43,438 bases of DNA from an uncultured Myxococcales bacterium (GCA_937915965.1 CALGHC010000432.1:1-43438), one strand, 5' to 3'. Shown: positions 1-43,438, numbered from the stretch's first letter. Program-made: numbers and translations. Notes: a model not told the origin generated them from the letters alone.

Positions 1-57
1 CCCACCGAGCCGTCGGCGTGCGCCCGCCGCGTGGCGCACGCGGGCGCGGCACGACGG

Positions 58-1164
58 CTACGGTCGTGCAGCCAGCCCCAGACCCCGCAGCACCTCGAGA
101 TTGTGGGCGGTGGCAAGGCAATTGGGACACTGACGAGCGGCGCGCTCGAAGGCGCTGACCGCTTCGACCAGGCGCCCCAGTCGAAGCTCGGCGATGGCCA
201 GATCGTAGGCGATGGTCCAGTCAGCGCCGTCCTCACCGCGGGCGACCAGGCCAGCGAGCAGGTCGCGAGCGCGCTGCCAACGACCGGTGGAAAGCAAAGA
301 AAGTGCCAGCACCTGCTGCGCGAAAGCCGACTCGGGGGCCGCCCGCACGGCCTCCTCGGCCAGCTCGACTGCGGCCTCCGCGTGCCCCAGGTGCACGTGG
401 GCCTCGGCTCGCATGGCGCTCAGATTGGCGCGGTCGCCGCTGCCGTCGCCGTCGCCGTCGTCTCCGGGCCGCTCCAGCAGCGCGGCAACTTGGGCCCAGC
501 GCCCGTCATTTCGCGCGGCCAGGGCCCGCAAGAGGAGACCGTGGCGTGATTCGGCCGGGACGCGCTCGATCGTGCGGTCCAGATCGTCGGATCGGTTGAG
601 ATTCCAAGCGATGGTCGCCATCCAGGCCGCGTCGGTGTCGCTGGGGCCGCACGTAGCGGTGACGCGTTCAAAGGCCTCGCTGGCTGCCTTCCAGCGCTTG
701 GCAGTCGCGGCCACTGCCGCCTGGGCGCGCAGCCATGCGGCGGACGCCGGTTCGCAGGCTCCGTTGGCCTTGCGTCTTGCCGCGTCGGCGGCGACGCGAC
801 CGACCTCCAGGCGCGCCGCGGCCTTGTCGATGTCACCGCGAGCGAGGGACCACAGCGCCCCAAACGCCGCGACATCAGGCCGGGTTGCACGCTTCGCAAG
901 GACCTTGTCGAGGCGCTCTTCGCCCTCGTCGAGGCGGTCGGGCTGCGAGAGTATCAGCCGGATCGCGGCGAGCTCGGCGCCATACTGGTTGCCGTCGCGA
1001 CCATACGCCTCATCGTAGCGGCGCATCGCCTCCTCGATGTCGCCCGCTTGTTCGGCGGAAGCACCCGCGCGCCAAGCGAGGACAGCCCGAGACGTCGTGC
1101 AGCCGGCGGCGAACGCGACAACGAGGCTCAAGATGACTGGCAAGATGGCTGGGCGACGGAACAT
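58..1164 (-). CDS. TPR-like repeat lipoprotein
   Basis: ORF 58..1239 trimmed to the in-frame ATG at 1164. The N-terminus is then MFRRPAILPVILSLVVAFAAGC, a signal peptide plus lipobox Cys. The rest is Ala/Arg/Leu-rich helical repeats of TPR type. It lies directly downstream of atpC on the same strand. Confidence 0.55.
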   Translation of the reverse strand: MFRRPAILPVILSLVVAFAAGCTTSRAVLAWRAGASAEQAGDIEEAMRRYDEAYGRDGNQYGAELAAIRLILSQPDRLDEGEERLDKVLAKRATRPDVAAFGALWSLARGDIDKAAARLEVGRVAADAARRKANGACEPASAAWLRAQAAVAATAKRWKAASEAFERVTATCGPSDTDAAWMATIAWNLNRSDDLDRTIERVPAESRHGLLLRALAARNDGRWAQVAALLERPGDDGDGDGSGDRANLSAMRAEAHVHLGHAEAAVELAEEAVRAAPESAFAQQVLALSLLSTGRWQRARDLLAGLVARGEDGADWTIAYDLAIAELRLGRLVEAVSAFERAARQCPNCLATAHNLEVLRGLGLAARP

Positions 1165-1254
1165 GAGGTCGCCATTGTCGGGTGCTTCGGTTGGTTCGGC
1201 AAGCGTGGCAGTCGACGGATGCCCGGACCTCGCGGCCATGGCCGATCGGCTCGC

Positions 1255-1665
1255 CTACAACGCGCCCGCGACTCGCAGCCGGGTCTCGGCGAGATCGAGG
1301 GCGTGCTTGCGCACCTGCCACGTCTCGGAGTGGGTCGCGTCCGTCGCGCCGCGCAGGTCGCCGCGCGCCTGCTCGAAATCAGCGCGCGCGGCCTCGACGT
1401 CAACGTCGTTCTTCAACTCGGCCTTCTCCGTAACAACGATCACACGCTCGCCACCGCTGACCTGGACGTAGCCCTCGTCGACGAGGATCGCGACCGGCTC
1501 GCCGTGATTGGGCGGTGTGATCTCGCAGATCCCGACGCGGAGCGCGGCGATCATGTCTCGGTGACCGGGCAGCAGCCCCAGCTCGCCGGCCCGTCCGGGC
1601 GCGCGCACGCTGGCCGCTTCTCCGGCGAACTTTTCGCCGCCCGGTGTGACGATGACGACCTGCAT
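1255..1665 (-). CDS. atpC: F1 ATP synthase epsilon subunit
   Basis: 136 aa, with MQVVIVTPGGEKF...LPGHRDMIAAL...VSGG motifs typical of epsilon. It is the last gene of the atp operon, right after atpD. Confidence 0.9.
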   Translation of the reverse strand: MQVVIVTPGGEKFAGEAASVRAPGRAGELGLLPGHRDMIAALRVGICEITPPNHGEPVAILVDEGYVQVSGGERVIVVTEKAELKNDVDVEAARADFEQARGDLRGATDATHSETWQVRKHALDLAETRLRVAGAL

Positions 1666-1726
1666 TCCCTGTCCTCCTGCACCAGCGTTCGCTCATGACG
1701 CGCTGCGGCGCGCTTCGATGGGCACA

Positions 1727-3208
<1,482 letters not shown>

Positions 3209-4084
3209 TCAGAGCGCCTCAGATCCCGCGGTGATCTCCATCAGTTCGGTGGTGATCGCCGCCTGGCGGGCGCGGTTGTATTGCAGCTCCAGCTTGCCGA
3301 GCAGTTCGCTGGCGTTCTTGCTCGCAGCCTCCATCGCCGTCATCCGCGCGCCCATCTCGGAAGCGACTGACTCGAGCAGCGCTCGGAAGATCTGGATGTT
3401 GACGTGTAGGGGGAGCAGCGCATCGAGGACCGCCGCCTTCGTCGGCTCGAAGAGCGTGTCCGAGCTCGGCGTCACGATGACGTCTGGCACCTTGTCGTGG
3501 TCATCCGGCTGCATCGGCAGCAGACGTTCCGCGCGCGGCAGCTGAGCGATGGCGGACTTGAACTCGTTGTAGACCAGGATAACCTCGTCGTAGTCACCTT
3601 CGATGTAGGCCGCGACCAACATCCGACCGATTCCAGCGGCCTTGCCCAGATCGACATCGGGCAGCACATTGGTGTGGACGTGACCGATCTTCAACGCGCG
3701 ACTGCGAAAGAAGTCGCGCCCCTTCTTGCCGACGATGTGGAGCTCAATGTGGTCGCGCTCGGCCGCGTGTTCCTCGGCCCAATGCGCCGCGTGCTTGTTG
3801 ATGTTGGCGTTGAAAGCACCCGCGAGGCCGCGGTCACTGGTCAGAACCAGAACCAGGGTCCGCTTCGGCTCGCGGCGTGCGAGCAGGGGGTGATCGTGGG
3901 GGTCAGCGTCACGGGCCAGCTCGGCGATCATGTCGCCGATGCGGTACGCGTAGGGACGCATCTCGAGGATGCGCTCCTGCGCCTTGCGCAACTTCGACGC
4001 GGCCACCAGCTTCATCGCGCGGGTGATCTGCCGGGTGCTTTTGACCGACGTGATGCGCCGGCGGTAGTCCTTCAGCGAGGGCAT
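3209..4084 (-). CDS. atpG: F1 ATP synthase gamma subunit
   Basis: 291 aa. MPSLKDYRRRITSVKSTRQITRAMKLVAASKLRKAQ at the N-terminus and ARQAAITTELMEI at the C-terminus are classic gamma signatures. Confidence 0.95.
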   Translation of the reverse strand: MPSLKDYRRRITSVKSTRQITRAMKLVAASKLRKAQERILEMRPYAYRIGDMIAELARDADPHDHPLLARREPKRTLVLVLTSDRGLAGAFNANINKHAAHWAEEHAAERDHIELHIVGKKGRDFFRSRALKIGHVHTNVLPDVDLGKAAGIGRMLVAAYIEGDYDEVILVYNEFKSAIAQLPRAERLLPMQPDDHDKVPDVIVTPSSDTLFEPTKAAVLDALLPLHVNIQIFRALLESVASEMGARMTAMEAASKNASELLGKLELQYNRARQAAITTELMEITAGSEAL

Positions 4085-4165
4085 GAGAGGTGCTCGGGGC
4101 TCGGCCCGCGGCGGGCCAGATCGGAGTGAACCAGCAGACGCCAGCGGCGCCGGCCAGAGGAGATC

Positions 4166-5728
<1,563 letters not shown>

Positions 5729-5821
5729 GTCTGGTGTCTCCCGTGCTTTGGGGCGGCTAGCGGCTGATGGCCGGCGCCCCGCCCGGTCGCGATGGACCTG
5801 GGCCGTGGATGTCTCAGTCGA

Positions 5822-6379
5822 TCAAACAGTGGCCAGCAGCCGCGCGCGCAAGCGTTCCAGGTGGTTGCGGACCGAAGTATCATAGATGGTGTTGCCGACT
5901 CGAACCCGCAGGCCACCGATCAGGTCGGCATCGACCGAGGTGCTCAGGTCAACCTCGCGGCCAAGGGCCTTGCCCAGGACCGCGCGGAGCCTTTGCTTGA
6001 CCTCATCGTTCAAGGGTACGGCGCTGTCGACATGGGCCTGAATCCGGCCGACCCGCTCGTCGAGAAGGGCGACGAAAGCCGCGCTGATCTCGGCGAAGGC
6101 CCGAAATCGCCCTTTGTCGAGCAGGAGGCGGCAGAAGTTGGCGACGGTACCGTCCACCCCGGCGTGCTTGAGCAGCTCGTCGAGCAATGCCCGGCGGTCC
6201 GCTCCCCGCACAGTCGGGTTGGCGAGGTGATCGACCGACTCGGGGACCGCCTCGAAGACAGCCGCCAGCCTCTCGACGGCGGCGCGCGCGGGTCCCTGCT
6301 CGCTGCGCTCGTCGCAGAGCTCGACCAGCGCGCGGGCGTAGCGTCGAGCCACCGCGGCGTTGCTGCCGGTAGCGCTCAT
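5822..6379 (-). CDS. atpH: F1 ATP synthase delta (OSCP) subunit
   Basis: 185 aa. Its position between b and alpha, the ARRYARAL N-terminus and the GG(L)RVRVGNTIYDTSVRNHLERL C-terminus are typical of OSCP/delta. Confidence 0.85.
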   Translation of the reverse strand: MSATGSNAAVARRYARALVELCDERSEQGPARAAVERLAAVFEAVPESVDHLANPTVRGADRRALLDELLKHAGVDGTVANFCRLLLDKGRFRAFAEISAAFVALLDERVGRIQAHVDSAVPLNDEVKQRLRAVLGKALGREVDLSTSVDADLIGGLRVRVGNTIYDTSVRNHLERLRARLLATV

Positions 6380-6990
6380 GCCTGCACCTCCGCGCTGACC
6401 CGCTGCAAGTCGACCAGCGACTGATCGATCAGCCGATTTTGACCATCCTCATCGAGGCGGGCTCGTAGGTTGGCGTCCGCGAGCGAGACCGCAAGCTCCG
6501 CGGTCTCGCTGGCCAGCAATGCGCGTAACCGCTTGCTTTCCTGAGAAATCCGCACCTGCTCCTCCGCGGCCATTCGCGCGACCAAGGCCTCTGCTTCGGC
6601 GAGGATGCGCTCGACCTCGGCCCTGGTGCCCTCGCGGACCTCGTCGAGGATCTTGCGCAGCTCGTGCTCAAGGGCGCTTGTGCGGGCGGCGTACTCGTCA
6701 TAGCGGGCCTGGGCGGCCAGTTTGAGCGCGCGGGCCTCCTCGATCTCACGAGCGACGTCCTTGTAGCGCTGGTCAAGCATCTTCGCGAGCGGCTTGCGGC
6801 CTACCCAGACCAACACACCGACGAAGACCAGGAAGTCGATGATGTAGTAGCCATGGATGGTAAACTCGAACTCGCCGCTGGCGAGCGCCATCGCTGGCAG
6901 CGCCAGAAGCGCGACGATGGCAACAATCAGGGCGTCGATCCAGCGTCCGAACCGGGTGGTAGCCACAGCGCTGCAGGTCAGCCCGATCAT
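6376..6990 (-). CDS. atpF: Fo ATP synthase b subunit
   Basis: 204 aa. One N-terminal TM helix is followed by a long charged coiled coil (KDVAREIEEARALKLAAQARYDEY...). It shares a 4-nt overlap with the genes on both sides. Confidence 0.8.
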   Translation of the reverse strand: MIGLTCSAVATTRFGRWIDALIVAIVALLALPAMALASGEFEFTIHGYYIIDFLVFVGVLVWVGRKPLAKMLDQRYKDVAREIEEARALKLAAQARYDEYAARTSALEHELRKILDEVREGTRAEVERILAEAEALVARMAAEEQVRISQESKRLRALLASETAELAVSLADANLRARLDEDGQNRLIDQSLVDLQRVSAEVQA

Positions 6991-7469
6991 GCTCGCTCCC
7001 CCACCAATTTGTCGGCGATAGCGTCGGCGACGACGCGAGCGTCCTCGCGCAGGCCGGCACGTGCCGTCTCGGCGTCGAGCTGCAGTTGCGTAATTCCTCT
7101 GTCGATTCGCGCGTCTGCCTCACGACGCACCCCCGCGATGGTCGCGGCGACCTTGGCCCGCGCCGTCTCGCGGGCTCGAGCGCGCTCCTCCATTGCCTGG
7201 CGTTTCTCTTCGGCGACGGCGTCTTCGTATTGGCCGACCTTGCGATCCGCCTCCTTGACGATCGCGCGTGCGTCGGCGATGGCACCGCTGGTGCGCGCCT
7301 GACGCTCTTCGATGCGATGCAACATGGGGTTGAAGACCAGACGCGGCAGCACGATCACCAAGCTGATGAACAGCCCGAACTGGATGAATACAGTCCAGTC
7401 TAGATCGATCAACCCCGCGCAGAGGACTGACAATTCGACGGCCGGTGAGATGGCGACGACAGCGAACAT
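6987..7469 (-). CDS. atpF2: Fo ATP synthase b' (second b-type) subunit
   Basis: ORF 6987..7553 trimmed to the ATG at 7469, which is preceded by AAGGAGA. It has one TM segment followed by a coiled coil (RIEERQARTSGAIADARAIVKEADRKV...), making it a paralogue of the adjacent b subunit. Confidence 0.7.
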   Translation of the reverse strand: MFAVVAISPAVELSVLCAGLIDLDWTVFIQFGLFISLVIVLPRLVFNPMLHRIEERQARTSGAIADARAIVKEADRKVGQYEDAVAEEKRQAMEERARARETARAKVAATIAGVRREADARIDRGITQLQLDAETARAGLREDARVVADAIADKLVGERA

Positions 7470-7524
7470 CGAGTGGGATTCTCCTTGGCTCCAGACACGG
7501 TGGGCTGGGAATCGAAGCGCGCGC

Positions 7525-7553
7525 GACTTACCATTTCGACTCCCTCTGGTCAA
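7525..7553 (-). promoter_or_regulatory. Candidate sigma70-type promoter of the atp operon
   Basis: The minus strand reads TTGACC, a 17-nt spacer (AGAGGGAGTCGAAATGG), then TAAGTC. This lies about 55 nt upstream of the atpF2 ATG. The call rests on the motif match only. Confidence 0.3.
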
Positions 7554-7723
7554 CGTCGCTGGACAGGAGGGCGCGCTCCAAGGACGGTCGGAACTACGCG
7601 CCCAGCGACGCTCCAGGTCCGGTCAGGCCACGCCTCGTTGACGACGCACCCGGGCGTCGGCCAGACTGCTGGGGCCACCGGGTGTGTTGCGAATCAAGCG
7701 CCGGGCGAGCGTGGGAGGATCAT

Positions 7724-8557
7724 ATGAGAGAGGTCAGAGACAGTCGGTCCATGGAGCGCGAACGCGAGCGTGGTAGTTCACGCCTGGCGCTTGCAGCCGC
7801 CATCGGACCGTGCGCGGCGCTCTTGCTGTTGGCAGCGTGCACAGATGGGGTCTCGACCGACCCCGGCGGCACGTCAGCGCAGTGTGGGACCGGCACGGTC
7901 TACGATCCGAACTCGGGAACCTGCGTCGTCGGCGGAGACGGATTCATCGGCGGCTTCGATAGCAGCACGCTGGACGCGGGCGGCTCGGACGCAATCGCCA
8001 GCGCCGACGGAGGCGGCGTTGCCGAAGCGGGCTCGACCGACGCGGCCGACACAACCACGACAGAGGACACCGCGACCGGCAAGGACGCAGTCGCGAACAA
8101 ATCGTGGTGGCAGGACTGCCCGCCATCGCTGGTCAACCCCGATGGCGCCAAGCACGGCAAGGCGTGCGCCCAGGACTCCGAATGCCTCTACAACCACTGC
8201 ATCTTCGGCGCGCCGCTTGCCGGCTACAACCCGCAGGTCGGGGTCTGCTCCAAGCGCTGCAATGCCTGCTCGTCCGGGGCGCCAGTCAGCGCCTGCGACG
8301 TCGACAACGGTGCGGGCGCTGAATACCGCTGCGTGTACGAGAAGCAGCAGGGCAATCCACTCTACGTCGAACCTGCCGAAGAGGCGAACGGCAAGGTCAT
8401 CATGTGCGGGCGGGCCTGCAAGTGCTCCGGCACGCTGTGCACGGCCGATCCAGCGTGCATAGCCTGGAACCCGGACCTGCCTGACTGCATCGGCACCTCG
8501 TCAAAGTCGCTCAGCGTCAATCCCAACGGAACGTGCGGAAAGTCGATCGGCGACTGA
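7724..8557 (+). CDS. Secreted Cys-rich lipoprotein, function unknown
   Basis: ORF 7445..8557 trimmed to the ATG at 7724, preceded by GGGAGGA 4 nt upstream. Signal peptide plus lipobox LLLAAC. An acidic/Gly/Thr low-complexity linker is followed by a C-terminal domain with about 20 Cys. Confidence 0.6.
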   Translation: MREVRDSRSMERERERGSSRLALAAAIGPCAALLLLAACTDGVSTDPGGTSAQCGTGTVYDPNSGTCVVGGDGFIGGFDSSTLDAGGSDAIASADGGGVAEAGSTDAADTTTTEDTATGKDAVANKSWWQDCPPSLVNPDGAKHGKACAQDSECLYNHCIFGAPLAGYNPQVGVCSKRCNACSSGAPVSACDVDNGAGAEYRCVYEKQQGNPLYVEPAEEANGKVIMCGRACKCSGTLCTADPACIAWNPDLPDCIGTSSKSLSVNPNGTCGKSIGD

Positions 8558-8635
8558 GTCCGGGCGGCGCGATGGCAACGCCGGTCGCCGCTGTTTCCGT
8601 CGTGGAGATCAGCGGCTACCGCGTGAGTTCGCGTT

Positions 8636-9067
8636 TCAGTGGGTCTCGCGGCCTGCGAGGCCGAGCAGCCGGTCGATCGATGCCTTGTCGGCGGGCGGAA
8701 AGCGGTAGCGGTCCAGTTCCGCAGGCCGAACCCAGCGGAAATCCCACACATCGATCCGCTGGGGCTCGCCCGAGGCGATCGTCGCGTGGAAGCTGGAAAA
8801 CTCAAGCTCGTAGTCGTCGTAGTCGCGCACGGTCGAGACGCTGCGATCGCCAACCTCGATCGCGATGCCCAGCTCCTCGCTGATCTCCCGCACAAGGGCC
8901 TCTTCGTCCGTCTCGCCGCTCTCGATCTTTCCGCCGGGAAACTCCCACAGCAGCGGCATGACCGCGTACGGGTTTCGCTGCGTAATCAGGTAGTTCCCTC
9001 TTCCGTCGACGATCTCCGCTGCGACCACACGGATTCGTCGCCGGGTGGCCGGGCTTTGCTTGGGCAT
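8636..9067 (-). CDS. NUDIX hydrolase (MutT-like)
   Basis: ORF trimmed to the ATG at 9067 (MPKQSP...). It carries a perfect Nudix box, GKIESGETDEEALVREISEELGI, matching Gx5Ex7REUxEExGU. Confidence 0.8.
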   Translation of the reverse strand: MPKQSPATRRRIRVVAAEIVDGRGNYLITQRNPYAVMPLLWEFPGGKIESGETDEEALVREISEELGIAIEVGDRSVSTVRDYDDYELEFSSFHATIASGEPQRIDVWDFRWVRPAELDRYRFPPADKASIDRLLGLAGRETH

Positions 9068-9139
9068 CGCTGACCTCGCTGGGCTGAACCGTGAGGACAC
9101 GCCCGGTGCAGGCCAGACGCGCTGACCTGCACCGGGTCT

Positions 9140-9236
9140 TGGCGGAAGCGCAGGAGAATCGAACTCCCCCGAGACGCTCGTCACGCCCCGCACCGGTTTT
9201 GAAGACCGGGGGACTCACCAGAGCCCACGCGCCTCC
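9140..9236 (-). tRNA. selC: tRNA-Sec (selenocysteine), anticodon UCA
   Basis: The minus strand reads GGAGGCGC GT GGGCTC TGGT GAGTCC C CCGGT CTTCAAA ACCGG T GCGGGGCGTGACGAGCGTCTCGG GGGAG TTCGATT CTCCT GCGCTTCC G CCA. This gives an 8-bp acceptor stem, a 6-bp D stem with a 4-nt loop, an anticodon loop CUUCAAA (UCA), a long variable arm, a 5-bp T stem, discriminator G and an encoded CCA. That is the bacterial 8/5 tRNA-Sec architecture, arm for arm the same layout as E. coli selC. Confidence 0.93.
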
Positions 9237-9243
9237 ATGCTTG

Positions 9244-9272
9244 GCTGTACGCGCAAGTGGTGCCCTGGTCAA
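9244..9272 (-). promoter_or_regulatory. Candidate promoter for selC
   Basis: The minus strand reads TTGACC, a 17-nt spacer, TACAGC, then 7 nt, and then the first G of the mature tRNA. The spacing fits a transcript starting at or next to the mature 5' end. Motif match only. Confidence 0.3.
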
Positions 9273-9576
9273 GGGAGAGGGTGGTGCCAGGTCGGTCACC
9301 ACAGGTTCCGAACGGGGCACAGCGGATCGGCCTCAGCATCCCGGACGGGCCATTGACAGGCGCCCTTGGGGGCGATAGGACTAGCCGCCTGCCGGGCCTA
9401 TCCGCCCGAAACGAACCGGCGCGATGGCCATAAGTCGGCAGGAAAACACAGGCACTCGATTCTGACCATGGCGCTCGTGTGGCACGTGAGTCAGAGGCAA
9501 GAGCCCCGGACGGGAGACGCCATGACTGTGGCGGCCGCCCGTCCCCCAAAGCCTCGAAAGAGCGTAGGAAGAGAAC

Positions 9577-9924
9577 ATGAAGGCACTGAAGATCGTCGCC
9601 CTGGCATCCGTGGTCTGCGCGCTAGCGCTGGGCGGCTGCTCAAGCGCGCCCAAGAAGGCCGACTCGACGCCTGTCGCCGCGCCGGCGCCTGCCGCAGCGG
9701 CAGCGCCTGTGTACCCAGCATGTGGTGGCGATGACCACTGCGCCAGCCAGTCGCAGGTCTGCGTGGCCGGTACCTGCGCGCAGTGCAGGGACGTCGCCCA
9801 GTGCGGCGCGCTCGGCCCGTGCGGCCGGTGCGAGGCGGGCATGTGCGTCAAGATGGAAGGCTGTTGCGCCATGGACACCGACTGCCCCGCGGGCGGACGT
9901 TGCCGCGGCGGCAAGTGCAGCTGA
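9577..9924 (+). CDS. Small Cys-rich lipoprotein, a stand-alone copy of the Pal N-terminal Cys module
   Basis: 115 aa. AGGAAG Shine-Dalgarno sequence upstream. Signal peptide plus lipobox ALGGC, a Pro/Ala linker, then a roughly 65-aa module with 14 Cys. The module aligns closely with residues just after the lipobox of the next gene (YPACGGDDHCASQSQVCVAGTCAQCRDVAQC versus YPNCGTDSTCQSHGEYCLNNKCAQCRETAHC). Confidence 0.65.
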   Translation: MKALKIVALASVVCALALGGCSSAPKKADSTPVAAPAPAAAAAPVYPACGGDDHCASQSQVCVAGTCAQCRDVAQCGALGPCGRCEAGMCVKMEGCCAMDTDCPAGGRCRGGKCS

Positions 9925-10147
9925 TACAGCCAGCGAATTCGGGCGATCGGTAGCGTTCTGCGGGACGATGGCACGGTCACTATGATGTGCGACGCGCGCG
10001 GAGCGGCCGACAGGCCGGGTCGGCGCGGTCTGTGGAAGAGGTGCGCCGGGTCGGCCGATCAGGTCGACCCGGCCGCGTCATTTGAGATCGCAAAGGCGTG
10101 TCAGCGGCTCCATGCGGACCCGCCATTCGCCACCCAGGGAGATTGCA

Positions 10148-10999
10148 GTGGAACTCACACAGCATTCGAGGGGCACAAGGAACGTGACCTGCACGGGGCG
10201 TGGCGCCAAGGCGGCCACGATCGGGCTGGCCGCAATGGTCGTGCTCGCATCCGCTGTGGTCACGGGCTGCGGCCCGAAGTACCCCAACTGCGGCACGGAC
10301 AGCACCTGCCAGTCGCATGGTGAGTACTGTCTCAACAACAAGTGCGCGCAATGCCGCGAAACGGCGCACTGCGCCAACGCTGACTCGGACGCATGCGTCA
10401 CCTGCGAGGGCGGCGCATGCGGCCGCAAGCCAGGCTGCTGCGCCAACAACCTCGACTGCGCCTCCGGAAAGAAATGCAACGAAAACAAATGCATCGCTGA
10501 ATGTCAGGGGGACGCCGACTGCACGGGCGGCAAGACCTGCTCTGCCGACGGTGCTTGCGTATCTCCGGACGCCGCTGGCAGCGGCTGCTCCACCGACGGC
10601 GACTGCGGCGCCGGACTACGCTGCGCGGGCGGTACGTGCGTCAACGCCAGCGGCGAATGCGAGCTCATCGACGTCAACTTCGGCTACGACGAGCACACCC
10701 TCTCGGCAGATGCTCAGTCTTCCATCGAGGCCAACGCTTCGTGTCTGAAGGAAAAAGGCGCGACCTCCGTGGTGGTTGAGGGACATTGCGACGAGCGCGG
10801 CACGGACGCCTACAACCTGGAGTTGGGCAACCGCCGAGCGCGTTCTGTCAGGAAGTACCTCAAGCAGATTGCCTCCAAGCGGATGAAGATCAAGACGATC
10901 TCCTACGGCAAGACCCGCCCGACCTGCGAGTCGGCAAGCGAGTCCTGTTGGTCGCGCAATCGACGCGGCGAGTTCAAGATCAAAGCCGCAAAGAAGTAG
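10148..10999 (+). CDS. pal: Peptidoglycan-associated lipoprotein (Pal/OmpA-family) with a Cys-rich N-terminal extension
   Basis: The C-terminal OmpA-like domain reads FGYDEHTLSADAQSSIEANASCLKEKGATSVVVEGHCDERGTDAYNLELGNRRARSVRKYL...ISYGKTRP. The lipobox is VVTGC. Start chosen at GTG 10148, preceded by GGGAGA; 10082 and 10112 are also possible. Confidence 0.8.
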   Translation: MELTQHSRGTRNVTCTGRGAKAATIGLAAMVVLASAVVTGCGPKYPNCGTDSTCQSHGEYCLNNKCAQCRETAHCANADSDACVTCEGGACGRKPGCCANNLDCASGKKCNENKCIAECQGDADCTGGKTCSADGACVSPDAAGSGCSTDGDCGAGLRCAGGTCVNASGECELIDVNFGYDEHTLSADAQSSIEANASCLKEKGATSVVVEGHCDERGTDAYNLELGNRRARSVRKYLKQIASKRMKIKTISYGKTRPTCESASESCWSRNRRGEFKIKAAKK

Positions 11000-11209
11000 G
11001 CCTGTGGCCGTCGCCGCCAGCAACCGCTCCGCCGGCACGCCCTGGCGACTCGCGACGAAGCCACTCGCGACGAACAGGAACGCATCTCGCGACGGGACGT
11101 GCCCTCGCTCGCGTCAGTCAGCGTCGGTTCGCTTCAATTCGAGACAGTATCGCGGACGGCGGCCGTGGGGGCAGCCGCGCCGTTGAGGCAGGATAGGCCG
11201 GGGGCCACA

Positions 11210-12331
11210 ATGACGATCCAGTACAGCTCCGCAGCGTCCGCGGCGCGACGACGCTCAGGCGCGTTCGCCGCCTTCGCGGCTGCCACGGTCTGCGTGTGGA
11301 GCGCGGCGGGGTGCGCCTCGAACGCGCGCCTCTCTGCAGTCGAAAGTCGCGTCAGCGACATCGAGCGTGGCCGACAGGGTGTCAAAGAAGCGATGGATCT
11401 CGAGCAAAAGAGACTCGAGCGCCTCCACGCTCAGGTTGAAGAGTCGTCGGGGTATCTGCGCAAGAACGGCGCGAAGATCTCCGCCGACCTCGACCGCTTG
11501 CGCGACAACGTACGCAAGTTCACCGGTACCGTCGAAGAGCTCAGTCACCAATTGGCCGCACTTGCCAGCGCGAGTGGGGTGCACCAGACGGCCCTCCTCT
11601 CGCTACAGCAACGCCTGGACAGCCTCGTTGCCGACCTGCGCGACCGCGCCGGCATCACCGTGCTGGCGCTGCCGCACGACCTGCCAGAACACGCCGATGA
11701 TTGGGTGAAGCTCGCCAACGAGCGGCACGCAGCTGGGGAGTCCCGGGTGGCCGAGGCCGTCGCCAAGGAGTGTCAAAAACGCTTCTTGGGGACGAGTCAG
11801 GCCGGCGAGTGCGGGCTGGTTCGTGCTGACATCGCTTTCGAGGAACAGCGCTTCGGCGAGGCGACCGAGATCCTGCAGAGCGTGCACGACAGTCTCGAAG
11901 GCCGACCGGTACCGGTAGTCGGCGAGGCTCTTCTCGGTATCGCCCGCGTCCTCGAAGCCCAGGGGCACTGCAAGCGCGCGAACGAGGTCTACAAGTACCT
12001 GCGAAGTGAATTGAAGAAGCTGCCCCAGGCGTCGAAGGCCACCGAGCGCCTGCGCAGCCAGGGCGGTCGCTGCAAGGAAGGTGTGCCAGTCGTGCCGGAG
12101 GTCAAGCCGGCGCCAGCGAGCGCGCCAGGGGCGGCGCCTGAGGCCGGTGGCTTGGCGCCCGCCGCAGGGGCGCGGGACGACGCACCGACGTCGGACGACG
12201 CCGGCCCGGCGGTTGCGGCGCCCCCGCCCCAACGCGAGGTTGCACCGAGCAACAGCGAGTCGGTCGCGCCGGCTCCGACGCCTCCGGACGGCGGCAAGGA
12301 CGCGACGGCCGGCGGCAGCGCTCGACCGTGA
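11210..12331 (+). CDS. CpoB/YbgF-like Tol-Pal associated protein (coiled coil plus TPR-like domain)
   Basis: ORF trimmed to the ATG at 11210. It has a signal/lipobox-like SAAGC, a coiled-coil N-terminal half, a TPR-like helical C-terminal half and a Pro/Ala-rich tail. The position directly after pal matches ybgF/cpoB synteny. Confidence 0.55.
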   Translation: MTIQYSSAASAARRRSGAFAAFAAATVCVWSAAGCASNARLSAVESRVSDIERGRQGVKEAMDLEQKRLERLHAQVEESSGYLRKNGAKISADLDRLRDNVRKFTGTVEELSHQLAALASASGVHQTALLSLQQRLDSLVADLRDRAGITVLALPHDLPEHADDWVKLANERHAAGESRVAEAVAKECQKRFLGTSQAGECGLVRADIAFEEQRFGEATEILQSVHDSLEGRPVPVVGEALLGIARVLEAQGHCKRANEVYKYLRSELKKLPQASKATERLRSQGGRCKEGVPVVPEVKPAPASAPGAAPEAGGLAPAAGARDDAPTSDDAGPAVAAPPPQREVAPSNSESVAPAPTPPDGGKDATAGGSARP

Positions 12332-14319
12332 GCCACTCCGACCCGCTTGCCTCCAAGCCGGCCTCCGCCCGCAGCGGCAACATCTGGCCAGGTGATTGGG
12401 ACGTTGTGGTCGTCGGCGGAGGCCACGCGGGAAGCGAAGCAGCGCTTGCCACGGCCAGGGCGGGCCTGCGCACGCTGCTGCTGACAACCAACGTCGACAG
12501 AATCGGGTGGATGAGCTGCAATCCGGCGATTGGCGGCGTAGGCAAGACTCATTTGGTCGCCGAGATCGACGCGTTGGGCGGCGCGATGGCCCGCAACGCC
12601 GACGGCGCCGGTGTCCACACCAAGCTGCTGAACGCCTCGCGAGGCCCAGCGGTGCAAGCTCTGCGGGTGCAGTGCGACAAACTCGCCTACGCGACCGGAT
12701 TGCGCGAAACGGTAGAGTCCCAGCCGCGGCTGCAAGTCATGCAGGGGACGGTGACGCGGCTCTGGCTCGCCGGCAGCCAGGTCAATGGGGTCGAGACCAA
12801 CCTGGGCCTGCGACTGGAGGCCCGCACGGTGATTCTGACCGCCGGCACCTTCATGGCCGCGATCTGCCACTACGGCGACCGTCGCGAAGCGGGCGGGCGC
12901 GCCGGCGACAGCCCCGCGGCGGCCATGGCCGACTTCTTCGGTGGCCACCGCATCGCGACGCTGAGGCACAAGACTGGAACCTGCCCGCGACTGGACTGCC
13001 GCGCGATCGACTGGTCCGCGCTTGAGGTCGATCCTGGCCTGCGGCCGCCGCCATCAATTTCGACGCACCCGCCCGTCCAGCGGCTCAAGCAGATGGACTG
13101 CCATGCGACCTGGACGACCCCAGCCACCCACACGCTGATACGCGCCGCGCTCGACCGTTCGCCCCTGTTTCGCGGCAAGATTGACGGGGTGGGACCGCGC
13201 TATTGCCCGAGCATCGAGGACAAGGTCATTCGATTCGCGAACCGCGAGCGCCATCTGCTCGTGCTCGAACGCGAGGGCTGGAGAACCGGCGAGGTGTATC
13301 TCAGCGGTCTGTCGACCTCTCTGCCCGCCGACGTACAGCTCGCCGTTGTGCGGTCCGTGCCCGGCTTGAAGGCCGCCGAGATTGTCCGATTCGGCTACGC
13401 GGTCGAATACGACACGGTCGACCCCCGTCAACTCGGCACTGACCTGCAAATGTTGGATATCGGGGGCTTGTTTCTCGCAGGCCAGGTCAATGGGACCAGC
13501 GGCTACGAGGAAGCGGCAGCGCAGGGTCTCGTCGCTGCAATCGGCGCGATCGCCAAGGTGCGCGGCGACCAGCCGCCCGTCCTCGACCGCGCCGAAAGCT
13601 ATCTGGGCGTGCTCGTTGATGACCTGATCACAAACGGGGGCGGCGAGCCCTACCGCATGTTCACGTCGCGCGCGGAACACCGCCTCTCGCTGCGGCCCGG
13701 CAACGCCGACCTGCGATTGGCAAGGCTGGGCCGCCGGTTTGACCTCATCACCGATCAGCAGCTCGAGGCGGTCGAGACAAGGCGCCAGACCCTGGAGGCC
13801 GCCTGGCTGCACCTGGGGACGACCGAAGTCAGACCGGACATCGCCACCCTCGGTCTTCTCTCGACCTTCAGCGATGGCGGGCTCGACGGTCCGACGCCGC
13901 TTGCCTTGTTGTTGCGGCGACCGGCCGTGAGCCTGAGCGATCTCGCCCCCTGGTTGCCGGCCCAGCTTCAGCCGGGAACGCCGGAGTGCGTCCTGAACGA
14001 GCGCGATGTCGACGAGCTGACCGCGCGTGCTCGCTACGCGGGGTACGTCGCGCGCGAACAGACCTGTCGCGATCGCGTCGCCCGAAACGGCACGCGATCG
14101 ATCCCTGCGGACCTCGACTACCGAGCCGTGGGCGCCTTGAATGCCGAGGCGATCGAGGTACTAGAGATGGCCCGTCCGACCACATTGGCCCAGGCGGGTC
14201 GCGTTCGGGGGATGACTCCAGCTGCGCTCCAGGCGCTCGCCATGCATCTCGAAGCGCGACGACGCAAGGCGGACGCCGTGGTTCAGAGGCAAGAGCCGGA
14301 CGCCGGTTCGCAGGTCTGA
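12328..14319 (+). CDS. mnmG: tRNA uridine-5-carboxymethylaminomethyl synthesis enzyme MnmG (GidA)
   Basis: 663 aa. VVVVGGGHAGSEAALATARAG FAD motif, MSCNPAIGGVGKTHLVAEIDALGG, GPRYCPSIEDKV and LFLAGQVNGTSGYEEAAAQG. The GTG start overlaps the previous stop codon (GTGA). Confidence 0.95.
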   Translation: MSHSDPLASKPASARSGNIWPGDWDVVVVGGGHAGSEAALATARAGLRTLLLTTNVDRIGWMSCNPAIGGVGKTHLVAEIDALGGAMARNADGAGVHTKLLNASRGPAVQALRVQCDKLAYATGLRETVESQPRLQVMQGTVTRLWLAGSQVNGVETNLGLRLEARTVILTAGTFMAAICHYGDRREAGGRAGDSPAAAMADFFGGHRIATLRHKTGTCPRLDCRAIDWSALEVDPGLRPPPSISTHPPVQRLKQMDCHATWTTPATHTLIRAALDRSPLFRGKIDGVGPRYCPSIEDKVIRFANRERHLLVLEREGWRTGEVYLSGLSTSLPADVQLAVVRSVPGLKAAEIVRFGYAVEYDTVDPRQLGTDLQMLDIGGLFLAGQVNGTSGYEEAAAQGLVAAIGAIAKVRGDQPPVLDRAESYLGVLVDDLITNGGGEPYRMFTSRAEHRLSLRPGNADLRLARLGRRFDLITDQQLEAVETRRQTLEAAWLHLGTTEVRPDIATLGLLSTFSDGGLDGPTPLALLLRRPAVSLSDLAPWLPAQLQPGTPECVLNERDVDELTARARYAGYVAREQTCRDRVARNGTRSIPADLDYRAVGALNAEAIEVLEMARPTTLAQAGRVRGMTPAALQALAMHLEARRRKADAVVQRQEPDAGSQV

Positions 14320-14786
14320 GCGGCGCCGCAGGTCTTGGGCGCGGACGCGCAGATTCCGTCGACGCACTCGTCACCAATGGTGCATGCGTTGCCGTCGTCG
14401 CACGCCTCGTCGGCGATCTGGTGGTCGCACAAACCACTTTGACTCTGGCATAGGTCTGTCGTGCAGATGTTGCCGTCGTTGCACAGACCGGCTTTGCAGG
14501 CGCTCTCGATCGGCTGGCAGTGATCCATGAAGCAGATGCCGTCACCGCAGTCGGTACCATCGGTACAGGGGCGCGCGCAGAATCCTTCGAGGCACAGCCC
14601 ACCAGCGCTGCACGTGGCCCCGCCCGTGCAAGTACCTTCGTACCAGCGGCGCGGTGACCCCTCAGGAGAACAGGCCGCGATCGTCGCCGTGACCAGGACG
14701 AGCGCCACGAGCGCGACCGCCCGCGGCTGGGGCCACCGCCTGCGGGCGACGTTGTCAGTGGGCGAAACCAGCGAAGACATGGACAT
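14283..14786 (-). CDS. Secreted lipoprotein with Cys-rich repeats (C-x-DGN-x-CT-x-D-x-C type)
   Basis: 167 aa. Signal peptide plus lipobox IAAC. Repeated motifs CNDGNICTTDLC and CDDGNACTIGDEC are typical of the Cys-rich repeat family common in myxobacteria. Confidence 0.6.
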   Translation of the reverse strand: MSMSSLVSPTDNVARRRWPQPRAVALVALVLVTATIAACSPEGSPRRWYEGTCTGGATCSAGGLCLEGFCARPCTDGTDCGDGICFMDHCQPIESACKAGLCNDGNICTTDLCQSQSGLCDHQIADEACDDGNACTIGDECVDGICASAPKTCGAAQTCEPASGSCL

Positions 14787-14804
14787 TCCCGCGCGGTATC
14801 GGGG

Positions 14805-16205
14805 CTACTTGTGCTGCTTGAGCAGCTTCAGATACTTCTTCTCAAGCTCGGGGCTGGCGAAGTCGGTGCGCAGGGCAAGGCGGAATCTCTCCAGGCAATC
14901 TTCCATCTTCTTTTGCCGGCAGAGGTTCTCGCCTTCGATCTCAAGAACGCCAGCGATCGCCTTGAGCGCAACGTCGGCATCGGCGCGATAGACCGAACTG
15001 GACGGGATGCGCCGGTGGTGCTGAATGGCCTCCTCGTAGGCCTTGCGGGCAAAGGCCTCTTCGGCCTTATGGAACTCAGCACCCGCGCGCTTCTCGGTGG
15101 CGATGCGATTGAGCGCCCTGATCGGCTCTTCGCGAATGGGGTCGAGACGGCGGGCCTTCTTGAACAAGCCCTCAGCCTGGTCCCACTGACGCATCTCGAC
15201 GGCCTCACGACCGCGGGCGACCAGGTCCTTGAACTCCTTCTGCTCGGCCTCTTCGGAGTCCGCGACAGGCGGCTGGGGATTGGCTACGGCAGCGGGAACG
15301 TCTGGTTCGGGCATCGGCTCAAGCGCGGGCGAGACCCAGCGGTCGTAGGCCAGACCGACCAGTACGACGAGTCCCGTGACCGCGAGCGCGATGATCGCCA
15401 GGGCAGCGACCTGCGGCAGGACGCTGCGCCCTGGCTCGGCGGGATAGACTCCCGGCGCAGCCGACTCGCCGCCACCGCCCTCGTAGTCGTAGTTGTAGTC
15501 GTCGCCATACGAGCTGATAGGCGGCGACGAGCGGAAGCCAGGTGACGGAGGCGGAGCCGGAGGATAGGCGTCTTCAAGGGGCTCGATCTCTTCTTCGCCC
15601 TCGACCTGATAGACAAAGCCGACCGTGCCAAAGCGCACCCGGTCGCCGTGCTGCAGCTCGCACACGTCGATGCGACGCTCGTTGACGTAGGTGCCATTGG
15701 AGCTGCGCAGGTCCTCGAGCACGACGCGGCCGGCAGGATCCCGAGTAAACTTGGAGTGAATACGCGAGACCGATGGATCGCTGACGATGATCGAGCAGTC
15801 CTTGCCGCGACCGACAAGCATCGTCGCTCTGTTCAGCTCCGTGACCTCGCCGACGCTGCCGTGCAGGGGCATCAGGCGCGCAAAGACCGCCGAACCAAGC
15901 GGCCGGGCAAAGGCCGCCCCCTCGATGTGCAGGAAGAAATCACCAATGCGAACTTGCGCGCTGCGAGGCAACTCGGCCACGTTGTGGATGCGCTTGCCGT
16001 TGAGCCAGGCACCGTTGGCCGAGCTGAGGTCCTCGATGTAGCAGCGCCCCTCGACGGTGTAGAGCCGCGAGTGACGACGCGAGACGTTATCGGCGGCGAG
16101 AACGATGTCGCAACTCTGGCTGCGACCAACAACGAACTCGCCGTCTTCGAACGAGTATTCGTCGACGATCGCGCCATGCTTGTCTTCGATGATCAGTGTG
16201 AACAT
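14805..16205 (-). CDS. Double FHA-domain membrane protein with a TPR-like C-terminal domain
   Basis: ORF trimmed to the ATG at 16205 (MFTLIIEDKHG...). There are two FHA signatures: GRS..CDIVL..VSRRHSRL...SANGAWLNG and GRGKDCSIIV..VSRIHSKF...SSNGTYVNE. A Pro-rich linker, one TM helix (AALAIIALAVTGLVVLVGLAY) and helical repeats follow. Confidence 0.8.
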   Translation of the reverse strand: MFTLIIEDKHGAIVDEYSFEDGEFVVGRSQSCDIVLAADNVSRRHSRLYTVEGRCYIEDLSSANGAWLNGKRIHNVAELPRSAQVRIGDFFLHIEGAAFARPLGSAVFARLMPLHGSVGEVTELNRATMLVGRGKDCSIIVSDPSVSRIHSKFTRDPAGRVVLEDLRSSNGTYVNERRIDVCELQHGDRVRFGTVGFVYQVEGEEEIEPLEDAYPPAPPPSPGFRSSPPISSYGDDYNYDYEGGGGESAAPGVYPAEPGRSVLPQVAALAIIALAVTGLVVLVGLAYDRWVSPALEPMPEPDVPAAVANPQPPVADSEEAEQKEFKDLVARGREAVEMRQWDQAEGLFKKARRLDPIREEPIRALNRIATEKRAGAEFHKAEEAFARKAYEEAIQHHRRIPSSSVYRADADVALKAIAGVLEIEGENLCRQKKMEDCLERFRLALRTDFASPELEKKYLKLLKQHK

Positions 16206-16224
16206 CGTTCCCCGAGCGCTCGTT

Positions 16225-18249
16225 CTAGAGATCGCCGTCAAGCAGCGAGCGTGTGTCGAGACCGGCCGCAGTTCGCAGCACTTCGCACACCTCGGCGAGC
16301 ACCGCCTGACCGTTCTCATCCCGTGAGAATTGCGCGACCACGTCGAGCGCCATGCCCACCCGTTCCGTGGCGAGTTCGCGATCGAGCCCCGGATGATGGA
16401 CGGCGTATCCGTGGACGAGCCGCTCGAACAGATCGCCCACCGACTCGGCGTAGACGAAGCCCATCCAGGGCGGCAAGCCGTCGAGCGAGGCGTCCACGAG
16501 CTCGGCGAGATCGCGGCTCTGGCACTCGCCGAGCAACAGCCAATCGGGCATCAGGCGGGTCGCGGTTTGTAGCAGGGGCTCGCCGGCGCGCTGAACCGAG
16601 GCATCCAACCTGATCGCGTGCGGGTGGGGCAAGCGCATGCGCACGCCCGCCTCCGTCACGACCACGCGGTCGACGTGGTCGATCTGCAAGGCAACCGCGT
16701 TCATGACCGTGCGGCGGCCAGCGCCGCGGGGACCAGCAAAGACGATCGGTCGGCGCGACCGGACCAGCTCGCGCAGGCACTCAGCGGCCGCGATGGAGAC
16801 GGTGCCGCGATTGACGAGCGCGTCGAGATCATGAGCGCGCAGGCGCGGCTTGCGCAGCAACAACACGGGTCCGGCTGGGCAGAGCGGCGGCCAGACGACG
16901 CGCAGGCTGGTGCCATCGGCGAGCGTCCCCTCGCAGTGCCACACGCGGTTGTCCTGAGCGGCGCCGCTCGCCCGAACCAATCGGCCGACGGCAGCCTCGA
17001 ACGCTTGCTGACCGCTGAATCGTTGCGCCGCACGCTCGCGTACACCGCCACGAAAGACGAAGACGGAGGCGTAGCCGCTGACCTCGATGGTCTCGATGCT
17101 GGCGTCGTCAAGCATCGGCTCCAAGGGTCCCAAACCTGTGAGCTCATAGATCAGGTCGCGCTTGAGCGCGTCGATCTCGACGTTCCCGGTCAGGGCACCG
17201 GCTTCATCGACGCTGTCGACGAAGCGAATGACCTGCTCCTCCATGGCGGCCCATTCCTGGTCGCTGAGCTCGGCGGCGTCGGCGGGGATGGCGGCGCCGA
17301 TCTCGGCCTGAGCGCGACCATATAGATACGCCAGGGCCTGATGATGGGCCTCGTCGACGGGCGAGGCCTCGACCTGGGTCGCGCCGGCCGGACCGCGGCG
17401 CGTGGCCGATACCGGACCGGGCTCGGCGGCCGACGCCGGAGCCGCGCCTTCGTCGGCCAAGAACGGGATGTCGAGTGCATCGGAAACGCCCGGAACGTCG
17501 AGCGCCGGCGGCGCCGCGGCGACGTCGGGCGCGGGTTCGTGGGACAGGTCCGACCCGAAATCGGTCCCGAAGTCGGACACCGGGTCGTGGGACAGGTCGG
17601 GCGCGAGGTCGAAAGCCGGGTCATCGAGCATCTGGCCGAGACCGTCGACGGGGCCGGTCATTCGCTCGTCGATCTCCTCTAGAGCAGCGTCCGGGTCGGC
17701 GGCGGCGACGCCGGATTGTGCCTCAGCAGCGTGGCGCGCCGCGGCGATCTGGGCCGCAGCCTCGCCACCGAATAGAGCCTCGGTCTGTTCGCTGGAAGGT
17801 TCTTCGGCGAGTGGCTCAAGATCGTCGAGCAGCTCAAGGTCCGCGCGCTCGTCGTCGGCCTCAATCTCCGGGAACTCATCAGCGGCAACCCCCGACTCGG
17901 CCTGGCCATCGGTGTCTCCATCGATCTCCGGCGGCAAGCCAGAGGCGAGGTCGGCGCTGGCCAGATCGAAGAACTGCATGACGAAATCGCCGAGGTACAG
18001 CTTGTCTTCGGTACCAAGTTCGACGGCCGTAGCGATACGGTGGCCGTTGACGTAGGTACCATTCGTCGAACCGAGGTCCTCGACGACGAAGCCCTCGTCG
18101 GCGACACGCACCATGGCGTGACGTTTGGAGATGTTCTGCTTGGGCAGAATGACGTCGTTGCCCTTGACGCGGCCGATCAGGATCTCGGGCTTGTCGAAGT
18201 GGAAGGTGTAGACCTGTCCGCCTCGCTCGCGAATGGTGACGCTGAACAT
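16225..18249 (-). CDS. FHA domain fused to a CpaF/VirB11/T2SS-E-like secretion ATPase domain with a non-canonical Walker A
   Basis: 674 aa. The N-terminal FHA domain reads GRVKGNDVILPKQNISKRHAMV...STNGTYVNG. About 200 aa of acidic low complexity follows. The C-terminal ATPase fold has a Walker-B-like PDWLLLGECQSRD. Walker A reads GPRGAGRRT (nt 16708..16734) instead of GxxGxGK[ST]. Confidence 0.8.
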   Translation of the reverse strand: MFSVTIRERGGQVYTFHFDKPEILIGRVKGNDVILPKQNISKRHAMVRVADEGFVVEDLGSTNGTYVNGHRIATAVELGTEDKLYLGDFVMQFFDLASADLASGLPPEIDGDTDGQAESGVAADEFPEIEADDERADLELLDDLEPLAEEPSSEQTEALFGGEAAAQIAAARHAAEAQSGVAAADPDAALEEIDERMTGPVDGLGQMLDDPAFDLAPDLSHDPVSDFGTDFGSDLSHEPAPDVAAAPPALDVPGVSDALDIPFLADEGAAPASAAEPGPVSATRRGPAGATQVEASPVDEAHHQALAYLYGRAQAEIGAAIPADAAELSDQEWAAMEEQVIRFVDSVDEAGALTGNVEIDALKRDLIYELTGLGPLEPMLDDASIETIEVSGYASVFVFRGGVRERAAQRFSGQQAFEAAVGRLVRASGAAQDNRVWHCEGTLADGTSLRVVWPPLCPAGPVLLLRKPRLRAHDLDALVNRGTVSIAAAECLRELVRSRRPIVFAGPRGAGRRTVMNAVALQIDHVDRVVVTEAGVRMRLPHPHAIRLDASVQRAGEPLLQTATRLMPDWLLLGECQSRDLAELVDASLDGLPPWMGFVYAESVGDLFERLVHGYAVHHPGLDRELATERVGMALDVVAQFSRDENGQAVLAEVCEVLRTAAGLDTRSLLDGDL

Positions 18250-18436
18250 CCGTGCTCCCTGTCTTCGCGCCTGCCCACGGCCTCGCCACCGCAGCGCTTG
18301 CCGAATCCCGCCGTTCGCTGGACGGCCGGACCTGCCCGAACCTCACGAAGCTATGCTGCGGGGCAAGCGAAGCGCGCATGGACGGGGTGCCAGAAGGCAC
18401 ATACGGACCGTATAGTCGACAACGGCACGGCGGACG

Positions 18437-19108
18437 TCAAGGCAGCGGCGCGAGGCGGCACGCAGCCGACAGAAGGGCAGCGGTCTCGTCCCACGCGGCG
18501 CGGATGCATGCGACTCCCGCCGCTCCCTGCGCGAACACGGGGGCGACCGTGTCCACGTCGATGCCGCCCAACGCGATGACGCGCCCAGGGTAGCGCCTGG
18601 CGACCGCGCCAAACGCGTCGAGACCGAGCGGCGCGGCACCTGGCTTGCTGGGAGTGGCAAAGACTGGCGAGACGAATACGCGATCGGCGCCCGCGGCGAG
18701 AGCCGCGTCGACCCCGGCGCCGCTGTGACAGGAGCACGACAACACGACATCGCTGCGGTCGGCGGCGTCCAGGGCACGGCGCCAGAGAAGCGGCCTGGCC
18801 GCTCGCTCGGGCAGCTGCAGGCAGGCGATCCCGGTCGGGGCGATTGTCTCAACCATTCGGACCAAATCGGATGGCGATCGCGTGCCGCCGACGTTCAGAG
18901 ATATGTCGGCTCCGGCAGCAACCAGGGGCGCGACCGCTTCGAGCCAACCACCAGTGACAACCGAAGCGGGATCGTCGAGCCGCAGCTGAACCGCCCACGG
19001 GCCAACGCGACCAGGAGCGAGGGAAGCGACGAGGGACCGCGCCGCGAGCTGCAGATCGACCGTCCGCCACCCTGGCGTAGTGAGCGCCGTCCACCTCGGC
19101 ACGGGCAT
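18437..19108 (-). CDS. thiE: Thiamine-phosphate synthase-like protein
   Basis: 223 aa. The C-terminal half, GADRVFVSPVFATPSKPGAAPLGLDAFGAV...VIALGGIDVDTVAPVFAQGAAGVACIRA, matches the ThiE TIM-barrel motif. It lies directly downstream of thiG. The N-terminal half is divergent. Confidence 0.7.
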   Translation of the reverse strand: MPVPRWTALTTPGWRTVDLQLAARSLVASLAPGRVGPWAVQLRLDDPASVVTGGWLEAVAPLVAAGADISLNVGGTRSPSDLVRMVETIAPTGIACLQLPERAARPLLWRRALDAADRSDVVLSCSCHSGAGVDAALAAGADRVFVSPVFATPSKPGAAPLGLDAFGAVARRYPGRVIALGGIDVDTVAPVFAQGAAGVACIRAAWDETAALLSAACRLAPLP

Positions 19109-19126
19109 GATGGCTTCCTTGGTCGG

Positions 19127-19942
19127 CTATTCGATCAGGCCTGTCATCGGGCTCGACGCGGTTGCGTAGGGTTTCGCTGGAATCCGCCCGCTGAGCCAGG
19201 CGAGGCGACCGGCCTGCACCCCCAGCCTCATGGCACGGGCCATCCCGACCGGATCGCGAGCGCCGGCGATCGCTGTATTCATGAGCACCGCCGTGCACCC
19301 CAGCTCAAGCGCCTCTGCCGCGTGCGAGGCAGTGCCCACGCCGGCGTCGACGAGAACGGGCACTGAGACTTCCTCAAGGATCAAACGGAGGTTGTGCTTG
19401 TTGCGTAGCCCCAACCCCGTCCCAATCGGCGCGCCAAGGGGCATCACCGCGGCGCAGCCGAGGTCCTCCAGCTTCTTGCAGAGAACGGCGTCGTCACCGC
19501 AATAGGGCAGCACGTGGAACCCCTCCTTGACCAGGACGGCAGCAGCCACAAGGAGCGCCTCATTGTCCGGAAGCAGCGTGCGCTCCGAGCCAATCACCTC
19601 CAGCTTGATGAGGTCCCCCATGCCTGCCTCGCGGGCCAGCATCGCGGTACGGATTGCGTCATCGGCGGTGTAGCACGCTGCGGTGTTGGGAAGGAGGATG
19701 TGACGCTGCGGGTCGAGGGCGTCGAGCACCGTCTGCGCGCCCGCGGTGAGATCGACGCGACGCACCGCGACGGTGACGATCTCGGCGCCGCTCTCATCGA
19801 TGGCCCGCCGGGTCTCGTCGATGGACGCGTACTTGCCGGTTCCTACGAGCAGGCGGGACCAAAGAGTCCGGCCAGCCAGCTGCCAGCTGTCGTCGCGCTC
19901 AAGAACAGGAACGGGTTCTGCGGGGACATTCGAAGGCGTCAT
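19127..19942 (-). CDS. thiG: Thiazole synthase
   Basis: 271 aa, with [33 protein letters not shown]...[17 protein letters not shown] and [32 protein letters not shown]. Confidence 0.95.
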
Positions 19943-20220
19943 GCTGGGTCTCCCTGGTGAGGTGGTGGGCGCGATTTCAGGCGATCAAGCGGCCGTGCGA
20001 CGGTGACTTCAGGGTGCGGAGCGTGCAGCAAGCGGCGCCGTTTGGGAAGGGATCCGGACCCGGCGCCAGCGGCCTGATCGGGATGCACGGCTCCATCCGA
20101 CTGCCTTGACAGCCCTCGGGGGCTCGCATAGCCTGCTTGCGCTTCGTCCGCGACCGGCAATGCAGCCGACCTCGCGACGGAATCGACTGCCGGCCGCCCG
20201 CTGGCGGCGCACCGGACCCC

Positions 20221-21021
20221 ATGACCCCGACCCACGAGCCTGCTGCTGGCGCGGCCGCGGTTCCAACCGCCGCCGAGGCCCGATTCCTGGCCGAGCTTCA
20301 AGACTTGCGCGCTCACGCGACCCTGCGCGCAATGAAGCTTGGAACCGAGGAAGAGGATGTCGATCTCTTTGAGATCCAATACATCCGCTCCGTGCTGCCA
20401 GCGGAAGTCGACATCGTCGTCAAGATCGGTGGCCCCTGCGCGCGCGCCGACATGCGCCTCGCCCGCCAGATCGGCGCCCGGGGCATGGTCGCGCCGATGG
20501 TCGAGAGCGTCTACGCGCTGGAGCGCTTCATGCAGGCGACAGCGTCGCTGTATGGCGACGCCGTCGGGCTGGTCGAGCGCGGCATCAACGTCGAGACGAT
20601 CACCGCGGTCGAGCGACTCGACGATATGCTCGCATGCGACGCCGGCCGACAGCTGGATTTCTTCAACATTGGCAGGTCAGATCTGGCCGGATCGCTTGGC
20701 GATGCCGTCGGCTCGCCGCGGATGAACGACATCGTCTGCAGTGTGATCGAAAAGGGGCAGGCGGCCGGCCTGCGGGTACACGTCGGCGGTCAGGTCACGG
20801 TCAGCACTCTGGTGCCGCTGATCAGCCGGGTGCGCCTCGAAGGTTTCCACACCCGCTGGCTGATCTTCGCGATGCCCCTGCCGGCTGAGGTCGGCGCCAT
20901 CGTCGGTCGCGGCCTGCGCGTCGAGATCGCGCTGCTGGAAATGCTGGCGGCCCGATTCCCCGTCCGTGCCGAAGCGCACCTCGAGCGCGCTCGCGTGACT
21001 GCTGCGCGAATCGAAGGTTGA
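20221..21021 (+). CDS. HpcH/HpaI aldolase / citrate-lyase-beta-like TIM-barrel protein
   Basis: ORF 20137..21021 trimmed to the ATG at 20221. VVKIGGP...ARQIGARGMVAPMVESVYALERF...GINVETITAVERLDDML...FNIGRSDLAGSLG follows the HpcH-family pattern (metal/substrate residues on strand ends, then E-T and D-L-s-x-s-l-G). Both the start and the exact family are uncertain. Confidence 0.5.
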   Translation: MTPTHEPAAGAAAVPTAAEARFLAELQDLRAHATLRAMKLGTEEEDVDLFEIQYIRSVLPAEVDIVVKIGGPCARADMRLARQIGARGMVAPMVESVYALERFMQATASLYGDAVGLVERGINVETITAVERLDDMLACDAGRQLDFFNIGRSDLAGSLGDAVGSPRMNDIVCSVIEKGQAAGLRVHVGGQVTVSTLVPLISRVRLEGFHTRWLIFAMPLPAEVGAIVGRGLRVEIALLEMLAARFPVRAEAHLERARVTAARIEG

Positions 21022-22043
21022 GGTCCTGCGTGCGGGAGAGTGTCAGAGCTGCGCAGCAAGCCCTGGCCGAGGGTCGCTTCTGCAAGATCATCTGCGGCCT
21101 GGGCATGAGCGATGCGCTTGTCGCGCGGCGGATGGCGACACTGTACGCGCTGGCCGGTGCCGACGCGCTGGATGTCGCAGCGGACCCCGACGTCGTCGCC
21201 GCCGCACGAGCCGGTTTCGACGATGCCGATCGCATCGCCGGACTTGAAGGTCGCATCCTCGTTGCACCGGCTCTGCTGATCAGCGTCGGCCTGCAGTCCG
21301 ACCCGCACGTGGGCCGCGCGCTGCTGCATCGCAGCATCTGCGCTACCTGCGCGGGCTGCTCGATTCCGTCGCTACGCCTGTGCGCCGAGCGCCCGCTTGA
21401 ATTGCGCGCTCCCGAGTGCCCCGGATGTATGGCGTGCATCGGCGCGTGCCCGTACGGCGCTATCACCGTCGCGGCCGCGTTCGACGGCCGAGGGGACGGG
21501 GTCGCGACGGCGCTGGCAGCGGGCGCCGATGGGCTGGAACTTCACGTCGGCGGTGCGGCGGTGGCCGACATCGAGCAGGTAATGACGACTCTCATGGGCC
21601 TGATCGACGAGGGGATGTTGCTTTCTTTCAGCGTCGGCTCCGAGGTGACCTCGACCGCGCTGGTGCTCGATCAGGTCCGCTGGATCGAGGCGCAAAGCCA
21701 CGAACCCACGGTGATCCAGGTCGAGGGTCGACCCATGAGCGGCGGCGCCGACATCGGCCGAGCCGGACCTGCAGCCGCGGCGGCGATCGAGCTGGCCGCC
21801 CGCGTGACGACGGTCGTCCAACGAACGTACGTCCAGATCGCCGGCGGCGCTGACCACACGACACATGGCTTGTGCGTCGCAGCAGGGCTTGCGTGCCACG
21901 GTATCGGCTTTGGCGGGACGGCCCGTCTGGCGGCAAGACAGGTGTTGCACGCGGCATCTGTCGACCCCAAGGATCCGGTCTTCTGCGAAGCGCTCGCGGC
22001 TGCTCGCGCCTTGGTCGAATCGTGCCATCGTGGGACAGGCTGA
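21018..22043 (+). CDS. LdpA-like Fe-S protein (4Fe-4S ferredoxin motif)
   Basis: 341 aa. The TTG start overlaps the previous stop (TTGA). The N-terminus GRFCKIICGLG...LYALAGADALDVAADPDVVAAA resembles cyanobacterial LdpA-type proteins. It carries CPGCMACIGACPYGAI (CxxCxxCxxxCP) plus CATCAGC. Confidence 0.5.
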   Translation: MRSCVRESVRAAQQALAEGRFCKIICGLGMSDALVARRMATLYALAGADALDVAADPDVVAAARAGFDDADRIAGLEGRILVAPALLISVGLQSDPHVGRALLHRSICATCAGCSIPSLRLCAERPLELRAPECPGCMACIGACPYGAITVAAAFDGRGDGVATALAAGADGLELHVGGAAVADIEQVMTTLMGLIDEGMLLSFSVGSEVTSTALVLDQVRWIEAQSHEPTVIQVEGRPMSGGADIGRAGPAAAAAIELAARVTTVVQRTYVQIAGGADHTTHGLCVAAGLACHGIGFGGTARLAARQVLHAASVDPKDPVFCEALAAARALVESCHRGTG

Positions 22044-22071
22044 TAGCGCTCACGAACGCGGAGGCTTCTCG

Positions 22072-23184
22072 ATGACGGTTCGTGTCTCGCCTTTCCTCGC
22101 GACCCTCGACGCCGTGCCGATATACCGATCGACCTGGTTGGATCCGGTCGGCCGGCAGGTCAAACTCAACCACAACGAGAGTGCGCAGGACGCACCCGCG
22201 CGGTTGAAGTCCATCGCCCTTGAGCGCCTCGCTGCTGCGCCATGGCACCGCTACCCAGATCCGCACGCCAGCGCGCTGCGGAGCGCCCTCGCCCGGGCCC
22301 TCGGTGTGACCATCGAGTCCATCGTCCTGGGCAACGGCGGCAACGAGCTGATCGGTCGGCTATTCCAATCGCTACGCCGCGACGCCACCATTTTGATTTG
22401 CACGCCCGGCTACTACATCTACGGACGGGCGGCCGCGACACAGGGACTCGCGACCATCGAGATCCCGCTGCAACCGTCGAGCGATGGCGCGACTCCCTTC
22501 GACATCGACGCGGACGCGGTTCTCGAACGAGCGCGGACCTGCGCGTGTCCGGTGCTCTGCCTTGCGCAGCCCAACAACCCGACCGCCGCCCTGTTGTCTG
22601 AGGAGTCAATCTCTCGCATTCTGAAAGGATTCATAGGCTTGTCCGGACTGGTCGTCATCGATGAGGCCTACGTCGACTACAGCGGCGTCAGCCACCTTGA
22701 GACCATCGCCGAGCGACGCGACGTCGTGATCATGCGCACCTTGTCGAAAGCGTTTGGACTCGCAGGTGTTCGACTCGGTGCGTTGCTGGCCCATCCCGAG
22801 ACGGCCGCGACGATCGAGAAGCTCGCCCTGCCCTACGCGCTGGGACTGCCCGCGCAGATCATCGGCGAGGCGGCCCTCGCGTGCGCCGAAGAGGTCCGCA
22901 CACTGGCCCAGGACACCGTCCGGGAGCGAGATCGTCTTGCCGCGGCACTTGGGGCCGTTCTGGGGGCCATTCCGGAGGCCAAAGTGCATCCCTCGGCGAC
23001 CAACTTCCTACTCGTCGACTTCGGGCCCGCGGCGGCACAGGTGCGCACGTCCCTACAGGCCGACGCGATCACCGTGCGTGATCTGGCGACGGTGCCGCGC
23101 CTCGAATCCTGCCTACGCATTTCGGTGGGCCGCCGCGACGAGAACGACCGCCTGGTCGCCGCCGTGCGGGCGGCATTGCGATGA
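22072..23184 (+). CDS. Class I/II PLP aminotransferase, HisC (histidinol-phosphate aminotransferase)-like
   Basis: ORF trimmed to the ATG at 22072, preceded by GGAGG. It has KLNHNES..., YPDP...LR, LGNGGNELI, VIDEAYVDY and RTLSKAFGLAG(V)RLG (PLP-Lys motif). Confidence 0.8.
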   Translation: MTVRVSPFLATLDAVPIYRSTWLDPVGRQVKLNHNESAQDAPARLKSIALERLAAAPWHRYPDPHASALRSALARALGVTIESIVLGNGGNELIGRLFQSLRRDATILICTPGYYIYGRAAATQGLATIEIPLQPSSDGATPFDIDADAVLERARTCACPVLCLAQPNNPTAALLSEESISRILKGFIGLSGLVVIDEAYVDYSGVSHLETIAERRDVVIMRTLSKAFGLAGVRLGALLAHPETAATIEKLALPYALGLPAQIIGEAALACAEEVRTLAQDTVRERDRLAAALGAVLGAIPEAKVHPSATNFLLVDFGPAAAQVRTSLQADAITVRDLATVPRLESCLRISVGRRDENDRLVAAVRAALR

Positions 23185-24098
23185 CGCACAGGAACCGGCC
23201 CGGTGCCGTCGAAGCGGCCCGCGGCTTGCCATTGATCTTCGATCTCGACGGTGTCGTCGTCGACGTCCGCCAAAGCTATCGCCAGGCCTATATCCTTGGA
23301 ATCACCTGGTTTCTCAACGAGATCCTGGGGCGGCCGGGCGACGCTGCCGGATTCACGGTGGCGGACGTCGCCCTGCTCAAGCGCCATCGGGGCTTCAACG
23401 CGCCGCGCGATGTCGTCGCGTTCTTTCTGCGCGCGGCGCTCGTCTCGGACAGCGCTGACCAGCGCGGCGGCGGATTCTCGCGGGTTTCGACCTGGATCAA
23501 GGCGGGGCTCGCGGACGGCCGCCTCGATCGGGGTGCAGAAGCGCTCTTCGACGGATTGTCGGCGCAGACACGGGCCGCCGTTCGTTCCGTCGAGGATGTC
23601 GACGCGGCCCTCAGCAGCTGCCATGAGGTATACATCGGCTCGCGCAACTTCATGACCGTCTACGGCGCGGCGCCCCGCGGCGACTGGCCGGGTCTCTGGC
23701 CGGCGGACCGGCTTCTGCTTCCGCGCGACCGACCGCCGTGCCGGCTGCCGCTCGGAGTCTACAGCGGTCGCACCCGTGGCGAGATCGACCACCTCTTTGA
23801 GCGGCTGCCCTTCTTCGCGCCGATCGCGCCGGCGCACGTTCACAGCGCCGATGACCCGGGCGCCAAGCCCGACGCCGAACCCTTGATCCGCCTCATTGAC
23901 AGCCTCGGCGCGGGCGGAGCGGTCTATCTGGGCGACACCGAGGCGGACAGACAGACCGTCATCGCCCTGCGCCGCCAGCGCCCCGATCTCGTCTGTCTGC
24001 TCGCCCAGATCGATGAGGACAAAGAGGCGCAGTGGTGGCCCGAGGCCGAATTTGCGGCGACCGGACCCGCGGAGATCGTCGATCTGCTAGGCGGCTGA
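23181..24098 (+). CDS. HAD-superfamily hydrolase
   Basis: 305 aa. The ATGA overlaps the aminotransferase stop codon. HAD motif I is LIFDLDGVVVD, motif II is VYSGRT, and the motif III/IV region is AKPDAEPL...YLGDTEADRQT. Confidence 0.7.
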   Translation: MTHRNRPGAVEAARGLPLIFDLDGVVVDVRQSYRQAYILGITWFLNEILGRPGDAAGFTVADVALLKRHRGFNAPRDVVAFFLRAALVSDSADQRGGGFSRVSTWIKAGLADGRLDRGAEALFDGLSAQTRAAVRSVEDVDAALSSCHEVYIGSRNFMTVYGAAPRGDWPGLWPADRLLLPRDRPPCRLPLGVYSGRTRGEIDHLFERLPFFAPIAPAHVHSADDPGAKPDAEPLIRLIDSLGAGGAVYLGDTEADRQTVIALRRQRPDLVCLLAQIDEDKEAQWWPEAEFAATGPAEIVDLLGG

Positions 24099-24135
24099 GA
24101 CTGCGAGGCGGCTGAGACTGCGGGGCGGCTGAGCT
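24090..24135. repeat. 17-nt tandem repeat, about 2.7 copies (GGCGGCTGAGACTGCGR), spanning the HAD gene stop codon
   Basis: The sequence reads ggcggctgagactgcga ggcggctgagactgcgg ggcggctgagct. The first copy contains the GGC GGC TGA end of the HAD CDS. Confidence 0.85.
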
Positions 24136-24164
24136 ACAGTGAGAGCGAACCGAGCCGACGCGGC

Positions 24165-26702
24165 TCAGACCCGCACGCGCCGTGGGTCGAGGGCCGCAGC
24201 CAGCTCGCCCGGTGCCTCGCGGCGCACCCAATCCGCAGCCAGGCGAGCGACGATCGGCGCGTGCATGACCCCGTGGCCAGCGAGCGCAGCGACCAGCACC
24301 AGTCCGTCCAGCCCCGGGCACGGTCCGACATAGGGTCGGCCGTCGGCCGCATGGGTCTGGATGCCGCTGAATGCAGGGCGGAAACGCGCGCCCGCGAGGC
24401 CAGGAAGGCGATGAAGGAGGCGCTCGTGGGCGGCCTCCCGGACAGCCGCCTCCTGCTCGACCGGGTCGCTGCCCTGTTCTTCGTCGAACTCCCACGCGGA
24501 CGCGATGACGCCGCTCGCCTCTGCCCGGAAATACAGGGCCGGCGTGTAAGAGAGCACCAGCGGACCGGAGCTCGGCATGGCGGGGGCGCCTGTGGCCAGG
24601 AAGATGCGACGACGACCAGATCGCATCGGCAGGCGCACACCTGCGGCGACGATCAGGTCGGCGACATCGGCGCCCGCTGCCAAGACGACGGTGTCGGCGC
24701 GCAGGTCACCGCCGTCGGTGCGCACGCCAACAACGCGACCGCGGTCGATCAAGAGGGACTGAACACGCACGCCGGTCTCAACCCGGCCGGCGGCTGCTCG
24801 CAGGCGGCGGGCGTAGGCCTGCACCAAGCCGTGTGGGTCGAGGTGTCCTTCGCTTGGACCGAACGTCGCGCTGCGCACATCGTCGACGCGCAACATGGGC
24901 CAACGCTCGGCCACATCGCCGGCTGAGAGCATCTCGACGGGCCAGCCTACCGCGCGGGCGTGCTCTGCTTGCGCCTCCAGGCGGGCGTCGTCGGCGACAC
25001 AAGTCGACAAGAAGAGGTAGCCATCATCACGCAGGTCGATATGGGCCAGACCCTCGGCTGCCAGATCGTCGAGGAGCGGTCGGGCGGCGGCGGTGAGTCG
25101 CGCCAGGAGCGGATCGCTGTGCTGGGCGCGGATTCCGCCGATGCTCGCGGCAGTTGCGCCGACGCCGAGCTGGCTGGCCGCCTCGAGCAGAAGTACGCCT
25201 GCGCCCAGATCGGCGGCCAACTCGGCGGCCACTGAAACGCCAGCGACGCCGCCACCGACGACGATGACGTCGGTTCGCGCCGCGGTCGGCGTGCGCGCCC
25301 GCCGCGGATTGGGAACCACCGCGCCCGTGGCGTCGACCTGCATCCTGGCGAGCATCCGCCGACGCAGCTCGGGCGTGTAGAAGCGCTGGCAGACCTCGTC
25401 CGAAAACAAGGTGCCGATCTCAGTCAGTCTAACGCGCACGCCGTCATCGACGATCACACCCAGCTCGGTCAGCTCGGCGATCGTCGCCCCGAAGACGCTG
25501 TCAACCGACTCACCGAGCTCGGCTTCGAACCGGCCCCGCACGATGCCGCCGTCGTCGTCGAGTACCTTGAGCGAGAACATCGCCCGCTGAGCGAGCTGTT
25601 CGGCGTGGCTGAGCAATCGGCCATTCGCCAGCGCCCAACCGTCGCCCGCCTCAACGGCCTCGCTGAAGACATCCATATGCCCGTGGTTGAAGGCAATCAC
25701 GTCCGGCCGTCGCGAACAGGCTTCGACCCCGCAACCATCGACGGGCTGCATGTCGCGCCACTTGTCGCGCGCCTGCATCTGCGCGGTCTCGCTGTCGGCC
25801 AGGCAGAAATAGTCAGTCAAAGACTGCCGATAGCCGCGCCGCTCGAGGAAGCGTACCGCAGCCAGGTGCATCTGCAGGTTGAGGTCCTCGGCCGGCGAGG
25901 CGCGCCGCGAGATCGACGTGTCGGGGCGCTTGCGCAGGTGGTACGTCGTGATGCTCTGCACACCAAGATCGGAGGCGACATCGAGCCCCTCGAGCCAACC
26001 GTCGAGATCCTGACCCGGGAGGGCGTAGATGAGATCGATGTTGATGTTGTCGAAGCCCGCTGATCGGGCCTGCAAAACAGCTGCCCGCGCTTCAGCCGCA
26101 TCGTGACGCCGTCCTAGCAAGCGCAGTTGCCGATCGTCGAAGCTCTGGATGCCGATATTGAGCCGGTTGACGCCATGCTGTCGCAGCACGTCGAGCTTCT
26201 CTCGGGTCAGAGTCTCCGGGGCCGACTCCACGGTCCACTCGGTGCCAGCGGGAATCGTTACGTTGCTGCGAATGCCGCCGAGCAGGCGATCGAGCTGGTC
26301 GGCCTCGAGATAGGTCGGTGTGCCGCCGCCTACGAGAACGGACGCGACGCGCTCAAAGCGGTCGTCGCTCCAGCGCAGGCCCATCTCGCGTTCGAGCGCG
26401 GCGAGATAGCGGTCGATTCGCTCGGGACCTGGGTTCACCTCGATCGCGTAATGGCAAAACGTGCAACGGCCAGTGCAAGGCGGGACGTGGACGTAGAGAC
26501 CGATAGGCCCGGTTGGCTGGCTGAGACGGACACGCAGAGCGTCGTCTGCTGCGTGGTCGCGGGCGACCTCGGGGGGTAGAAAGTGGACGACCAGATTGTA
26601 GCCACCCGGGTCACGGCGAATGCCGGCGGCGGCGAGCTTGGCCACATCGAGCGTCGCCAGCGCCTCGCGCACTTCGTCTCTGATGGGATCGAATCGGCTC
26701 AC
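24165..26702 (-). CDS. Fusion protein: HemN/HemW-like radical SAM domain plus DAO-type FAD-dependent oxidoreductase domain
   Basis: 845 aa with a GTG start. The N-terminal half has LYVHVPPCTGRCTFCHY (CxxxCxxC), VLVGGGTPTYL and LNIGIQSFDD, which are HemN-family signatures. The C-terminal half has VIVVGGGVAGVSVAAELA (Rossmann GxGxxG), ASIGGIR and a GHGVMHAP tail typical of DAO, glycine or sarcosine oxidase-like enzymes. Confidence 0.8.
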   Translation of the reverse strand: MSRFDPIRDEVREALATLDVAKLAAAGIRRDPGGYNLVVHFLPPEVARDHAADDALRVRLSQPTGPIGLYVHVPPCTGRCTFCHYAIEVNPGPERIDRYLAALEREMGLRWSDDRFERVASVLVGGGTPTYLEADQLDRLLGGIRSNVTIPAGTEWTVESAPETLTREKLDVLRQHGVNRLNIGIQSFDDRQLRLLGRRHDAAEARAAVLQARSAGFDNINIDLIYALPGQDLDGWLEGLDVASDLGVQSITTYHLRKRPDTSISRRASPAEDLNLQMHLAAVRFLERRGYRQSLTDYFCLADSETAQMQARDKWRDMQPVDGCGVEACSRRPDVIAFNHGHMDVFSEAVEAGDGWALANGRLLSHAEQLAQRAMFSLKVLDDDGGIVRGRFEAELGESVDSVFGATIAELTELGVIVDDGVRVRLTEIGTLFSDEVCQRFYTPELRRRMLARMQVDATGAVVPNPRRARTPTAARTDVIVVGGGVAGVSVAAELAADLGAGVLLLEAASQLGVGATAASIGGIRAQHSDPLLARLTAAARPLLDDLAAEGLAHIDLRDDGYLFLSTCVADDARLEAQAEHARAVGWPVEMLSAGDVAERWPMLRVDDVRSATFGPSEGHLDPHGLVQAYARRLRAAAGRVETGVRVQSLLIDRGRVVGVRTDGGDLRADTVVLAAGADVADLIVAAGVRLPMRSGRRRIFLATGAPAMPSSGPLVLSYTPALYFRAEASGVIASAWEFDEEQGSDPVEQEAAVREAAHERLLHRLPGLAGARFRPAFSGIQTHAADGRPYVGPCPGLDGLVLVAALAGHGVMHAPIVARLAADWVRREAPGELAAALDPRRVRV

Positions 26703-26777
26703 GTTCGCTCGCGTGGTCGGTTGGAGGCAGGGTTGAGTGCGGTCGCTGCGGTGGGGTCGGCGATCGGGCCGAGTGGC

Positions 26778-26847
26778 GGGTCACAACAGGCGGGTCACAA
26801 CAGGCAGGTCACAACAGGCGGGTCACAACAGGCGGGTCAGAACGGGC
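26778..26847. repeat. 14-nt tandem repeat x5 (GGGTCACAACAGGC; GCCTGTTGTGACCC on the transcribed strand)
   Basis: Units lie at 26778, 26792, 26806, 26820 and 26834. Units 1, 2 and 4 are identical, unit 3 differs at 1 nt, and unit 5 is degenerate (gggtcagaacgggc) and overlaps the TGA of the B12-rSAM gene. The array sits in the 134-nt gap between two radical SAM genes. Confidence 0.9.
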
Positions 26848-28213
26848 AGTCGGCGTGGTCGGCCGCGCCGGCTGCAGCTTCGTCGGCGTCGACGCCGCGA
26901 CGGCCAACCTCGGCGATCCGCGTCGCCCAGCCGACCAGGACATCGTCGGGCAGTCCGCAGTAGTCCACCGGAGGAGGCTGCAGGACGGCACCCGGCAGCT
27001 GCGGCTCGGAGAAACGGCGCAGCAGCGCCGCTTGGTCTGGGATGAGCCCGTCGCGCAAACCTTGCCGGAACAGCTCGGTTCCGGGCAGCGGCAGGGGGAA
27101 ATGCACAGAGACGCGCGCGCCGGTCTCCTCAACAAAACGCAGGGTAGCGGCCAGAGAAGCTTCTGTCTCGCCGGGCAGGCCGACGATCAGGAAGCCAGAG
27201 ACGGCGACGTTCTCTGCGTGACAGACCTCGATGCAGCGGACGTTGTCGGCGACGGCGGTCTTCTTGTTCGCGCGGTCGAGAACCAGGTCGTCGCCGCTCT
27301 CGAACCCCACGCGGATCTCGCGGCAGCCGCCGGCGCGCATCCGCCGCACCCGCGATGGGGTGATCATGTCCGCGCGCAGGAGCGCAGACCACTGCAAGTC
27401 CGGTACCGCCTCGGCCAAGGCGTCGGCGATGCGGCCGGGCCGAAACAAGATGTCATCGCGGAAGTACATGCTCTCGATTCCGTAGCGATCGACGTAGCCT
27501 TTCACCTCCGCGGCGACCGAGGCGGGCGAGCGCCGGCGCACCCCCTCGAAGAGCGACGGCACCTGACAGAACGAGCAGCTCCAGGGACAACCAAGCGTCG
27601 TGATGATGCTGAGGTAGTGCTGCAAACGTCGCTTGCTGAAGTATGGAGACGGCCCCCCTGCGATGTATTTGCGGACCGGCAACAGCTCCCAATCGGGTAT
27701 CGGCAGGTCGTCGAGCTTATCCCAAACGGGCGTCGGGCCAGTGCGGTGCAACTCATCGTTCTCGGCTCGGACGATCAGCCCCGGCACGGTCGACAGCGAC
27801 TCGCCCTGCTCGAGCGCGCGAAACAGATTCGTCGCCGAGATGAACCCCTCGCCGATCACCCCTACGTCGGCGCCACAGGAGCGCATGACGACCTCGGGCG
27901 CTCCAGACATCAGGGCGCCGCCCAGGATCAGCGGTCGACCGGGCAGCTCCTTGCGCATCCATGGACCGAAGCGTTCGAGGAACGCGAAGGTGTCGGTGAA
28001 GACGGTGACGCCGACGGCTTCAGGCCGCCAGGAGGCGACCGCCTCGAAGAGTGCCGGCTCGTCGAGCTCGTCGGCGTTGCAGTCAAAGATGCGCACATCG
28101 TGGCCGTCCTCCGCCAGCATCGTGCCGATCATCAGCAAGCCATAGGGCGGATAGAGGCTGTGGGTGTACAGGCGCTTGTACATCCACGGCGGATTGACCA
28201 GAGCGATGCGCAT
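26837..28213 (-). CDS. B12-binding-domain radical SAM protein (class B)
   Basis: ORF trimmed to the ATG at 28213 (MRIALVNPPW...YPPYGLLMIGTMLAEDGHDVRIFD is a typical B12-binding N-terminus). The radical SAM motif is TLGCPWSCSFC. An alternative start exists at 28276. Confidence 0.85.
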   Translation of the reverse strand: MRIALVNPPWMYKRLYTHSLYPPYGLLMIGTMLAEDGHDVRIFDCNADELDEPALFEAVASWRPEAVGVTVFTDTFAFLERFGPWMRKELPGRPLILGGALMSGAPEVVMRSCGADVGVIGEGFISATNLFRALEQGESLSTVPGLIVRAENDELHRTGPTPVWDKLDDLPIPDWELLPVRKYIAGGPSPYFSKRRLQHYLSIITTLGCPWSCSFCQVPSLFEGVRRRSPASVAAEVKGYVDRYGIESMYFRDDILFRPGRIADALAEAVPDLQWSALLRADMITPSRVRRMRAGGCREIRVGFESGDDLVLDRANKKTAVADNVRCIEVCHAENVAVSGFLIVGLPGETEASLAATLRFVEETGARVSVHFPLPLPGTELFRQGLRDGLIPDQAALLRRFSEPQLPGAVLQPPPVDYCGLPDDVLVGWATRIAEVGRRGVDADEAAAGAADHADCPF

Positions 28214-28353
28214 GCGATGTGGGTCCCGTGCGCGCGCTTCATCAATGGCAGATGGCCGGGAGCGCGCGATCGCCATGCTAGAGCAGGGCCGGGGCAAACT
28301 CCAGCCGAGCGTCCGCTTCGCGCTTCGCGACGGCGCGTTGGCTGGCGCGAGTC

Positions 28354-28371
28354 GACGACGACGACGACGAC
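28354..28371. repeat. (GAC)6 trinucleotide repeat in an intercistronic gap
   Basis: gtc gacgacgacgacgacgac gg lies within the 192-nt gap between the coxL-like stop and the rSAM start. Confidence 0.85.
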
Positions 28372-28405
28372 GGCCGGACGCACGGGGTCGAGCGGACCGC
28401 GGGCT

Positions 28406-30559
28406 TTACCGCGGCGGCAATGAGCGGCAAGCACGCCAGACCGCTTCGGGCGAAAGCGGCAACCGCGACAGCTCCGCGCCGGTGGCGTCACGAACGGCGT
28501 TGCAGATCGCCGGGGCGACGGCCATCAAGCCAATCTCGCCCACTCCTTTGACCCCAAGCGGGTGACTTGGCTCGTTTCCCGGGACGAAGTGGACCTCGAC
28601 CTCGGGCACGTCGCTGGCTCGCGTCAGGCCATAGTCCGTGCCCCCCCGCGTCAGCAGATGACCGCCAGCGTCGAAGTCGAGTCGCTCAAAGAGCGCGAAA
28701 CCCAAACCCTGAATGGCCGCGCCCTCGACCTGGCCGTGGGCGTGTAGCGGGTTGAGCACCCGGCCGATATCGACGGCGACAATCAAGCGCACCACCCGGG
28801 TCGCGCCCGTCGCGGCCGATACGTCGACAACTGCGCCGCACGCGGCGAACGGCGGAGCGTTTCCGACCGGCTTGTGACGCACCGTCGCTTCCAGCGGAAG
28901 GGGCTCGCCGGCGGCGCGGCGATCACGGACCGCGCAGGCAGCGCGATGGACCGCCTCGCCCGCGACAAATGTACGACCCGAGGCGTGCGCCCCGCTGTCC
29001 TCGAGCTCATCCGCGGTGTCGCCGAGACCGACGGTGACGCGCGTCGGGTCGTGTTCGAGGACATCGGCAGCGATGCGGGCAAGCGTGGTCGCGACGCCAG
29101 TGCCTCCCTGATCGGGGGCACCAGACAACACCGTGAGCATCCCGTCGGACTCCAGCCGGACCAGGGCGGTCGACACCTCCTTGCGTCCCTTGCCGGAGGT
29201 GTGCATGGCCATGGCGACGCCGGTCCCACGTAGCATGCCGGCGTCGGCGGCTGGGGTTGTGCCGTCGCCCAGGGACCGTTCGATCTGATCGAGACACGCG
29301 CCGAGCTCGCACGACGAGATCCGCGCGCCAACCGTCTCGAAGCGCCCGGTCGTGGTGTCGACCCTGCCGACCGACGCGTTGGCGCTGCCGGCCGCCAGCC
29401 CGTGGCCGCGTCGGAAGGCGAACGGGTCGATTCCCAGCTCGCGGCAGATGCGATCGGTGTGGACCTCAACCGCGAACGTCGCTTGCGGATTACCAAAGCC
29501 GCGTGTCGCTCCGGCGACCGGCTTGTTCGTATAGACGAGGTGACCACGGAAGCGCAGCGCTGGCGCCTGGTAGAGGACCAGCGATCGAAGCGCACGCAAG
29601 ATGACGTAGGGACCCAGATCGAGGTGACCGCCAACATCGTACCAGGCGTCCATGGTGCGGGCGATCAGACGTCCGTCGCGATCAAGCGCGCTGCGCACCC
29701 GAATCCGAGCGCCGTGGCGCACGCGCCCGGCAAGGAAACCCTCGCTGCGGCGCAGCACACAACGCACCGGCCGGCCGGCTCGCAAAGCAAGCACCGCGGC
29801 GATGAACTCAAGGTCATCCATGCGGCTGCCGAAGCCGCCGCCGACCGGCGGGCAGATGACCCGCACAGCGCTGTGGTCGAGACCGAGCCAGTCGGCGAGC
29901 TGGGCGCGCAACTCGAAGGGGTCGGGCACACCTTTGTAGACAGTCAGACCACCGCCCGGCTGCGGCTCGACAAGGACGGCATAGCGTTCCCAAGCAGCTG
30001 CTTGCACGGTCGGCGTTCCGAATGTGTCGTCAAAGACGCGTGCGGCGCCGGCAAATCCGGCGTCCACGTCGCCTTGATCAAACGCGACCGGCCCGAACGG
30101 CAGCGCGAGGTTCGAGGCGCCGAGGTGGGCGGGAACCGCGTCCTCGCCCAGGGCGGCGTCAAGCGCTACGACGACCGGCAACTCGGTGTAGGTGACACGC
30201 ACCGCCGCGGCGGCAGCGCGAGCGAGCTCCTCGGTCTCGGCGAGGACGGCGGCGACAGGCGCGCCGCAGAAGGGCGGCTCGCTGAAGAAGACCGGACGCT
30301 GGCTGAGACGGCGGTCGTAGAAATTTTCGCCCGGGATCGCGCGCACATCGGTGTCAAAACAGGTGGCCACGGCGAGGACGCCCTCGAGCGAGAGAGCGCC
30401 GTCGATGTCGATCGCGTCGACCCGGGCGTGACCGTGTGGGCTGCGCACGACGGCGGCGTGCGCGAGGCCGGGAAGATCGAGGTCGGTGAGAAAACGGGTT
30501 CGCCCGGACGCCTTGTCGAGGGCATCGATCTGCGGCGCCCGCTGGCCCAATAGGCTCAT
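28406..30559 (-). CDS. Molybdopterin-binding large subunit of a xanthine dehydrogenase / aldehyde oxidase / CoxL-family hydroxylase
   Basis: The long ORF 28406..30973 is trimmed to the ATG at 30559, which forms an ATGA overlap with the upstream gene. Motifs are QIDALDKASGRTRFLTD, AVVRSPHGHARV, GGGFGSR and TRGFGNPQATFAVE, with a C-terminal GVKGVGEIG. Confidence 0.88.
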   Translation of the reverse strand: MSLLGQRAPQIDALDKASGRTRFLTDLDLPGLAHAAVVRSPHGHARVDAIDIDGALSLEGVLAVATCFDTDVRAIPGENFYDRRLSQRPVFFSEPPFCGAPVAAVLAETEELARAAAAAVRVTYTELPVVVALDAALGEDAVPAHLGASNLALPFGPVAFDQGDVDAGFAGAARVFDDTFGTPTVQAAAWERYAVLVEPQPGGGLTVYKGVPDPFELRAQLADWLGLDHSAVRVICPPVGGGFGSRMDDLEFIAAVLALRAGRPVRCVLRRSEGFLAGRVRHGARIRVRSALDRDGRLIARTMDAWYDVGGHLDLGPYVILRALRSLVLYQAPALRFRGHLVYTNKPVAGATRGFGNPQATFAVEVHTDRICRELGIDPFAFRRGHGLAAGSANASVGRVDTTTGRFETVGARISSCELGACLDQIERSLGDGTTPAADAGMLRGTGVAMAMHTSGKGRKEVSTALVRLESDGMLTVLSGAPDQGGTGVATTLARIAADVLEHDPTRVTVGLGDTADELEDSGAHASGRTFVAGEAVHRAACAVRDRRAAGEPLPLEATVRHKPVGNAPPFAACGAVVDVSAATGATRVVRLIVAVDIGRVLNPLHAHGQVEGAAIQGLGFALFERLDFDAGGHLLTRGGTDYGLTRASDVPEVEVHFVPGNEPSHPLGVKGVGEIGLMAVAPAICNAVRDATGAELSRLPLSPEAVWRACRSLPPR

Positions 30560-32088
30560 GAGCGATCCTTCGCTGAACCATCGGCCGAGCCGGCGGCCGT
30601 GGCGGTGAGTGCCGCGCTGACCGCAGCAGACCGCGCCAGCAGGGCCCTTTCTCGCAGTGCCTGGAGCCCGTTCGCGGCCCCCTCGACGAGGAGACCGTAG
30701 CCGGTGCATCGACACAGGTTGCCATCGAGTCCGCGCCGCAGCCCCGCTGGTGTCGCCTGCACATCGTCGCGATCGACCAACGCGTGCACGGCGACCACCA
30801 TGCCCGGCGTGCAAAATCCGCACTGAAGACCACCGCTTGTGACGAGCGCAGTCACGACGGGTCCGTCGGCATGTCGAGCCGCCGTTGTCACGGAGGCGCC
30901 GACGTAGCGCATGGCGGGAACAACGCATGAGTGAATGTGGTCGCCGTCGACGACCGCGCTGCATGCCCCGCATGTGCCCTCGCCGCAGGCGATCTTCAAG
31001 GCCAGGGAGCCCGCTGCCCGCAGGGCCTCGGCGAGGGATGCGTTCGCTGGGATGGCGGCCTCGCGCTCGACGCCGTCGACAATCGCCGTCCAGACGACTC
31101 GTTGCAGTGAGCCACCCGACGGAGAAGCCCCCGACGGAGAAGCCCCCGGCGGAGAAGCCCCCGGCGGAGAAGCCCCCGACGGAGAAGCCCCCGGCGGAGA
31201 AACCCCCGGCGAAGAAACGCCCGACGGAGAAGCCCCCGCAGGCCCAGCGAACCGATCAGGCGGCAGAACCGGCCGGTGGCTGGCGATAGTCGGGGCCAAT
31301 GGCGGCCTCGACAGGCGGAGAAGCAGGCGGCGGACCAACTCCCCTGCCATGGCGCGGCGGTACAAGGCCGACGCGCGCGGGTCATCGAAGACAGCCTGGA
31401 GGCCAGCGTCGACAGTGGCGGCCACCTCGTCGACGTCGTCGACGCCGGCGCCCGGAAAGTCGAAACCTTGGACGCGCATCGAGAGAGCACCGACAAAGAG
31501 GCGAACTCCCGCCGGACCGAGCGCCGCCGCGACCGTGACCAGGCCAGGACCGAGGGGAGTGCGACGGATCTTGTCGAAACCGGTCACCTCGCCCGGACGA
31601 CCTCGCAGCCCAAAACCGACGATCAGCTCGTCGGCACCGCGCTGCAGGGTAGCGACCGTTGCCGTGCGCGCTCCCGCAGGGCCGACCAACTCGACCTCGC
31701 CGTCGAGCAAGGCGACTGGCGCGATCAACGAGCCGAACCCCTGGCCGACATTGCCACCAAGGGTCGCAATGCGGCGGACCGCGCGCGGCACGAAGCCGCA
31801 AACTGCGTCGTGAAGCGCGGCGAGCTCCGGCGAGGCGAGCGCCTCGCAGCGAGCGAGGCGATCGACCGTGACGGTCGCGCCGATGTGCACGCGGTCGGTA
31901 CCGACGTCCAAGCGCCCCAGGCCAGCGTCGCAAAGATCGATGATCACATCCGGCCGGGGACCGGCCAGCCCGCCGAGCATCAGCGTCGCTCCGCCCAGCC
32001 AGACCGAGCCGGGGTGGGCCGCTCGCTGCGCCAGCGCCTCGGCCACCGAGGCCGGCCTGAGGTAGTGCGGTGCGGGGGCGCGGCCCAT
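30556..32088 (-). CDS. Fusion of a FAD-binding (CoxM-like) subunit and a 2Fe-2S (CoxS-like) subunit joined by a pentapeptide-repeat linker
   Basis: The N-terminus has the YLRPASVAEAL...GGATLMLGG...IIDL FAD_binding_5 pattern. The linker is GASPSGVSSPGVSPPGASPSGASPPGASPPGASPSGASPSGGS. The C-terminus has CGEGTCGACSAVVDG...SC, GLQCGFCTPGM and NLCRCTGY, the two 2Fe-2S motifs. GGAGA precedes the ATG at 32088. Confidence 0.85.
   Translation of the reverse strand: MGRAPAPHYLRPASVAEALAQRAAHPGSVWLGGATLMLGGLAGPRPDVIIDLCDAGLGRLDVGTDRVHIGATVTVDRLARCEALASPELAALHDAVCGFVPRAVRRIATLGGNVGQGFGSLIAPVALLDGEVELVGPAGARTATVATLQRGADELIVGFGLRGRPGEVTGFDKIRRTPLGPGLVTVAAALGPAGVRLFVGALSMRVQGFDFPGAGVDDVDEVAATVDAGLQAVFDDPRASALYRRAMAGELVRRLLLRLSRPPLAPTIASHRPVLPPDRFAGPAGASPSGVSSPGVSPPGASPSGASPPGASPPGASPSGASPSGGSLQRVVWTAIVDGVEREAAIPANASLAEALRAAGSLALKIACGEGTCGACSAVVDGDHIHSCVVPAMRYVGASVTTAARHADGPVVTALVTSGGLQCGFCTPGMVVAVHALVDRDDVQATPAGLRRGLDGNLCRCTGYGLLVEGAANGLQALRERALLARSAAVSAALTATAAGSADGSAKDRS
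31121..31240. repeat. 15-nt tandem repeat x8 (GGAGAAGCCCCCGRC) encoding the GASPx linker
   Basis: Eight consecutive 15-nt units were read directly, and the last three carry 1-4 substitutions each. They are in frame (5 codons per unit) within the CoxM-CoxS fusion gene. Confidence 0.9.
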
Positions 32089-32112
32089 GGAGGTCTCCGA
32101 CGGTGAGTGACG

Positions 32113-33015
32113 CTAGGGCAGCAGGTCGTGCAGATCGAGGTCGTAGTCGTCGGGGTTGCACGGGACCCGAACGAACTGCTCAAGCCAGTCGACGTAGTCC
32201 TTGTCCAGACCGATCTTGCGCGCGCCGGTGATGATCTTGTCGGTATTCGCTGGGTGCGAGGTGTTGCCCCAGATCCACCAGCGCGGCAGCGTGCGGTAGA
32301 TCTCGGCCCAGACCGACCGGCCAGATCCATCGTCAAGCGCGACCTGGTAGGTCTTGCGCACGAGGTGACGGCCTTCCTTCTCCTGTGGATCGAGGGACGC
32401 TTCCATCTCAAGGTTGCTCATGCGGTAGAGCGCACCGCGGACGATGCCGTCACGGCGCGGCAGGATCGTGACGTAGGTGAAGCGCTCGACCTGGCTGTCC
32501 TTGGCGAAAGCGACCTGCCACCCGTCGACGTGGCCGAGCTTGCAATCGTACGTCACGAGTTCTCGGCGCTCGCTGAAGTCGAACATGTTGGATGCATAGC
32601 CGAAATACCAGCATGTCGGGCTGAGCTGGCCAGCCTCTCGCGGCAGCGCACCACCAGACAGCAGCGTCTCGCCCTTCCAAGCGCCGGTCCAGTCTCCCGA
32701 CCACGTCCACAGCCACGCGTCAACGGGCTGCCCCTCCGAACCGGGTCGAACCCGCCAGCGGCGGCGCTCGAAATCTGGTCCGTAGTGGTTGTCGAGCGAG
32801 GCGAGCAGCGTGTCGTCGCCGTAGTACAGCTCGCCGGCGACCCAAGCGTCGCCGCCGCCACGTACCGCCAGCGCGGCGTCGGGCTCACCCTTGTGATCCA
32901 ACGAGAAGGCGACGCCTTTGACGCTGGCGCGTCCGGCAAAGAGATTCTCGCCGAGCAGCGCGTGGTGGCGACCGCCGTGGGCAAGGGTGTTGTGTACAAA
33001 GACGAGCTGATCCAT
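32113..33015 (-). CDS. Tandem gamma-glutamylcyclotransferase-like (GGCT/AIG2/GGACT) domain protein
   Basis: 300 aa. Domain 1 starts LVFVHNTLAHGG (compare the VFVYGTLxxG motif) and runs to GELYYG...LD..YG. Domain 2 starts WYFGYASNM (compare YFAYGSNL) and runs to GALYRMS...LDPQEKEG. GGAGA precedes the ATG. Confidence 0.6.
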   Translation of the reverse strand: MDQLVFVHNTLAHGGRHHALLGENLFAGRASVKGVAFSLDHKGEPDAALAVRGGGDAWVAGELYYGDDTLLASLDNHYGPDFERRRWRVRPGSEGQPVDAWLWTWSGDWTGAWKGETLLSGGALPREAGQLSPTCWYFGYASNMFDFSERRELVTYDCKLGHVDGWQVAFAKDSQVERFTYVTILPRRDGIVRGALYRMSNLEMEASLDPQEKEGRHLVRKTYQVALDDGSGRSVWAEIYRTLPRWWIWGNTSHPANTDKIITGARKIGLDKDYVDWLEQFVRVPCNPDDYDLDLHDLLP

Positions 33016-33104
33016 GCGTGCTCTCCAGGTCTGGGCTCAGGCGCGGCGGGGGGCGCTGCGACGGCGCGGGTTTTGCCTTCCGGGGGGAGCGAGGGCCGCG
33101 CAGT

Positions 33105-34427
33105 CTAGACGCGGGCTCCCTGGCCGCGCAACCGATTGCGCAACGCGGCGACGTCGAGGTCGCGCGGGGCGACGTCCTGATCGGCACACAGGACCGCGGC
33201 GAGACCGGCAGCCTCGCCCAGCGCCATGGACGTCGCCTGCATGCGCGCGGACGACTGCGCGATGTGGGTGGCCGAGATGCATCGGCCCGCGACGAGGATC
33301 CCGTCCGCATCCACCGGTACCAGCGCACCATAGGGGATGTCGTAGTCGACGTCCTTCCAGATCAACGACTCGCGGCTCTTCCAATCGAGCCCCTTCTCCT
33401 GGCGCGGATCGCCCGGTGTCGCCGAATGAGCCTCGAGAAAGCACGTGCCCTTCGCGATCCCAAGATCGCTCTTGCGATCAGCGCGCACATCGTCTTCGGT
33501 CAGGGTGTAGACGCCGCGCAGACGCCGGGCCTCGCGAGGCCAGGTCTGCGCTGACGTCTGCAACAACGCCGAGTTCTCGAAGCCCGGCACGTTCGCCCGC
33601 ATCCAATCGTGGACCTTGCGCAGACCGTCGCGCGTCTCGATCTCCGCCCAGCTGATCGCCCGAGGATCGGTCGGATCGCACCAGTGTTGCACCAGCCTGC
33701 ACCACACCTGATCGCGCAAGATGCCCCCCCGCACGACGCGTGGGAACATGATGCCGAGCATCACGGGGGGAATGTCGCCGCGCTGCCACGCCGCGTCGAG
33801 CAGGGGCGAGACGTTCTGCTGGCTCCAGCCCATCATCTCGGGGTAGGTCATCTCGGGGGTGTAGGGCAGATGGACGTTGCCGAAGATGCTCGCGAGCAGC
33901 ATGGGCTGCGGCTTGCCGTCCTCTTCGCGGCCCACGTCAAAGGCGCATCCGGCGGCATCGAAGACGTCGCCATCGCCCGAGCAGTCGATGGTCACCTTGG
34001 CGGCGACCTCAAGACGACCGCGCTTGGTCGCCAGCGCCGCGCCGGTGACCCGAGCGCCGCTGCGCACTACGTCGATGAAGCGGCAGTGGAAGAGGATGTC
34101 GACGCCAGCATCGACGAGCAGCCGGTCCATCACCCATTTGCAGGTCTCGACGTCCCAGACCGGTTTGCAGACCGCGTCCTCGGCGACCATGCGATCGAAT
34201 AGTTCGCGAGCGATACCCTGCACGGCCCAGCCGTCTGGATCGGTCGACGTCGCCCAATACTTGAAGGGCTCGTAGCCGACTGGAGTCAGCGCCAGCCCCA
34301 TCGAAAACGCGCCACCGGCAGCACCGTAGCGTTCAACCAGAAGCGTCCGTGCGCCCGCCCGCGACGCGGAGATGGCGGCGGCAACCCCCGCCGGACCAGC
34401 TCCGATCACCAAAACGTCGTACTGCAT
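33105..34427 (-). CDS. FAD-dependent oxidoreductase (FAD_oxidored / GidA-like fold)
   Basis: 440 aa. The N-terminus is MQYDVLVIGAGPAGVAAAISASRAGARTLLVERYGAAGG (dinucleotide-binding motif). The C-terminus has ILVAGRCIS...ARMQATSMALGEAAG, typical of this family. Confidence 0.75.
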   Translation of the reverse strand: MQYDVLVIGAGPAGVAAAISASRAGARTLLVERYGAAGGAFSMGLALTPVGYEPFKYWATSTDPDGWAVQGIARELFDRMVAEDAVCKPVWDVETCKWVMDRLLVDAGVDILFHCRFIDVVRSGARVTGAALATKRGRLEVAAKVTIDCSGDGDVFDAAGCAFDVGREEDGKPQPMLLASIFGNVHLPYTPEMTYPEMMGWSQQNVSPLLDAAWQRGDIPPVMLGIMFPRVVRGGILRDQVWCRLVQHWCDPTDPRAISWAEIETRDGLRKVHDWMRANVPGFENSALLQTSAQTWPREARRLRGVYTLTEDDVRADRKSDLGIAKGTCFLEAHSATPGDPRQEKGLDWKSRESLIWKDVDYDIPYGALVPVDADGILVAGRCISATHIAQSSARMQATSMALGEAAGLAAVLCADQDVAPRDLDVAALRNRLRGQGARV

Positions 34428-34653
34428 GCTTGCTCCTTCTGTCGTCCGTTCAAGATAGTCGTTCGTACCGGCAATGGACAGGGTGTGGCCAGGCGGCCGC
34501 GGCGACTGACGAGCCCGCGGGCCGCCACGTCTTGCGGTGCTTCAGAGATTGTGCAGCATCTGCGGGGAGATGGGCGCGGGGCGAGCGCGGCAGAAGGCGG
34601 GCAGAGCGACCGGGCAAGTTGACCCCGATCAAGCCCGCCTGCACACTGAACGC

Positions 34654-36192
34654 ATGAAGCGTGGCCTGCCCCAACAGCCCCGGATCGCGTTCCTGCAGCC
34701 AGGACAGTTGATGCCGCGCGACGCCCTCGACGCGGCGCACTCGTTCAACGTCTCGACCACCGCACTCGCGATCCTTGGTGCGCTGCGCGACGGCGGCTAC
34801 GACGACCTGCACTTCTTCGACATCGCCTGTGAACACGGTGACGCGGTCAGCAAGTTCAACGAACACCTGTTCTACAAGGGTGCGGCCGATGCGGACGTCG
34901 CGACATGGCTGGGCGCGACCGCGCCCGACGCTGTCCTGCTGACGTCGATGTTCACCTGCGATTTCCCGGCGACGGAGCACGCCCTGCGGCTGGTTCGGCG
35001 GACCTTGCCAAACGCAGTCATCGTAGTGGGCGGTCGGCATGCTTCGCTGATGCCGCACTGGCACCTCGACAACGAGGCCGTCGACTACCTCGTGCAGGGC
35101 GAAGGTGAGCAAGCGATCATCCGGCTGATCGATGCTTTGACCAGGCGCGTCGACAGCGTTGACCCCGAGCAGCTCCCTGGCATCTTCACCCGCGGCACGC
35201 TCAACCCGTCGCAGCCCAAGGCCTGGCCCGAAGCGAAGCTGGGCGGTTCGTTCGCCAAGGACCTCGTGCTCTTCAAGCCCGATGGCTCGTTCCGCTACCG
35301 CGAGATCATCCTGACCGAGTCCCCCAAGGACCACCTCTACAAGGGCAACGCGCCTGCCCTGCACTCTGCCCCTTTGATGGCCACCCGCGGCTGCCCGCTC
35401 GCGTGCCGCTTCTGCGGCAGCCACTTCACGCCGGACATGCGCCCCGTCGGGCTTGAGCGCCTGATGGGCGACATCCGCTGGGAATACGAACGCGGAATCC
35501 GAATCTTCTACAATATTTCAGAAAATTTCTGCCTGCACGCGCAGGATCGGGAGCTGGTCTCGCTGCTCGCCGACTACCGCACGGAAGTCGGCGGCGACAT
35601 CTTGCTGACACACCCGAACTCGACCTACCTGCCGGTCTACATGAAGGGCAAAGCCCCTGACGCCGCCTTCATCGAGAAGCTCATGGCTGCGGGCACAGAG
35701 CTCGTGACGATCTCTCTTGAGACGTTCTCGCCGCGCTTCGACGACAAGAAGCTCTTCCGCAAGTTCACGATCGGGCAGGTCGAGGCGCTGTGGGCGCACT
35801 TCCAGTCGGTCGGCTTGAAAGTGCACCTCTACATGATGACGGGCTTCCCAGGTCAGACCGTGACTGAGTTGATGCACGACGTCGCCCAGGTCCACGACTG
35901 GATCGAACGTGGCCTGGTCGACGCCGCCTCCTGGTCCAACCTGCTCTACCTTCCGGGCACGGCCTACTACCGCTTCGCCGTGGAACAGGGCTTCTTTGAC
36001 GAGGCGTGGTTTCGCCGTTCGATCGACAAGGGATTCAACTTCTTCGCGGTGCCTGAGCGGTTGAACTTTTCGGCGGTCCCCACGCCGATGCTGCGCGACG
36101 TACTCGCCAACCTGCGCGTCGCCGACTATGCCGGTGCGCTGCGCGCTGGTGACGGCGCCGCGGCAGGTGTGCAACCCATCGTGGGTGGCTAG
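34654..36192 (+). CDS. B12-binding-domain radical SAM protein (second, divergent copy)
   Basis: ORF 34537..36192 trimmed to the ATG at 34654. It has a B12-binding-like N-terminal domain (VLLTSMFTCDF...VIVVGGRHASL...VQGEGEQAI) and the radical SAM motif ATRGCPLACRFC. Confidence 0.8.
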   Translation: MKRGLPQQPRIAFLQPGQLMPRDALDAAHSFNVSTTALAILGALRDGGYDDLHFFDIACEHGDAVSKFNEHLFYKGAADADVATWLGATAPDAVLLTSMFTCDFPATEHALRLVRRTLPNAVIVVGGRHASLMPHWHLDNEAVDYLVQGEGEQAIIRLIDALTRRVDSVDPEQLPGIFTRGTLNPSQPKAWPEAKLGGSFAKDLVLFKPDGSFRYREIILTESPKDHLYKGNAPALHSAPLMATRGCPLACRFCGSHFTPDMRPVGLERLMGDIRWEYERGIRIFYNISENFCLHAQDRELVSLLADYRTEVGGDILLTHPNSTYLPVYMKGKAPDAAFIEKLMAAGTELVTISLETFSPRFDDKKLFRKFTIGQVEALWAHFQSVGLKVHLYMMTGFPGQTVTELMHDVAQVHDWIERGLVDAASWSNLLYLPGTAYYRFAVEQGFFDEAWFRRSIDKGFNFFAVPERLNFSAVPTPMLRDVLANLRVADYAGALRAGDGAAAGVQPIVGG

Positions 36193-36232
36193 ACGCCGTT
36201 GTCGGCAGGTGGTGGTGACGCGACGGCGGCGT
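36193..36232 (+). terminator. Stem-loop immediately after the rSAM stop codon (possible terminator or processing site)
   Basis: ACGCCGTTGTCG (36193-36204) pairs with CGACGGCGGCGT (36221-36232), giving 12 bp including 2 G-U pairs and a 16-nt loop. There is no U-tract, so a terminator function is uncertain. Confidence 0.25.
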
Positions 36233-36245
36233 GCGGCCGGCCCAG

Positions 36246-36274
36246 ATGACGGGCCGAGCGTCGTGCTCTACAAT
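36246..36274 (+). promoter_or_regulatory. Candidate sigma70-type promoter of the glycan operon
   Basis: ATGACG, a 17-nt spacer, then TACAAT (36269-36274). This lies about 36 nt upstream of the GT4 start codon. Motif match only. Confidence 0.35.
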
Positions 36275-36309
36275 CCCGGCCCCTTCGTCCCCCGCCGCGA
36301 GGCCAGGCT

Positions 36310-37521
36310 TTGTCCCGTCGCCCTCGAAAGACCGCCCCGGGTCCAAGCGCCATCCGTGACGATGGAGCGCTAGCGCAGCCGCTCGCGGGTCTGCGCGTCG
36401 CCCTGATCCACGACTGGCTGGTCACCCTGCGCGGCGGCGAGCGGGTCCTCGATGCGCTCTGCGAGATCTTCCCGGACGCCACCGTGCACACCCTGATCCG
36501 CGTACCAGGGGTCGCCACGCCGCGCATCGAGGCGATGCGCCACATCAGCGCGTTCACCGACCGCCTGCCGATGGCACACCAGCGCCACCGATGGCTGTTG
36601 CCACTCTACCCAACCGCGATCGAGTCTCTGGACCTGACTGGATTCGACCTGGTCGTGTCGTCAAGCCACTGCGTCGCCAAGGGCGTCATCTCCGCAGCGG
36701 GCGCGACCCATGTCTGCTACTGCCACACGCCCGTTCGCTACGCCTGGGACCGCACCGACGACTACATCGACGGCTCCCACCCCATCCTCGGCCTCGCTCG
36801 ACCCGCGTTGCACTACGCGGCGCGGTGGCTGCGCGACTGGGACCGAGCGACCGTCGGCCGGGTCGACCGATTCGTCGCCAACAGCCACAACACCGCGGAC
36901 AAGATTCGGCGCTTCTACGATCGCGAACCTGTAGTCGTGCATCCGCCAGCAGAGTGCGACCGCTTCGAAGCGGCTGGACGTAGCAGCGGCGAGAAGCGTG
37001 ACTACGACCTCGTGCTCAGCGCGTTGGTGCCCTACAAGCGCGTCGACCTCGCGATTGAAGCCTGGCGGGGCATGCCCGATCGACGGCTGGTCGTCGTCGG
37101 AGACGGGCCAGAGCGCGAGAGACTGCAGCGTCTTGCCCCCGGCAATGTCGAAATGGTTGGTCGGGTGAGCGAGGCCGACCTTCCGTCGTGGTACGCCGGC
37201 GCGCGCCTGCTGGCCTTCCCGGGCGAGGAAGACGCTGGGATCGTACCGGTCGAAGCCCAGGCGGCGGGCGTGCCGGTGGTAGCCCTGCGCAAGGGCGGCG
37301 CGCTCGAGACGGTAGTCGACGGCAAGACGGGCATCTTCTTCGACGACCCCACCGCGGCAGGGTTGGCCCACGCTGTCGCCAAGCTGGAGGCCGCCGGACT
37401 GTCCCGAGACGCCTGCCGGGCGCACGCGCGGGCATTTGATCGGTCCGCCTTTGTCGAGCGGATCACAGCGACTGTTGTCGAGGCCATCGCGGCGCGCACG
37501 GCGCTGGTGCGGGCTGGTTGA
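36310..37521 (+). CDS. Glycosyltransferase, GT4/group 1 family
   Basis: 403 aa. The N-terminal LRVALIHDWLVTLRGGERVL is typical of this GT4 subfamily. The C-terminal E-x7-E region is FPGEEDAGIVPVEAQAAGVPVVA. The only canonical in-frame start is TTG 36310, with GAGG 6 nt upstream. Confidence 0.8.
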   Translation: MSRRPRKTAPGPSAIRDDGALAQPLAGLRVALIHDWLVTLRGGERVLDALCEIFPDATVHTLIRVPGVATPRIEAMRHISAFTDRLPMAHQRHRWLLPLYPTAIESLDLTGFDLVVSSSHCVAKGVISAAGATHVCYCHTPVRYAWDRTDDYIDGSHPILGLARPALHYAARWLRDWDRATVGRVDRFVANSHNTADKIRRFYDREPVVVHPPAECDRFEAAGRSSGEKRDYDLVLSALVPYKRVDLAIEAWRGMPDRRLVVVGDGPERERLQRLAPGNVEMVGRVSEADLPSWYAGARLLAFPGEEDAGIVPVEAQAAGVPVVALRKGGALETVVDGKTGIFFDDPTAAGLAHAVAKLEAAGLSRDACRAHARAFDRSAFVERITATVVEAIAARTALVRAG

Positions 37522-38912
37522 TGGCTGTCGACGCGCCAACGCCGCCGGCCGCGCTCCAGGCCACAGCCTCGCGCGCCGGTCTTGGCGCTCGCCTGCCGTT
37601 CACGCCGGGCATTCGCCGCAACCTCGCCTGGAAGGGCGGCAGCGTCGTCGTCGAGAAGCTCCTGCGCTTGGGTGTCATCGTCCTGGCGATGCGCCTGCTT
37701 GGCGCAGAGGGCTGGGGCCGCTACAGCTTCGCCCTCACCTGGGCCCTCCTTCTCGTCCAAGGCACCGACCTCGGCCTGGCGCTCTTCATCGCACGGGAGA
37801 CAGCACGGACCGGCAGGCCCGACCCGCAGCTCATCGGCGAAGTCCTCACGCTCAAGGGTGCCCTCTCTCTCCTCTACCTCGCCGCGATGGCGGGGCTGGT
37901 GTGGTGGCACCGCGATGAGCCGGTCGTCGCCGCGGCGCTGGCGATCTGCACATTCGCTGCCCTGGGCAGCTCGACGCTTGAGGCGATCAATCACGTCTTC
38001 CGCGGCGTGCAGGATCTCGCGCTCGAGGCCCGCGCCAACAGCTTCCACGCCATGCTGCAGTTCGTCATTGGTTGCGCCGTGTTGGCCGGAGCAGCGGTCG
38101 TGTGGGAGCGGGGACTGACGGCGGGACCCGGCGAATCGGGAGAGGCCGAAATCCTGATCGCCTACGCGCTGAGCACGGTCGCCGCGGCGTGCCTGGCGCT
38201 GGTTTGGTCGGGTCGCCTTCTGCTGCGGGTCACGCGCCCGCGGCCGGGCCTGTCGCGCGCGAACCTTGTGCGCTTCCGACGCGAGGTCCTGCCGCTCGGC
38301 ATCGCGATTGTCGCCAGCCTGATCTACTACAAGGTCGACATCGTCATGCTGCGCGAGCTGCGCGGTGACACCGAGACGGGACTGTACGCGGCGGGCTACA
38401 AGGCGCTCGAGCTGCTGGCCGTCGTGCCGTCGATCTTACTCGCCGCGACCTTTCCCGCGTTGTCACAAGCGCTGGTCCGTGACCGCGTTGAGAGCCGCCG
38501 CCTCCATCGTACTGCCCTGCGCCTGCTCGTCATCGTCGGCCTCGCCGCCGCGGTGCCGCTGGCCGTGATTCCTCATTGGCTCACGGCAATACTCGGCCCG
38601 CGATTCGCCGGCACCGCGCCGATGTTGCAGGCGCTGGCGCCTTGCGTCGTGCTGACCTTTGTGAATTACCTTGAAACCCATATGCTTGTCGCGCTCGGTC
38701 TGGTGCGCATGCAGATGCTGCTGTCGATCGCGCTGATCGGCGTCAACGTCGCCGCGAACCTGGTCTTGATCCCACGCTACGGTGGTGTCGGCGCCGCCTG
38801 GGCGACGGCATTGACCGAGCTGGCGCTGCTCGCCGCCTGCCTCGTGCTCGTCCACCGCGGTCTGAACCGGGCGCCGCTGCCTCCCAACCTGGCGACCTCC
38901 CATGCAGAGTGA
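37521..38912 (+). CDS. Polysaccharide flippase (Wzx/MOP-superfamily) membrane protein
   Basis: About 463 aa and multi-pass hydrophobic throughout, with the GLYAAGYK motif region typical of oligosaccharide flippases. The ATG at 37521 overlaps the GT4 stop codon (TGATG). Confidence 0.7.
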   Translation: MAVDAPTPPAALQATASRAGLGARLPFTPGIRRNLAWKGGSVVVEKLLRLGVIVLAMRLLGAEGWGRYSFALTWALLLVQGTDLGLALFIARETARTGRPDPQLIGEVLTLKGALSLLYLAAMAGLVWWHRDEPVVAAALAICTFAALGSSTLEAINHVFRGVQDLALEARANSFHAMLQFVIGCAVLAGAAVVWERGLTAGPGESGEAEILIAYALSTVAAACLALVWSGRLLLRVTRPRPGLSRANLVRFRREVLPLGIAIVASLIYYKVDIVMLRELRGDTETGLYAAGYKALELLAVVPSILLAATFPALSQALVRDRVESRRLHRTALRLLVIVGLAAAVPLAVIPHWLTAILGPRFAGTAPMLQALAPCVVLTFVNYLETHMLVALGLVRMQMLLSIALIGVNVAANLVLIPRYGGVGAAWATALTELALLAACLVLVHRGLNRAPLPPNLATSHAE

Positions 38913-40677
38913 ACGCCCCGACACCTCTGCCGACCCGTTCGCCGCGGCGTGGACCGCCTACGCAGGGCTGGCGATGGGCACCCTCGCCCTCTTCGGCCCG
39001 CTGGAATTGCGCGAGGGGATGCTGCCGATCGGCGGCATGCAGGTGTCGGCGATCGAGCTGGTCGCGGTGCTCGCGCTCGTGGTCGGTTCAACCGCTGTCG
39101 CCCTGCGCTGGCGGCACGCCGACGGCGCCGCCATCCGGGCCTTGCTGACCAGCCCGGTGAGCCTCGCCTTGATCGCTTGGGCGGCGGTCCACCTCGCGAG
39201 CGCGGCGTGGGCCACGGAGGCCCGCACCGAAGCCTTCAAGTTCGGCCTGCGGGTCGCGGTCAGCGCTGGTCTCGCCCTGATCGCCGCGCTGCTCGCCGAT
39301 GTGCCGGTCTTTCGGCGCCGTCTGATTGGGGGTCTGCTCGCGGGCTTGAGCGTAATCTCTGCGATCGCGATCGCCGAGCGAGCCACTGGCCAGGACTTCG
39401 AGCCCTTCCTGGCGCTGTTTCGCAAGGCGCCAACCTGGATGCTGGGCGAGCAGCGGCTGGCCACCGTCTTCTCCCATGCCAACACCTGCGCGGCGTATTT
39501 CGAGTTGACCGTGCCCTTCCTCGCCGTCGCGCTGGCCCGCAGCGGCGTCGCGCGGCGCTGGCGCGTGCTGGGGGTGATCTGGCTGATCGCTCTGTCGGTT
39601 CTGCTGAGCCTGACCTATTCGCGCGCTGGCCTCGCGGCTGGTGCGTTGGCCACGGCGATCCTCGCGGGAGCAGCCCTGCGCCACCGCCATCGCCGCATGC
39701 TCTTCGGGATCGCCGCACTGCACGCCGCAGCAGTGTTGACAGCGTACTTCGGCAATCCGGATATGCGGGCGCGTTTCGGCATGGAGCTGCGCAGCTACAA
39801 GGTACGCTATGTCTTCGACGGCCCTTGTCTCGGCCACGCCGGCGAGACCATCAAGATCCCGTTGACCCTGCAGAATGTCGGCCAGTGGCCCATCGCCAAC
39901 CGCCAGGCCCCAGCGTCTCTTTCCTTCGAGTTCTGGCCCGAAGAGGGCAAGCCGACCAGCGGACGGCAATGGCTCCCTCTAGCCAAGGTCATCGCGGGGC
40001 GCAGCGCGCGGCTGTGGGTGCCCGCACGGCTGCCCGAGACGCCGGGCTCGTTCACGGCGGTCTTCGACATCCGCCGTCACGAGGTCATCTGGCTCAGCGC
40101 CGTCGGCAACCAGTTGGGTAGACTGCGCTGCATCTCGGTTCCCCGCGGCGAAGCCCTGGAGTCGAGGGCAAGCGAGACAAGCCTGCCTCCTCGAAGACAC
40201 GTCGAGAGCCCCGGCGGCTCGCAGGCAAAGCGCGCACTGGAGTTGGACCGGAAGCACTACTGGCAGGCTGCGCTCGCTCTCTTCGCCGAGCGACCCGTGC
40301 TCGGCCACGGCGCGGACCGCTTCCGCATGGCGTACCGCAGCAAGGTCCCGGGACGCGCATGGGACCGACGCGCTCGCTCGCACTCGATCATCCTGGAGAC
40401 CGCCGCGAACCTCGGACTCGTCGGGTTGATCGTGCTGGGCCTCCTGGGCGGAGTCTGTCTCGCCAGCGTTGCACAGATCCTGATCGCAGCCGGGACGGTA
40501 CCGATTGCGGGACTTGCCGCCTCGGTCGCGATCCTGGGTTTCGGCCTGCACTCGATGGTCGACTACTTCATGGGCTATACCCAGATCTACGTGTTGGCGT
40601 GGCCGATCGTCGGCCTCGCGCTCGGCCTCGCGCCGGGCTGGCGCAAGCACAGCAACAAACGCAAGAAGGACGTCTGA
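38902..40677 (+). CDS. O-antigen ligase/polymerase-like (Wzy_C domain) membrane protein with an inserted soluble domain
   Basis: 591 aa and multi-pass. The [13 protein letters not shown] and LTYSRAGL region is followed by [19 protein letters not shown] (H-N/S-x-x-L-E motif of Wzy_C proteins). A soluble insert of about 120 aa lies at about nt 39790-40150. It overlaps the flippase gene by 11 nt. Confidence 0.7.
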
Positions 40678-40916
40678 TGGCCCAAGGTGCTGCGATACCT
40701 CCGACGGAGATGCCAATTCAGGTCGTCGTCAACGGCGCGATCCGCGACGTCGCGGCCGGCACGACCATCGCCGGCTTGCTCGATCTGCTCGACATCGCCA
40801 CGGCGGGCGTGGCAGTGGAGCGAAATCGCAAGGTAGTGCGGCGCGCCGATCATCGCGGCTGCGTGATCGCCGACGGCGACCGGATCGAGATCGTCCGCTT
40901 CGTGGGCGGCGGTTGA
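40677..40916 (+). CDS. thiS: ThiS-family ubiquitin-like sulfur carrier protein
   Basis: 79 aa, or 68 aa if started at the ATG at 40710. IQVVVNG....[11 protein letters not shown]...[13 protein letters not shown].......[15 protein letters not shown] carries the diagnostic C-terminal GG. It shows TGATG overlaps with both neighbouring genes. Confidence 0.85.
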
Positions 40917-42760
40917 TGGAGACCAAGGGGAACGAGATCGCCGGCATGAATGAGCCGATCGCCGGGGCCGCGCCCGCGCGCCTGCCGCGCGCCAGTCGTT
41001 GGCTGTTGCTGGGGGTGTGCGTCCTGGCTTATTGCTGGCTGTTCCCCTGGTCCGAGCGAACCAACAACCCCAACGAGAATGTTCGCATCTACATGGTCCG
41101 CAGCATCGTCGAGCACGGCACGTTTGCGATCGGCGAGCGGGCAATGGTCGGCGGGCGCCGCGTGGACAGCGGACCGATTCTCGCCGATTGGGGTTGGGTC
41201 AACGACAAGGCGCTTGCGTGCGCCGATCCGAGCCAAGCGCCGCCGGACTGCTCTGGCAAGCTGTACCCCGGCAAGGCACCCGGCACTTCGCTATTCGGCG
41301 TGCCTTTCTATGCGGCTCAGTTGTGGGCGTGGAGGTTGAGCGGTCAAGGCACGCCGTCAAGGGGGGCGACAGTGTGGTGGCTGCGCTTCTGGTGCGTCGT
41401 CCTGCCAACGTTGGTCGCCTGGAGTTGGCTCGCCGGCCACCTGACCGCCGCCACTGGGCGCCCTCGCATCGCACTGGCTGCGACCCTCGCCGCCGCCCTG
41501 GGCAGCCTGTCGCTGACCTACGGCCAGATGTTCGCTGGCCACCAGCCCTCGGGGTTGGCGCTGCTGCTGCTCTTCGCCGCGATCGTTCGTGCGGGCGCCG
41601 CGCCAAGTCGGGGTGCCATCGCGGTCGCTGGCCTCGCGGCCGGCGCGGCCGTCTGCATTGAGTTCCCTGCCGCTCCGGCGGCGATCTTGCTGGTCGCGTG
41701 GCTTGTCCTGCGCCGTCGCCGGCTCGCAGACCTGACCTGGTTGGCGATTGGCGGCGCGGCGCCCGTTGCGTTGCTCGCGGCGTTCAACTGGAGCGCCTTC
41801 GGCACCCCCTGGGAGCTGCCGTACGCGCACCTGGAGAACCCCGGATTTGTCCGCGACATCGCTCCGGGCTTCTTTGGTATCAGCCTGCCCGACGCCGACA
41901 AGCTCTACGGCTCATTGATCTCACCGTTTACTGGGCTGTGGTTCTGGGCGCCCTGGTGCGCGCTCGCCTTCATGGGGCTGATCGGTCTGAGAGGTCGGGC
42001 CCAGGCCGCGGCAGGCGATCACGACGGACAGCGAGGCGCGGCCGCAAACGGCCCCGGTTCACCAGCCAAGGCGGCCAGCCTGGTCGATCCCGAGCGCTGG
42101 CTGACACCCCGGGCAGAGGGTGTGGTCGCCGCCGTGATCGTCTTGTACTTCCTGGTGTTTCAAACGAGTCACAGCCTCTGGCGCGGCGGCTGGGTGGTAG
42201 GCCCTCGCTACATCACACCGCTCGTGCCCTTCGCCGCAATCGCGTGTGCTCACGGCATCGCCCAGCTCGGTGCGCGTTGGCGAAGCGCGACCGAGGCGCT
42301 CTTCGCCGTGCTGGCCGTCGCGGCGATCGCGACGACTGGCAGCGCGTCGGCGGTGAGCCAGGGTTTTCCCATGGACCTCTACAACCCGTTGGCCGAGGCG
42401 GTTGGACCGCTGCTGGCCCACGGCTGGGTCTTCGCCAATCCGGCAATGGCCGCCGGCGTTCCTGGACCATGGAGCGCCCTGCCCTACTTCGTCGCCTTGC
42501 TCGCCGGGGCGCTTTGGATCGTCGGCTTGATGTCCAATGGCGACGACGGCGAGCCGACGACCGGCCTTCTCGTCCGATCGCGGCCCGCGACCGCCATCGC
42601 GATCGCCGCGGCGAGCGCTGCCGCGGTTGTCCTGTTGTGGCACGCCGGCGCGGCGCCGGGCGCCAAGAGCGACCGCGCGATCGCCTTCATGACCAGCGTC
42701 TGGACGCCGCCCGCTCCGCCCGGAGCGACGCCGATCTCTGCACGACCGAAGCGACCCTGA
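40916..42760 (+). CDS. Large multi-pass membrane protein, GT-C fold glycosyltransferase-like (ArnT/PMT, GT39-like)
   Basis: ORF 40505..42760 trimmed to the ATG at 40916, because the upstream extension overlaps thiS in another frame. It has at least 10 hydrophobic segments. The first loop motif NENVRIYMVRSIVEHGTFAI resembles the conserved first periplasmic loop of ArnT/PMT-type enzymes. Confidence 0.5.
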   Translation: METKGNEIAGMNEPIAGAAPARLPRASRWLLLGVCVLAYCWLFPWSERTNNPNENVRIYMVRSIVEHGTFAIGERAMVGGRRVDSGPILADWGWVNDKALACADPSQAPPDCSGKLYPGKAPGTSLFGVPFYAAQLWAWRLSGQGTPSRGATVWWLRFWCVVLPTLVAWSWLAGHLTAATGRPRIALAATLAAALGSLSLTYGQMFAGHQPSGLALLLLFAAIVRAGAAPSRGAIAVAGLAAGAAVCIEFPAAPAAILLVAWLVLRRRRLADLTWLAIGGAAPVALLAAFNWSAFGTPWELPYAHLENPGFVRDIAPGFFGISLPDADKLYGSLISPFTGLWFWAPWCALAFMGLIGLRGRAQAAAGDHDGQRGAAANGPGSPAKAASLVDPERWLTPRAEGVVAAVIVLYFLVFQTSHSLWRGGWVVGPRYITPLVPFAAIACAHGIAQLGARWRSATEALFAVLAVAAIATTGSASAVSQGFPMDLYNPLAEAVGPLLAHGWVFANPAMAAGVPGPWSALPYFVALLAGALWIVGLMSNGDDGEPTTGLLVRSRPATAIAIAAASAAAVVLLWHAGAAPGAKSDRAIAFMTSVWTPPAPPGATPISARPKRP

Positions 42761-42790
42761 CGACAGCCGTTCCGGCCATTCCACGCGCGT

Positions 42791-43252
42791 CTATCGGCCG
42801 GAGGCGAACGGCCACAGGCGACGCCACCACGCCGGTGGTCGCCGGGCGCGCCGCCACGCCTCGCTGTCGTTGACGTGCAACATCGTGTCGGTCAGCAAGA
42901 CAGCCTGAGCCAGCCCGTCGAGCGGCCTCGCCAACGAAACGGGCAACAAATCAAGGTCCTCCACAGCCGATTTGCCGTGGTCCGCCGTCAACCGCTCGAC
43001 CAGATCCCCGACCGCGTCGCCAATCCGGGCCAGCGCAGCGTCGACGTCGGTCTTGCCGCGCAAGAACACGACGAGCACCTTGGTGGCCGACCGGCCGGGG
43101 AAGGCGACCATGGGAACGTAGGCAAAAGCGATGTCGGCGTGCAGATCCTGAAGGACGTCACGCAGTCCCAACTCCAGATGCGGCGACAGCTCGTCCTTGG
43201 GCGCGCCAACCTGGATCTCTGTGCCCGGGGCGATGGATGCATCTTCAGCCAT
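42791..43252 (-). CDS. Hypothetical protein
   Basis: ORF 42791..43438 trimmed to the ATG at 43252, preceded by GGAGG 8 nt upstream. It is 153 aa, has no signal peptide and shows no motif I recognise. Confidence 0.45.
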   Translation of the reverse strand: MAEDASIAPGTEIQVGAPKDELSPHLELGLRDVLQDLHADIAFAYVPMVAFPGRSATKVLVVFLRGKTDVDAALARIGDAVGDLVERLTADHGKSAVEDLDLLPVSLARPLDGLAQAVLLTDTMLHVNDSEAWRRARRPPAWWRRLWPFASGR

Positions 43253-43438
43253 TGAAGGCCTCCGCCAGCTCAGGCGCCGCGCCGCGCAGGACCGCGCTGA
43301 TTCGGCGAAGGCTCGCCTCGATGCGGTGATCGATGCCGAGATGGCCACCATCGAATTCCTCGAACTCGAAGGAGATCTGGTGTTCTCGCAGTCGCGCTGC
43401 GACGGCCCGCTGGCCGACATCAAGCGCCCATTCGTCAC
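43245..43438 (-). CDS. 3' end of a CDS running off the window (C-terminal fragment, possibly alpha/beta-hydrolase-like)
   Basis: Minus-strand frame 3 is open from the window edge: DEWALDVGQRAVAARLREHQISFEFEEFDGGHLGIDHRIEASLRRISAVLRGAAPELAEAFNG*. It shows GC3-rich codon usage. Its TGA overlaps the next gene's start (AATGGCTGA). It is not in the supplied ORF track because no start codon lies in the window. Confidence 0.4.
   Translation of the reverse strand, partial: DEWALDVGQRAVAARLREHQISFEFEEFDGGHLGIDHRIEASLRRISAVLRGAAPELAEAFNG

Follow-up and report, generated by a model that had tools for sequence, protein, structure and literature searches.

An eleven-gene redox cluster of uncultured Myxococcota with a possible role in oxygen-independent small-molecule metabolism

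What might three radical SAM (rSAM) enzymes, a molybdenum hydroxylase, flavoproteins and a tandem gamma-glutamylcyclotransferase (GGCT) protein do together in one bacterium? The window analyzed here is the whole 43,438-nt stretch of DNA from an uncultured Myxococcales bacterium (GCA_937915965.1 CALGHC010000432.1:1-43438). The initial annotation listed seven such genes, and ORF calling and Pfam searches recovered all of them, with the coordinates and domains it gave. Its gaps for the minus-strand operon (89, 24, -4, 192 and 134 nt) were reproduced once two starts had been trimmed. CoxL was set to start at 30559, since alignments of the family do not set in until about residue 140 of the long ORF; for B12-rSAM 1 the ATG at 28213 was chosen, since its homologues match only from residue 29 onward. 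The true start of B12-rSAM 2 may be the ATG at 34654. The aldolase-like gene start follows database call P0137, and the aminotransferase ATG has GGAGG upstream.

The proposed boundaries of 24165-36192 proved too narrow. A convergent plus-strand operon (20221-24098; spacing -4, 28 and -4 nt), encoding aldolase-like, LdpA-like, aminotransferase and HAD proteins, also belongs to the unit, which comprises 11 genes at 20221-36192, four more than first listed (Table 1). B12-rSAM 2, initially set apart as divergent, is a true member. Its orthologues (50-68% identity) are part of the aldolase operon in locus L009 and diverge from it in L012; in L007 the gene is beside the flavoprotein and GGCT genes (divergent from the former), and in L028 it neighbors B12-rSAM 1. 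As annotated, the gene and Pfam scan found no regulator, transporter or peptide-sized ORF inside the cluster, and Rfam detected no riboswitch in 19900-36400.

Table 1. Genes of the cluster, in window coordinates.
Feature	Coordinates	Strand	Length	Basis and remarks
HpcH/HpaI-fold aldolase- or lyase-like TIM-barrel protein	20221..21021	+	266 aa	Weak Pfam match, fold; first gene of operon
LdpA-like protein with Cys-rich ferredoxin-type insert	21018..22043	+		Pfam LdpA_C, Fer4_7
HisC-like class I/II PLP aminotransferase	22072..23184	+		Pfam Aminotran_1_2
HAD-superfamily hydrolase, putative phosphatase	23181..24098	+		Weak Pfam Hydrolase/HAD_2
HemN-like (class C type) rSAM fused to DAO-family FAD amine dehydrogenase/oxidase (rSAM-DAO)	24165..26702	-	845 aa	Pfam Radical_SAM, HemN_C, DAO
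B12-binding radical SAM enzyme 1 (B12-rSAM 1)	26837..28213 (ORF to 28297)	-	458 aa	Pfam B12-binding, Radical_SAM
CoxL/XdhA-like molybdopterin subunit, xanthine-dehydrogenase-family hydroxylase (CoxL)	28406..30559 (ORF to 30973)	-	717 aa	Pfam Ald_Xan_dh_C, MoCoBD_1, MoCoBD_2
Fused FAD (CoxM-like) and double [2Fe-2S] (CoxS-like) subunit (CoxMS)	30556..32088	-		Pfam FAD_binding_5, Fer2, Fer2_2
Tandem gamma-glutamylcyclotransferase-fold protein	32113..33015	-	300 aa	Pfam GGACT over two stretches; weak AIG2_2, ChaC
PF12831 FAD-dependent oxidoreductase (flavoprotein)	33105..34427	-	440 aa	Pfam FAD_oxidored, 333 bits
B12-binding radical SAM enzyme 2 (B12-rSAM 2)	34537..36192	+		Pfam B12-binding, Radical_SAM; divergent from flavoprotein gene

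The synteny comparison suggested by the initial annotation shows that the cluster is real and conserved, with rearrangements, in several genomes of uncultured freshwater Myxococcota; all sources compared are metagenome assemblies. All 11 genes occur within ~21 kb in three lineages, each with its own gene order (the window, L009 and L012). Four modules recur across loci: module A (B12-rSAM 2 with the HpcH-fold aldolase-like protein, LdpA-like Fe-S protein, HisC-like aminotransferase and HAD phosphatase), module B (B12-rSAM 1 and rSAM-DAO), module C (PF12831 flavoprotein and tandem GGCT protein) and module D (the three-cofactor Mo-hydroxylase). In a fourth lineage, L047, CoxMS, CoxL, aldolase, LdpA, aminotransferase and HAD genes form one operon convergent with rSAM-DAO, and a fifth, L028, has modules B and C and part of A. 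Modules are also found apart: B alone beside housekeeping genes (L010/L011), C alone (L002, L007), and C with D lacking any rSAM (L004). The modules may thus serve related but separable functions.

Several of these families are extremely rare. Among 5.8e9 proteins there are 16 clusters or homologues of the tandem GGCT family, only ~16 clusters of rSAM-DAO fusions and only 25 clusters of the aldolase-like family; the GGCT profile has only four matches at E<=1e-30 among 1.84e9 representatives. We nevertheless find GGCT, rSAM-DAO and aldolase-like families on shared contigs in at least five lineages with differing gene orders, a grouping far beyond chance. Domains, catalytic motifs, rarity, co-inheritance and gene fusions are all directly observed.

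The CxxxCxxC motif is kept in all three rSAM enzymes (CPLACRFC in B12-rSAM 2). In rSAM-DAO, this motif and GGGTP are invariant across 14 homologues. The top PDB matches of its N-terminal half are HemN (1olt) and NocN (9p2u), and this part resembles the class C methylases, whose targets are sp2 carbons (PMC9692996, PMC10114718). The C-terminal half matches 1y56_B, DauA and DMGDH; its closest structural relatives work on secondary or cyclic amines, and a Gln occupies the position aligned with the carboxylate clamp Arg305 of DauA. The two halves are unfused in L028. B12-rSAM 1 lies directly upstream of rSAM-DAO in the window and seven other loci (L009, L010, L011, L014, L015, L033 and L043), and ~4 kb and ~7 kb from it in L013 and L012, respectively. 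Its top NCBIfam matches (TIGR04072, Sden_1168, HpnJ and BchE) are all far under cut-off, and it matches AprD4 (best), TsrM and TokK in the PDB. Methylation, expected initially of such class B enzymes, is indeed one chemistry of the class, but ring formation, desaturation and dehydration are known too (bioRxiv 10.1101/2025.10.20.683597), and the best structural match is AprD4.

The XdhA and 4-hydroxybenzoyl-CoA reductase alpha models of NCBIfam each score ~378 bits against CoxL, relative to cut-offs of 780 and 995. The nearest PDB entries are 1rm6, 7dqx and 1t3q, whose substrates are aromatic or N-heterocyclic, and the glutamate of the CoxL GVGEIG motif aligns with GLGEIG of 7dqx. CoxMS keeps both 2Fe-2S Cys sets (CGEGTCGAC, CGFCTPG and CRCTGY motifs), and its parts are joined by a repetitive Pro/Ser/Gly/Ala linker encoded by a 15-nt tandem repeat of 8.5 copies (31110-31238). 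Subunit order and fusion vary by locus, with an S-L fusion plus M in L004 and separate S, L and M in L012.

The predicted structure of the GGCT protein (AF2, pLDDT 75) agrees with the annotated tandem architecture: its best Foldseek match is the two-domain YkqA (2qik, E=3e-13), followed by ChaC2, GGCT and GGACT. Glu62 (GELY) is invariant in domain 1, where the YGxL motif is degenerate (HNTL), and the YASNM and LDPQEKEG motifs are invariant in domain 2. The flavoprotein gene adjoins the GGCT gene in the window, L002, L004, L007 and L012, and in L028 a flavoprotein paralogue is fused to GGACT/AIG2_2 domains. For the flavoprotein, no solved homologue was found past the FAD-binding N-terminus.

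The plus-strand operon opens with an aldolase-like protein whose Pfam HpcH_HpaI match is weak and below cut-off. Its AF2 model (pLDDT 93.6) most resembles class II pyruvate aldolases (SwHKA, HpaI), malyl-CoA lyase and SbnG among PDB entries (Foldseek E ~3e-8). E125 and D154 are among the invariant residues of the family and would be equivalent to the HpaI metal ligands, whereas the His and Arg that are canonical in HpaI-type enzymes appear, from our putative alignment, to be replaced (TEEE and VKIGG motifs). The gene is syntenic in L009, L012, L028 and L047, and is always followed there by the LdpA-like gene. The LdpA-like product, possibly an electron carrier, scores 62 bits for LdpA_C and also matches Fer4_7 (Pfam); NCBIfam CircClkLdpA gives 127 bits, under its cut-off of 450, and the L009 copy is without the Cys-rich insert. 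The aminotransferase (Aminotran_1_2, E=1e-44) scores 258 bits for NCBIfam hisC, just below the cut-off of 276.55, and 197 bits for CobD. Its stop overlaps the HAD start by 4 nt, and the two are translationally coupled; both genes are syntenic in L009, L012 and L047. The HAD protein scores 50 bits for TIGR01548 and 28 bits for HAD-IA, over the cut-off of 23.3 (NCBIfam). The substrate of the hisC enzyme is phosphorylated; the near-cut-off hisC score and the coupling to HAD hint at phosphorylated-substrate chemistry.

We tentatively propose, with a little less than even confidence, that the 11 genes form one functional unit: a modular, cytoplasmic, cofactor-heavy, oxygen-independent pathway for a small nitrogen-containing metabolite, most likely biosynthetic. 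That the genes serve a single, as yet uncharacterized pathway is very probable, and is supported by the Rosetta-stone fusions (rSAM with DAO; GGACT/AIG2_2 with FAD_oxidored in L028), by co-inheritance despite rearrangement, by family rarity and by operon structure. The kept catalytic features (CxxxCxxC, the CoxL glutamate, 2Fe-2S cysteines, GGCT glutamates and aldolase E125/D154) count for a pathway. rSAM methylases use two SAM per turnover, a poor match to catabolism, and this cost favors biosynthesis.

All genes of the unit, the seven first listed included, score below the NCBIfam equivalog cut-offs. Each step is therefore proposed by family analogy, from which we infer substrate, step order, direction and product. 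The aldolase-like enzyme would couple a pyruvate-type enolate with a phosphorylated aldehyde; the HisC-like enzyme would aminate the keto-phosphate, and the HAD enzyme would strip the phosphate. The amine so formed, secondary or cyclic, might then be oxidized by the DAO domain to an imine or a heteroaromatic ring. The fused class-C-type rSAM and the two B12-rSAMs could add C1 units to, or rearrange, unactivated carbons, and a lactam or pyridone could arise when the Mo-hydroxylase inserts oxygen from water beside the ring nitrogen. Finally, the GGCT/flavoprotein pair may release or cyclize an amide-linked glutamyl-type group. Counting against this proposal, the unit lacks a carrier protein and any ligase that could form a gamma-glutamyl amide, and the aldolase-like protein probably has the His/Arg replacements described above.

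The same 11 genes could instead run in the catabolic direction, which we consider unlikely, though likelier than the other alternatives. Such a route would degrade, without oxygen, an N-heterocycle taken up from outside, or an amine that is cyclic or gamma-glutamylated: the Mo-hydroxylase would hydroxylate it with water, flavoenzymes would oxidize C-N bonds, B12-rSAMs would rearrange the carbon skeleton, and transamination with HpcH-type aldol cleavage would yield pyruvate. Catabolic routes, too, characteristically contain pyruvate-aldolase folds, Mo-hydroxylases and amine dehydrogenases, and HpaI/HpcH-type folds, as in the aldolase-like protein, are the usual terminal aldolases in aromatic catabolism. 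The nearest CoxL structures (4-hydroxybenzoyl-CoA reductase, 6-hydroxypseudooxynicotine dehydrogenase and quinoline oxidoreductase) and DAO relatives (DauA, DMGDH and proline dehydrogenase) are catabolic. A TonB-dependent receptor (L047), SSF symporter (L012) and TetR regulator (L028) adjoin the cluster and would suit uptake and degradation, but such neighbors are not conserved between loci. We know of no characterized catabolic route that employs three rSAM enzymes of which two belong to class B. Moreover, the class C HemN-like enzymes characterized to date are methylases, cyclopropanases, heme chaperones and the heme-degrading ChuW (PMC10114718).

Readings that assign the cluster elsewhere are far less probable. 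Membrane lipid modification (alkyl-chain methylation, cyclization, desaturation or an unusual head group) is improbable. The top NCBIfam match of B12-rSAM 1 is TIGR04072, "lipid biosynthesis B12-binding/radical SAM protein", with HpnJ and HpnR also matching, but these scores are far under cut-off (134 bits versus 360). B12-rSAMs do include lipid methylases, ring synthases and desaturases (bioRxiv 10.1101/2025.10.20.683597), and a Tes/HMPTM-type rSAM gene is found ~0.9 kb upstream of the L010 copy of module B, the two being separated by a gene of fam1, a Cys-rich secreted lipoprotein family without Pfam match. The likeness of the flavoprotein N-terminus to geranylgeranyl reductase is limited to the FAD-binding fold, Mo-hydroxylase, GGCT, HisC-like aminotransferase and pyruvate-aldolase fold have no known lipid-tailoring role, and acyl, isoprenoid and glycerol-phosphate genes are absent from every locus. 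Marginally less probable again is modification of a protein or peptide such as fam1, or a cofactor for nearby secreted beta-propeller proteins. RiPP pathways include B12- and HemN-like rSAMs (PMC9692996), eight loci carry fam1 within the cluster or adjacent to it (L004, L006, L007, L010, L011, L012, L014 and L028), and module C is flanked by beta-propeller lipoproteins in L002 and has them nearby in L004 and L012. However, the window has the complete enzyme set and no fam1 or beta-propeller homologue, its intergenic space is too small for a precursor peptide, and L009 has no match to fam1, beta-propeller or DJ-1 queries. Fam1 is also a repeat protein of a type often seen in these genomes, so that its adjacency may be incidental, and aldolase, aminotransferase, phosphatase and Mo-hydroxylase indicate small-molecule chemistry. 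It is very unlikely that the cluster supplies a polysaccharide with a modified sugar or a substituent that is not a carbohydrate: GT4, Wzx-like flippase and Wzy_C genes follow B12-rSAM 2 by 117 nt on the same strand in the window, and sugar tailoring often has aldolase, aminotransferase and phosphatase, but tblastn and gene tables place no such homologues beside the cluster in related loci. The only promoter-like site found is directly upstream of GT4, which suggests a separate GT4 transcript. Synteny already largely refutes this reading. Chance juxtaposition of unrelated redox genes, which separate modules in L002, L007 and L010 might suggest, has a negligible probability and is refuted by the contig sharing of these rare families and by the two pairs known as gene fusions.

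How does the proposed biosynthetic pathway compare with known systems? The initial annotation knew of no characterized pathway with this gene combination, and this holds: literature searches directed at the combination returned nothing relevant. Its small-molecule pathway on an N-heterocycle or amine is still the most coherent reading; its butirosin-style gamma-glutamyl protecting group is unsupported, as the defining partners are missing, with no ATP-grasp/GS-like ligase or carrier protein in any locus. Pfam and NCBIfam searches of the cluster and its neighbors found no purine, nicotinate or butirosin partner genes. Nor did they detect any partner enzyme named for the purine, nicotinate or nicotine pathways, which argues against the catabolic direction. 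In favor of that direction, a similar enzyme combination occurs in the anaerobic nicotinate fermentation of Eubacterium barkeri, which employs a B12 radical enzyme and a pyruvate-forming lyase alongside a Mo-hydroxylase.

We find that eleven genes (window 20221-36192) very probably act as one functional unit composed of four modules: module A (B12-rSAM 2 with aldolase-like, LdpA-like, HisC-like aminotransferase, and HAD hydrolase proteins), module B (B12-rSAM 1 and an rSAM-DAO fusion), module C (the PF12831 flavoprotein FADox and a tandem GGCT protein), and module D (a Mo-hydroxylase). The initial annotation had listed seven of these genes, at 24165-36192, and all seven are borne out by the ORF list and a Pfam scan. 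The gaps it gave (89, 24, -4, 192, and 134 nt) were reproduced once the starts of CoxL and B12-rSAM 1 had been trimmed to the positions where the family models and orthologues begin aligning. The extent it gave is too small: a plus-strand operon (20221-24098; junctions of -4, +28, and -4 nt), convergent with the minus-strand operon, also belongs to the unit. None of the seven proteins first listed (0/7) reaches an NCBIfam equivalog cut-off.

Features of the window and of related loci (positions without a prefix are those of the window; L-numbers are handles for loci fetched from other genomes)
Feature	Position	Strand	Assignment
Selenocysteine tRNA gene	9140-9236	-	Rfam 77 bits; ARAGORN anticodon TCA
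Cys-rich ORF	9568-9924	+
Cys-rich ORF	9986-10999	+
Cys-rich ORF	14283-14804	-
ThiG and ThiE-like gene	18437-19942
Aldolase-like	20221-21021	+	Weak HpcH_HpaI match, Pfam 22.9 vs cut-off 25
LdpA-like	21018-22043	+	LdpA_C plus 4Fe-4S motif
Class I/II aminotransferase	22072-23184	+	TIGR01141 hisC 258 bits vs cut-off 276.55
HAD hydrolase	23181-24098	+	Pfam/NCBIfam scans
17-nt tandem repeat	24084-24133		2.9 copies
rSAM-DAO fusion	24165-26702	-	Pfam Radical_SAM/HemN_C + DAO
14-nt tandem repeat	26775-26847		GGCGGGTCACAACA, 5.2 copies, 93% matches
B12-rSAM 1	26837-28297, start trimmed to 28213	-	Pfam PF02310 (B12-binding) + PF04055 (radical SAM)
CoxL molybdopterin subunit	28406-30973, start trimmed to 30559	-	Pfam PF01315, PF02738, PF20256
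CoxM-CoxS fusion	30556-32088	-	Pfam FAD_binding_5, Fer2, Fer2_2
15-nt tandem repeat	31110-31238		8.5 copies
Tandem GGCT protein	32113-33015	-	Two GGACT/AIG2-type stretches
FADox	33105-34427	-	PF12831, 333 bits
B12-rSAM 2	34537-36192	+	Pfam PF02310 + PF04055
Sigma-70-like site	36246-36274
Polysaccharide assembly operon	36310-42760	+	GT4, Wzx-like flippase, Wzy_C, 751-aa protein
Putative defence island	L006:12210-16967		NERD-helicase, ARPP-1, DEAD-helicase
Zinc-ribbon rSAM and NnrS genes	L010:6254-7717 and 5003-6199
fam1 genes (examples)	L028:18220-19200; L007:1287-2336
Beta-propeller lipoproteins	L002:7107-8537 and 11242-12432; L004:4717-6228; L012:12857-14005		Faint Lactonase/Cytochrom_D1 matches
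LdpA-like without Cys-rich insert	L009:14392-15273	-
TonB-dependent receptor	L047:10183-12393
Sodium:solute symporter	L012, about 21240-22547
TetR	L028:6203-6844

Composition is uniform (65-70% GC), so nothing suggests that an island was acquired recently. On the 5' side of the unit are ThiG and a ThiE-like gene; B12-rSAM 2 is followed on its 3' side by genes for a GT4 glycosyltransferase, a Wzx-like flippase, and a Wzy_C protein. The latter three, together with a 751-aa protein that weakly matches the LA_3751-family glycosyltransferase, form a polysaccharide assembly operon that begins 117 nt after B12-rSAM 2 and is not conserved with the cluster. The region's only sigma-70-like site lies ahead of this operon. 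Promoter and terminator scans of the region remained at background level, and searches of the cluster region found no riboswitch or regulatory RNA. A 17-nt repeat spans the HAD 3' end and the 66-nt convergent gap to the rSAM-DAO stop; it may have arisen by replication slippage, or may serve as a terminator region for both directions. The 14-nt repeat starts at the TGA stop of B12-rSAM 1, fills the gap before the rSAM-DAO gene, and carries a TGA in every unit on the coding strand. The selenocysteine tRNA gene suggests that the organism probably makes selenoproteins. Read-through of B12-rSAM 1 as a selenoprotein, suggested by this tRNA, the TGA stop, and a weak match to a CUAEP-tail family, was rejected because it leads only into the 14-nt repeat, and because the corresponding gap in L009 (~37 nt) is too short for the array.

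The signature proteins of the cluster are very rare. Among 5.8 billion protein clusters, we detected 16 relatives of the tandem GGCT protein, about 16 of the full-length rSAM-DAO fusion, and 25 of the aldolase-like protein. A profile of the GGCT alignment, searched exhaustively over 1.84 billion representatives, gave 4 matches at E <= 1e-30 and 27 at E <= 1e-10. The named sources are all metagenome-assembled genomes (MAGs), labelled Myxococcales or Deltaproteobacteria, from Lake Baikal, Swedish lakes, and groundwater. Loci were fetched around homologues of these three proteins, and the window proteins were mapped onto them by tblastn, with gene calls based partly on our own ORF and tblastn mapping. 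The comparison spans few lineages, about seven, and +/-10 kb per locus rather than whole genomes.

Within this set, the cluster proves to be conserved, which runs against the chance juxtaposition that the initial annotation had allowed for. All 11 genes lie within ~21 kb in three lineages (the window, L009 from Baikal-deep-G138, and L012 from an Umeå bin), in three architectures. Read from left to right, the window has rightward aldolase, LdpA, aminotransferase, and HAD genes, then leftward rSAM-DAO, B12-rSAM 1, CoxL, CoxM-CoxS, GGCT, and FADox, then rightward B12-rSAM 2. L009 has rightward FADox, CoxM-CoxS, CoxL, B12-rSAM 1, and rSAM-DAO, then leftward HAD, aminotransferase, LdpA, aldolase, and B12-rSAM 2, then rightward GGCT. 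L012 begins with leftward B12-rSAM 2, rightward aldolase, LdpA, aminotransferase, and HAD, and leftward GGCT, FADox, and DJ-1; it continues with rightward rSAM-DAO, beta-propeller, Cys-rich lipoprotein, CoxS, CoxL, and CoxM, and ends with leftward B12-rSAM 1. In L047, which carries the closest rSAM-DAO relative (64% identity), CoxM-CoxS, CoxL, aldolase, LdpA, aminotransferase, and HAD form a single operon convergent with rSAM-DAO.

Modules also occur by themselves within the +/-10 kb compared: B12-rSAM 1 with rSAM-DAO (L010, L011, L014, and L033), FADox with GGCT (L002 and L007), FADox and GGCT with the Mo-hydroxylase (L004), and GGCT with CoxM (L008). L028 represents an unfused variant, with LdpA, aldolase, a stand-alone HemN-like rSAM (51%), a separate DAO, B12-rSAM 1 (56%), B12-rSAM 2 (50%), and an FADox orthologue (54.5%). 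It also encodes a fusion of 610 aa that combines GGACT/AIG2_2 domains with an FAD_oxidored domain. This fusion and that of rSAM with DAO provide two Rosetta-stone ties, one for rSAM-DAO and one for the GGCT-flavoprotein pair. In the part of B12-rSAM 1 that was compared, L015 does not differ from L011, and it may be mis-binned.

Several other genes accompany the cluster in related loci. Members of fam1, a family of Cys-rich secreted repeat lipoproteins without a Pfam match, lie in or beside it in eight loci (L004, L006, L007, L010, L011, L012, L014, and L028); an HMM search of the window found none. The family could be incidental, or could be a partner, target, or binder of the cluster product. 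The window has unusually Cys-rich ORFs of its own (9-14% Cys), one with OmpA and DUF7107 domains, which are unrelated to fam1 by HMM search. Beta-propeller lipoproteins are encoded on both sides of the FADox-GGCT pair in L002 and close to it in L004 and L012, and a DJ-1/PfpI gene is directly upstream of FADox in L004 and L012 only. In L006, helicase and ARPP-1 genes resembling a defence island separate the GGCT and fam1 genes from CoxM; L006 and L013 overlap, end to start, and the genes that follow in L013 are CoxM, CoxS, CoxL, B12-rSAM 1, and rSAM-DAO. The L010 lineage has module B alone, and upstream of it, with fam1 between, a radical SAM with an HMPTM/Tes-type N-terminal zinc ribbon and an NnrS protein. 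Three further neighbours of the cluster, each in a different lineage and none conserved between lineages, are genes for a TonB-dependent receptor, a sodium:solute symporter, and a TetR regulator.

The two B12-rSAMs combine an N-terminal B12-binding domain with an rSAM core (CPWSCSFC and CPLACRFC), and by these domains and the CxxxCxxC motif are assigned to class B, the cobalamin-dependent radical SAM enzymes; they are predicted to bind cobalamin. Their best matches (methylases, BchE, HpnJ, and AprD4) are weak and about equal; as these include a cyclase, a ring-contraction enzyme, and a dehydratase besides methylases, they point to no single type of reaction. Methylation is plausible but not assured, since ring and double-bond formation are also known for class B (bioRxiv 10.1101/2025.10.20.683597).

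The rSAM half of the rSAM-DAO fusion best matches HemN (1olt) and then NocN (9p2u) in the PDB, and has CxxxCxxC and GGGTP motifs and a remnant of HemN_C. It scores below each family cut-off: STM4012 (213/380), HemW (166/205), HemN (146/325), ChuW (144/400), and HemZ. Class C enzymes are defined by a HemN-like fold, a CxxxCxxC cluster, and a second SAM site, and use two SAM to transfer methyl or other C1 units to sp2 carbons (PMC9692996). HemN-like proteins include cyclopropanases, ChuW, and chaperones, and the terms “fused,” “fusion,” and “FAD” have no match in the text of a review of them (PMC10114718). For the DAO half, the nearest relatives are 1y56_B, DauA, dimethylglycine dehydrogenase, and glycine oxidase; NikD was matched too. 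A Gln aligns with the carboxylate-clamp Arg305 of DauA, which mildly favors a substrate that is a secondary or cyclic amine rather than a free alpha-amino acid. Among the nearest unfused HemN-like relatives (33-35% identity; L016-L026 and L037-L041) is a tight group in ANME-1/Methanophagales archaea, and no other cluster genes were found near these relatives. The ANME-1 homologues and L029 share no neighbours with the cluster and were rejected as a context clue.

The AF2 model of the aldolase-like protein (pLDDT 93.6, built on 25 sequences) finds the class II pyruvate aldolases SwHKA, HpaI, and HpcH, malyl-CoA lyase/CLYBL, and SbnG as its best PDB matches by Foldseek (E about 3e-8, TM 0.45-0.58). 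Two invariant residues, E125 (NxET) and D154 (GRSDL), are putative metal ligands by motif alignment, and other residues appear to stand where canonical enzymes have His and Arg (TEEE; VKIGG, K68). Homologues in L030 and L031 have no shared neighbours and were discarded as context clues. The LdpA-like protein of L009, a Baikal MAG, is without the ~50-residue Cys-rich ferredoxin insert of the window, L012, and L028; the Fe-S part may be dispensable, or the L009 assembly imperfect. HisC acts on a phosphorylated ketone. The aminotransferase scores just below the hisC cut-off, is encoded in this cluster rather than in a his operon, and its gene is translationally coupled to the HAD gene. This suggests that a keto-phosphate would be converted to an amino-phosphate by the aminotransferase, and then to an amino-alcohol or amino acid by the HAD hydrolase.

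CoxL is nearest in structure to 4-hydroxybenzoyl-CoA reductase alpha (1rm6), 6-hydroxypseudooxynicotine dehydrogenase (7dqx), and quinoline 2-oxidoreductase (1t3q). Its GVGEIG glutamate, which we take to be catalytic, aligns with GLGEIG of 7dqx. The CoxM-CoxS fusion has both [2Fe-2S] Cys motif sets and the FAD-binding part. These features place the two proteins in the generic xanthine dehydrogenase/Mo-hydroxylase family, as far as sequence allows. Between the FAD and 2Fe-2S parts lies a Pro/Ser/Gly/Ala pentapeptide linker, encoded by a 15-nt repeat; subunit order and fusion state vary among related loci. CoxL falls below the NCBIfam cut-offs for XdhA (378/780), 4-HBCR alpha (378/995), CODH CoxL (group 5, 268/950), PucD, PaoC, and Se-dependent XDH, with scores of half or less of each equivalog cut-off. 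Pfam and NCBIfam scans of all genes in 16225-43438 detected no uricase/allantoinase, enamidase, 2-methyleneglutarate mutase, or 6-hydroxynicotine oxidase, and 6-hydroxynicotinate reductase and benzoyl-CoA genes are absent beside the window's Mo-hydroxylase. Gene tables of the related loci likewise hold no purine, nicotinate, or nicotine pathway partners. A match to an already characterised pathway, which the initial annotation had considered, was therefore not found.

The tandem GGCT model has YkqA, also tandem, as its best Foldseek match (2qik), followed by ChaC2, GGCT, and GGACT (3cry, 6ky1, 1vkb, and 3jub), and is predicted to have the GGCT/GGACT/AIG2-like fold. Domain 2 is almost invariant (YASNM, LDPQEKEG); in domain 1, Glu62 is invariant and the YGxL loop is lost in the window's clade. 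PDB sequence searches with the aldolase-like, GGCT, and FADox proteins returned nothing useful, and for FADox no solved relative beyond the FAD-binding part.

Taken together, the predicted enzymology of the unit is cytoplasmic small-molecule chemistry that avoids O2, by means of rSAM radicals, water-derived hydroxylation, and flavin dehydrogenation. We favor a biosynthetic route that would start from an aldol-derived amino building block and yield an N-heterocycle or lactam, C-alkylated and hydroxylated, with mechanistic steps that we infer from family analogy. Three points favor this reading: radical SAM methylases are costly (two SAM per turnover), (hetero)aromatic sp2 centres are preferred by class C enzymes as well as by Mo-hydroxylases, and the aldolase/aminotransferase/phosphatase trio resembles building-block routes. 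Its chief competitor is anaerobic degradation, with this unit running backwards. That would suit the nearest Mo-hydroxylases, aldolases, and amine dehydrogenases, which are catabolic in character, and the occasional neighbouring TonB-dependent receptor, SSF symporter, and TetR regulator. We consider it less likely that the unit tailors lipids, decorates a polysaccharide, or matures a protein or cofactor. A polysaccharide link was rejected on synteny: GT4, Wzx, Wzy, and ThiG occur with the cluster in none of the related loci mapped. A thiamin link, suggested by the nearby ThiG/ThiE-like genes and the ThiO-like DAO part, was rejected on that absence of ThiG and on a ThiO score of 94 vs 251. Weak P-methyltransferase-type B12-rSAM matches and the PEP/pyruvate-type barrel suggested a PEP mutase/phosphonate pathway, which was rejected since the 50 best Foldseek matches comprise HpaI, CitE, and SbnG folds but neither PEP mutase nor ICL, and there are no Ppd or PhnW-type genes.

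A more specific form of the biosynthetic reading, which we consider unlikely, is a new O2-free pathway in which a class-C rSAM-amine dehydrogenase, two cobalamin rSAMs, and a water-dependent Mo-hydroxylase would jointly make an N-heterocycle that is hydroxylated and C-alkylated at several positions. This compound would be a new metabolite or a redox or metal-binding cofactor, which the neighbouring fam1 or beta-propeller proteins might use outside the cell, or which might be imported by the adjacent TonB-dependent receptor. No earlier case of a Mo-hydroxylase within an rSAM-driven biosynthesis is known to us, and GGCT-flavoprotein pairs would gain a new role.

Each cluster protein belongs to a known superfamily, and none is an equivalog of a characterised enzyme. 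Our literature searches for the gene combination found no description of it. The cluster is thus an orphan, rSAM-rich metabolic gene cluster whose sequence demands no new principle. Its combination of genes, two fusions, and extreme rarity are unusual, although many comparable orphan clusters exist in metagenomes and all sources here are MAGs, which limits its value. It defines three very small families (tandem GGCT, HemN-DAO fusion, and aldolase-like) whose function can be learned only from cluster context. If the genes form one pathway, it would link class B and class C radical SAM enzymes, a xanthine dehydrogenase-type hydroxylase, and a GGCT fold, whose joint working has not been seen before. 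The cluster also offers a compact (~16 kb) expression target from a lineage without cultured members, which could reveal new rSAM chemistry or a new microbial metabolite or cofactor.

Comparison with known systems reveals shared parts in a different setting. The GGCT protein has the fold and conserved glutamates of BtrG (butirosin), GliK (gliotoxin), GGACT, GGCT, and ChaC, whereas its partner is a PF12831 flavoprotein, with no BtrI/BtrJ, GST, or dipeptidase partners. The butirosin-type removal of a gamma-glutamyl protecting group, raised in the initial annotation, would lack its partners here, as neither a carrier (BtrI type) nor an ATP-dependent gamma-glutamyl ligase (BtrJ or GS type) was found in Pfam/NCBIfam scans of the window or among the genes listed for the related loci. 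Given the DJ-1/PfpI gene beside FADox-GGCT in L004 and L012, a glutathione route like that of gliotoxin is conceivable. The B12-rSAMs share the B12-binding and rSAM layout of TsrM, TokK, Fom3/PhpK, GenK, BchE, HpnJ, AprD4, GDGT methylases, ring synthases, and a desaturase, with no equivalog match. The rSAM-DAO protein shares the radical SAM core of NosN, NocN, TbtI, ChuW, Jaw5, and HemN/HemW, and differs in its fused DAO flavoenzyme. The aldolase-like protein has the predicted fold of HpcH/HpaI class II aldolases, but forms a very small family of its own, whose catalytic positions appear to be altered. Alongside the DAO-family flavoenzyme, the cluster has a pyruvate-aldolase fold, a PLP aminotransferase, and a HAD hydrolase, a set that resembles routes to amino-acid and iminosugar or pyridine building blocks: nikkomycin (NikA/B/T and NikD), 1-deoxynojirimycin (GabT1/Yktc1/GutB1), and the hydroxyproline/4-hydroxy-2-oxoglutarate route; the likeness is one of logic only, with no orthology to any enzyme. 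Finally, the Mo-hydroxylase has the Moco, two [2Fe-2S], and FAD architecture common to HcrABC, nicotine Kdh/Ndh, Qor, and nicotinate dehydrogenase, but unlike in those N-heterocycle and aromatic catabolic loci, it is tied here to three rSAMs and a GGCT protein.
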